Origin: Ranitomeya imitator
Taxonomy: Eukaryota
Length of the DNA: 64,000 nucleotides
Direction: 5' to 3'
Assembly: GCF_032444005.1 (NCBI RefSeq)
Contig: NC_091285.1
Coordinates: 12,648,001 to 12,712,000 of the forward strand
Below, piece after piece: positions 1 to 64,000 of the stretch (position 1 is its first letter; each line of letters opens with the position of its first letter). A program made the position numbers and the translations under genes. The notes under the pieces are model-generated. The model had not been told where the DNA came from. It searched no databases and was given only the letters and a program-made list of their open reading frames with translations.

Positions 1-339
1 ACCAGCAAACACTCTCAAGCCAAGCTAGGAGGAGGAGACTTGTTATTGAGCCAATAAATAGGGTCCCACATTAATTTGTAATGATTTTCAGGCCAGGGAT
101 CTATCATTTGCTCATTTTGCAAATGTGCGAGAAAATCTCGCCATACGGATGATACACGGATACTTTTTAGAGAAAAAAATCGCACACAGATCACCATTAG
201 TGTAATTCTTGACAGACAAAATCGGACAGTTTTTTTGTACGTTGTGTGTGACTCCAGCCTACTTGTCAGTATTACTCTGCAGTCACCAACAAAATGGCTC
301 TGCACTGTGATCCTAAATTGCAGTACTTAACTGCAGTAC

Positions 340-641
340 TTTGCTCTGCCCTCAACAGGGCAAATCAGTACGCCTGCGCAGGAGCCGCAGCAAGAAGACA
401 AGAAGAGGACGTGATCGTATGAAGATGGCAGGCGCTGGACAGGACCGCCACACCCATCTGACCGGACCGCAGCAGGACCGCCCCTGGGTGAGTATAATAT
501 AACCTGATTTTCTTATCTTTCATGTACATTGGGGGCTTATCTACAGCATTACAGAATGCATTACAGAATGCTGGAGATAAGCCCCTGATGCCGGTGGCTT
601 TAGTTTATAGGCTAATTTTGGGGGTGACAGGTTCCATTTAA
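340..641. mobile_element. Partial T2/Kolobok-type MITE (right end)
   Basis: Ends in TGACAGGTTCCATTTAA, resembling the terminus of the TTAA-flanked MITE at 44874-45250; left end not resolved. Confidence 0.4.
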
Positions 642-759
642 TTAATAACAAGCTGCCATATGGAAAAAGGCCATTAGGTGGCAGCAGAGCAGAAATGTAA
701 GGACAGATAAACACAGCATGGAAACACATAGAAACTGAGGAGCATAACTTACACGGAAC

Positions 760-3171
760 CAGTGGCGTAGGAAGGGGGGTGCGGGGGGGGGGGGGGGGCG
801 GTCCGCCCCGGGCGGCACAATGCGGGGGGCGGCCGGCGCTGCAGGAGAAGAAAAAAAAAAAAAAAGACGCCCCTTTAAATCTTCGGGCGGCGCCGTCCGC
901 CGCCACGACCAGGGCCAGCTCCCCCCACCCCCGGCCCCGCCCCACGCTCTAATACTCACCTCTCCTGGTTCCTGCGGCTTCAGCGTCCTCTGACTCTGCG
1001 ACGTCTCAGAGCAGAGGGCGCGATGACGTCACTACTGTGCGCGCCGCTCAGGACAGAGAGACGCTGACTGGCTGCACCGGACCGGACCTGCGCTAGGAAC
1101 GGGAGAGGTGAGGATTTTACTTTTTTTTTTTTTTCTTTATGTCTGTCTGGGGGCAATGCTGGACACACTGGGGCAATACTGGAGACCATGGGGCAGATTG
1201 CTGGACACACTGGGGCAATACAGGAGACCATGTGGCAGAATGCTGGACACACTGGGGCAATACAGGAGACCATGGGGCAGATTGCTGGACACACTGGGGC
1301 AATACAGGAGACTATGGGGCAGATTGCTGGACACACTGGGGCAATACTGGAGACCATGGGGCAGAATGCTGGACACACTGGCGCAATACAGGAGACCATG
1401 TGGCAGAATGCTGGACACACTGGGGCAATACAGGAGACTACTATGGGGCAGATTGCTGGACACACTGGGGCAATACTGGAGACCATGGGGCAGAATGCTG
1501 GACACACTGGGGCAATACAGGAGACCATGGGGCAGATTGCTGGACACACTGGGGCAATACAGGAGACTACTATGGGGCAGATTGCTGGACACACTGGGGC
1601 AATACTGGAGACCATGGGGCAGAATGCTGGACACACAGGGGCAATACTGGAGACCATGGGGCAGAATGCTGGACACACTGGGGCAATACTGGAGACCCTT
1701 TGGCAGATTTCCGGACACATTGAGGCAATGCTGGAGACCCTGGGGCAGACTTCTGGACACACTGGGGCAATGCTGGACACTGGGGCAGATTGCTGGACAC
1801 ACTGGGGGTAATATGCTGGACACACTGGGGCAATGCTGGACACTGGGGGTAATATGCTGGACACACTGGGGCAGACTGCTGGACACACTGGGGAAAGGCT
1901 GGACACTGGGGCAGATTGCTGGACACACTGGGGGCAGTGCTGGACATACTGGGGCAGATTGCTGGACACACTGGGGGTAATATGCTGGACACACTGGGGC
2001 AGATTGCTGGACAACATGGGGGTAATATGCTGGACACACTGGGGCAGATTGCTGGACAACATGGGGGTAATATGCTGGACACACTGGGGCAGATTGCTGG
2101 ACAACATGGGGGTAATATGCTGGACACACTGGGGCAGATTGCTGGACAACATGGGGGTAATATGCTGGACACACTGGGGGCAGGACTTGAGGCATGGGCA
2201 GAATGTAGATACGGGGCAGAATGTAGATACGGGGCATGATTGGAGACACGGGGCAGGATTGGATCATGGGGCAGGACGGATACGATGGAGGCTGGTGGGG
2301 CAGGATGGGGAGATCATATGGAGTAGAATGGATACTCATGAGGGCAGGATGCGAGAACATATGGCTGGAGCCAGGAATGAGATAAACGGGGCCAGGGTGG
2401 GGAATAGTGTTACCATAGGCATAGGGGATAATTAAGGGATATTATTACTGCAGTGATGTATTTATTTTATTTTTTGAGTATACTGTTTTAAATGGGGGGG
2501 CGGTCCTGTTACTGTGCAGAGTGACACTATATCGCCTTTTTATCTTCATGTGGTGTAATGTAGAAGTTGTGAAAAATTAAGTAATGTGTTCTGCAAGCGG
2601 AGCTCTAGATAACTGTGTTATTTCCTGCAGAAACGAGTCCTGGCTGGAAGGAATGATGGCGGTCTGTGCTGGATGAAAGATGAAGGACTTCACCTAGAGA
2701 CGTCACTGGTGAGTCAGTGTTACCTATACACTGACACTATACACTGTATACTATATAGAGGTCCTGTGTATAATGTCACCAGTGATCTCTGTATTACCTC
2801 TACACAGACACTGCATACTAAGTACAGATCTCCTGTGAATACTGGCACTTATGGTGATAGTATTGTGGTTTTTTTTTTATTACTGATCAGTATTGTAGTA
2901 TTCAGTCACTATGTGGTGGTAATATGTGGTCTGGAAATGGTGTTGTGGTATTTGTCCCTTGTATGTAGTATTATTCGGTCACTATGTGGCCTGGTCATGG
3001 TGTGGTGGTATTAAGTCACAGGTTTGGCATGTGGGGGTGACACCATTAGGCCCAGTTTAAGTTCTACAAAACAGGAAAACCATTTTTGGTAACCTTTGTG
3101 TGCATTGAGCGGGGAGGGGGAGCCAAACTCGGGAACAGCCCCGGGCGGCAAAAGCTCTAGCTACGCCTCTG
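760..3171. mobile_element. Non-autonomous hAT DNA transposon
   Basis: TIRs CAGTGGCGTAG (760-770) and CTACGCCTCTG (3161-3171; reverse complement CAGAGGCGTAG). Perfect 8-bp TSD CACGGAAC at 752-759 and 3172-3179; 8-bp TSDs are characteristic of hAT. No transposase ORF. Confidence 0.9.
1147..2182. repeat. 21/42-bp minisatellite inside the hAT element
   Basis: Unit CTGGACACACTGGGGCAATACAGGAGACCATGGGGCAGATTG (a dimer of 21-mers); source of the overlapping repetitive ORFs at 980-2435. Confidence 0.95.
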
Positions 3172-3303
3172 CACGGAACAGCACAACAATAATGTTCTTT
3201 GTTATCAGTGTGTTTAGAATAAAACCAGAAAAACAAGTTTAGCCACACCTTCTCTGGTAAATATGAATCACAAAATTCTTCTTCCTTCTTTCTGCTCTGA
3301 GCA

Positions 3304-5055
3304 ATGGCGTCTGCTGGTCTAAGAAATGAGCTGATCTGCTCTATCTGTAAGGACATTTATACAGATCCTGTAACCCTGAGATGTGGACACAACTTCTGCC
3401 GGGTCTGTATTGATGGAGTGCGGGATACAGAGGGCAGGTATGGAGAATATTCCTGTCCTGAATGCAGAGCAACATTTCACAAGCGGCCTCCACTACAGAA
3501 GAACATAACTCTGTGTAATGTAGTGGAGAATGTCCTGTCTACTCAGCCACATCAGGAGGAGATCACCGGGATCTGCTGCACTTACTGCATTCACTCTCCG
3601 GTACCGGCTGCTAAATCCTGTCTGCTGTGTGAAGCTTCTCTATGTGATAATCACCTGAGGGTTCACAGCAACGGACCAGAACACGTCCTCACTGATCCCA
3701 GCACTTCTCTGGAGACCAGGAAATGTTCTGTCCATAAGAAGATCCTGGAATATTACTGTACTGAGGACGAGGCTTGTATCTGTGTGTCCTGCAGTTTGGT
3801 CGGAGAACATCGGGGACATCGGGTGGAGACTCTGGATGAGGCCTCTGAGAAGAAGAAGAAGAAACTGAGAAATGGTCTCCAGAAACTGAACACAAAGAGA
3901 AAGAAGACTCAGGAAAGAGTCCGTAGTCTGGAGGAGTGCAAGAGAAAAGCTAAAAAAAAAGCATCTGGAGAAGGCAAGAGAGCCACTGCCTGGTTTACTT
4001 GGATCAGGAGACGGATGGACATCCTGGAGAAGAAGGTCCTGAGTGATATCAAAAGGCAGGAAGAGCAGGAGTCACTCTCACTATCTGAAGTGATCCAGAA
4101 ACTGGAAAGAAAGAAGGACGATCTGTCCAGGAAGATGAGGGACATTGAGGAGCTGTGTAACATGACGGATCCACTGACTGTCTTAGAGGAGCGAGACACC
4201 GGTGACAGTTCAGCAGCCCTCAGTGACTTGTTTGGTCCTTGTTTGCGACGTTGTGAGGTCGTACCGCTAGTATCCACTGACTGTCTTAGAGGAGCGAGTG
4301 ACTTGTTTGGTCGTTGTTTGGGACATGGTGAGGTCATAGTGGGACATGATGGAGGTGATGAGGACACAGGAGGACATGATGGAGGTGATGAGGACACAGG
4401 AGGACATGATGGAGGTGATGAGGAAACAGGAGGACATGATGGAGGTGATCGGGGTGCGGAGCTGATCTCACACACATTATCTGCTATAAGAGATATACAT
4501 GTGATCTTCTATGTTCAGGATCCTGCGGACATATTCCTGGATGTAAACACGGCTGGTAATAATCTCCTTGTATCAGACGACAGGAAAACTGCAACCTGGA
4601 CAAGAATAAGACAGAATCGTCCAGAAACAGCAGAGAGATTCCAGGATTATCCTCAGGTGATGAGCGTGAGGAGATTTACCTCAGGACAACATTACTGGGA
4701 TGTGGAGATCAGTGGATCTGTATGGTGGATGGTGGGGATGTGTTACCCCAGTATAGACAGGAGTGGAGCGAAGTCAATTATTGCATCTAATAACAAGTCC
4801 TGGTGTTTATATAAAGTGCTGGGGAATATTAATCATTATTCAGTGATACATGACAGTAAAATTATCCCGTTACCTCACCAGATCTCCAGTGATCGGTTCA
4901 GGATATGTCTGGATTATGAGGCCGGGCAGTTGTCCTTTTATGAGCTGTGTGACCCCATCAGACACTTACACACCTTCACTGCCGCCTTCTCCGAGCCTCT
5001 ACATGCTGCGTTATGTGTATGTGGTGGTTCTATAAAGATATCGGGGAGCAGCTGA
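3304..5055 (+). CDS. Intronless tripartite-motif E3 ubiquitin ligase (RING, two B-boxes, coiled coil, PRY/SPRY B30.2); amphibian-expanded TRIM25/TRIM16/finTRIM-like class
   Basis: 583-aa ORF. C3HC4 RING (CSIC...CGHNFC..C...CPEC), B-box1 (CTYC...CLLCEASLCDNH...H), B-box2 (CSVH...C..DEACIC..C...EHRGH), basic/acidic coiled coil, and PRY/SPRY motifs (LDVNTA, RF...PQVM, GQHYWDVE, LDYEAGQLSFY). Confidence 0.95.
   Translation: MASAGLRNELICSICKDIYTDPVTLRCGHNFCRVCIDGVRDTEGRYGEYSCPECRATFHKRPPLQKNITLCNVVENVLSTQPHQEEITGICCTYCIHSPVPAAKSCLLCEASLCDNHLRVHSNGPEHVLTDPSTSLETRKCSVHKKILEYYCTEDEACICVSCSLVGEHRGHRVETLDEASEKKKKKLRNGLQKLNTKRKKTQERVRSLEECKRKAKKKASGEGKRATAWFTWIRRRMDILEKKVLSDIKRQEEQESLSLSEVIQKLERKKDDLSRKMRDIEELCNMTDPLTVLEERDTGDSSAALSDLFGPCLRRCEVVPLVSTDCLRGASDLFGRCLGHGEVIVGHDGGDEDTGGHDGGDEDTGGHDGGDEETGGHDGGDRGAELISHTLSAIRDIHVIFYVQDPADIFLDVNTAGNNLLVSDDRKTATWTRIRQNRPETAERFQDYPQVMSVRRFTSGQHYWDVEISGSVWWMVGMCYPSIDRSGAKSIIASNNKSWCLYKVLGNINHYSVIHDSKIIPLPHQISSDRFRICLDYEAGQLSFYELCDPIRHLHTFTAAFSEPLHAALCVCGGSIKISGSS
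4342..4449 (+). repeat. Coding 30-bp tandem repeat (GHDGGDEDTG x ~3.6) in the TRIM linker
   Basis: GGACATGATGGAGGTGATGAGGACACAGGA repeated in frame. Confidence 0.9.
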
Positions 5056-5761
5056 GAGAAAACATAGTCCTAGAAGAAATCTACCCAGCGACTGAGATTA
5101 GAATATGATTGGTGGAGTAATCAGCCAATAGGGACTCTAGGGAGCACCAGTGAGAGGGGCTACATCTAGGCTTTCATTTCTTCCGAGAACCAACAAGAGA
5201 ATTAGTTTTTATTGTTTTTATTTATTATTTATATATTTTTCTACATTTTTTTGTTTCTTTGCTACTGATAATTCTTTACTTTTCTCTCTATATTATGTTT
5301 GGTCATTTAATGCCCCCATAGAACGCTATATCTGATAGTCAATTTAATTTCAGCAACAAATACATGATCATAGATTATTGCAGTCTGTCTTGCAACCACA
5401 AAATGGTGTTATTGTGCCCTAGTTTTCCACTGGGAGCCGTTCTCTTGCGGTGGATGTTTTTGTCACCATCTCCAGGGCAACGTGTCTATACGACGCCATC
5501 CCAGCCCTGCCCGCCTTGTGACGCACCTTCTTGAGGGTAGGTGCGCATGGGAGATGCATTGGGATGCCGTCTGATGCCGCGGTTGATGATTCAGGTGATG
5601 GTGGCGGCCTACGTCAGCGCAGTACAGAGCTGCCATTTGTAATTGCAGGTGATGCTGGTGCCCCACATCAGAGGAGCACACAGCTGCTAATACTACTGGA
5701 AAGGGATTCCATATACTGTCTGTCCATATATAAAATACAGGCATGGCTCCTCCACTCATAC

Positions 5762-5800
5762 CCTTCATGAGGAAGCCAAAAGGCACAACGCGCGTCGGGG
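5762..5800 (+). ncRNA. Degenerate Penelope-type hammerhead ribozyme motif (probably inactive)
   Basis: ATGAGGA-A-GCC-AAAA-GGC-ACAA-CGCGCG-TC-GGGG. Stem II and the palindromic stem III are kept, but the core reads ATGAGGA for CTGAGGA and ACAA for GAAA. Confidence 0.55.
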
Positions 5801-6612
5801 TGGACTGGTGGTAAATATATTATCTTACTTTGATTTACTATCTTATTTCCTTTCCTTACCAGCCACATTATTTAAACATAAAAATCATTTCTTGCAACCC
5901 ATGCATTTATATATGTGCATTCTCAATAGCACTTATTTATTCTATGCTATAAATAATATATTCTGTTACACCAGCATTTTATTGCATTTTTCATGACCGG
6001 CTGTTTTCTCCCTTTTTTGTATATTTAAAGCCACTAACATGTTACATCTAACAACTAGCACCTTATAGGCTTTTGCACAGCAGATCAAGCTGTTGTATAA
6101 TAGATGAATACTATTTTTCATTGCTTGGTTGTCCAATGATTTATAGAAATTATGTTTATTTAGACTTTTAGATGATACCTTATTTTAATATATGTAAGTG
6201 ACTTTTCCAAGCAGTGGAGTATAGCTACCATCTTTATTTTGTATATATTTATATGTAAAATCTGCTATACATTTCTCCATTGGAGCCAGAGGCTTATTAA
6301 TCTGCTTTTAATCTGCCAGTAAGTTTTGTATGTAATTAAGACACCACCTGTTTATTATCTGAATTGTATTTTATCTGTTTTTAGCATTTTCTGTGAGTAA
6401 TTAATAAAGATTTGTTCTTTATACTTTATTTTTGGATGAATTCTGTACACTATTGAGTTACAGAGGAGAATGGAGTGTTGTCATACTTGGTAAATTATAA
6501 AGTTTATTATTTTTACAGGCACTTTGCAATTTTAACAGTATAATAAGATGAAACAACGTCTATTGACTCCTCTGACATGGAAGAGATGATTTGTGGATGT
6601 GTTAGTGGCTGA

Positions 6613-6935
6613 AGGATCCCATACACATTAGACTAATGTCGTCCGAAACTGTTGGGGACCCGGCCGGGGTTGGCTGACATTCTAATGTGTATGGGAGCAC
6701 CGGCCGATGGATGGTCTGGAGTGTTATCGATCAGTCATGTCCAATTTCGGATGGCCGATTACATTGTTCTCCCTGAGTAAAGCCATCGGGCCAACGTGTA
6801 AGATGGTGGCTTTCTCATAGAGAAGACAGGAGGAGCCGAATGAGCTTTCCTATATTTGGTAGAGTCGGCTCAGATGGCTGTCGGCCAAACAATTGGCCAA
6901 AGCATTGTTCGGCTGACAGCCATCTAATGTGTTTC
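6613..6935. mobile_element. Degenerate MITE
   Basis: Imperfect terminal inverted motifs CCATACACATTAGA ... TCTAATGTGT; TSD not resolved. Confidence 0.35.
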
Positions 6936-7073
6936 AGGCTGTAATTTTCATCCTGTCATTCATCCTTAGACCTCCTTTATAACCTATTACTTGTTTCAGA
7001 CTGTCCAGATCTCATGTATCAGCACAGCTTCATTCCTGGAATGATTTTCCCTTCTGTACAGAACCTAAAGTAG

Positions 7074-7782
7074 TGAAAAAAACCCATGGCAGAAAAGCCA
7101 AGAGAAACAACCAAAACAGTCCAGTATACATATAAAAGTGAAAATACTTTATTAATACATAGAAATAAGGACAAAAAAGCCATCAGGCCAAGAGATGGCA
7201 TGCAATACATGAAACCAAAATGACAACGGTAAAAATAGCAGGTGTGCACACATGCCGGAACCACACAACACAAAATATAAATACAAATAAATCTCCCCGT
7301 CACAATATGGCGGTATAAGAGAGGGCATGCCCCCTGAGGAAGGATAATATCCGAAACGTGCGTTGGGGTGTGTGCACACATCCCAGGAACCCCCACATTG
7401 GTGCCGTCCACAAGTAAGGTATTAGTTTCCAACATGCATATTGTCTATCTTTATTGCTGATATATCATGTTGCTCTGATTTTCAGAGCATTATTTACTCT
7501 GCTAGTTGTGTGAATATACCCCTTTGGGCACCCTCTCTTATACCGCCATATTGTGACGGGGAGATTTATTTGTATTTATATTTTGTGTTGTGTGGTTCTG
7601 GCATGTGTGCACATCTGCTATTTTTACCGTTGTCATTTTGGTTTCATGTATTGCATGCCATCTCTTGGCCTGATGGCTTTTTTGTCCTTATTACTTTGTA
7701 TTAATAAAGTATTTTCACTTTTATATGTATACTGGACTGTTTTGGTCGTTTCTCTTGGCTTTTCTGCCATGTGTTTTTTTCA
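7074..7782. repeat. Long inverted repeat (252-bp arms, 205-bp spacer); probable Penelope-like element remnant with inverted pseudo-LTR
   Basis: 7074-7325 is the reverse complement of 7531-7782 with about six substitutions. The spacer holds a hammerhead motif and the right arm holds AATAAA. Confidence 0.85.
7325..7372 (+). ncRNA. Type I minimal hammerhead ribozyme (Penelope type)
   Basis: Core CTGAGGA (7333-7339), extra A, stem II GGAT-AAT-ATCC, GAAA (7352-7355), stem III ACGTGCGT, cleavage triplet GTT (7361-7363). Stem I is CCC/GGG, extendable past one bulge. Confidence 0.75.
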
Positions 7783-8780
7783 GTGTTCTGTTTAGCGATT
7801 AGTCCGTATCGAATAGTCCTTTTTATTCAGCTGGCTACCTGCCATGATTGACGATTATATTCTTTATCATTCATTTACTTATATGGTGCCATGCTGATTG
7901 TCTCTGTAAGTATCGTTTTTGCTTAGAACCCAAAGCAGATAAAAATTATTTTTCCTTTTACAGCCTATGATAGATTTCTGTTTCCTTGTGATGAGAGCCT
8001 CTTATGTCATGAAGTGTTTGACTGTGCACATCATACCGTTCTTTGACTAAGAAGGTCTAAAATGACAAACAAAAATGGGTGAGGCTAAGCAAAAGTGTAA
8101 CATTTCCTGAATTTAAAAAATTGGAATATTTTTTTTGTACTGTAGTCCTAACCAAGATATTCAAGGAACAAAAAAAACGAGATTCCTGTGGAAATGCAAA
8201 AATGTATCCTACAGTACAGGGTGCGCAAATGTGAAAAGCTCAGAGCTCAATGTAGTTTTTAATGACTGATCCTCTACTAATGTATAATGACGTGCAGGAA
8301 ATATTTTCCTTTGGGGTTGGATCTATAAAATATAAATTAACATTAACATAATAGCAAGAGCCTATATGAGTACCTGTCCCTCCATTTTAGCCAAAGGCGT
8401 AATTGTAGTCAGATAGGCCCAGATGCAAAAATTGGACCTGAGTCCTCTGCCCCTGACTGATGGTTAGATGTATGGGCCATTGTAGCGTTCTAAATCCTAT
8501 ATGTAAATACGAATTGACCCTCCATCCCCCATTTTGCAGTAATATCCCCCATCTTGGGCTTTCTGGTACATATGTCCCCATTCTGGGCCCATCCTAGTAT
8601 ATATGTCCCTCATCCTGACCCCATCCTGGTAAAAAGTCCCAGCCATTTTGCAGAACTGTGGTTGCAACTATCTGACACCAGAAGACTAGCGGAAAAACTG
8701 ATAAATTCTTTCCCATTGTTTGTTCGTTATACAACTGAAAAGCATCTTGATAGATTTAAAGGATTTTAATATTGCACCTA

Positions 8781-9300
8781 CAGGTGATTCTCAAAAAATT
8801 TGAATATCATCATTTATTTCAGTTCTTCAAATCAAAAAGTGAAACTCATATATAGAGTCATTACACACAGAGTGATCCATCTCACGTGTTTATTTCTGTT
8901 AATGTTGATGATTATAGCTTACAGCCAATGAAAACCCAAATGTCATTATGTCAGTAAATTATAATAATTAACAAAAAACACCTGAAAAAGGCTCCTAAGC
9001 GTTTATAAAGGTCCCTTAGTCTGTTTCAGTAGCTCCACAATCATGGGGAAGACTGCTGACTTGACAGATGTCCAGAAGGCGTCATTGACGCACTCCACAA
9101 GGAGGGGAAGCCACAAAAGGTCATTGCTAAAGAAGCCGGCTGTTCACAGAGCGCTGTATTCAAGAATATTAATGGAAAGGTGAGTGGAAAAAGTGTGGTA
9201 GAAAAAGGTGCACAAGCAACCAGGATAACTGCAGCCTTGGAAGGATTTTTTAAGAAAAGGCATTCCTTGTGTCAAGCCACTCATGACCAATAGACAACTC
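8781..9300 (+). mobile_element. Tc1/mariner fragment (left TIR plus decayed transposase N-terminus)
   Basis: TA then CAGGTG terminus; ATG at 9043 begins MGKTADLTDVQK; after a frameshift the sequence gives LHKEGKPQKVIAKEAGCSQSAV (Tc1 paired-like HTH); internally deleted. Confidence 0.85.
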
Positions 9301-9309
9301 TAGAAGTTC

Positions 9310-9432
9310 TGTGAATCCTGCAGTCTGATTGGAGAACACGAGGGACATAAGTTGGAGCCTCTAAATGAGGCCGCAAAGTAAAAGAAAAATAAACTGAGAA
9401 ATCTTCTACAGAAACTGATCTTAACAACACAA
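9310..9432 (+). pseudogene. TRIM paralogue fragment (B-box2 end and coiled-coil start)
   Basis: Translates CESCSLIGEHEGHKLEPLNEAAK*KKNKLRNLLQKL, versus CVSCSLVGEHRGHRVETLDEASEKKKKKLRNGLQKL in the intact gene; in-frame TAA at 9379-9381. Confidence 0.85.
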
Positions 9433-10423
9433 ATGACAGCTCGGAAGGTGCGACGCCGCCGTCTTGTCTCTTTTCTATGTCAAGTCCTTATTACCTTGAG
9501 TGTCGTGTACTTTAAGAGGATCGTTCTGCCTCGTGAACACCGGCTGTCCTTTTCTGACTGCGACCGAGATTTAACCTAAATTAGGACAATGGACGTTGAT
9601 GAACCAGACGGAGCTTAGAGGAACGGACAGAGGAACATTCAGGGGAGGAAAACTGAGAGTTTTCTAGATCTATAGGAATCATCTCCTGACTTGTCTGTAT
9701 GAAATGATGAAGTGGTAATCAGAACCTGTCACCAAGTCAGAAGTGGAAAGTTTTTTCTCTTATTTAACCCCTTCATTAGCTTGCGATTTTCCATGTACTG
9801 TTTTCATATTTTTCCTACCCTTCTTCCCAGAGCCGTAACTTTTTTATTTTTCCGTCAATATGAGGGCTTGATTTTTTTTTGTGGGACGAGTTGTACTTTT
9901 GAATGACGCCATTGATTTTACCATAAAGTGTACTGGAAAATTGGAAAAAATTTCCAAGTGGCTTGAAATAGCAAAACAAAGTGCAATGCCACAATATTTA
10001 CCATGTTCACTGTTCTATAAAACTGACCTTACAATATGATTCTCCAGATCAGTACAAGTACAAAGATACCAAACATGTATAGTTTTTTTTACTATTACTT
10101 AATTGGTGAAAAAAAAAAATCGGAAAGTAAAAAAAATAAAAAACAATTTTTCTTATGTCACCATTTTCCAAGACCCATTTTCATTTTTCATCTTCAGCTC
10201 TTCAGCAGAACCCTAGGCGTCATAAAAACCCATCACGTCATGAAGACCTCAGATATTAGAGGACTATAATTAGGTAGTTATATTTCAACATGCCCGATCT
10301 TGTGTTCTGAGAAGTAATAAAACACTGCCAGCATTGTGCACGTGTGTGAGGGTCGTGGAAGAGATACCTACCGGTGGAGACGTCGGGCAGTTGTCAGAGC
10401 TCAGACGGTGCCATGTTGTCGTT

Positions 10424-10535
10424 GGATTAACATACATGTAATCACATTAGCGTCAATCCAGAGCGTCTGAGCAGATTAAATACTTGCAATCTAATTTGGG
10501 TGATGCACGGCCCTTAATCTGTAATCTCGTATAAA
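10424..10535 (+). promoter_or_regulatory. Putative photoreceptor promoter: cluster of CRX/OTX-type homeodomain sites plus TATA box
   Basis: GGATTA 10424, TAATCA 10439, AGATTA 10473, TAATCT 10515, TAATCT 10522 and TATAAA 10530-10535, which ends 50 bp before the GCIP ATG. Confidence 0.65.
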
Positions 10536-10584
10536 CTCGGCCACATTCGTAGGCTGAGACTAATTTCCTGATGTTTATTCAGTG

Positions 10585-10652
10585 ATGGGTCAAGTAGCGT
10601 CGATGCCAAGGAAGAATGGAGTTGTCGTTTTGGAGCTTCATGCATGGTATAG
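10585..10652 (+). CDS. gcip: GCIP exon 1 (guanylyl cyclase inhibitory protein, GCAP/recoverin family)
   Basis: MGQVASMPRKNGVVVLELHAWY-R; N-myristoylation motif MGxxxS; GT donor at 10653, phase 2. Not in the ORF track. Confidence 0.9.
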
Positions 10653-10733
10653 GTAATTTTTTTGTATGTATGTTGCTTAGCTGTAACCACAACCAGACGT
10701 AAAGGGGGAATCTACTCAAGCCAAAGAGACATA

Positions 10734-11062
10734 CAGGTGCTTCTCAAAAAATTAGAATATCCTCAAAAAGTTAATTTATTTCAGTTCTTCAATATGAAAA
10801 GTGAATCTCATATATTATATAGAGTCATTACAGAGTGATCTATTTCATGTGTTTATTTCTGTTAATGTTGATGATTATGGCTTACAGCCAATGAAAACCC
10901 AAAAGTCATTATCTCAGTAAATTAGAATAATTAGCAAAAAAAAACACCTGCAAAGGCTTCCTAAGCATTTATAAAAGGTCCCTTAGTCTGTTTCAGTAGC
11001 TCCACAATCATGGGGAAGACTGCTGACTTCACAAATGTCCAGAAGGCGTCATTGACACACTG
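10734..11062 (+). mobile_element. Second Tc1 fragment (same family as 8781-9300) in GCIP intron 1
   Basis: TA-CAGGTG terminus; closely similar to 8781-9090; ATG at 11010 (MGKTADFTNVQK), truncated. Confidence 0.85.
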
Positions 11063-11160
11063 CTGTCCTGTATCTATAAATCGCACAATTCCACTCCTCC
11101 TCTCCTGTAGATATACACTGCACAGTACCACTCCTCCTGTCCTGTATACTGTGTGTAACT

Positions 11161-11292
11161 AGAGTTAGGGGTAGGGTTAGATTTTGGGTTACTGTAAGGG
11201 TTAGAGCTTAGGTTTTGGGATTTGGTTAGGATTAGAGCTACAGGCAGGGATAGGGATAGGTTTATGGATACAGGTAGGGATAGGGCTAAGGT
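11161..11292 (+). repeat. Degenerate TTAGGG-like hexamer tract
   Basis: GTTAGG, GTAGGG, GGTTAG and ATAGGG variants in tandem. Confidence 0.5.
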
Positions 11293-11798
11293 AATAAAGT
11301 ACCTAAATAAAACAAAAAGTGTAAAAAATTAAAAGTAAAATAAAAATATCATGTATACATTTTTATTTTAACAATGTTATGTCTGATTTCAGAAATAAAA
11401 AAACAGAAAAAAACTAGGGAGTGGTAACAGTTCACAGTTTAGGGGGCGCAAACTACTTGGCTTGCTATTGGTCTCGCGGTCCATGCTTTGACACCGCCAC
11501 CAGTGATGAGGAAATAAATTCTACCTCTACCCTAAGAACCTCAGAGACTTTACATTTCTACGTCACTACTGTACAAAACTAGAAATATTACCATTATACC
11601 CCTCACTAGCATAGACAACTTTCACTATTTTAAGACTCCTCAATACCATAGACCACCAGGGATGTTCCTGACATCCCTTCACTCAACCATGGAGTTAAAC
11701 AATAAAACCCTAGCCTTAGCTTCTTCTGAGCTCTTGTTCCCATACGTTAAGGAAGTCCCACTTGGAGATAACATGAATTTTCGACTATTTGTTAACAG

Positions 11799-11931
11799 AA
11801 AATTTGTCCAGGAGTGTCCCAGTGGTCTCATCACCCTCCATGAATTTCGCAAGTGTTTCTGTGATTGCACGACGGGAAAGCAATCCTCCGAGTATGCAGA
11901 ACAGATTTTCAGAGCACTGGATGACAATGGG
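11799..11931 (+). CDS. gcip: GCIP exon 2
   Basis: AG acceptor at 11797-11798; (R)KFVQECPSGLITLHEFRKCFCDCTTGKQSSEYAEQIFRALDDNG; EF1 with the family CPSG motif and the first half of the EF2 loop; donor GTAAG. Confidence 0.93.
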
Positions 11932-13737
11932 GTAAGAGGGATGGAATTGATAAATGTAATTTTTCATAAAGCAGCCAAGGGAGATGTATGGTGTGCCCAA
12001 AGGAAGGGCTTCTGAACCTACCTCACCACCATTGGTTCCCACTTCAGTGGTCCATGCAAAGTGTTTGGACGACTCTTACATTTATAGACAATGCCACATG
12101 TTGCTCATTCTCTTCAGTTGCTTCCTATGTACGGTAAGTAGCACAAATTCTTCTCTCTCTATTGGTGCTCGAGCAGTGGTCTACCTCACCTAACCCTTGT
12201 TCTGACCCTTCTCTGGTTTCAGACTAATAAGTTATGCTACTTTCATTGTCTTGCATTGATGGGTCTGGACTAGAGATAAGCAAATATTTTGAAATTCAAA
12301 TTTGTCAAATTTTCCCAGCAAATACGATTTGCTATGATTCCAATTCCCCTGAAAAGACTTACTGTATATGTCTCAGAAACCCTCCCATATTCTATTTCCT
12401 CACACACCAATCTTCTTCATTCATTGCTTTTACATACTCTCTGCAGTTTTTTTCATTGTTTTATGGCTTTTTCTCACTATTTCTATGGGTAAAGTCATGA
12501 GCTGTGGCGTTCATTCATTATCCAGATTCATCACAAAATGACTGCTGAATTTTCTGCTTTGGAAGGCTATGAAGGCCAGAATGCAAGTTATGATAATCCC
12601 ACCTGTTATATAATGTGATGTGATAGCTTCAAGGCATTTTAGGGAAGCCCATCCGGCAGTACCCGAGGTCTTGAAATCTTCTGCAGAGTGTGAAATAGTA
12701 ATAATTTTAGGCGATTTGCCCAAATCATATCACAAATTGTTTGAATTCAGCAAATCCCTGAAAATTCATCATCAATTTGATGCACATTAAATCAAATTGC
12801 TCATCTTTAGTCTCAATCTTTGGCTCAACTTTTTTCCATGAATCAAATCATAGGATCTTCTGATTTTTAGGGGTTGAAGCTCTTCTGGTAAAAGCATTCT
12901 CGTGAGACACTAGAATAATACATTTCTAAAGTTTTTTCACGTTATTAGTTGGGATTAACCTGAAAAACACACAGGATTTGCCAGTTTGATATTTTAAAAT
13001 TTGGGATTGTGGGAAAGGGACTTTGATTTATGGTTTCTTGGGTGAGGGAAGAACTCGAATATTAGGTTTCAATCCTATGTGTGATACATGAAGTCATTTC
13101 TTAAGTCTCCACACTCCCTTGTTATTTACATATTTAGGTTTCTGAGGTGCGTGTGTTTTCGAGCTAAGAGGTTGTACTTTTAGGCAGCCCCTTCACAACA
13201 AGAAGTCTCAGCACAAGTTAAAAGCTCAATTATATCAAGCATAATAACTTAGGACCCCCTTAAACATTCGACAGCAGTTGGCAGAATGATCATTCAGCCA
13301 AATGCTACCACTCCTGATTTCCCGACACATCTGCCCGGCTTGGTGGAGCTCTACTGTGTTTTCTATGAGAGCTGCTGCCAGAATCCTCATGTAGTGGCTT
13401 GACTCACAAAGAGCAAAATATGCAACATAGTTAGAGAATAGAGATCCAATAGACCAGATCTTTTTCTCCCCTGCTTGATGGTGAGAGTTGGGAGGCCCCT
13501 TACACATTAGTCCACCAGCCGATTGGCAGATTCTGGTGGGGTTTTGTCAAATGTCTATGGAGGCCTTTGAATATTTTGGCTTCCGGGGACTTAGGCTTAT
13601 GACAATTTATTAGAGGAAATTGATCAGTGAAAGAAGGGCGTCATGGCTAAATATAAAGGTTATAAACTGCTTACTCTTCACCTTGTTGTGATAAATAAGT
13701 AATGTTTTCATTGATCAAGTCACTTTACTGGTTATAG

Positions 13738-13887
13738 GACGGAATAGTAGACTTCCGAGAATATGCCACGGCCATCAGTATGCTTGCTCACGGGACTTCA
13801 GAGGACAAACTCAAGTGGTCTTTTAAGTTATACGACAAGGACAGTGACGGAGCCATCACCCGATTGGAAATGTTGGATATCATGAAG
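13738..13887 (+). CDS. gcip: GCIP exon 3
   Basis: DGIVDFREYATAISMLAHGTSEDKLKWSFKLYDKDSDGAITRLEMLDIMK; completes EF2 (DDNGDGIVDFRE) and contains EF3 (DKDSDGAITRLE); AG/GT bounded, 150 nt. Not in the ORF track. Confidence 0.93.
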
Positions 13888-14699
13888 GTTTGTGTAAATC
13901 TTTGGTAGAACTAAATTGGACTTAGATGGTTGCGAGCTTATGACATACTTTTTTCACAGGTGTATCTTAGAGCTTTTGGTCCTTATTTAACCTCCACCAC
14001 CTATTGTGTGTCTCCCAATATGATAGATGGGTCTTTGGACCTTCTCAAATTTCAGAGCTGGATGCGTCAACTACTATAACTCCAACCAAATCAGTCACTG
14101 TTTATGGGATGTTTTAGGAAAAAGTGGGGGGAACTTAGGCGACATAGCTATAATCTTTGGTGATCCATGAGTTTGCAAAAGTTCAAAATTAGCAATTTTC
14201 TCGAATTCGGATGGGAAATTCTATTGGCATCAACATTTTTCAAACCCAATTAAATATGTCCGATTATGCCCAGTGCAAAATATGCAAAAAATAAAGGCAA
14301 ATTATTACTCCCTTCCCCTTGTCTACGAAGTTGAGTACTTAGTTGTTCCGGTCCAGTCTTCACTCACAGGTTTCTGATGTTCTTCGCACCACAGGGCCCA
14401 TTGATTTTTTTAATGAGTGAGTGAGTATTACTTTTTTCATCCCCTTTTTGGTGCTTTTGAATCCAGTAAAATAGGGGAATAGCCCCTATTTTGTTGGATT
14501 TTTGTCAATAAAATCACTAAAAATTCAGATACTGGTTAAATTCAAGGTGAATTCGACTCGTTCCGAGTTATTCGTTCATCTTTTTGCCAATAAAATCACA
14601 AAAAATTCAGATCCTGGTGAAATTCGAGGTGAATTTGACTCACTTCCGAATGATTTGTTCATCTCTATGGTGTTACAAGTAATTATTTTTCTTCTACAG

Positions 14700-14805
14700 A
14701 CAGTGTATAAAATGAGCATCGCTGCTTCAATAGCCAAAGTCAATCCACCGACGGCAGAAGAGTGCACGAATCGCATTTTTATTCGCCTGGACAAAGACCA
14801 TAACG
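14700..14805 (+). CDS. gcip: GCIP exon 4
   Basis: TVYKMSIAASIAKVNPPTAEECTNRIFIRLDKDHN; acceptor CTTCTACAG; donor GTAAAG, phase 1. Confidence 0.93.
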
Positions 14806-15103
14806 GTAAAGCATCATGAAAATATGTTCTGTTGTGGAAAAGTTAAAGGTTATGCTCCATTGCTGTCCGTTTTTCCATGGAAATGAGGCTTTTTCATATA
14901 CCAAGACTTAAAAATTACATGATAATAAGACTTTTAGGTCTATAATTTTGACCTGATTGATCTCTAATTGTGAGTCTGTTTCTTTCATCAAATCCCCTGC
15001 ATTGACTCTTAGAAATATGAAACATTTCTGTCTTCCTGTCACCATCGGTGGAGTTGAGGAGCTCCAGTGTATAAACTGGATAAACAGTCTACACTAAGCT
15101 CAT

Positions 15104-15132
15104 GAGCTCCCCCTAGTGGAGGCTGTGGACAG
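15104..15132 (-). repeat. Solo copy of the core of the 57-bp satellite unit in GCIP intron 4
   Basis: Reverse complement reads CTGTCCACAGCCTCCACTAGGGGGAGCTC, 1-2 differences from array variants. Confidence 0.75.
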
Positions 15133-15511
15133 TCAGGATATAATAATATATCTCATTGTGCAAAAAAACCCAAGTCCTCGTGCGACTATGGGGATGGAAA
15201 GGTAAAAGTTATAGATGACCCTTGGAAGGAGTGGTGGAAAAAACAAAAGCACAAAAAAAAAAAATTCCCCTAATGTGAAGGAGTGTTTTATTACTCCTGC
15301 CCCCTTTACTCATCCTCCCAAGGGTCCAGCGCTGATTCTCCACCACTGCTCTAGATATTGTCTGGGCTGCTGATGTCACTTCGACAGCGCTGCAGCCAAT
15401 CAGTGAGCCCAAGTTGACGGCATGAAGCGCCCAGAGCCTCAACCTCAATTATTAGTTTCAACGCTGTCAACCTGTAGTCAATAACAGTGATCTCCTTTGT
15501 GTGTCTTTCAG

Positions 15512-15675
15512 CCATCATCAGTCTCCAGGAGTTTGTGGATGGCTCTCTGGATGATGAGTGGATTCGGGAGATGTTGGAGTGTGATCTCAGTACCGTGGAG
15601 ATACAACGACCGCCAAAGTGCATTCGCCTGCATTCCAGGTCCTCTAGAGAAAGCGTGTTACCTGCCAATCACTAG
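15512..15675 (+). CDS. gcip: GCIP exon 5 (terminal)
   Basis: (A)IISLQEFVDGSLDDEWIREMLECDLSTVEIQRPPKCIRLHSRSSRESVLPANH*. The five exons total 621 nt = 206 aa plus stop, with all phases compatible; closely resembles frog GCIP as recalled. Confidence 0.93.
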
Positions 15676-16916
15676 CGCCGACTTTTAGCCACATCCAGAA
15701 ACGTCTCTTCTGTACATATTTGCATATTCTCTGCCTCTTTGTGGAACTCACCTGCATAAATTAGAACTGTCGGCACATTAATATTTACTTTCCTTGGGTT
15801 CATCTTCTTTCTCCTTTTCATTGTTCAAATGCTGCCAATAATACAAAAAAATCCACCCCATCTTATTAATGGGGCTGTCTGACTTCTTCAAACATTTTTA
15901 TAAAAAGTAGAATTTTTGTGAAAATTTTTCACATGTGGAAACTTTAAAAATCACCAACTGTAGCCTCCATCACTTCCGAGAGGGACAGATTGCCATGAGG
16001 TTCCATTCTCAGTCACATGACCGCTGAGTCCTGTGATTGGCTACAGCAGTCAGGTGACAGGAATGGGACGTCTTCACTGTTCCTGTCACATGACTGCTGT
16101 GGCCAATCACAAATCTAAGCAAACAGGTGACCGATCTTGCTTCCTATCCGTCCATAGAGACTAGCACTCCAGTAACGGGAAGGAGGCAGCCGGTGAGGAC
16201 GGCTTCTTAGAACCTTTATCTAATCCCTCCCGGATGTAGGATCCTGTTTTATAAATATTTTTCTACCTAATTGTGTTTTCACCATATTTCACATTTGCTT
16301 TCGTGAATTTGATGAATCCTTTCTCTTGTTGTGTCCGGCAGGCAGCATCTCGTCAGGCAATATTCGAATCAGCGGGAAATTTGCTCTTCTAATACTTAAA
16401 GGGTTTGATGAAACCACAGGACCAGCCACGAAAAAAAACTGGGACTGACCATGAACTTAAAATTGTGTCTCCGTGTGCTGCAGTGTTGGATCTATTATTC
16501 CCTGTTATCAGCCATTATGGCATGGAGAGAAGCTGACTGGCAATTTCATATCAATGGCCCAGAAGTCAGGGGACCTCCCTGCCCCCACGGTCTCATCTCC
16601 ATGTCCAATATCTCCGGTGCTGGGAACCTGCAGAGACATTCACCTCCTGGGTGACAGATGCCATCAGCTCCTGGTATAAAGGAGACTCCAACAGTCTCGT
16701 TAGATTTTCCAACAATTTTGATTACCATAAACTCTCTTCCACTAAAAATCCCTATCATGATGTTTGGTAAAAAAAAGAACAACAAAAATTTAGGGTGTGA
16801 ATTTCTGATCAATTCACCTGAACTTGGCTCATTATATTGTGTAGAATAATTTATTTTCTAATACTCAAAATCCTTTGTATTGTCATGAAATAAAATAAGT
16901 GCTATGTGATTAAATT

Positions 16917-19900
16917 CTGTCTGTCTCTAAACACCACTAGGGGGAGCTCCCTGTATACAAAGACACATGATAAGATTCTGTCTGCAGCCACCACTAGGGG
17001 GAGCTCCCTGTATACAGAGATACATGATAAGATCCTGTCTGCAGCCACCACTAGGGGGAGCTCCCTGTATACAGAGATACATGATAAGATCCTGTCTGCA
17101 GCCACCACTAGGAGGAGCTCCCTGTATACAGAGATACATGATAAGATCCTGTCTGCAGTCACCACTAGGGGGAGCTCCTTGTATACAGAGATACATGATA
17201 AGATCCTGTCTGCAGACACCACTAGGGGGAGCTCCCTGTATACAGAGATACATGATAAGATCCTGTCTGCAGCCACCACTAGGGAGAGCTCCCTGTATAC
17301 AGAGATACATGATAAGATTCTGTCTGCAGCCACCACTAGGGGGAGCTCCCTGTATACAGAGATACATGATAAGATCCTGTCTGCAGCCACCACTAGGGGG
17401 AGCTCCCTGTATACAGAGATACATGATAAGATCCTGTCTGCAGCCACCACTAAGGGGAGCTCCCTGTATACAGAGATACATGATAAGATCCTGTCTGCAG
17501 TCACCACTAGGGGGAGCTCCCTGTATACAGAGATACATGATAAGATCCTGTCTGCAGCCACCACTAGGGGGAGCTCCCTGTATACAGAGATATATGATAA
17601 GATCCTGTCTGCAGTCACCACTAGGGGGAGCTCCCTGTATACAGAGATACATGATAAGATCCTGTCTGCAGTCACCACTAGGGGGAGCTCCCTGTATACA
17701 AAGATACATGATAAGATCCTGTCTGCAGTCACCACTAGGGGGAGCTCCCTGTATACAGATACATGATAAGATCCTGTCTGCAGTCACCACTAGAGGGAGC
17801 TCCCTGTATACAGAGATACATGATAAGATCCTGTATGCAGTCACCACTAGGGGGAGCTCCCTGTATACAGAGATACATGATAACACCGTCTGCAGCCACC
17901 ACTAGGGGGAGCTCCCTGTATACAGAGATACATGATAAGATCCTTTCTGCAGTCACCTCTAGGGGGAGCTCCCTGTATACAGAGATACATGATAAGATCC
18001 TGTCTGCAGTCACCACTAGGGGGAGCTCCCTGTATACAGAGATACATGATAAGATCCTGTCTGCAGTCACCACTAGGGGGAGCTCCCTGTATACAGAGAT
18101 ACATGATAAGATCCTGTCTGCAGCCACCACTAGGGGGAGCTCCCTGTATACAGAGATATATGATAAGATCCTGTCTGCAGTCACCACTAGGGGGAGCTCC
18201 CTGTATACAGAGATACATGATAAGATCCTGTCTGCAGTCACCACTAGGGGGAGCTCCCTGTATACAAAGATACATGATAAGATCCTGTCTGCAGTCACCA
18301 CTAGGGGGAGCTCCCTGTATACAGATACATGATAAGATCCTGTCTGCAGTCACCACTAGAGGGAGCTCCCTGTATACAGAGATACATGATAAGATCCTGT
18401 ATGCAGTCACCACTAGGGGGAGCTCCCTGTATACAGAGATACATGATAACACCGTCTGCAGCCACCACTAGGGGGAGCTCCCTGTATACAGAGATACATG
18501 ATAAGATCCTTTCTGCAGTCACCTCTAGGGGGAGCTCCCTGTATACAGAGATACATGATAAGATCCTGTCTGCAGTCACCACTAGGGGGAGCTCCCTGTA
18601 TACAGAGATACATGATAAGATCCTGTCTGCAGCCACCACTAGGGGGAGCTCCCTGTATACAGAGATAAATGATGAGATCCTGTCTGCAGTCACCACTAGG
18701 GGGAGCTCCCTGTATACAGAGATACATGATAAGATCCTGTCTGCAGCCACCACTAGGGGGAGCTCCCTGTATATAGAGATACATGATAAGATCCTGTCTG
18801 CAGCCACCACTAGGGGGAGCTCCCTGTATACAGAGATACATGATAAGATCCTGTCTGCAGTCTCCACTAGGGGGAGCTCCTTGTATACGGAGATACATGA
18901 TAACATCCTGTCTGCAGCCACCACTAGGGGGAGCTCCCTGTATACAGAGATACATGATAAGATCATGTCTGCAGTCACCACTAGGGGGAGCTCCCTGTAT
19001 ACAGAGATACATGATAAGATCCTGTCTGCAGCCACCACTAGGGGGAGCACCCTGTATACAGCGATACATGATAAGATCCTGTCTGCAGCCACCACTAGGG
19101 GGAGCTCCCTGTATACAGAGATACATGATAAGATCCTGTCTGCAGCCACCACTAGGGGGAGCACCCTGTATACAGCGATACATGATAAGATCCTGTCTGC
19201 AGCCACCACTAGGGGGAGCTCCCTGTATACAGAGATACATGATAACATCCTGTCTACAGCCACCACTATGGGGAGCTCCCTGTATACAGAGATACATGAT
19301 AAGATCCTGTCTGCAGCCACCACTAGGGGGAGCTCCCTGTATACCGAGATACATGATAAGATTCTGTCTGCAGTCACCACTAGGGGGAGCTCCCTGTATA
19401 CAGAGATACATGATAACATCCTGTCTACAGCCACCACTAGGGGGAGCTCCCTGTATACAGAGATACATGATAACATCCTGTCTACAGCCTCCACTATGGG
19501 GAGCTCCCTGTATACTGAGATACATGATAAGATCCTGTCTGCAGCCACCACTAGGGGGAGCTCCCTGTATACAGAGATACATGATAAGATACTGTATGCA
19601 GTCACCACTAGGGGGAGCTCCCTGTATACAGAGATACATGATAACAACCTGTCTACAGCCACCACGAGGGGGAGCTCCCTGTATACAGAGATACATGATA
19701 AGATCCTGTCTGCAGTCACCACTAGGGGGAGCTCCCTGTAAACAGAGATACATGATAACATCCTGTCTACAGCCACCACTATGGGGAGCTCCCTGTATAC
19801 AGAGATACATGATAAGATTCTGTCTGCAGCCACCACTAGGGGGAGCTCCCTGTATACAGAGATACATGATAAGATCCTGTCTGCAGCCACCACTAGGGGG

Positions 19901-22900
19901 AGCTCCCTATATACAACGATACATGATAAGATCCTGTCTGCAGTCACCACTAGGGGGAGCTCCCTGTATACAGAGACACATGATAAGATCCTGTCTGCAG
20001 CCACCACTAGGGGGAGCTCCCTGTATACAGAGATACATGATAAGATCCTGTCTGCAGCCACCACTAGGGGGAGCTCCCTGTATACAGAGATACATGATAA
20101 GATCCTGTCTGCAGTCACCACTAGGGGGAGCTCCCTGTATACAGAGATACATGATAAGATCCTGTCTGCAGCCACCACTAGGGGGAGCTCCCTGTATACA
20201 GAGATACATGATAAGATCCTGTCTGCAGTCACCACTAGGGGGAGCTCCCTGTATACAGAGATACATGATAAGATCCTGTCTGCAGTCACCACTAGGGGGA
20301 GCTCCCTGTATACAGAGATACATGATAAGATCCTGTCTGCAGCCACCACTAGGGGGAGCTCCCTGTATACAGAGATACATGATAAGATCCTGTCTGCAGT
20401 CACCACTAGGGGGAGCTCCCTGTATACAGAGATACATGATAAGATCCTGTCTGCAGTCACCACTAGGGGGAGCTCCCTGTATACAGAGATATGTGATAAG
20501 ATCCTGTCTGCAGTCACCACTAGGGGGAGCTCCCTGTATACAGAGATACATGATAAGATCCTGTCTGCAGCCACCACTAGGGGGAGCTCCCTGTATACAG
20601 AGATACATGATAAGATCCTGTCTGCAGTCACCACTAGGGGGAGCTCCCTGTATACAGAGATACGTGATAAGATCCTGTCTGCAGCCACCACTAGGGGGAG
20701 CTCCCTGTATACAGAGATACATGATAAGATCATGTCTGCAGCCACCACTAGGGGGAGCTCCATGTATACAGAGATATGTGATAAGATCCTGTCTGCAGTC
20801 ACCACTAGGGGGAGCTCCCTGTATACAGAGATACATGATAAGATCCTGTCTGCAGCCACCACTAGGGGGAGCTCCCTGTATACAGAGATACGTGATAAGA
20901 TCCTGTCTGCAGCCACCACTAGGGGGAGCTCCCTGTATACAGAGATACATGATAAGATTCTGTCTGCAGCCACCACTAGGGGGAGCTCCCTGTATACAGA
21001 GATACATGATAACATCCTGTCTGCATCCACCACTAGGGGGAGCTCCCTGTATACAGAGAGACATGATAACATCCTGTCTACAGCTTCCACTATGGGGAGC
21101 TCCCTGTTTACAGAGATACATGATAAGATACTGTCTGCAGTCACCACTAGGGGGAGCTCCCTGTATACAGAGATACATGATAAGATACTGTCTGCAGTCA
21201 CCACTAGGGGGAGCTCCCTGTATACAGAGATACATGATAAGATACTGTCTGCAGTCACCACTAGGGGGAACTCCCTGTATACAGAGATACATGATAAGAT
21301 CCTGTCTGCAGCCACCACTAGGGGGAGCTCCCTGTATACAGAGATACATGATAAGATCCTGTCTGCAGTCACCACTAGGGGGAGCTCCCTGTATACAGAG
21401 ATACATGATAAGATCCTGTCTGCAGCCACCACTAGGGGGAGCTCCCTGTATACAGAGATACATGATAAGATCCTGTCTGCAGCCACCACTAGGGGGAGCT
21501 CCCTGTATACAGAGATACATGATAAGATCCTGTCTGCAGTCACCACTAGGGGGAGCTCCCTGTATACAGAGATACATGATAAGATCCTGTCTGCAGCCAC
21601 CACTAGGGGGAGCTCCCTGTATACAGAGATACATGATAAGATCCTGTCTGCAGTCACCACTAGGGGGAGCTCCCTGTATACAGAGATACATGATAAGATC
21701 CTGTCTGCAGTCACCACTAGGGGGAGCTCCCTGTATACAGAGATACATGATAAGATCCTGTCTGCAGCCACCACTAGGGGGAGCTCCCTGTATACAGAGA
21801 TACATGATAAGATCCTGTCTGCAGTCACCACTAGGGGGAGCTCCCTGTATACAGAGATACATGATAAGATCCTGTCTGCAGTCACCACTAGGGGGAGCTC
21901 CCTGTATACAGAGATATGTGATAAGATCCTGTCTGCAGTCACCACTAGGGGGAGCTCCCTGTATACAGAGATACATGATAAGATCCTGTCTGCAGCCACC
22001 ACTAGGGGGAGCTCCCTGTATACAGAGATACATGATAAGATCCTGTCTGCAGTCACCACTAGGGGGAGCTCCCTGTATACAGAGATACGTGATAAGATCC
22101 TGTCTGCAGCCACCACTAGGGGGAGCTCCCTGTATACAGAGATACATGATAAGATCATGTCTGCAGCCACCACTAGGGGGAGCTCCATGTATACAGAGAT
22201 ATGTGATAAGATCCTGTCTGCAGTCACCACTAGGGGGAGCTCCCTGTATACAGAGATACATGATAAGATCCTGTCTGCAGCCACCACTAGGGGGAGCTCC
22301 CTGTATACAGACATACGTGATAAGATCCTGTCTGCAGCCACCACTAGGGGGAGCTCCCTGTATACAGAGATACATGATAAGATTCTGTCTGCAGCCACCA
22401 CTAGGGGGAGCTCCCTGTATACAGAGATACATGATAACATCCTGTCTGCATCCACCACTAGGGGGAGCTCCCTGTATACAGAGAGACATGATAACATCCT
22501 GTCTACAGCTTCCACTATGGGGAGCTCCCTGTTTACAGAGATACATGATAAGATACTGTCTGCAGTCACCACTAGGGGGAGCTCCCTGTATACAGAGATA
22601 CATGATAAGATACTGTCTGCAGTCACCACTAGGGGGAGCTCCCTGTATACAGAGATACATGATAAGATACTGTCTGCAGTCACCACTAGGGGGAGCTCCC
22701 TGTATACAGAGATACATGATAAGATCCTGTCTGCAGCCACCACTAGGGGGAGCTCCCTGTATACAGAGATACATGATAAGATCCTGTCTGCAGTCACCAC
22801 TAGGGGGAGCTCCCTGTATACAGAGATACATGATAAGATCCTGTCTGCAGCCACCACTAGGGGGAGCTCCCTGTATACAGAGATACATGATAAGATCCTG

Positions 22901-25900
22901 TCTGCAGCCACCACTAGGGGGAGCTCCCTGTAATCAGAGATACATGATAAGATCCTGTCTGCAGCCACCACTAGGGGGAGCTCCCTGTATACAGAGATAC
23001 GTGATAAGATCCTGTCTGCAGTCACCACTAGGGGGAGCTCCCTGTATACAGAGATACATGATAAGATCCTGTCTGCAGCCACCACTAGGGGGAGCTCCCT
23101 GTATACAGAGATACATGATAAGATCCTGTCTGCAGCCACCACTAGGGGGAGCTCCCTGTATACAGAGATACATGATAAGATCCTGTCTGCAGTCACCACT
23201 AGGGGGAGCTCCCTGTATACAGAGATACATGATAAGATCCTGTCTGCAGCCACCACTAGGGGGAGCTCCCTGTATACAGAGATACATGATAAGATCATGT
23301 CTGCAGCCACCACTAGGGGGAGCTCCCTGTATACAGAGATACGTGATAAGATCCTGTCTGCAGTCACCACTAGGGGGAGCTCCCTGTATACAGAGATACA
23401 TGATAAGATCCTGTCTGCAGCCACCACTAGGGGGAGCTCCCTGTATACAGAGATACGTGATAAGATCCTGTCTGCAGCCACCACTAGGGGGAGCTCCCTG
23501 TATACAGAGATACATGATAAGATTCAGTCTGCAGCCACCACTAGGGGGAGCACCCTGTATACAGAGATACATGATAAGATCCTGTCTGCAGCCACCACTA
23601 GGGGGAGCTCAATGTATACAGAGATACATGATAAGATCCTGTCTGCAGCCACCACTAGGGGGAGCTCCCTGTATACAGAGATACATGATAAGATCCTGTC
23701 TGCAGCCACCACTAGGGGGAGCTCTCTGAATACAGAGATACATGATAACATCCTGTCTACATCCTCCACTATGAGGAGCTCCCTGTATACAGAGATACAT
23801 GATAAGATCCTGTCTGCAGCCACCACTAGGGGGAGCTCCCTGTATACAGAGATACATGATAAGATACTGTCTGCAGTCACCACTAGGGGGATCTCCCTGT
23901 ATACAGAAATACATGATAACATCCTGTCTACAGCCACCACTAGGGGGAGCTCCCTGTATACAGAGATACATGATAAGATCCTGTCTGCAGTCACCACTAG
24001 GGGGAGCTCCCTGTATACAGAGATACATGATAAGATCCTGTCTGCAGCCACCACTAGGGGGAGCTCCCTGTATACAGAGATACATGATAAGATCCTGTCT
24101 GCAGTCACCACTAGGGGGAGCTCCCTGTATACAGATATACATGATAAGATACTGTCTGCAGTCACCACTAGGGGGAGCTCCCTGTATACAGAAATACATG
24201 ATAACATCCTGTCTACAGCCACCACTAGGGGGAGCTCCCTGTATACAGAGATACATGATAACATCCTGTCTGCAGCCTCCACTATGAGGAGCTCCCTGTT
24301 TACAGAGATACATGATAAGATTCTGTCTGCAGCCACCACTAGGGGGAGCTCCCTGTATACAGAGATATATGATAAGATCCTGTCTGCATCCACCACTAGG
24401 GGGAGCTCCCTGAATACAGAGATACATGATAACATCCTGTCTACATCCTCCACTATGAGGAGCTCCCTGTATACAGAGATACATGATAAGATCCTGTCTG
24501 CAGCCACCACTAGGGGGAGCTCCCTGTATACAGATATACATGATAAGATACTGTCTGCAGTCACCACTAGGGGGATCTCCCTGTATACAGAGATTCATGA
24601 TAACATCCTGTCTACAGCCACCACTAGGGGGAGCTCCCTGTATACAGAGATACATGATAAGATCCTGTCTGCAGTCACCACTAGGGGGAGCTCCCTGTAT
24701 ACAGAGATACATGATAAGATCCTGTCTGCAGCCACCACTAGGGGGAGCTCCCTGTATACAGAGATACATGATAAGATCCTGTCTGCAGCCACCACTAGGG
24801 GGAGCTCCCTGTATACAGATATACATGATAAGATACTGTCTGCAGTCACCACTAGGGGGAGCTCCCTGTATACAGAGATACATGATAACATCCTGTCTAC
24901 AGCCACCACTAGGGGGAGCTCCCTGTATACAGAGATACATGATACGATCCTGTCTGCAGTCACCACTAGGGGGAGCTCCCTGTATACAGAGATACATGAT
25001 AACATCCTGTCTACAGCCACCACTATGGGGAGCTCCCTGTATACAGAGATACATGATAAGATTCTGTCTGCAGCCACCACTAGGGGGAGCTCCCTGTATA
25101 GAGAGATACATGATAAGATCCTGTCTGCAGCCACCACTAGGGGGAGCTCCCTATATACAGAGATACATGATAAGATCTTGTCTGCAGTCACCACTAGGGG
25201 GAGCTCCCTGTATACAGAGATACATGATAAGATCCTGTCTGCAGCCACCACTAGGGGGAGCTCCCTGTATACAGAGATACATGATAAGATCCTGTCTGCA
25301 GCCACCACTAGGGGGAGCTCCCTGTATACAGAGATACATGATAAGATCCTGTCTGCAGTCACCACTAGGGGGAGCTCCCTGTATACAGAGATACATGATA
25401 AGATCCTGTCTGCAGCCACCACTAGGGGGAGCTCCCTGTATACAGAGATACATGATAAGATCATGTCTGCAGCCACCACTAGGGGGAGCTCCCTGTATAC
25501 AGAGATACGTGATAAGATCCTGTCTGCAGCCACCACTAGGGGGAGCTCCCTGTATACAGAGATACATGATAAGATCCTGTCTGCAGCCACCACTAGGGGG
25601 AGCTCCCTGTATACAGAGATACGTGACAAGATCCTGTCTGCAGCCACCACTAGGGGGAGCACCCTGTATACAGAGATACATGATAAGATCCTGTCTGCAG
25701 CCACCACTAGGGGGAGCTCCCTGTATACAGAGATACATGATAAGATTCTGTCTGCAGCCACCACTAGGGGGAGCTCCCTGTATACAGAGATACATGATAA
25801 GATCCTGTCTGCAGCCACCACTAGGGGGAGCTCCCTATATACAGAGATACATGATAAGATCCTGTCTGCAGTCACCACTAGGGGGAGCTCCCTGTATACA

Positions 25901-28900
25901 GAGATACATGATAAGATCCTGTCTGCAGCCACCACCAGGGGGAGCTCCCTGTATACAGAGATACATGATAAGATCCTGTCTGCAGCCACCACTAGGGGGA
26001 GCTCCCTGTATACAGAGATACATGATAAGATCGTGTCTGCAGTCACCACTAGGGGGAGCTCCCTGTATACAGAGATACATGATAAGATCCTGTCTGCAGC
26101 CACCACTAGGGGGAGCTCCCTGTATACAGAGATACATGATAAGATCCTGTCTGCAGCCACCACTAGGGGGAGCTCCCTGTATACAGAGATACGTGATAAG
26201 ATCCTGTCTGCAGTCACCACTAGGGGGAGCTCCCTGTATACAGAGATACATGATAAGATCCTGTCTGCAGCCACCACTAGGGGGAGCTCCCTGTATACAG
26301 AGATACGTGATAAGATCCTGTCTGCAGCCACCACTAGGGGGAGCTCCCTGTATACAGAGATACATGATAAGATCCTGTCTGCAGTCACCACTAGGGGGAG
26401 CTCCCTGTATACAGAGATACATGATAAGATCCTGTCTGCAGCCACCACTAGGGGGAGCTCCCTGTATACAGAGATACATGATAAGATCCTGTCTGCAGTC
26501 ACCACTAGGGGGAGCTCCCTGTATACAGAGATACATGATAAGATCCTGTCTGCAGTCACCACTAGGGGGAGCTCCCTGTATACAGAGATATGTGATAAGA
26601 TCCTGTCTGCAGTCACCACTAGGGGGAGCTCCCTGTATACAGAGATACATGATAAGATCCTGTCTGCAGCCACCACTAGGGGGAGCTCCCTGTATACAGA
26701 GATACATGATAAGATCCTGTCTGCAGTCACCACTAGGGGGAGCTCCCTGTATACAGAGATACGTGATAAGATCCTGTCTGCAGCCACCACTAGGGGGAGC
26801 TCCCTGTATACAGAGATACATGATAAGATCATGTCTGCAGCCACCACTAGGGGGAGCTCCATGTATACAGAGATATGTGATAAGATCCTGTCTGCAGTCA
26901 CCACTAGGGGGAGCTCCCTGTATACAGAGATACATGATAAGATCCTGTCTGCAGCCACCACTAGGGGGAGCTCCCTGTATACAGAGATACGTGATAAGAT
27001 CCTGTCTGCAGCCACCACTAGGGGGAGCTCCCTGTATACAGAGATACATGATAAGATTCTGTCTGCAGCCACCACTAGGGGGAGCTCCCTGTATACAGAG
27101 ATACATGATAACATCCTGTCTGCATCCAACACTAGGGGGAGCTCCCTGTATACAGAGAGACATGATAACATCCTGTCTACAGCCTCCACTATGGGGAGCT
27201 CCCTGTTTACAGAGATACATGATAAGATACTGTCTGCAGTCACCACTAGGGGGAGCTCCCTGTATACAGAGATACATGATAAGATACTGTCTGCAGTCAC
27301 CACTAGGGGGAGCTCCCTGTATACAGAGATACATGATAAGATACTGTCTGCAGTCACCACTAGGGGGAGCTCCCTGTATACAGAGATACATGATAAGATC
27401 CTGTCTGCAGTCACCACTAGGGGGAGCTCCCTGTATACAGAGATACATGATAAGATCCTGTCTGCAGCCACCACTAGGGGGAGCTCCCTGTATACAGAGA
27501 TACATGATAAGATCCTGTCTGCAGCCACCACTAGGGGGAGCTCCCTGTAATCAGAGATACATGATAAGATCCTGTCTGCAGCCACCACTAGGGGGAGCTC
27601 CCTGTATACAGAGATACGTGATAAGATCCTGTCTGCAGTCACCACTAGGGGGAGCTCCCTGTATACAGAGATACATGATAAGATCCTGTCTGCAGCCACC
27701 ACTAGGGGGAGCTCCCTGTATACAGAGATACATGATAAGATCCTGTCTGCAGCCACCACTAGGGGGAGCTCCCTGTATACAGAGATACATGATAAGATCC
27801 TGTCTGCAGTCACCACTAGGGGGAGCTCCCTGTATACAGAGATACATGATAAGATCCTGTCTGCAGCCACCACTAGGGGGAGCTCCCTGTATACAGAGAT
27901 ACATGATAAGATCATGTCTGCAGCCACCACTAGGGGGAGCTCCCTGTATACAGAGATACGTGATAAGATCCTGTCTGCAGTCACCACTAGGGGGAGCTCC
28001 CTGTATACAGAGATACATGATAAGATCCTGTCTGCAGCCACCACTAGGGGGAGCTCCCTGTATACAGAGATACGTGATAAGATCCTGTCTGCAGCCACCA
28101 CTAGGGGGAGCTCCCTGTATACAGAGATACATGATAAGATTCTGTCTGCAGCCACCACTAGGGGGAGCACCCTGTATACAGAGATACATGATAAGATCCT
28201 GTCTGCAGCCACCACTAGGGGGAGCTCAATGTATACAGAGATACATGATAAGATCCTGTCTGCAGCCACCACTAGGGGGAGCTCCCTGTATACAGAGATA
28301 CATGATAAGATCCTGTCTGCAGCCACCACTAGGGGGAGCTCTCTGAATACAGAGATACATGATAACATCCTGTCTACATCCTCCACTATGAGGAGCTCCC
28401 TGTATACAGAGATACATGATAAGATCCTGTCTGCAGCCACCACTAGGGGGAGCTCCCTGTATACAGAGATACATGATAAGATCCTGTCTGCAGTCACCAC
28501 TAGGGGGAGCTCCCTGTATACAGAGATACATGATAAGATCCTGTCTGCAGCCACCACTAGGGGGAGCTCCCTGTATACAGATATACATGATAAGATACTG
28601 TCTGCAGTCACCACTAGGGGGAGCTCCCTGTATACAGAGATACATGATAACATCCTGTCTACAGCCACCACTAGGGGGAGCTCCCTGTATACAGAGATAC
28701 ATGATAACATCCTGTCTGCAGCCTCCACTAGGGGGAGCTCCCTGTATACAGAGATATATGATAAGATCCTGTCTGCATCCACCACTAGGGGGAGCTCCCT
28801 GAATACAGAGATACATCATAACATCCTGTCTATATCCTCCACTATGAGGAGCTCCCTGTATACAGAGATACATGATAAGATCCTGTCTGCAGCCACCACT

Positions 28901-31375
28901 AGGGGGAGCTCCCTGTATACAGATATACATGATAAGATACTGTCTGCAGTCACCACTAGGGGGATCTCCCTGTATACAGAGATTCATGATAACATCCTGT
29001 CTACAGCCACCACTAGGGGGAGCTCCCTGTATACAGAGATACATGATAAGATCCTGTCTGCAGTCACCACTAGGGGGAGCTCCCTGTATACAGAGATACA
29101 TGATAAGATCCTGTCTGCAGCCACCACTAGGGGGAGCTCCCTGTATACAGAGATACATGATAAGATCCTGTCTGCAGCCACCACTAGGGGGAGCTCCCTG
29201 TATACAGATATACATGATAAGATACTGTCTGCAGTCACCACTAGGGGGAGCTCCCTGTATACAGAGATACATGATAACATCCTGTCTACAGCCACCACTA
29301 GGGGGAGCTCCCTGTATACAGAGATACATGATAAGATCCTGTCTGCAGTCACCACTAGGGGGAGCTCCCTGTATACAGAGATACATGATAAGATCCTGTC
29401 TGCAGCCACCACTAGGGGGAGCTCCCTGTATACAGAGATACATGATAAGATCCTGTCTGCAGTCACCACTAGGGGGAGCTCCCTGTATACAGATATACAT
29501 GATAAGATACTGTCTGCAGTCACCACTAGGGGGAGCTCCCTGTATACAGAGATACATGATAACATCCTGTCTACAGCCACCACTAGGGGGAGCTCCCTGT
29601 ATACAGAGATACATGATAAGATCCTGTCTGCAGTCACCACTAGGGGGAGCTCCCTGTATACAGAGATACATGATAACATCCTGTCTACAGCCACCACTAG
29701 GGGGATCTCCCTGTATACAGAGATTCATGATAACATCCTGTCTACAGCCACCACTAGGGGGAGCTCCCTGTATACAGAGATACATGATAAGATCCTGTCT
29801 GCAGTCACCACTAGGGGGAGCTCCCTGTATACAGAGATACATGATAAGATCCTGTCTGCAGTCACCACTAGGGGGAGCTCCCTGTATACAGAGATACATG
29901 ATAACATCCTGTCTACAGCCACCACTATGGGGAGCTCCCTGTATACAGAGATACATGATAAGATTCTGTCTGCAGCCACCACTAGGGGGAGCTCCCTGTA
30001 TAGAGAGATACATGATAAGATCCTGTCTGCAGCCACCACTAGGGGGAGCTCCCTATATACAGAGATACATGATAAGATCTTGTCTGCAGTCACCACTAGG
30101 GGGAGCTCCCTGTATACAGAGATACATGATAAGATCCTGTCTGCAGCCACCACTAGGGGGAGCTCCCTGTATACAGAGATACATGATAAGATCCTGTCTG
30201 CAGTCACCACTAGGGGGAGCTCCCTGTATACAGAGATACATGATAAGATCCTGTCTGCAGCCACCACTAGGGGGAGCTCCCTGTATACAGAGATACATGA
30301 TAAGATCATGTCTGCAGCCACCACTAGGGGGAGCTCCCTGTATACAGAGATACATGATAAGATCCTGTCTGCAGCCACCACTAGGGGGAGCTCCCTGTAT
30401 ACAGAGATACGTGATAAGATCCTGTCTGCAGCCACCACTAGGGGGAGCACCCTGTATACAGAGATACATGATAAGATCCTGTCTGCAGCCACCACTAGGG
30501 GGAGCTCCCTGTATACAGAGATACATGATAAGATTCTGTCTGCAGCCACCACTAGGGGGAGCTCCCTGTATACAGAGATACATGATAAGATCCTGTCTGC
30601 AGCCACCACTAGGGGGAGCTCCCTATATACAGAGATACATGATAAGATCCTGTCTGCAGTCACCACTAGGGGGAGCTCCCTGTATACAGAGATACATGAT
30701 AAGATCCTCTCTGCAGCCACCACCAGGGGGAGCTCCCTGTATACAGAGATACATGATAAGATCCTGTCTGCAGCCACCACTAGGGGGAGCTCCCTGTATA
30801 CAGAGATACATGATAAGATCGTGTCTGCAGTCACCATTAGGGGGAGCTCCCTGTATACAGAGATACATGATAAGATCCTGTCTGCAGCCACCACTAGGGG
30901 GAGCTCCCTGTATACAGAGATACATGATAAGATCCTGTCTGCAGCCACCACTAGGGGGAGCTCCCTGTATACAGAGATACGTGATAAGATCCTGTCTGCA
31001 GTCACCACTAGGGGGAGCTCCCTGTATACAGAGATACATGATAAGATTCTGTCTGCAGCCACCACTAGGGGGAGCTCCCTGTATACAGAGATACGTGATA
31101 AGATCCTGTCTGCAGCCACCACTAGGGGGAGCTCCCTGTATACAGAGATACATGATAAGATTCTGTCTGCAGCCACCACTAGGGGGAGCACCCTGTATAC
31201 AGAGATACATGATAAGATCCTGTCTGCAGCCACCACTAGGGGGAGCTCCCTGTATACAGAGATACATGATAAGATCCTGTCTGCAGCCACCACTAGGGGG
31301 AGCTCCCTGTATACAGAGATACATGATAAGATCCTGTTTGCAGCCACCACTAGGGGGAGCTCCCTGTATACAGAG
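16917..31375 (+). repeat. 57-bp minisatellite array 1 (~253 units)
   Basis: Unit CTGTATACAGAGATACATGATAAGATCCTGTCTGCAG(C/T)CACCACTAGGGGGAGCTCC; 14.46 kb divided by 57. Confidence 0.99.
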
Positions 31376-31571
31376 CTGCTGAGCCCATTGATTGGCTGCA
31401 GTGCTGCAGACAATAATGCACGTAGTTCATCCCTAGATTTTGCATCAGAGCCGAGACTGGCAGTGACACCTGCTCCTTCTTCCTGAAGATGCTCAGGACC
31501 CTTTCATCCAGCTCCTTGGTGTCTCACATTGTATCAGTGCAGATCAGATAATTAGCTATATATATATAAAG

Positions 31572-31717
31572 TACGGAGGCGCAGTGGTTAGCACAGCAGC
31601 CTTGCAGCGCTGGTATCCTGAGTTCAAACCCCACCATTGGCAACATCTGCAAGGAGTTTGTATGTTCTCCCTGTGTTTGTGTGGGTTTCCTCCGGGTTCT
31701 CCGGTTTCCTCCCGCAT
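31572..31717 (+). mobile_element. tRNA-derived SINE, V-SINE type (partial)
   Basis: A-box-like GCAGTGGTTAGC, B-box-like GAGTTCAAACC, then V-domain-like GGAGTTTGTATGTTCTCCCTGTGTTTGTGTGGGTTTCCTCCGGGTTCTCCGGTTTCCTCCC. Confidence 0.85.
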
Positions 31718-32189
31718 AGTGATAGGGGAGGAGCTTATGACTACAATATAGAACACCCTTGTGCAACGCTGGATATTACTGAGATAATAAGTTAATATTT
31801 GTTCCTCAACATTGAAATTCCAACACTATGAAGAACAAGCTGTAAGTTTATGCAAATTGATGAAATAGCACGTGAACAATTTTTTAATCACCTGTGACAT
31901 TTGGGGGGAGGCGTAAAAGCTAGATTCAAATTTTTTTAGCAACATGAGAGTCAGAAATCTGATCACGTCTGTGGGAGGATCGTGTGATGCCTCCTGGTTG
32001 TCCAGGTATCATTTATCACCACTGGTCTTACCCTTAGAGGCTGAGAATTCTGATGCTGAGGCAGCTCAGTTTATGGCATGAGATGTGGAACTGTGCAACG
32101 TTGTGTGTCCCAGAGGTCTGGAGAACATTGATGATCTGGAATGACAGGAAGAGGGATCGTCCGATTAGAAGAATGGCGCAGTAGCGTTA

Positions 32190-32400
32190 GTCACATACCA
32201 AACCTGAGGCGTCTAATAGTTTCTACACAAAGCGTAAGAAGGCGTCTGCCCGACACTGGCCTCCCACCAAGACATCAGTGGAGGCTGGAATGGAGGTCTG
32301 TCCTCATCAGTGATGAGTCCCAAGATGGCTGGAGATTGGTCTGGAGACCACATGGGCAACACCATGAAGATGCCTTCACGAGACCAGAATAGTCGCAATA
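32190..32400 (+). mobile_element. Decayed Tc1-like transposase fragment
   Basis: SVRRRLPDTGL...WRSVLISDES..DGWRLVWR resembles the Tc1 segment around the first catalytic Asp (W..VLFSDES). Confidence 0.55.
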
Positions 32401-32946
32401 AATGTTGGCAAATAAGCAAAAGCCAATGAAAAACACATTTGTGGGTCTGAAAATCCAAAATTACAAGGTTGATGTCTACGCAGAATGGAGGTCCACGAGA
32501 CGTGTACGTTTGTAGACGAAGATTTATCTCGCCCCCGTTTCACCCATTCAGGGCTGAACATCTTCCACTGGCCGGATCCTTCGGGACACAATCAGCAGGA
32601 AAGGAAGATCGTCCCTTAGTTGTGGTTGTCGTAAACAAGATCCGTCGCGGCTCTTATTATTGTTGTGTTTGGCGCTCGGAGACATTTCTGGGGCGTTGAC
32701 GCCTCGGGTGGGTCCAGATTTTAATATCACATCTTGGTTTCTCATCTCGAGTCTTTGTCCTTTCGTTTCTCTGCGGCAACAAACATGTTTTGTTTTTCTT
32801 GTCTGTTCTGTTTCTTGGGACACAAAAACAAAGGACGGGAAGCGCCAATCCCATGTTCTTCTGTCCAAAACGGAACAAAATGGACGGAACGAAGCAGAGG
32901 AGCGAATTGAAAACAACATTGGGATTTATATCTATGTGTATTGCAC

Positions 32947-33013
32947 TCAGTGTCAAGCAGCTGCCGCAAAAGCAAACATAATTTTTGGGTTTGTTAACAA
33001 AATATCAATATGA
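32947..33013 (+). mobile_element. CR1 LINE ORF2 fragment
   Basis: QCQAAAAKANIIFG resembles the CR1 post-RT motif QC..AA.KAN..LG. Confidence 0.55.
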
Positions 33014-33654
33014 GAAACAGGTTTTGCCAGGTTCCAGGGTTCTGGCAAAGGAACGTTAAAGCTCTTTTACACGGGCGCTAATCGAATGAATGAGAGCTTG
33101 GAGGATCATGCAACAACGGAAAAAAATAATGTTGCTTATCGACCGATCGCAACTTTCATGCAGCCTAAAAAGTAAGCAATGTCTGCAGAAATGATGCAAA
33201 CTGTATGGGGACCAAACTATCATTATTACACCTGTTTGGTCGGCTCATGTAAAAGGGACTTTAAACCAGCTCTGTTATAACTGCAGCGTGGCACAACCGT
33301 CCCTTTATGACTCCCAATGGGCTGCTCTAATGTAAGTGCGCCACGCCTAATGATGCCCTTACAGCTTCTCGACCTCGTGCTATATATATATAAATAATAA
33401 TAATAATAATATTCCATCACTAGCAGCGCCCTCTCCTGGCTGATTGACAGGTCACTCGCTCGGGTGAACGAAAAATCAGCCAAGTATGGGTGCTGCAAAG
33501 GAGGAAATACTTCCAATACTTCAGCAGCATTTTTGGGGGTCATAAAGGGATTGATTTTGTTTTTCAATGGCTACAAAGTTGTATAAATTATTTGAGAGAG
33601 ATAATGTTTCTGGCAGGTTCCATTTAAAATGATGTAATTGTTCTGCATTACTCC

Positions 33655-34262
33655 TAGCTGCCACTAGGTGGCGTTACACTATATTTAATATTCTTACTGT
33701 GCTTCCTGCAGATGACACTAGATGGCAGTGCACTGTAAAGATTATTTCTATTATTTCCCTGCAGTGGACACTATTATTATTATTATTATCATTTATTTAT
33801 ATAGCGCCATTAATTCCATGGTGCTGTACATGAGAAAAGGGGTTATGTACAGGGTTATAGATAACACTAGATAGAAGCGCACTACATAGATTATTCCTAT
33901 TATTTCCCTGTAGTGGACACTAGATGGCAGCGCACTCTATAGATTATTCCTAATTTTTCCATGCAGTGGCCACTAGATGGCAGTGCACTATATAGATTAT
34001 TCTTATTGTATTCTCTGCAGCCGCCACTAGATGGCAGCGCACTATATAGATTATTCTTATTGTATTCTCTGCAGCCGCCACTAGATGGCACCGCACTATA
34101 TAGATTTTTCTTATTGTATTCTCTGCAGCCGCCACTAGATGGCAGTGCACTATATAGATTTTTCTTATTGTATTCTCTGCAGCCGCCACTAGATGGCACC
34201 GCTATAGTGCATATTCTTCCTGCATTGCCTGCAGCCGCCACTAGATGGCACCGCACTACATT
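33655..34262 (+). repeat. 54-bp tandem array carrying CTCF consensus motifs
   Basis: CCACTAGATGGC at 34024, 34078, 34132, 34186 (54-bp period) and 34238; more diverged copies at ~33661, 33715, 33917 and 33969. Confidence 0.92.
33772..33845 (-). mobile_element. L2-clade LINE 3' tail
   Basis: (ATT)n followed by TATAGCGCCATTAATTCCATGG; same terminus as the L2 at 61530; interrupts the 54-bp array. Confidence 0.7.
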
Positions 34263-34754
34263 GAATATCACATTCTGTTTCTTTCCTCTCCTGCAGTCAG
34301 ATTTATGTGCAGGGAGAAGATGATCCAGAATGTACAGATTACATACCATGGCAACAGACAGAACAATTTATCACACAATATCCCAAACCTCCATCCTAAG
34401 GCTGAATACAAAAAGCCATAAACACAATATAATCAAGGAAAACCTACAAATATGTGCAAAGCTCAATAGAGAAAAATGTATATTGTCACTGACCAATAAT
34501 TAAATCCCATCAATGAACATATACAATGTCAGACGTAAATGGACAACAGGATGAGCGATAAAACCAACCTAGTAAGGATTGCACTTAATATTCAACAATG
34601 GTACAAATTTATATATCTGTGTCGAAAAGGCGTACTAAGAAAAAACATCAACGAGCCCCAAATAAACAATGTATAGGAAAAGACGAGAGCAAAATCCGCA
34701 CATGATAGAGTTCATACACTGTGATGTTGATAGTCGCTCGCTTAGAAGGAAAAA

Positions 34755-34797
34755 AAAAATCTACGCGCGTTTCGCATCTAGCTTCATCAGGGGTTCA
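34755..34797 (-). ncRNA. Penelope-type hammerhead motif with weak stem I
   Basis: Minus strand reads CTGATGA-A-GC-TAGAT-GC-GAAA-CGCGCG-TA. Core intact and stem III palindromic (ACGCGCGT), but stem I is largely unpaired. Confidence 0.55.
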
Positions 34798-36364
34798 CGT
34801 TACATAATTATAATCACACGTACTAGGAAGAAGTAACGGCGCGAGCTCAGGGCTGGAAGTTTCCCTTTTGTTATGACAATGTATAATATAGAGTCCATAG
34901 AAGTCTATGGTACCACATTCCCTCTGTGGGTCTCCAATTTCAGGTCATACATGTATGTTACTTTTTTGCCTCCTCCATTTTATTCTGGATCCAGTGTAAT
35001 CCTGACCTTCATCAGTTGTAATGGAGGAACCTTGTCATATTCTCTAGTGCTGCACCTGGGATCTGGATTGCGCTACTTCACATCATCATACATCGGACAA
35101 TAATCATAATAAGGAGCCAGATGAGGGCGCTATAGAGCGACACCCATAGCACCTACAGCGGCAGGAACAACGTGCCCCAATTCTGCAGACTCCGCTTATT
35201 TCATAGGTTGGACCATTTTCTAATCAGTGGGATGACTCTAGATGGCGATCGTTACTCACGGGAGACTGTTGTAAGCGAGCTCATTCTCTGGGTGCATGGG
35301 GTGGGAGAACTGAGCTTGTCTTCTTTGTGATCCACATACCGCAGACTCAGTCACCCAGCAATCATCTGTGCGAGTGAACAGAGCGCAAAGAATTAGAGCA
35401 TTCGCAGGACGGAGAATAGAGACTTTTACAATGTTTCAGTAAATATTAGGACACGTGAAGAGAGACAATAGCTCCGACAGAGCTTGAAGATTGATTTTGG
35501 CTGTTGGTGTGAGGTAGCGCATTCCAGAGTTCAGGTGCAGCACGAGAGAAAAGAGAGGAAATGAAGTTGTGATTTAGAGAGAAAGGAAGATGCAAATCAT
35601 TGATCAATGAAGTGCAAATGGCGTGAAGTGTGATCCGTCATCCTATCTGGTGTTCACCAATCAAGTCAGTGGAATAACGGAGGTAACAGATTAATTATAG
35701 GGCGGGTTACATAAAACGTGCTGTAACTAATGGAGTCAACTTAAAAAAAGGGTCATAAATTCTGCTTCTCGAAGAGATATATCTTGGTACTGCGTTGGCC
35801 AGTGGATCTTTTCAGTTAGCCATTAAAAGGTATCAACCACTGAGGGTTCTCGAAGACTAATTCTAAGCCTAAGTTTAGTCCTCTTTCCATAGACCAACTT
35901 AGATGTAACCAATGTTTTCCAAGAAGATGCATCCAATTGGTCACCAGTTTTTAATATACCCGTACACGGTCAGTGTCCAGTCAAACTGTCCCACAACATC
36001 ATCAGTTGGGCGAGACACTGGAGGGCAGAAAATAGGAATTAGATCCCACGGAAATCAGCAGTTTCCGCCAAGTTTGCTCTAACACTTATGGCCACCTTGA
36101 GCCTCGATCACTGAGGGAAGATATCTACCATCCCGGAGATCCGTTGTCTCCTGACACCCAAGAATCTGAACAGTGTCATGTGGTTCTTCTAGAAATGGAT
36201 TGATCAGACTTTCAATTTTTGGTTTGCTGTATTAGGAACAGGGGTGGAGTTCTAATGGTGCAGTGATACCACCAGGGATCTGGTAAGGGTAGAAATAACG
36301 ACAAAAGATGGTGGTAAGGAGATTCAATAAAACCTCTGTTGGAAAAAACTACTTACCATTTGCT

Positions 36365-36945
36365 TTAGGTCCAGGTAGCTGAAGCTTCCAATACATTCGT
36401 AGAGAAGGACGGTCCACCGGTAAAATGAATCTCCTGGCACTCCACCACCATCCACAGATGCTCATCCATTGAGTCAGGTCACCACTGTTCATTCACGATC
36501 TGTCATGATCTTTAGATCCAGGTAGCTGAAGTTTCTAATACTTTCCTAGAGAAGGACGATCCACCAGTAGAACGGATCTCCTGGCACTCCACCACCAAAC
36601 ACAGATGCTCATGCATTGAGTCAGGTCACCACTACTCATTCATGATCTGTCATGATCTTTAGATCCAGGTAGCTGAAGTTTCTAATACTTTCCTAGAGAA
36701 GGACGATCCACCAGTAGAACGGATCTCCTGGCACTCCACCACCATACACAGATGCTCATCCATTGAGTCAGGTCACCACTACTCATTCACGATCTGTCAT
36801 GATCTTTAGATCCAGGTAGCTGAAGTTTCTAATACTTTCCTAGAAAAGGACGATCCACCAGTAGAACAGATCTCCTGGCACTCCGCCACCATCCACACAT
36901 GTTTTTCCATTGAGTCAGGTCACAACCACTAATTCATGATTTGTC
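36365..36945. repeat. 147-bp tandem repeat, 4 copies
   Basis: CCAGGTAGCTGAAG at 36371, 36518, 36665 and 36812. Confidence 0.92.
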
Positions 36946-38654
36946 ACCAGCAAGAAACTTGACTTGTTCTACAAAAATTCTTTTTAACCTAAAGTTTGAT
37001 GAAGTGGAAAAATATGTTGATTTTCATAAAGACGTAAGTGATCCGAAACAGTAAGCAAGGAAACATACAATAATTACCCAAGACAGTCATGAAGAGGTGG
37101 TGCGTGTCCCAAAAGATTTACCCTTGCTGATTATTCATCGAGACGTGATTTTGAGAATCATGGATCATAGTTTCTTTGACCTAAACTGGGTGGATGTCTT
37201 CTCCCAAGTTGTCGTCATCATCATTCTTCTGTGTGGAATCACAATCCGTCATGACATGTCCATAGCCATGACGATCCTCATCATTAGTGTCATTCTGCTG
37301 ACTAGGAGATAATCCATAAATTTACATTGGTGGAAGGTGAGAAACGTCGCAATGCCCTAAGGAATGAACAAAAATTGGGTGTCAAGTCCACCCAACTTTT
37401 GGAGAATAGCGTGCTTTATCTTGACATGAGAACCGATTTCTGTAAAGTCGATGCTCTACTGGACACCATCAACTTTTTGGTCGGATGGTTGGTAGGAAAA
37501 GTTCTACGAAAGGTATTGATGGCCAAGGCCTGATCGATGTTGGATGACAACATTATTTTCTTCACCTTTTAACTTCCCGGCTATGGCTTTTTTTTGTGAA
37601 CATCTAGTATTAGTAAAAGACGCTTGTCCATCTATGAAAGACTCTAAATGTTTTTGGAGATGCTGTCTTCCAAGATGATCAAACTTCCGACTGGTTGTCC
37701 GATATGATGTGCACAAGATGTCTGATCCATGGTTAGAGATGCCACCAACATCATGGCAAAGAACTGCTTAAAAGGCAACCATGAATTGACGAAATGGGGG
37801 GTTTTTAGTCCTCCTTATAGGTAAGGGTCCTAGAGGTGGGACTTATATCTTGAGGACATGTCATAAATCAAGCTGGAGTAAGGTGAACCTCCTGGACTCC
37901 TGCAAGATTTGGCAAAACTTGTCAACAGTCTCAATGGGCAGGAAGGATGCTTAGCAAAACCATGCCCCAAAGTAGGAGTTTGTGGGAAATTTGCGGACAT
38001 TCCTGGGTTTTCTAGGGGATTAAATGAGCCCAAATTTTAAATATTGTGAAAAATAGCAAATCTTCCCATGCAGAAAAGTATGGTCTGGAACTGTTTGTTC
38101 CGACAACTACGTCAAGGGATGGAATGGCAGCCATATTGGTTGTCACTCATCTTTTTCAGAACTTTGGGGGAGATTTTTCTGACTTTTTGTTGGAACATGA
38201 CTTCATAATATTTGAGAATGAACCTCTGGATTACTCCTCTGATAATTTATTCCACTTCAACGTATATATAATGCATCACATGTTACAACAGGTCCATCAA
38301 TCACCGAATATTTCAAATGATTGCCCCTGATTACAATGTATAAGAATGTGATAGAAGGCGGCAACCAAGGTTACATGCTGTATACTGCTACTAGGGGTAT
38401 ACGGGAAAGCAGGACCATGGGCATGACACTGTGCTGTGTACCGTCGCTGTGCACTGCTGTCAGAGCAAACTTCACAGTGCCAGCAAATAAATAACAAGCA
38501 AAAGTGCCAGCAGGGACATTAACAAAGTCAGCAAAGAGTTCGATTATAACAGGTGAAGAAGAGAGAGAAATTACATCGATTTCATACATTAATAGATTCA
38601 GCAGACTTCTTCACATCTTCGGTTTCCATTCACACAGCCATGGAAAAATCCAAG

Positions 38655-40964
38655 CTGTCTGCAGCCACCACTAGGTGGAGCTCCCTGTATACAGAGAAAC
38701 ATGATAAGAGTCTGTCTGCAGCCACCACTAGGGGGAGCTCCCTGTATACAGAGATACATGATAAGATCCTGTCTGCAGTCACCACTAGGGGGAGCTCCCT
38801 GTATACAGAGATACATGATAAGATCCTGTCTGCAGCCACCACTAGGGGGAGCTCCCTGTATACAGAGATACATGATAAGATCCTGTCTGCAGCCACCACT
38901 AGGGGGAGCTCCCTGTATATAGAGATACATGATAAGATCCTGTCTGCAGCCACCACTAGGGGGAGCTCCTTGTATACAGAGAGACATGATAAGATCCTGT
39001 CTGCAGCCACCACTAGGGGGAGATCCCGGTACACAGAGATACATGATAAGATCCTGTCTGCAGCCACCACTAGGGGGAGCTCCCGGTATACAGAGATACA
39101 TGATAAGATCCTGTCTGCAGCCACCACTAGGGGGAGCTCCCTGTATACAGAGATACATGATAAGATCCTGTCTGCAGCCACCACTAGGGGGAGCTACCTG
39201 TATACAGAGATACATGATAAGGTCCTATCTGCAGTTACCACTAGGGGGAGTTCCCTGTATACAGAGATACATGATAAGATCCTGTCTGCAGCCACCACTA
39301 GGGGGAGCTCCCGATACACAGAGATACATAAGATCCTGTCTGCAGCCTCCACTAGGGGGAGCTCCCTGTATACAGAGATACATGATAAGATCCTGTCTGC
39401 AGTCACCACTAGGGGGAGCTCCCTGTATACAGAGATACATGATAAGATCCTGTCTGCAGTCACCACTAGGGGGAGCTCCCTGTATACAGAGATACATGAT
39501 AAGATCCTGTCTGCAGTCACCACTAGGGGGAGCTCCCTGTATACAGAGATACATGATAATATCCTGTCTGCAGTCACCACTAGGGGGAGCTCCCTATATA
39601 CAGAGATACATGATAAGATCCTGTCTGCAGTCACCACTAGGGGGAGCTCCCTGTATACAGAGATACATGATAAGATCCTGTCTGCAGTCACCACTAGGGG
39701 GAGCTCCCTGTATACAGAGATACATGATAAGATCCTGTCTGTAGCCACCACTAGGGGGAGCTCCCTGTATACAGAGATACATGATAAGATCCTGTCTGCA
39801 GCCTCCACTATGGGGAGCTCCCTGTATACAGAGATACATAAGATCCTGTCTGCAGTCACCACTAGGGGGAGCTCCCTGTATACATAGATACATGATAAGA
39901 TCCTGTCTGCAGCCACCACTAGGGGGAGTTCCCTGTATACAGAGATACATGATAAGATCCTGTCTGCAGCCACCACTAGGGGGAGCTCCCGGTATACAGA
40001 GATACATAAGATCCTGTCTGCAGCCTCCACTAGGGGGAGCTCCCTGTATACAGAGATACATGATAAGATCCTGTCTGCAGTCACCACTAGGGGGAGCTCC
40101 CTGTATACAGAGATACATGATAAGATCCTGTCTGCAGTCACCACTAGGGGGAGCTCCCTGTATACAGAGATACATGATAAGATCCTGTCTGCAGTCACCA
40201 CTAGGGGGAGCTCCCTGTATACAGAGATACATGATAAGATCCTGTCTGTAGCCACCACTAGGGGGAGCTCCCTGTATACAGAGATACATGATAAGATCCT
40301 GTCTGCAGTCACCACTAGGGGGAGCTCCCTGTATACTGAGATACATGATAAGATCCTGTCTGCAGCCACCAGTAGGGGGAGCTCCCTGTATACAGAGATA
40401 CATGATAAGATCCTGTCTGCAGCCACTACTATGGGGAGCTCCCTGTATACAGAGATACATGGTAAGATCCTGTCTGCAGTCACCACTAGGAGGAGCTCCC
40501 TGTATACAGAGATACATGATAAGATCCTGTCTGCAGCCACTACTATGGGGAGCTCCCTGTATACAGAGATACATGGTAAGATCCTGTCTGCAGCCACCAC
40601 TAGGGGGAGCTCCCTGTATACAGAGATACATGATAAGATCCTGTCTGCAGTCACCACTAGGGGGAGCTCCCTGTATACAGAGATACATGATAAGATCCTG
40701 TCTGAAGCCACCACTAGGGGGAGCTCCCTGTATACAGAGATACATGATAAGATCCTGTCTGAAGCCACCACTAGGGGGAGCTCCCTGTATACAGAGATAC
40801 ATGATAAGATCCTGTCTGAAGCCACCACTAGGGGGAGCTCCCTGTATACAGAGATACATGATAAGATCCTGTCTGCAGTCACCACTAGGGGGAGCTCCCT
40901 GTATACAGAGATACATGATAAGATCGTGTCTGCAGTCACCACTAGGGGGAGCTCCCTGCATACA
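38655..40964 (+). repeat. 57-bp minisatellite array 2 (~40 units)
   Basis: Same unit and orientation as array 1; several units carry a 3-bp deletion (GATACATAAG). Confidence 0.98.
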
Positions 40965-41555
40965 ATGAAGTTAATTATTGCAATGTTTGGATATAACAAG
41001 ATCCACTAGTGGGGTCCTCTATTATTAGGAGCCTGCCGCAAATCTGTAGTTGTATGCTTCTGTGCACATTCTTCTTTTATTTCTTTGTGCAGATAAAGAC
41101 CATATGCATTTGTTTTACTGTATTTGTCTTGTAAAATTATACCGCCACACTGTGCACAGTAAAATGCATTGTGCTGGAGCTGCTCCAAGCCTGTACAATG
41201 TGTTATGTGATCTGCACAGCAGAGCCGCACCCCACCCCTCCCTGATCCTGAGGGTCTGTGCACCTCCTGTACAGCCTGCTCTCCCCTCCTGCACAGAGCC
41301 CAACCCTGAACCTGAGGGACACTAAAACCGCCCCTCCGCTATCTGAGGAATCCCAGGCTGGGATACAAGGAGGGAGGTGTCATGTCAGTAACTAAGTGAG
41401 GAAGCTGCTTGTGTGGAGGTGTGTACTGGGATCCTGTACTGGGAGCTGTGTGTGCACTGGTGTCTGCTCCTGGGAAGTAGTGTGCACTGTGCCTTGTGTT
41501 TACAGGTGGCCGCCATAGCTCTCCAGAGGAAGGATCCAGAGCCTACAGATCCAGA

Positions 41556-41769
41556 ATGGCCGTCCTCGCCTCCCCCAGCACGGACCAGGGGTACATACGA
41601 ACCGTCCTGAGCAATGAACACTTCATGGACCTGGATACGTCCACCTTGGCTCTACCCTCCGAGGAGAAGCTGTCAATCAGCCGCCAAGACCTGGAGAAAG
41701 CCATGAGGATCCAGCACCAGGTCCAGCTCACCATGGCAAGGAAGACCACCAAGAAGAGTCTGGCTAATG
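41556..41769 (+). CDS. pkp2: Plakophilin-2 first coding exon
   Basis: MAVLASPSTDQGYIRTVLSNEHFMDLDTSTLALPSEEKL...RIQHQVQLTMARK...ANG matches the PKP2 head motifs (GYIRTVL, LDSSSLALPSE, RIQEQVQQTLARK); phase-1 donor GTGAGT. Confidence 0.9.
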
Positions 41770-42729
41770 GTGAGTTAACCGCCGTTGGCACTATTGCTAT
41801 TGGTTATACCCACCTGTGCCAGGGTAGAGCCAGCCATATAAGGTGCGAAAGCTGGAGGAAAAGAGACGGTAACGAGGGGTAATGCAATGAGGTCAGGTGG
41901 AGGCAGAGAAAGCCGCACACTTTATAGTTCGGGGCGCTTTGCAGAATTGGCATTGAGGCCGAAGACTGCAAGTCACTTCCTAAATTATGTTTTATGTGTT
42001 TGGCCATTTTATAGGGATATTCCTGATAACTGTTACATGGGTGTGGACCCCCACTCGTTGCCAGAACAGACGACTTGTGTCCCCATTTCTCTCTGGTTGC
42101 AAGATAACGGACATTGCTGTGACCCCCAACGATCAAGAAAAAAGGCAATTAATTTTGTCGCCATTTATTTGTGATTCTTTTTGGCTAAAATTTTGCGTCC
42201 CCATGATTGACATTACTGAGGACTTGAGTCTGTAGTTCTCCCCCTATCTGCAAGATCGTGGTCACCACTGGGACCACCATCGATTGCCAGAGAGGAGGAC
42301 TTATGTCCCTGTTTTGCCTGGTCCTCCCATGGCTGCAAGATCTCACTCACCATAGTGGCCCCCAATCATCTCCAGAATTGAGGACTTGTGTATTGATTTC
42401 TCCTCAGGCTACAAACTAGTGGTCAGTAGGAACTGAGTGCGGCATTTTGTTTGGCTATCTTCGGGTAGCTTCAGTGTTATAAATATGAATAAAGCGCCAT
42501 GAGTGTGCATAACCTCTTGGCCCTGTTTTGGTGATCGTTGGAGGTCCCATTGGTGGTCACGATCTTGTGGCCAGAGAAGAATCAAGGACGAATTGCAAGT
42601 TCTCCATTTTGGCGATTAACAGGGGTCATGAATAGAACATGAGAAGCATGCACGACCTGCTCAAGTTCTCTGTTTTGTTGATCGCTGGGGACCTAGATCT
42701 TGCAGCCAGGGAGGAATCAGTGGAAAAAG

Positions 42730-43830
42730 GGAGACAAGTCCTCAAAATCCAGGACAAATCTGGGAACACAAACCCTCGAGAACCAGGAGAGAACTACGGA
42801 CACATGTCCTCAAGAACTGGGGACACAAGTCCTTGAGAAACGGGAAAATTGGAGACATAAGTCCTTAACAACCAAGGGAAAACTGAAGACATGATTCCTC
42901 TAGAACCAGTGGAGAACTAGGGACACAATTCCATGAGCATTAACTGGGCACATAAGTCCTCGAGAACCAGGAAAAACTGGGAACACATGTCCTCAAGAAC
43001 CAGGGGAAAGCTGGGGACACAAGTCCTCAAGAACCAGTAGAGAACTGAGGTCACAAGTCCTCGAGAGCCAGGGGAGAACTAGGGACACAAGTCCTCAAAA
43101 GACAGAGGAGAACAGGGGACAGAAGTACCGTAATTGAGAACCAGGGGAAAACTGGGACACAATTCAAGTCCTCCGGAACCAGTAGGAAACCAGGGTCAAA
43201 AGTCCTCAAGAACCAGGGTAAAACTGGGGAGACAAGTCTTCGAGAACCAGAGGGGAACAAGGGACACAAGTCCTCAAGAACCAGGGGAAGACTGGGAACA
43301 CGAGTTTTTGATAGCCAAGGGAAAACTGAGGGCATGAGTCCTCAAGAACCTGTTGAGAACTAAGGACACAAGTCTTCAAAAGACAGGGGAGAACTAGGGA
43401 CACAAGTCCTTGATAACCATGAGAGAACTAGTGACACAGGTCATCGAGAACCAGAGCAGAACTAGGGTTATAACTCCTGAAAAATCAGGGAAATGCTAAG
43501 GACACAAGTATTGAGAATCAGAAGGGAACTAAGGAGATAAGTCCTTGGGGACCAGGAAAGAACTAGGGACACAAGTCCTTGAGAACCAGGGGAAAATAGG
43601 GAACACAAGGTCTCAAGAAGCAGGAGGGAACCAATGAGACAAGTGCTCAAGCACCAGAAAAGATCCAGGGATAAAAGTCCTCAAGAACTAGGGGAGAACT
43701 GGGGACACAAGTCCTTGAGAACCACTGGGGAACTAGGGACACAAGTCATCAAGAACCAGTAGAAAACTGGGGACACAAGTTTTTGATTGCCAGAATAAAT
43801 CTAGGGGCACAAGTCCTCAAGAACCTGGGG
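42730..43830. repeat. Degenerate ~34-bp minisatellite
   Basis: Recurring GGGACACAAGTCCTCAAGAACCAGGGGAGAACT; related inverted copies at ~42220-42400. Confidence 0.85.
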
Positions 43831-44873
43831 AAATAGTGATTGTTGGATATCCAGTGTCTGGGACTATCCCCAATCTAGCAGTTACCACCTACAACGTAGA
43901 GTACTTGTTTAGGCTGGTTTTCCTTTTTAAATCTGGGAACACAAATGCTGTTGTTGCTGCAGTTTTTGGGCCAATGCCAGAACCTGTATAATCCGTCCTA
44001 GAACTTCTGTTCCTTTTGAACCAATTTATGTTTTTTTAGCTAAAAAAAAAAAGAAGCCAAATTTCCATCCTAAATCTGAGTTGTTCTGCGCTTCGCATAG
44101 ATTTCGAAGGCTCCACTTCTGGAAGTCTTCAGTGTTTCACCTCAATGCCAGTCTTCTGCTATCAGGCATCACAAAAATAACGTTAAGAGGTCGATGACTT
44201 ATCACAGCTGGAGATGAAATATTTAAATATGGAGACCTAGACTATTGAAATCAAAGAAAGGATAGAAACCATGAGCTTATCTGGGGTGAAAATGGTTAAA
44301 AAAAGTGAAAAAATATGATTGCCTGGATCTGTTGTCCTCAAATATGAAGTGTGACATCTTTGTTTTTACACACTTTTCTGGTTAATTATCTGTGGTGTAA
44401 AAAGAAAATAGTATTGTTGATATCTGGAAACCATCAACAAGTAGGCTACACTGCTTTTTATTGAGCCTATCACTGAATATAAATTCTATTGAGAGACTAT
44501 CAGACCCAGAAGATATTGACAGGAGAAGATCATGGTGCCTTCAAAGTCCAAACTAGGCACACACAATAAGAATAGCCGATTTGTCTACAGCAACTTAGCC
44601 ATGAGCATGTAGATTGTTTCCTGAAGTGATGGGCGTTCACACTTTTACTTTACATCGTAATGCATACAATTTATCAATATCACCCCAAGCTTCCCTGTAG
44701 GCTTGGCAACTACTTACTAATTCTTAAAGGGAATGTTCAGAATTTAAAAAAAAAGTTTGTTCTGCCCAAAACAGTGACACCCCATCCTCAGATTGTGTAT
44801 GGCATTGCAACTTTGATGTAATTTAAGGGTTTAAAACTAAAACTAATCGGCTCCGAATGTTGGATGTTCTTAA

Positions 44874-45250
44874 AGGGAATCTATCACTTGGAATAAATAT
44901 GTACTTTTTTAACCTGGTATAAATGTCTCTGATCTTCTGAATCCAGGGCTGTTTTTCTTTTGTTTCTACGCCTCTGCGTTCCTGAGATATGGCCCACTAA
45001 TCACTGATCATAAATCAAGTCTTTTTTCCCAGTGGGAGTGATCCCGAGCACTTTTTTGTGGGCGTGATTTTAAGAACCACACCCCATTGGATAGCAAGGC
45101 TGCATTTACATCCAGGGAAGAAAGGGACATATCTCAGGAACGGAGAGGCGCAGGAACAAAAGAAAAACATCGCCGGATTCAGGAGAACAGCGGCTTTTAG
45201 ACCAGATAAAAAAAGAAAATCATATATTTATGTTAAGTGTCAGGTTCTCT
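44874..45250. mobile_element. T2/Kolobok-type MITE
   Basis: TTAA-AGGGAATCTATCA ... TCAGGTTCTCT-GTAA; internal inverted arms GTTCCTGAGATATG / CATATCTCAGGAAC. Confidence 0.7.
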
Positions 45251-45859
45251 GTAAGACATTTCCTTAAAGCATTAGCCGTAATTAGCACTGGGACCTATAT
45301 CAGGGATTACCCGCCATCAGGTGAGTGGTGGGTGTAAGTGACTCCTGTCAATTTCCGCCCCCGTCTCTTTACATCGCGGCATTTATAGCTTCCGGCTCAA
45401 CATATAAAATCCAGTAAACTATAATAAACGTATAATAATCAGTAACAACCAGTAATAGGCGGCACACCGGATATTAAAGCAGATGGATCTTGTGGACACT
45501 CTGTGTGCGCGGGAAAAACTGGGCGATAATCCCTGTGGCCACAATTTTTTTTTTTTAAATCCTCCTTGAAAAAAGATAAGGGGGCTTCTGGGGGCTGCAC
45601 ATTCCACAGAGCGGTCCTGCATTCTTCCCCATGACCTCTCAGCCCTGCACGGTGCCTAATGCATCATACCGGTGTACAGAAGACGTCCTGAGTGGTCTCC
45701 ACCATAAATATTACCATCTGGCCACTCTGGGGTCCTCGCTCTGGAACAAGGGGCTTATGAGATAAGGGGTTTTAATGTTCACAACTGGGTGGTGTCACTG
45801 GTTTTTGTCACATTTTATACTGGGGTGACTGGGCAAGGTATATAGACCATGAATGAGTG

Positions 45860-46230
45860 GAAACACAGCAGCACAGAGTGTTTCAGGAGACTATGGGGCT
45901 GCGATGTCGGGGGAAGACAGGTTCGCATATCATATGAGAAGGAAGATGGAGAACTTCAGGGTTATAGTGTGGTCCACAGCAGCACAGAGGATTTCAGGAG
46001 ACCAGTGTGCTAGTCTTGTGAGGTTTCAGTAATATTTCGGAGAACAGGGCCACGTGTGACAAGACGTGAGGACGTCAGGAGATCGCAACACCAGGGAAAA
46101 TTAGATTTCCAACAGCACAGAGTTTTTCAGGAGAGGAGTAATCTGATGATAGTGGGGACGGGGAAGGTGATGCAGACTGAGCACGGTCCACAGCAGCGCA
46201 GAGGATTTCAGCAGGGGCGTGTGCTGGGCT
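45860..46230. repeat. Degenerate repeat with core CACAGCAGCACAGAGGATTTCAGGAG (4 copies)
   Basis: Core recurs at ~45864, 45974, 46111 and 46187. Confidence 0.6.
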
Positions 46231-46669
46231 TATGGTGGGCAGTGACTCATATTTTGGATTGTGGCCTTCACTGCCAGCACATTCCTATAGAATGAGGGAA
46301 ATGCTGGAATCAGCAGAGATCCGGCGCCTTCCGTCCGTCGGACTCCGCAGAATCAGCGCTTCCCCTGAATCATTGCCGAGTCCAGGATCACGACTGGTTC
46401 AGGCTGGAAGATTAATCGCTAAAACTTGAAGTGCTCAGGTTGTTGTTCCGTGCTTTACACTGCAGATCTGCTTGTTCAGATTGGGTCACATTATTTATTG
46501 TCACGAGCAGTGGTTACTTTTTTTCTGGCCCCCACCCTGGCTCGAAAGTGGTGAGCGACCGTATAGAAGGCTGTCCTTACCCTGCGTGTTTCTAGCGCGG
46601 TTCCCTTCGTTCACACCGAATTTAAACATAGTGTACGAACAACCGTATCGTAAACTGCGATATAGTACG

Positions 46670-47220
46670 GTGAATAAAAAATACCGCCATAGGGTCTCCA
46701 AATAATACTCCTATACAGCTGCCTAAATAAAACAGCGCTTCTACCAAAATACCGTACTGGATATTATTTTTGCAGTGTCACACAAAGCCTTCAAAAATAC
46801 CATCAAACGGTGCTGAAATCATACCGCCATACACTGCCAAAATATTATACAACATGGTGCTTATGTATGAGCGTGTAAAGAAATCCCACCAAACAGTCCC
46901 GAAATAATACCGCCATACATTATAAAAATAATATTCTGTACAGTGCCAAACAAGCTTATAAATACCACCAAACAGCGCTCAAATAATACCGCCGTACAGT
47001 GCAAAATAATATACAATGCAGAGCGTTTGTAACAGCCACACAACACCAAGTAAATACCATCAAACGGTGCTGAAATAAAACCGCCGTGCAGTGCAAAAAA
47101 TATACAACGCAGTGCTTATGTAAGATTGTCTAAAGACATCCCACCAAACAGTGCTCAAATAATACCGCCATACATTAAAAAAATATATACTATACATACA
47201 GCCATACAGTGATAGAACAT
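46670..47220. repeat. Degenerate AATACCGCCATAC/CCAAACAGTGC repeat with a ~257-bp duplication
   Basis: CCATCAAACGGTGCTGAAAT at ~46800 and ~47058; CCCACCAAACAGT at ~46884 and ~47140. Confidence 0.6.
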
Positions 47221-48076
47221 CAGCTATATTCGGACCGAAGTCTCACAACAGTGGCGCCCTCTTGAGCACAGGTTGGGTAGGACATGACATTACATCTCGG
47301 TCCCACCCCCCTAGGACCACTGTGGTCAGAATGGAGATGTGGTCACGCGCGCAGCTCTACGATCATTTCAATGGGAGCCCAAGAAATTGGTCATCTCTGC
47401 CAGAGGGCGCCCCCTACCTGTCAGACAGTTATGGCATACCCTATAAATGGGAACACCCCTTTAAGGCCAACCTTGTAACTCATAGCGGCGGAATCAGAAC
47501 AAACACAGGAATCGTTGGTTGTCTGTCACTGTGGAGACGCATGATTCTGCGTAAGAGCTGCGTACCTCAGACGGAAGTCGATTTTTTATTTTCTTAAATC
47601 AAAACTTTTTTTTTCAATTTCAAACTCATTGGAGCAGTAGACAAATAGCGGCGGGTTGTGTACGTCTGCACCCATTCTTTTCTCTTTCCTCTTCCCCTTT
47701 GTTTGTGCGGTGGTAGAGCTACCAGCCTGACCAGACAAGTCCTTCCTGTAGCATCATGGCCCTCAGCAATGTACGAAGCAGGTTTATTCTCTGAATGATA
47801 CATTCCTCGCCGTGCGCTCAGATATTATTACCGTCACATGACTCCTCGGGAATTACACCGCGCTTTCAACTCCACGATCAGCTTCAATGTAAATGATGGC
47901 GACACACCCAGGAGGCGTCCGCATCCACCGAGCCGAGCAGTCACCCAGCATCTGACGCCACTGATCTCCGCACATCACATGTGGATGGTATTAGAATTGT
48001 ATATATATTTACGTGCAGAGTCAATATTGACTGGGAGTCAGCGGGATGTGTAACCAGCAAAGTCATAATGTATGAT

Positions 48077-49311
48077 GCCACCACCACTAGGGGGAGCTCC
48101 CTGTATACAGAGATACATGATAAGATCTTGTCTGCAGCCACCACTAGGGGGAGCTCCCTGTATACAGAGATACATAATAAGATCCTGTCTGCAGCCACCA
48201 CTAGGGGGAGCTCCCTGTATACAGAGATACATGATAAGATCCTGTCTGCAGCCTCCACTAGGGGGAGCTCCCTGTATACAGAGATACATGATAAGATCCA
48301 GTCTGCAGTCACCACTAGGGGGAGCTCCCTGTATACAGAGATACATGATAAGATCCTGTCTGCAGCCTCCACTAGGGGGAGCTCCCTGTATACAGAGATA
48401 CATGATAAGATCCAGTCTGCAGTCACCACTAGGGGGAGCTCCCTGTATACAGAGATACATGATAAGATCCTGTCTGCAGTCACCACTAGGGGGAGCTCCC
48501 TGTATACAGAGATACATGATAAGATCCTGTCTGCAGCCTCCACTAGGGGGAGCTCCCTGTATACAGAGATACATGATAAGATGCTGTCTGCAGTCACCAC
48601 TAGGGGGAGCTCCCTGTATACAGAGATACATGATAAGATCCTGTCTGCAGCCACCACTAGGGGGAGCTCCCTGTACACAGAGATACATGATGAGATCCTG
48701 TCTGCAGTCACCACTAGGGGGAGCTCCCTGTATATAGAGATACATGATAAGATCCTGTCTGCAGTCACCACTAGGGGGAGCTCCCTGTATACAGAGATAC
48801 ATGATAAGATCCTGTCTGCAGTCACCACTAGGGGGAGCTCCCTGTATACAGAGATACATGATAAGATCCTGTCTGCAGCCACCACTAGGGGGAGCTCCCT
48901 GTACACAGAGATACATGATGAGATCCTGTCTGCAGTCACCACTAGGGGGAGCTCCCTGTATATAGAGATACATGATAAGATCCTGTCTGCAGTCACCACT
49001 AGGGGGAGCTCCCTGTATACAGAGATACATGATAAGATCCTGTCTGCAGTCACCACTAGGGGGAGCTCCCTGTATACAGAGATACATGATAAGATCCTGT
49101 CTGCAGCCACCACTAGGGGGAGCTCCCTGTATACAGAGATACATGATAAGATCCTGTCTGCAGCCACCACTAGGGGGAGCTCCCTGTATACAGAGATACA
49201 TGATAAGATCCTGTCTGCAGCCACCACTAGGGGGAGCTCACGGTATACAGAGATACATGATAAGATCCTGTCTGCAGCCACCACTAGAGGGAGCTCCCTG
49301 TATACAGAGAT
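48077..49311 (+). repeat. 57-bp minisatellite array 3 (~21 units) in pkp2 intron 1
   Basis: Same unit and orientation as arrays 1 and 2. Confidence 0.98.
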
Positions 49312-50264
49312 GATAACATAGTATGCAGCTGTGACCACTATTGTTGGTCTCAGGAAGCTAACAGCTTATCATATTGGGGGGTTGGGGGTCGGGGGAAGGG
49401 GGGGGGGGGGGCAAAATAAACCAAAGAGAAGTAATGTTTTAAAATGAATACATTGGCCATATTTCACCATTATATCCATTTCCATTATCCGCTTCCCACC
49501 AGGTTTGTTGACGTCCTGTCCATTAGTGGTGTGACTACTGCAGCCAGTCTTTGTTCTCAGCTGCATCTGATTGAGGCCAGCGATTGTCTGCAGAGGTCAG
49601 GAGACTGTTCGGGGTCTGCCTAATTTCCAATTACCACAATTTCCCGTGGTTCTAGATATAAGAAGTAACTTATTGCCTGAAGAAATCTTTACTCGGTCAC
49701 GAAACGTTTGTGTTGGCACGATGGACTGGAAATTCTCTTCTCGAGAAGGCAGCCTGGGGGATCCCTTACCAGTGACTATAAAAAACAATAAATCTTCTGT
49801 TAGTAATAATAAAACATTATAAAAAAAAAGAAAATTATAGTTCATCAGAAAAGAATCTGCCGCCTCAGTAAATCCGTTTATAGTAAGAGTCGTCAAGTTC
49901 ATTTCTGACACAAAGGAACTTCTGAGGATTCATGTGAAGATGCCGCTGACGTGACCCAGGTTTTCCCAGCAAGAGGTCACTGAAACTCCTTGAAGCGTAA
50001 GATACAGCAATATTTACGTCTGACATCTTGGCCACATGCGATGTGAAGGGTTAGGGAGCAACACATGAACCCATGATGGTGCCGGGATCTGTCCCTCAGG
50101 GTGCAGCCAGCCCAATGACTAAGAACTTTGGATTGTTTGTTCAGAAGGGTTTGGCCCTGAAGGGATTAGAGGGGTCCTTTGTTATTGAGAACTTCTGTTT
50201 TTTGGGCACTTCTGTTTTCTTTTCCACTAATTCAGAAGTGAACATAGATTTTTTTTGTCTATTA

Positions 50265-50754
50265 GGGTACCGTCACACTATACGATTTACCTACGATCAC
50301 GACCAGCGATATGACCTGGCCGCTGTGCTCTGCTTTCACTTTACGGCCGGCAGTCACAGTGCGGGAAGCAGACGGCAAGGGACCTGACGGACACCAGAAT
50401 GTAAGTATGTGCTGTTTGTTTTTTTTTAGTTTAACGCTTGTAACCAGGGTAAACATCGGGTAACTAAGCGCGGTCCTGCGCTTAGTTACCCGATGTTTAC
50501 CCTGGTTACAAGCGAACGCATCGCTGGATCGCATCGCTAGATCGCTAGATCGGTGTCACACACACCGATCTAGCGATGACAGCGGGAGATCCAGCGATGA
50601 AAGAAAGTTCTAAACGATCTGCTACGACGTACGATTCTCAGCAGGATTCCTGATCGCTGCTGCGTGTCAGACACAGCGATATCGTAACGATATCGCTGGA
50701 ACGTCACGAATCGTACCGTCGTAGCGATCGAAATGTTATAGTGTGACGGTACCC
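50265..50754. mobile_element. PIF/Harbinger-type MITE
   Basis: TIR GGGTACCGTCACACTATA / TATAGTGTGACGGTACCC; TTA TSD at 50262-50264 and 50755-50757; long internal palindrome at ~50441-50510. Confidence 0.9.
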
Positions 50755-51974
50755 TTAGACTCTTCTTACCCAAAGGAGGCCAAGACTTTCTTTGTGGACC
50801 TTATCTGGTCCTAGATAAGTTCCTGTGGACACATTGTAATCAGAACTATATGTTTAATGTACCCTTTCTCTTCTGAAGGCCACCAGGCCAAATATGTGCA
50901 CTGGTAAAAACAAAAAAGTGGAGTGGAGATCAGTCTGCATTAGATAGTTGATCGTCTGACATCTATGTCTTCGGACAACCCAATACACAGGAATCCTTGG
51001 CTCCTCTTCTGTGTTCTTCAAGAGAGCATTGCTGCCAGGTTCCTCAGGTGGTGGGTTATCTCCCGGAGAAGAGTACCATTGGCCATCAAAAATTCTACAA
51101 GCCTTACACTTCTGGTCTGAAGAGTCGGGAGGACCCTAAACATATCAAATTTTCAGCAGATTTAGGTAATGCTGACAGTTTTGGCTGACTTTGATCTAAG
51201 GTGTAGGAGGGTCTTAAGGTGTCCAAAATTACGGATGCTCTTCCCCTTTTATGGACTGAAGGCCGGTAGGCAAGACAGCTGATATGATAATTACAAAAAA
51301 GGTGGCATGGAAAAAACTTGTAAACCGGTAAATGTCCTGAAGGCTATAATGAAACTTACAGAGGTGTCATCAAAGTCTTTTAACGAGGGTCAATAATTAG
51401 TCAAACTCACTTTCCCAAGCATTGGGCAGTGTAAAAATGGCAGGAATCAGTCGAACAGCAAGCACACCTTGTTCCTCAACTAATGTGGCCCGAAAAATAA
51501 TGTTGCTTGCATAAACGGGTGGTGTGCTGCCAACAGTACATGAACTTATTGGGAATGGACTCGCTGGTACAGTTTGGATCGAACTATGTAGAATGGCATC
51601 TAAAAGAACGCTGATGGACTTGTATCATCTCTGTAGTTGTGATGCAGCGATCGCTAATGGGTTGCGGAATTCTCGCTTGGCAACGGGATAAATGCACACA
51701 GGAACACTTTTTGCTCATAAAACAGTCTATCTGGTTTATTCAGGTATCATAAACCGCAACCACGAACAGTTCATTGCATCACTTCATATATGGCTTCATC
51801 TCACAGACACTAAACATGCCGGACTTCTCACTTCGTCCAGTTATCATGGGTGACCATACCATTATATCCTGCGGAGAAGCAGCCTTACAGGGATCACCAA
51901 CTTGCCTGACAGACACATACCAGTCGGTTCCAGACTGTAGCTTCCCCAACACAGTAGCCATCACCTGCTCTGCA

Positions 51975-52185
51975 GGACCATGGCCTCACCCTGTGCTCTT
52001 CAGGGATCCGGTCCACACCCAGGACCTCCCAACACAGAGGCCACTCAGGATCACGACCTCACATCGTGCTCTTCAGGTATCCGGTCCACACAAAGGACCT
52101 CCCAACACAGAGGCCACTCAGGGTCACGGCCTCACCAGGTGCTCTTCAAGAATCCAGTCCCCACTCTGGACCTCCCAATACCCAG
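51975..52185. repeat. ~74-bp tandem repeat, ~3 copies
   Basis: GTGCTCTTCAG..ATCCGGTCCACAC...GGACCTCCCAACACAGAGGCCACTCAGG recurring. Confidence 0.7.
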
Positions 52186-53100
52186 GCCTTCCCTCTCACA
52201 GCACCTCACAGCCAAGAACCATTCAGGTCCATACACTCAGAACATGTGACCCACATCCTGGTCACATTACATAGTTGTAACCACTCCCACAGGTGGGAGG
52301 TGTGTATGGTTAGTTCGACCCGCCCAGCTCTGAAATTAACCCTGCAAGCCTCCCTTTAAAACTACACAAATACTTGTGGGACGGCAGGTCCCAGAACAAC
52401 CTTACTTCAGGCTTACAGCACAGTATCTTCCTCAGCGACACATCCCGGCCATTCACAATAATGCCGGACATTGACTCATCACCACAGTTATGCCTGCATC
52501 TGTCATATATTGCTATGGCCCTTGGATAAAGTATCTAGATGCTACATGTCCGGAATCCTGAGCAGTCTGTGAATTGATTTGGGTAGCAAATGTTTTTTGC
52601 TGTAAGAAAAAAAAGTCACATTGATATCCCTGGTGCCCGTTCTGCTTATTAAATACCCCAAAACAACGTCTATGTGTCACGCAGACCAACTGTAGTTGGA
52701 ACATTAAGGCAAGCAAACAAACTCAGAAGCACAGAATAATATTTACCGACCATGTCATGAATCTCCAGACGATGAGCAAACATAAGATTGGTCGAGATAT
52801 TGAAGAAATTGTTAAAGTCAGGACTCGTGACTGAAGAGCTATTAGTAGAACAAGCCTTATCTGGGAGCGCACACATACCCATATAAAGCTCTTCATACAG
52901 ATAATGGGACTATACTTACATCAGCAATGTCCACCGTGACCTTGGTGGGCAATCACAATCAGCTCCTTAACATTTCTCCATCCCCTTTCTCTCATGGCCC
53001 AAGGATGTCACCACCATCCAAAGTTCATTCCCTGACACCAAGGCCATAGAAATTTAAAGAGCACATCCACTTTTAACCATCTCTGTGATGGAATCTGTTA

Positions 53101-53418
53101 GGCTACGTTCAGATTAGCGTTTCCCGACGCTGCGTCGGGAAACGCAGCGGCGACGCACGCGTCATGCGCCCCTATGTTTAACATGGGGGACGCATGCGTT
53201 TTTCTTGTTGCGTTTTCCGACACGTGCGTCGTTTTTGACGCTAGCGTCGGACGCAAGAAAATGCAACAAGTTGCATTTTTCTTGTGTCCGATTTTCGCCA
53301 AAAAACGACGCACGCGTCGCAAAACGCAGCGTTTTTGCGTGCGTTTGCATGCGTTTTTTCGTGCGTCGTGCGTTGCGTCGCCGACGCAGCGGCGCGCAAC
53401 GCTAATCTGAACGTAGCC
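53101..53418. mobile_element. PIF/Harbinger-type MITE (CpG-rich, palindromic)
   Basis: TIR GGCTACGTTCAGATTAGCGTT / AACGCTAATCTGAACGTAGCC; TTA on both sides (53098-53100 and 53419-53421). Confidence 0.9.
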
Positions 53419-54530
53419 TTAGCACCACCATGGGAGAAATTAAGTGTTACGATGAGTCCTCCAGGGCAAATCCATCCTCTCCAAATCAGGGTGTTTGTAC
53501 CTTAATGGATCTTACAGGTTGACAAATCGTGATTGCTAGCAGAGGTTGGACTTGGCCACTGGAGGACAAAGATAGCATTCTGTGAATATTTATTTTGACA
53601 AAACAATTGTAGGACCCATAGGGTAGAACCATAACATACAGGTGGACACCAAGTGCTCAAGCCCCAAAATAATTATTTATACATGGAGTCTGAAATGACT
53701 TTTTCTCAGGTTTAAACGGAAGAACCTGCTCTATCGAAGGCCATTCTGGGGGCATGTTCTGTCTTTGACTTATTTTTCCCCTGTCTACAACCGGTACAAT
53801 CAATAGTCCACCATGTCTAAATCAATATTCAGAAGTTTGTTCACCTTGATAAAGCTAATATTGCCCCCAAACACATCAACTAATGAGACTCAAGGACTCC
53901 CTTTCACTTAGTTCAGATAGAAAAGACCAGTGGTGGTGGACCCCCATGGAAGGTCCAAACGTTGGTGAAAATTTCCTGATGTGATTTTATTCAAACTCAA
54001 CCGTGGATAAGAAAATCTCGGGTTTTATTTTATTATTGTGTTTTGAATTAGTCATGATTGCTCAAAACTCGAAAAAAAAACTCAACTTCCTTTTCTAATT
54101 TGCGCCCTTTAGGTTTTTTTAGGTGTCATGAAATTTACGCGATAGATTTATAGCTCCATTATGTCAGTGAAATAATGATTAATGAAACTGAAGAAAACTG
54201 GTTTGTCCGTGAAAAATTATTTGTGGTATGAGATCTGGCGAGGAATATAAAGGCCCACGAGGACTTGTAATGTAATCTGAAAGTGGCAATACTACTTAGG
54301 TCTCTGTTGGCTTGAAGCCTTATTTGCCCGTAGCTATTCCTCTCGGCCATGCGATACACATGGTCGGCAAAAATTCAAAGTCCTCTTTGATATTTCCACC
54401 TACAATAGCTTACATGGTCTCAAAACATGGCTGGCATAGGAAGTAAAAAAAAAAAAGAGTAGGCAATAAATATAACCATAAGCCAAACCTTTTTAATTAT
54501 CTTTCTTGGTCAGATTGGAGATTAAGGGTC

Positions 54531-54840
54531 AACCATGGTCTGGAAAGATACATATTTTGTAGGGTCGGAGATCTTAAGGACCATGGTTAATCGACCATGG
54601 TCTGGAAAGATACATATTTTGTAGGGTCGGAGATCTTAAGGACCATGGTTAATCAACCATGGTCTGGAAAGATACATATTTTGTAGGGTCGGAGATCTTA
54701 AGGACCATGGTTAATCAACCATGGTCTGGAAAGATACATATTTTGTAGGGTTGGAGCTCTTAAGGACCATGGTTAATCAACCATGGTCTGGAAAGATACC
54801 TTTTTTTTGTAGGGTCGGAGATCTTAAGGACCATGGTTAA
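54531..54840. repeat. 62-bp tandem repeat, 5 copies
   Basis: AACCATGGTCTGGAAAGATACATATTTTGTAGGGTCGGAGATCTTAAGGACCATGGTTAATC; copies start at 54531, 54593, 54655 and onward. Confidence 0.93.
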
Positions 54841-56664
54841 CTCTCACTCTTGGATTGACCATTTGGCAATAAAGGAAGGAGGACATGAGACAATTTGAGA
54901 AGATCTGACTTCACCCGTTACCGTAATGAACTCTCCCTGATTAGGAGGCTGAACTGGAGATCACTTCTATGATGTGAGAATTTCTCAATCATTTTTATAG
55001 ATCTGACAAACCCATTTTCTTTGGAAAATTTGAAGAAAAAAAAAAGCTAGCTATTGATTTACTTATCACTATACGGTTCAGTTTATTGTGATGTGATTAT
55101 GCTTCGAAGATCTATAGAAAATCACAGTTTTATTGTTTAATAGGCTTGGGCCGTATTTATATTGACCAATAATCCGGAGTAAGAGTTCCTAGGAAAACTA
55201 ACATAATTCGAGTGACAGGTTCTGTTGACATGTCTGGATATGACCACAGATCGGCCATATTTCTGTGTTAGGGTCCGCTACGTCTCTGCTGGCATCTGTT
55301 TCTGAGGCTTTAGTCAGCATGCCAGGCTATCTGTTCTTGTAAAATGTTAGAAGACTCAGGCGAAGCCCATTAAAGTTAGTGAGATCCATTGGGCGTCATT
55401 GGTTTACAACATGTCAAGTAACCGACACTCCTGTTAAGTTTGTCGTTGTGCTCCTTTGATAGAAGAAGACTATGGATTTAAAAACATTTATGTGAGCAGA
55501 ACCTAAAGGCCTCCATGGAAGGTCCAAACGTTGTTGGCGAAAATTTCCTGATGAGGTTTTATTCCAACTCAACGGTGGATAGGAAAATCTCAGGTTTTAT
55601 TTTATTAGATACTAGCCACAGGAACCTGTCGATTATGGTGGGACTGGCCAACCAACTGGTGTTTAGGGGTTCAGCCATGCTCTACTCCAATGTCTGGGAA
55701 GACCAATGTCTGGTTCCTTTAGTTTTCATGCCAAAGTGATCTGGAAATTGCTGTCTACCTTCGGCCCAACGACATCACATTGACACTCGGCTGAGCCGGG
55801 GTCAAAAACTTTGATACAAGTGTATGGGGACCCATAAAAAAAAAAAATTACAAAAATAATGAATAAAAATTCCCTTTTTTACAAAATGTAAATGAAATAA
55901 AGACATAACACATTTGGTATCGTAAATAATAAAATATAATATTTTTCTCATATGGTGAGAAGTGACAGGGAAAAAAAATAGAAATAAATAAAAAAAAAAC
56001 AAAAAATAAAATAAGCCCTGACACAGTTTTCTCGAGAGAAAAATGAAAAAATTTCGACCTCTTGGAAAGTATAGAGGGGAAAAAATAATGTTAAAGAAGG
56101 GTAAAATGGCATAAACCAGAGCCTGTTCTGACGTCTAGAATATTACTGTGATGTTTTGTTTTATTTCCTATTTTGATAAGAATTTCCATGGAAAAGTAAT
56201 AATTCTTTTCCATATTAATGATATTAATTATCTGGAATACATTATATTATATCACAATAACCTTATATAATCGCCGAGGGCCAAGTTCATCGGAAATCCT
56301 CGAGCCCGACAGCTGAATGATGAATTGATGATAAAGATTAGATGTGTGGAGGAACCGGCTGCCTGTGATACACGTCCTTTATATTTCTGTCTGATAGGAA
56401 ATCCATCTACAAATATCATCTATTATACTTATATAAACTTCACCCGATCCCTCGCTGCGATAATCACGTTTCACTGAATCATAAGCCGAACTCTGCTGCA
56501 TCGGGCTCGGCTCTGCTGCGGTTAGTGAAAGTTTTTTTCTTTGAGGAAATTGTGCGTGGGCGACCGAGACCTGAAAATGATTTAAAGGCAACTGCAGTCA
56601 AAGAGATTGTTTAAAGGAACGTTCAGACTTTACAAAATATTCAAATATTATATAAGAAAATAAA

Positions 56665-57790
56665 TACTATAATACTGCTCCTATGTACAAGAATATAACT
56701 ACTATAATACTGCCCCCTATGTACAAGAATATAACTACTATAATACTGCTCCTATGTACAAGAATATAACTACTATAATACTGCCCCCTATGTACAAGAA
56801 TATAACTACTATAATACTGCCCCTATGTACAAGAATATAACTACTATAATACTGCCCCTATGTACAAGAATATAACTACCGTACTATAATACTGACCCTA
56901 TGTACAAGAATATAACTACTATAATACTGACCCTATGTACAAGAATATAACTACTATAATACTGGTCCTATGTACAAGAATATAACTACTATAATACTGC
57001 CCCTATGTACAAGAATATAACTACTATAATACTGCTCCTATGTACAAGAATATAACTACTATAATACTGCCCCCTATGTACAAGAATATAACTACTATAA
57101 TACTGCTCCTATGTACAAGAATATAACTACTATAATACTGCCCCCTATGTACAAGAATATAACTACTATAATACTGCTCCTATGTACAAGAATATAACTA
57201 CTATAATACTGCCCCCTATGTACAAGAATATAACTACTATAATACTGCTCCTATGTACAAGAATATAACTACTATAATACTGCCCCCTATGTACAAGAAT
57301 ATAACTACTATAATACTGCCCCCTATGTACAAGAATATAACTACTATAATACTGCCTCTATGTACAAGAATATAACTACTATAATACTGCCGCTATGTAC
57401 AAGAATATAACTACTATAATACTGCTCCTATGTACAAGAATATAATGACTATAATACTGCCCCTATGTACAAGAATATAACTACTATAATACTGCTCCTA
57501 TGTACAAGAATATAACTACTATAATACTGCCCCTATGTACAAGAATATAACTACTATAATACTGCTCCTATGTACAAGAATATAACTACTATAATACTGC
57601 CCCTATGTACAAGAATATAACTACTATAATACTGCTCCTATGTACTGGAATATAACTACTATAATACTGCCCCTATGTACAAGAATATAACTACTATAAT
57701 ACTGCTCCTATGTACAAGAATATAACTACTATAATACTGCTCCTATGTACAAGAATATAACTACTATAATACTGCCCCTGTGTACAGGAA
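56665..57790. repeat. 35-36-bp minisatellite (~32 copies)
   Basis: TACTATAATACTGC(C/T)CC(C)TATGTACAAGAATATAAC. Confidence 0.97.
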
Positions 57791-58356
57791 CATCTGATGC
57801 AGTATAGTGAAACGCTCCTGCATTCTGCTGTCTCCGTAGATAAACTTTGTCATCTCAGTAAATATGTTCTCAAGGTTTCATTTAAACATTGCAGATCTCT
57901 AAAAATGTGAGTAATGTTGCAGTGCCGGGTTTCTGTGTAAAATGCTGTGTTCACCTGTTCGTTGCTCGAGGTGGCGGTAGCTTTGCTGTCTATGGGATCT
58001 AGCTGTATATATGACATTTTGCAGTATATCATATTACTTCATGGCCTATGTTACCGCGCAGTAATTACCTGTGTCTCCAGTGCAGATTCGGCTCCTCATC
58101 TACTAATCTTCTAGGAGGGGGAAGAATTTTAGGATTAAATGATCACAATAGACAGTAAAAACAGTTTGTGTCTCATGGTAACTAAACATTATACTCAACA
58201 GTAAGACACAATCTCCCCAAGAGCAGATTTATTTACAAGATGGAATGATGCAAATTAAATCTGATAAAAGTAGGAAAAGTGAAGATGCAAAAGGAGCTGA
58301 GTGCCCGACAAGAGACAAATTACGTTTGCTAGATAACAAAGTCACAATATTTTCAA

Positions 58357-60290
58357 AATGTGGGGTGTTCCCTGTATACGGTGGGTCTTCTGGGGTGTTC
58401 CCGGCATTCAGCAGGTCTTGCAGGGTGTTCCCCGTATACGTCAGGTCTTGTGGGATGTTCCCTATATACGCTGGGTCTTGTCAGGTGTTCCCGGCATACA
58501 GCAGGTCTTGCAGGGTGTTCCCGGTATACGGCAGGTCTTGTGGGGTGTTCCCTGTATACGGTGGGTCTTCTGGGGTGTTCCCGGCATACAGCAGGTCTTG
58601 TGGGGTGTTCTCGATATACGGCGGGTCTTGTGGGGTGTTCCCGGTATACGGCAGGTCTTGTGGGGTCTTCCCGGTATAAGGTGGGTCTTGTGCAGTGTTC
58701 CCGGTATACGGCAAGTCTTGTGGGGTGTTCCCGGTACATGGCATGTCTTTTGGGGTGTTCCCGGTATACAGCAGGTCTTGCAGGGTGTTCCCGGTATACA
58801 GCAAGTCTTGCAGGGTGTTCCCGATATACAGCGGGTCTTGTGGGGTGTTCCCGATATACGGCGGGTCTTGTGGGGTGTTCCTGGTATGCAGCAGGTCTTG
58901 TGGGGTGTTCCCGGTATACGTCAGGTCTTGTGGGGTGTTCCCAGTATACAACAGGTCTTGCAGGGTGTTCCTGATATACGGCAGGTCTTGTGGGGTGTTC
59001 CTGGTACACGGCAGGTCTTGTGGGGTGTTCCTGGTATACGGCAGGTCTTGTGGGGGTGTTCCCAGTATACAACAGGTCTTGCAGGGTGTTCCTGATATAC
59101 GGCGGGTCTTGTGGGGTGTTCCCATTATACGGCGGGTCTTGTGGCGTGTTCCCGGTATACAGCGGGTCTTGTGTGGTGTTCCCAGTATACAACAGGTCTT
59201 GCAGGGTGTTCCTGATATACGGCGGGTCTTGTGGGGTGTTCCCGTTATACGGCAGGTCTGGTGGCGTGTTCCCGGTATATGGCAGGTGTTGTGGGGTGTT
59301 CCTGGTATATGGCAGGTTTTTTGGGATGTTCCCAGTATATGGCAGGTCTTGTGGGGTGTTCCCAGTATATAGCAGGTCTTTCGGGGTGTTCCAGTATATG
59401 GCAGGTCTTGTGGGATGTTCCCGGTATTCAGCAGGTCTTGTGGGGTGTTCCCAGTAAACATCAGGTCTTGGGTGTTTTTCCTGGCATACTGCAGGTGTTG
59501 TTTTTTTCTTCCTGGTATACAGCAGATCTTGTGGGATGTTTATGGTATCCAGCAAATCTTGTGGGGTGTTCCTGGTATAAGGCAGGTTTATATGGCAGGT
59601 CTTGTAGGGTGTTCCCGGTATACAGCAGATCTTGTGGCGTGTTCCCAGTATGCTTCGGGTCTTCCAGAGTGTTCCCCAGGATACTGCAGGTCTTCTGGGG
59701 TGTTCTCTGAGTACCGCAAGTCTTGTAGGGTGTTCCTGGTATATCAAAGGTCTTTTGGGATGTTCCCAGAATGGTGTTCCCGATATTCAACATCTCTTTT
59801 GGGGTAGTTCTGTTAAATCACAAGTCTTGTAGGGTTTTCCCAGTATATGTCAAGTCTTGTGGGGTATTTCTTATATATTGCAGGTCTTGTGAGGTGTTCC
59901 CAGTATATGACTGGTCCTTGTGAGGTGTTTCCAGTCTATGGAGAGTCTTGTAGGGTTTTCCCAGTATATGACAGGTCTTGTGGAGTATTTCTTATATATT
60001 GCAGGTCTTGTGGGGTGTTCCCAGTAAATGACAGGACCTTTATGAGGTGTTTCCAGTCTATGGAGAGTCTTGTGTGGTGTTCTCGGTATATGGCGAGTCT
60101 TGTGGGGTGTTCCCAGTAAATGACAGGTCCTTTATGAGGTTTTTCCAGTCTATGGAGAGTCTTGTGTGGTGTTCTCGGTGAATGGCCGGTTTTGTGAGGT
60201 GTTCCCAGTATACAACAGGTCCTTGTGAGGTGTTTCCTAGTCTATGTAGAGTCTGGTATGGTGTTCCCGGTATATGGCGGGTCTTGTGGG
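58357..60290. repeat. 30-bp minisatellite, decaying rightwards
   Basis: GGTCTTGTGGGGTGTTCCCGGTATACGGCA; generates the YREHPTRPAV and TGNTPQDLPY pseudo-ORFs. Confidence 0.93.
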
Positions 60291-60784
60291 GCCTTGATTA
60301 CTTGTCTGCAAGTTCCACACGACTTCTGAAATCTTGTGGACTCTATTTCTTGAGGGGTCAGAGCTATTTTGCTTGCACTCGGAGGTCCACCATAATAACG
60401 TGTATGGACATTTTGTATCAGGAATTGCTGTCTACGCCATTCTTCCATATATCACGGCAGGTTGACTTCTCTCAATCAGGACGCTGGTTATGTACACAGG
60501 ACGAAGATTCTGCCAGAATGTGTGAAATGTCTCCTGTTTACCTCCTGACTGTATAAATACACGTCGGCACAAACCTTCGTAGATAACAATCACGGTACTA
60601 CGCCCTCATGTGACTTTGTTCCATTTCTGTGTGTTTTTTCTATTTGAGTCACGTGCTTCTTCAAGGGTCGTGTCCATCAGAACCGACCATTTTGGCACCA
60701 AAAGTCTTAACAATTTATCATCTCGTTGACGTTGGGAGGATTTTATGGAATAAAATATATCTATTTTTTTATTTTATTTTTCAG

Positions 60785-60891
60785 GATCAATTTACAGCAG
60801 CGTCAGCAACCCAGATCAGGTGTTTTACAGCACGATCCAGAGACCACAGAGAGAGGCCGTGAAATCTCCGACCAAGTATGATAGTATGAAG
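60785..60891 (+). CDS. pkp2: Plakophilin-2 exon 2
   Basis: Long T tract plus CAG acceptor; (G)SIYSSVSNPDQVFYSTIQRPQREAVKSPTKYDSMK; phase 1 in, phase 0 out, GTAAGG donor; end resembles PKP2 SPVPKTYDMLK. Not in the ORF track in this frame. Confidence 0.8.
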
Positions 60892-61529
60892 GTAAGGGAA
60901 CGGCAGAGACGAAGAGCAACGTGGCTCCATGACTAATCAAATCTGTTCTTTCACTTCGGAGACAAGAATTAGAAAAGACCATTTTCTCGTCTTCCAAAAT
61001 GTGGAAAAGGTGACTTAATATGTTATTTCTAGGCTGAGATTCATCACATGAGGTTCCAGGCCTGAAGCCTGAGGCTGCACTAGTGAGAGTCTGTTGTCAT
61101 GGAAACAAGAGGATAGAAAACACCAAATACAATCGTGTTGTCTCATGTCTAGATGTAGATATCAATGTAGATGGTGATTGACATCTGCATCATCCTCCAC
61201 CTTGGAGAATTCTGTTTTCAAACCTAAGTGGAGGGCACATTCGCTGACTGAAACCTGAGCCGATCCCCAGACAATGCTCTCGCTCTTCAGTCCCTTATTC
61301 AGTGGCCCCTGAAGAAAGCATGGACTCAGACACACCTATAGCCATTGTATGCTTACATAAGGGGAGACAGGAGCCGAGACGTCTCAGCCCGAATCTCTCC
61401 ATCATGGAGAAGAGGAGCAATCACACGAGGATATCACTAAAATACCTGCAATGATGTCCGTCTGTACCCTAAGTGTCAATCATCTAAGTGTCAGTGTCAT
61501 CATCCTGCACCCTAAGTGTCAGTTCCATC

Positions 61530-62641
61530 ATTATTATTATTATACATTTTTATAGCGCCATTTATTCCATGGCGCTTTACATGTGAAAAGGGGGCAAATA
61601 TAGATAAATATAATAAACATGAGTAAAAAACAAGGCACTAACAGGTACAGAAGGAGGGAGGACCCTGCCCGCGAGAGCTCACAGTCTGCAGGGGATGGGT
61701 GAGGATACACTAGGAGAGGGTAGAGCGGGTTGTGCGGTGGTTCAGTTGGTTGAGGATCACTGCAGGCTGTAGGCAGAGGTGAGTCCTCAGATTCTTTTTG
61801 AAGGTTTCTATGGTAGGCGAGAGTCTGATGTGTTGGGGTAGAGAGTTCCAGAGTATGGGGGAAGCACAGGAGAAGTCTTGGATGCGGTTGTGGGAAGAAG
61901 AGATGAGAGGGGAGTAGAGAAGGAGATCTTGTGAGAATCGAAAGTTGCGTGTCGGTAAGTACCGGGAGACCATGTCACAGATGTATTGAGGAGACTGGTT
62001 GTTGATGGCTTTGGATGTCATAGTAGGGGTTTTGAACTGGAGTCTCTGGACGATAGGAAGCCAGTGAAGGGCTTGGCATAGGGGAGAGGCTGCAGAATAG
62101 CTGGGAGACAGGTAGATTAGTTGGGCAGCAGAGTGTAAGATGGATTTGAATGGTGCCAGAGTGCTAGAGGGGAGGCCAGAGAGTAGGAGGTTGGCAGTAG
62201 TCAAGGCAGGAGATGATAAGGGCATGCACTAGTGTTTTTGTGGTTTCGTAGTCGAAGAATGCGCGGATCCGGGAAATATTTTTGAGTTTGAGATGGCAGG
62301 AGAAGGCAAGGGCTTGGATATGTGGTTTGAAAGAGAGGGCAGAGTTGAGGATCACCCCGAGGCACCGGGCATGTGGGACTGGGGAAAGTGAGCAGCCATT
62401 GACCTTGATGGATAGGTCTGGTGGAGGGGTAGAGTAAGATGGGGGAAAGATGATGAATTCTGTTTTGCCCATGTTCAGTTTTAGATAGCGAGTAGAAAAG
62501 AAGGCCGAGATAGCAGACAGCAAACAGTGTGGGATTTTGGTCAGTAAGGAGGTGAGGTCAGGTCCAGATAGGTAGATCTGTGTGTCATCGGCGTAGAGAT
62601 GGTACTGCAAACCGTGGGATTCTATGAGCTGTCCCAGGCCG
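61530..62641 (-). mobile_element. 5'-truncated L2-clade LINE with RT remnant
   Basis: GLGQLIESHGLQYHLYADDTQIYLS (RT YADD motif); frameshifted between ORFs 62164-62655 and 61710-62225; 3' end GGCGCTATAAAAATGTAT(AAT)n. Confidence 0.92.
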
Positions 62642-62890
62642 AGTGTCGGTGTCATTATCCTGTACCCAGAGTGTCGGTGTCATTAACCTGTACTCCGAGT
62701 GTCAGTGTCAATCATCCTGTAATACCAAGTGTCAGTGTCATTATCCTGTACCCAGAGTTTCGGTGTCATTATCCTGTACCCCGATTGTCAGTGTCATCAT
62801 ACTGTACCCCAAGTGTCAATCATCCAGTACCCCCAATTGTCAGTGCCATTATCCTGTACCCCATGTGTCAGTGACATTATCCTGTACCCC
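62642..62890. repeat. ~26-bp minisatellite (GTGTCAGTGTCATTATCCTGTACCCC); also at 61463-61525
   Basis: The same unit occurs on both sides of the L2 insertion. Confidence 0.8.
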
Positions 62891-62966
62891 GGATGTGTGA
62901 TTGATATCTGCAGCTGAATATTTGTGTCCTGTTCCTTCTAAATTATATTTTTGCTTCTCTTGACAG

Positions 62967-63658
62967 AACCATTCGTTGTCTCTACATGAGAACGGTTGGG
63001 GTAGTAGTCATGTACACTATGGCCAGAGACAAGAAAATGGATGGGCCAGAACATATTCTTCCAACAGTCAATGGGGCATGGAGCAGGATGGTGGGCAGAG
63101 AAGACCCATCGGTAGGAAAGATATGTCTCCACAGAGACAAGAGTCCGCAATGGCGGCCTATGAGCAGAGGAAAAATGCCACAATGGCCAACCTGAAATAT
63201 AGGGAGTCTAGGCCGAACAACATGTCCACCATACAGTACTCTCGATCCGAGTTTGGACAAGGAACTCGACCACGACAAAGCACCGTCAAGAAATCCACCC
63301 AATCCGATCAAGACTCAGTGTTCATAAATAGTGTTCCCACCAGTCCAGCCCGACCCTACTACCAGTCGAGGAACAGTCAAAGTATGGACAACCTTCTAGA
63401 GAAGCGGCACTACCAGACACAGGCTTCAGCAGGTCCCGTTGGCCAAGGGAGGTCCCAAGGGACATCCAATCGAATCAATGGATATCAGTCCAGCGCGAGG
63501 TATATGACCTACCAGAAGGAGTATATCCAGTCACCCTCTGCAGCCAGCGGCATGGACATAGGTGGAAAGAGAGCTATGATGACAGCCGCAATGGCTGCGA
63601 CGGCATCCGGTGTGAACATGACGCAAAATGATGGCAGACATGTGGAAACAGCTGTAGG
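62967..63658 (+). CDS. pkp2: Plakophilin-2 exon 3 (head domain)
   Basis: Acceptor CTTCTCTTGACAG; in frame with ORF 62976; YSRSE, DSVF..SVP and SQSMDNLLEK match PKP2 YARSE, DTVFDSIP and SRSMGNLLEK; 692 nt with phase-2 donor GTGAGT, as recalled for PKP2 exon 3. Confidence 0.88.
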
Positions 63659-64000
63659 GTGAGTCAAGGGTGACAAGAATATTTACCTTTCCTGAATTAT
63701 CAGATACAGTCCCTGGAAAATTTGGGCCTGTCCCAGATTAAGATGGCCATGGTTTATATAAACCCCACCTACAGGTGGCCATGTTAGTGGCGTTCCTGGG
63801 TGGGACTGAGGGTGGGACTTAAACCCTTCCCGACGTGTTACATACAAGTACATCACATGTTCGGTGTGGGCTCAAGAGCCATATTACAGAGAAGACACCT
63901 GTCAGCAGCACTACCTCCGATCATTGCTGCTTAACCCCTAAAATGCCACTGTCAATCTATGACATTGATGTTTAACTGGTGGAATACCACCAGCGCCCTT

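Follow-up and report, generated by a model that had tools for sequence, protein, structure and literature searches.

The tandem array of about 14.5 kb that separates a calcium-sensor gene from pkp2 in the dendrobatid poison frog Ranitomeya imitator is best explained, with a probability of roughly 0.6, as a local block of a dispersed 57-bp satellite family, whose CTCF-type motif was inherited with the unit and not selected as an insulator at this position. The array (array A, Table 1) lies within the window, i.e., the whole stretch of 64,000 nucleotides that was analysed, together with two further arrays of the same satellite, one array of a related 54-bp unit and a solo unit fragment. Beyond the window, public read sets of three related organisms contain roughly 1e5-8e5 units of the family per genome.

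Table 1 Features of the window, with positions counted from its first nucleotide.
Feature	Position	Strand	Evidence
NCS-family (GCAP/GCIP-like) EF-hand gene	11773..16914	+	Reading frames; PDB matches to NCS-1 and GCAP2; spliced RNA contig; poly(A) hexamers
Solo 57-bp unit fragment	15104..15132	-	Exact motif; nhmmer E = 2.5e-6; PWM 18.9 bits
Array A, 57-bp satellite, 253 units	16917..31375	+	TRF, motif count, segmentation, PWM, CpG, variant-block map
Array D, related 54-bp unit, ~10 copies	33655..34262	+	TRF; PWM; alignment; CpG
Array B, same 57-bp satellite as array A, ~40 units	38655..40964	+	TRF; 32 exact motifs; 38 units >=15 bits
pkp2 (plakophilin-2)	41556..63659	+	tblastn with P0001 and P0010; source names
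Array C, same 57-bp satellite as array A, ~21 units	48081..49311	+	TRF; 21 exact motifs; sequence; exons

An earlier note on this DNA had described array A as 14.5 kb of about 250 units of 57 bp with a CpG-free consensus, and both descriptions hold. Tandem Repeats Finder (TRF) places the array at 16932-31375 (period 57, 253.5 copies, 95% matches, 0% indels), and a degenerate partial unit extends its left edge to 16917; the edges of the 57-bp satellite arrays in general grade into degenerate units. Unit segmentation showed that the units are ~97% like the consensus and on average 1.7 letters off, with 63 of the 253 being perfect. The consensus unit contains no CpG, and the array as a whole has 30 CpGs in 14,459 bases (observed/expected 0.034). 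Head-to-tail units that are nearly identical to each other are characteristic of satellites and minisatellites, and array A has this organisation. Multi-unit variant blocks recur along the array and a 566-bp segment is duplicated internally, which points to growth by unequal exchange. These duplications form irregular blocks, and a strict higher-order repeat was rejected, as the distance between units is flat across lags (2.7-3.1) with small dips at 10 and 25. Two other proposals for the array were also discarded. As the unit is free of stops in four of six frames, open reading runs reach 1,740 codons, a by-product of its sequence that does not indicate coding. Likewise, hairpin-driven slippage found no support when three units were folded as single-stranded DNA (z = -0.82 vs shuffles).

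The 57-bp unit contains a strong match to the CTCF motif. The window contains 278 exact copies of the 14-mer CCACTAGGGGGAGC, where 0 are expected, and 224 of them fall inside array A on the + strand, with 0 on the - strand. Hence, of the claim that every unit holds the motif in one orientation, the shared orientation stands, while the exact 14-mer is present in 88.5% of the units. The core matches the CTCF consensus CCASYAGRKGGCRS at 13 of 14 positions, and direct reading of the motif agrees with the single C>A difference claimed earlier. A position weight matrix (PWM) with manually entered MA0139.1 counts, not those of the JASPAR file, gives the unit 20.0 of 27.5 bits, which corresponds to a relative score of 0.93 and p ~1e-7. 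Across array A, scores of 9 bits or more are reached by 249 of 253 units and scores of 15 bits or more by 237, and the site density amounts to 17,500 per Mb. As background, the upstream module of CTCF sites, bound by ZF9-11, lies farther from the core than 3 bases; in the 57-bp unit, TGCAG sits just 3 bases upstream of the core. The consensus unit further contains three palindromes, namely CTGCAG, GGGAGCTCCC, which fits an NF-kB-type pattern, and CTGTATACAG. A human T2T survey used a cut-off of p<1e-6, for which ~80% true sites is cited there, and strong CTCF motif matches are mostly bound in mammals (bioRxiv 10.64898/2026.07.18.739380). The earlier note had staked its idea on a score within the range of bound sites, and the p ~1e-7 of the unit is better than this cut-off. 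Judged by its sequence, the unit is thus a strong CTCF-type match and a candidate site, which frog CTCF is probably able to bind on naked DNA. Since the unit lacks CpG, DNA methylation could not block such binding directly.

The related arrays in the window place this motif in a wider context. The pkp2 start codon lies 592 bp downstream of the end of array B, whereas array C is located within pkp2 intron 1, with a right edge that fades to a degenerate unit. Array D, built from the 54-bp unit, carries the textbook CTCF core CCACTAGATGGCAGC with PWM scores of 19-23 bits, and does contain CpG (observed/expected 0.60). The 54-bp and 57-bp units can be aligned over ~36 bases, including CTGCAG, the core and CT-TATA, and the core of the 54-bp family differs from that of the 57-mer chiefly at degenerate positions of the motif. 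In older copies of the 54-bp family, the core is the best-kept stretch, which hints at a possible constraint on the motif in that family. The solo fragment, on the opposite strand, is found in the calcium-sensor gene, within its last coding intron. In total, tandem repeats make up 39.9% of the window and comprise at least 12 unit types, among which the CTCF-like motif is limited to the 57-bp and 54-bp families. As the other unit types expanded without the motif, tandem expansion in this region does not depend on it.

Two genes flank array A. The coding exons of the upstream NCS-family gene were located near 11773-11931, 13738-13887, 14700-14806 and from ~15500 to a donor at 15635; RNA supports this donor, the intron at 15636-16338 and the 3' exon from 16339. 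Its poly(A) signals (16889 and 16909) directly adjoin array A, which is intergenic and begins at the 3' end of this gene. The exons of pkp2 were identified at 41556-41777 (exon 1), 60781-60891 (exon 2) and 62964-63659 (exon 3). The location previously given for the array, between a retinal gcip gene and pkp2, is therefore correct for pkp2 and for the calcium-sensor family, while the name gcip was not confirmed. Arrays A-C together amount to 70% of the interval between the calcium-sensor gene and pkp2, with array A filling most of it.

The abundance and dispersal of its unit also bear on the nature of array A, and were assessed in public runs, all of them plain DNA or RNA libraries. In one DNA run (X1), summed word depth over the units was 2.9-8.7 million vs ~11 on unique flank, and depth ratios were alike in the other two DNA runs; the resulting figures of roughly 1.3e5-7.9e5 units, or 7-45 Mb, are rough estimates, as summed contig depths are not a true copy number. 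The same run contained 28,239 different contigs of the family, whose loose ends showed low agreement, suggesting many different flanks. Furthermore, 31-mers of array A are common to at least nine organism labels, and DNA runs of six organisms contain 63-73% of them. The left junction of array A is bridged by contigs of two related organisms (A and C) despite a flank divergence of ~2-8%, indicating that the array predates their split. High copy number and arrays at many separate loci are expected of a satellite, and the 57-bp family displays both. Compared with two other repeats of the flank, it is represented ~100-2,000 times less per copy in RNA. The proposal of a structure built for this locus was not borne out, as the unit is part of a satellite dispersed through the genome and recurs at the pkp2 promoter and in intron 1; with ~1e5-8e5 units per genome, a purpose-built insulator here is unlikely. 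Array A is one among many arrays of this family, with no indication of a dedicated insulator between gcip and pkp2.

These observations can be accommodated by a neutral or selfish satellite block. The founder unit of the family would have carried a strong, CpG-free, forward match to the CTCF core, which later units inherited. Array A then probably grew in place, as segments of several units were exchanged unequally, in a region of which tandem repeats with many unrelated units make up 40%. The ends of frog chromosomes are rich in minisatellites and recombinogenic (PMC10794172), and the tandem-repeat content of the window would fit such a location. In nuclei, most units would probably be nucleosome-packed or heterochromatic and unoccupied, because the sites of the family outnumber the ~110,000-217,000 CTCF molecules measured per mammalian cell (PMC6579579), a count that is mammalian and not from frog. 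Should a minority be bound, the + orientation would make the array a one-sided barrier, at which cohesin coming from the direction of pkp2 would stall. Counted against the neutral-satellite reading were a PWM match equal to that of typical bound sites, the CpG-free unit, the hint of constraint on the core of the 54-bp family, the position of array B at the pkp2 promoter and the roughness of the copy-number estimate.

Alternatively, array A could be a functional super-insulator that is substantially occupied by CTCF in some tissues, acts as a strong directional barrier to loop extrusion separating the calcium-sensor gene from pkp2, and is kept by selection. This is improbable, although several features would fit: the strong match in 237 of 253 co-oriented units, the absence of CpG from the unit, the extent of the array across most of an interval between genes expected to differ in tissue expression, and the left junction retained in two related organisms. 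Against it, the ~1e5-8e5 units of the family occupy many loci, introns included, and within array A the core shows no evidence of selection. Here, mean variation is 0.010 in the core vs 0.031 at other positions (Mann-Whitney p = 0.10), a test that is powerless either way, and a motif-killing variant, CCACTATGGGGAGC, with G to T at an invariant G, has spread to 13 units. In addition, a spacing of 57 bp would, if fully occupied, leave nucleosomes no room.

It could also be speculated that the family works genome-wide, binding a sizeable share of CTCF and thereby buffering the factor or setting many domain borders, so that turnover of arrays rewires folding in poison frogs. The sites of the family are several times the 39,797 of the human genome at p<1e-6, and their density of 17,500 per Mb in array A exceeds the highest value given for a human class, 5,023 per Mb. 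Moreover, the family is common to many species, and the motif-rich gamma-satellites of primates provide a precedent. Yet motif-bearing DXZ4 arrays can be heterochromatic and unbound (PMC3491370), and titrating an essential factor would be costly, making silencing of the arrays the likelier outcome. Such a reservoir or architectural role is as doubtful as the local insulator.

Slightly less probable still is that the resemblance to CTCF is incidental and that the unit is recognised by another factor or by none. The three palindromes readable in the consensus would allow this, and the loss of affinity caused by A instead of the C of GGC, which is well conserved, may exceed what the matrix predicts. 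However, a 19-base match at p ~1e-7 is improbable by chance in a 57-bp unit, and the sister 54-bp family has the textbook version of the motif. Least probable is motif-driven instability, in which a protein on the core, CTCF or another, would cause replication to stall or make chromatin accessible to meiotic breaks and so preferentially amplify motif units, for while two related families with different spacers kept the core and recombination in frogs, which are without PRDM9, is tracked by tandem repeats (PMC10794172), ten or more further minisatellite families expanded in the window without a CTCF-like motif and single-strand folding was no better than shuffles (z = -0.82).

Signs of a transposon origin were sought in and around the arrays. 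Apart from degenerate units, BLAST against the window found nothing common to the sequences flanking arrays A-C, and the window yielded neither tRNAs with ARAGORN nor RNA families with Rfam. Consensus sequences of loose ends from thousands of contigs agree only ~50%. An array carried by a transposon of the SINE B2 type was rejected, as recognisable ends or an RNA-gene head were not found at the array edges, though a parent element may lie elsewhere in the genome. Literature searches returned no paper with the exact unit sequence, and those combining CTCF with frog, Xenopus, minisatellite, satellite or satellitome returned no description of such arrays. The 57-bp family is absent from a paper on tandem repeats of Rana temporaria, and the poison-frog genome papers compared do not mention satellites.

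Several known systems resemble the frog family in part. In rodents, SINE B2 elements reportedly drove an expansion of CTCF sites, and the likeness lies in one repeat family seeding very many motifs across a genome and related species. SINE B2 is, however, a retrotransposon present as single copies with transposon hallmarks, whereas the frog family is a head-to-tail satellite at whose array edges such hallmarks were not found. Dense tandem sites for an insulator protein on selfish DNA are also seen in the gypsy insulator of Drosophila, where 12 tandem Su(Hw) sites form a strong barrier with experimentally shown function. Gypsy differs in the protein and in having its twelve sites inside a retrotransposon, while the frog array has hundreds of motif-defined sites. 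The tandem, co-oriented units of DXZ4/Dxz4 and FIRRE on the mammalian X, each with a CTCF site, are similar in layout. Orientation-dependent long-range contacts are documented for Dxz4, and arrays of this type are bound on the inactive X and heterochromatic on the active X. Yet DXZ4 and FIRRE units are of kilobase scale, contain CpG, occupy a single locus and are bound depending on chromatin state, unlike the CpG-free, 57-bp frog unit at many loci, so that the frog family falls outside this type.

Enrichment in CTCF motifs, with conservation of the class among related species, is also seen in primate gamma-satellites and other motif-rich human satellites (bioRxiv 10.64898/2026.07.18.739380), and a barrier role against the spread of heterochromatin has been proposed for gamma-satellite. 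Its monomers are ~215 bp, GC-rich and methylation-sensitive, in contrast to the 57-bp, CpG-free frog unit, and the motif-rich human classes are pericentromeric or acrocentric, whereas the frog family lies among genes. Finally, the minisatellites of extended subtelomeres in frogs resemble the 57-bp family in their short-unit tandem arrays, for which growth by unequal crossing-over has been proposed (Bredeson et al. 2024, PMC10794172). These families are shared by members of a clade and differ from clade to clade, yet the units described there derive from transposons, one example in pipid frogs being the tail of a SINE (52 bp), and a CTCF motif is unmentioned (PMC10794172).

Spreading of CTCF motifs by repeats is already known from DXZ4, gamma-satellite and SINE B2, whose CpG-containing sites number in the thousands and are spaced by hundreds of bases or by kilobases. 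The frog satellite, by contrast, has a strong CpG-free motif each 57 bases and apparently provides more strong matches than the entire human genome. Either all these motifs are silenced by the cell without CpG methylation, or CTCF operates at a very different stoichiometry in these genomes of 6-7 Gb. That a substantial share of the several hundred thousand CpG-free satellite motifs of poison frogs is bound, shaping barriers or buffering CTCF, seems unlikely, though less so than either functional alternative set out above. If the bound share were substantial, gain, loss or inversion of arrays would make or erase directional barriers to loop extrusion, or buffer free CTCF. If true, this would be a satellite-built layer of three-dimensional genome organisation at a scale unseen in any vertebrate.

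The 57-bp satellite lying between the neuronal calcium-sensor gene and pkp2 (array A) is a tandem series of near-identical units, preceded from about 16917 by a degenerate partial unit recognized by sequence inspection. Segmentation of the array yields 253 units that are on average 1.7 letters off the consensus, 63 of them perfect. The 14-mer CCACTAGGGGGAGC occurs 278 times across the window, as compared to 0 in 100 shuffles, and within array A it is found 224 times on the + strand and never on the - strand, with a spacing of 57 bases in 192 of 223 intervals. The array, period and orientation described in the earlier note are thus confirmed, while the exact 14-mer is present in 88.5% of units rather than in every one. 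The absence of CpG from the consensus unit was likewise borne out, and array A contains 30 CpG in 14,459 bases (observed/expected 0.034 versus 0.35 for the whole window). No N runs were found across the window.

Predicted CTCF sites were scored using a working copy of the JASPAR MA0139.1 counts (column sums 908-913), and all scores are provisional. The best site of the 57-bp unit, CCACCACTAGGGGGAGCTC, reaches 20.0 of a maximum of 27.5 bits (relative score 0.93, p ~1e-7), and replacing its deviant A with C gives 23.1 bits (p ~7e-9). The related 54-bp unit of array D carries the textbook core CCACTAGATGGCAGC, preceded by CTGCAG as in the 57-mer, and scores 19-23 bits (p ~6e-9 to 2e-7). In a human T2T survey, the cut-off for a site is FIMO p<1e-6, at which ~80% are cited as true, and 39,797 such sites are reported genome-wide, with 5,023 per Mb in the densest class (bioRxiv 10.64898/2026.07.18.739380). 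Judged by this threshold, the score of the 57-bp unit does not fall below the range of bound sites, and the proposed strong CTCF-like motif stands; its density in array A amounts to 17,500 CTCF-type sites per Mb.

Repeat arrays, genes and other features of the window (sites: PWM hits at the bit scores given)
Feature	Position	Strand	Details
TRIM-like open frame	3301-5052	+	584 codons, single exon, RING-type N-terminus
30-bp repeat	4342-4449		3.6 copies, within span of the open frame
Possible inverted duplication	7022-7792
42-bp array	1150-2156
Upstream gene exons	near 11773-11931, 13738-13887, 14700-14806, from ~15500	+
Upstream gene intron	15636-16338	+	GT..AG
Upstream gene 3' exon	16339 to at least 16680	+	RNA contig, organism A
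Solo fragment of the 57-bp unit	15104-15132	-
Stretches beside arrays	15361-15421, 31376-31420		GCTGCAG near CCAATCA/TGATTGG
High-depth segment	16459-16519		60 bases, inside upstream gene's 3' exon
Array A (Tandem Repeats Finder)	16932-31375	+	57 bp, 253.5 copies, 95% matches, no indels; >=15 bits 237/253, >=9 bits 249/253
Array D	33655-34262		54 bp
Array B	38655-40964	+	57 bp, ~40 units (Tandem Repeats Finder, exact-motif count); >=15 bits 38 of ~40, >=9 bits 39
Array C	48081-49311	+	57 bp, ~21 units (Tandem Repeats Finder, exact-motif count); sites >=15 bits 22 (all), >=9 bits 22
34-bp array	42734-43831
35-bp array	56654-57790
30-bp array	58359-60291		pkp2 intron 1
pkp2 exons 1-3	41556-41777, 60781-60891, 62964-63659		P0001 mapped
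Single CTCF-type hits	33424, 47252, 47405	-	20.3, 13.9, 14.0 bits

The 57-bp unit is not confined to this locus. Among the 31-mers of array A, 63-73% are found in DNA runs of six organisms (coded labels of public sequencing runs, separate from the array letters) and 44-46% in RNA runs of three further ones, while its unique flank is found only in organisms A and B, and weakly in C. For a depth comparison, contigs of three DNA runs and one RNA run were placed on 15300-17100. The resulting copy estimates are orders of magnitude, as they rest on summed contig depth, which does not give a true copy number and, where placements overlap, may overstate it two- to three-fold: 2.6e5-7.9e5 units per genome, or 15-45 Mb, in run X1 of organism A (unique flank word depth ~11, three-unit summed depth 2.9-8.7 million), 1.3e5-4.1e5 units or 7-24 Mb in X27 of organism C (~18; 2.3-7.4 million), and 2.1e5-5.7e5 units or 12-32 Mb in X25 of organism D (~2.6; 0.55-1.5 million). 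Using the 6.8 Gb given in the Oophaga pumilio genome paper, this corresponds to a few tenths of a percent of the genome. In X1, 28,239 contigs were placed and their loose ends agree only to ~50%, which points to 57-bp units sitting beside many different flanks. The proposal of the earlier note that array A is a locus-specific super-insulator is weakened by this clade-wide dispersal at ~1e5-8e5 units per genome. At its own locus, the left junction of array A is crossed by contigs of organisms A (15956-16957) and C (16742-16949) whose flanks are ~2-8% divergent from the window, and the array therefore predates the split of these lineages.

How array A grew can be read from its internal structure. 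No strict higher-order period is present, the mean inter-unit distance being flat across lags 1-40. Multi-unit variant strings recur, e.g., near 20914, 22340, and 27070, and the aberrant-unit pairs 17728/17842 and 18294/18408 reveal an internal duplication of 566 bp; such a pattern is characteristic of unequal exchange in multi-unit register. The array edges grade into decayed units, and BLAST of the flanks of arrays A, B, and C against the window revealed no common sequence except degenerate units, so neither a composite element present in several copies nor a segmental duplication accounts for the three. Tandem repeats of at least 12 unit types (periods 28-147) make up 39.9% of the window, and only the 57-bp and 54-bp families have CTCF-type hits, showing that tandem-repeat expansion in this region is not motif-dependent. 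Such repeat-rich DNA would be in keeping with descriptions of the chromosome ends of frogs, which lack PRDM9, as minisatellite-rich and recombinogenic (PMC10794172). Within pkp2 intron 1, the 30-bp minisatellite has a TCCC-GTATAC-G-CAG stretch in common with the 57-mer (weak nhmmer hits, E 0.2-10); it could have arisen from the 57-bp family by deletion, or the match may be chance. The two GCTGCAG-containing stretches beside the arrays, the left one at about 200-fold depth, are probably an interspersed-repeat fragment, for which no link to the 57-bp satellite was found. Screening the entire window against Rfam at gathering thresholds returned no match.

The gene upstream of array A, called gcip in the earlier note, can be assigned only to the neuronal-calcium-sensor family, its exon 2 matching both NCS-1 and GCAP2 chains. 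Its open frame in genomic DNA reaches 15672, which is probably not the true C-terminus, since a contig of RNA reads from a related organism reveals an intron and a further 3' exon. The high-depth segment within this exon has a word depth of ~53,000 in organism A, 8,300 in D, and 94 in C, beside single-copy depths of 11, 2.6, and 18, respectively, which suggests a short repeat that multiplied in certain lineages, not others. As the only AATAAA/ATTAAA hexamers in 16300-16940 lie at 16889 and 16909, array A would begin about where the transcript should end. Downstream, the placement of pkp2 proved correct: the exon 3 frame, used as query in a profile-free search, retrieved the 831-residue protein P0001 (plakophilin-2, Ranitomeya variabilis), which mapped the first three exons, and the best fit was the R. 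imitator protein (99.6% in exon 3), which places the window in a dendrobatid poison frog, either Ranitomeya or a very close relative. Array A lies between the genes, array B stops 592 bases short of the pkp2 start codon, and array C falls within intron 1 of pkp2; arrays A, B, and D occupy 70% of the ~24.9-kb interval between the two genes.

Within array A, variation is slightly lower at the 14 core positions than at the remaining 43 (mean 0.010 versus 0.031), a difference that is not significant (p = 0.10) in a test of little power, since selection cannot see a single unit out of 253. The motif's most invariant G is changed to T in 13 units of the array, the change having spread within a repeated block. 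The 54-bp and 57-bp units are alignable over ~36 bases, the core is the best-kept part, and its differences fall mostly at degenerate CTCF-consensus positions, a hint of possible constraint from only two non-independent families. That the consensus is conserved across species is to be expected wherever a satellite reaches very high copy number, and is no sign of constraint.

The zinc fingers of frog CTCF are nearly identical to the mammalian ones, which together with the good site score makes binding of the 57-bp unit on naked DNA plausible, and indeed rather probable. Occupancy in the nucleus is a different matter. CTCF numbers ~110,000 molecules in U2OS and 217,000 in mouse ES cells, with half-occupancy at ~70,000 peaks (PMC6579579). 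Based on the depth estimate, the 57-bp family alone would provide two to sixteen hundred thousand sites per diploid frog nucleus, and as this exceeds the CTCF counts, mammalian though these are, most sites would have to be empty. Full occupancy at 57-base spacing would also remove every nucleosome over 14 kb. DXZ4 offers a precedent, a motif-bearing array that is bound on one chromosome, whereas on the other it is heterochromatic and unbound (PMC3491370). In addition, RNA contains little of the satellite relative to its copy number, the RNA/DNA depth ratio being ~1e-3 as compared to 0.14 and 2.3 for two further repeats located in this flank. We consider it best, at a probability of roughly six in ten, to read array A as a neutral or selfish satellite block whose CTCF-like motif would be inherited and, for the most part, unoccupied. 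Should a fraction of the units be bound, their forward orientation predicts, by the convergent rule, stalling of cohesin coming from the pkp2 side. The single - strand hits downstream of the + arrays would be convergent partners for them, if any are bound.

By class, array A is ordinary satellite DNA; it is unusual in its density (one strong predicted site per 57 bases), lack of CpG, and scale. It could work like CTCF macrosatellites, though it lacks their kilobase CpG-containing single-locus unit, like the motif-rich primate gamma-satellites, or like the SINE B2 expansion of CTCF sites, from which it differs in that no transposon hallmarks were found by flank BLAST against the window or by the ARAGORN and Rfam scans. 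No published description of the 57-bp satellite was found, including by literature searches by sequence, and satellites and tandem repeats go unmentioned in the poison-frog genome papers examined. For the family as a whole, the satellite raises a testable question, namely how the genome copes with several hundred thousand CTCF motifs that are methylation-proof.
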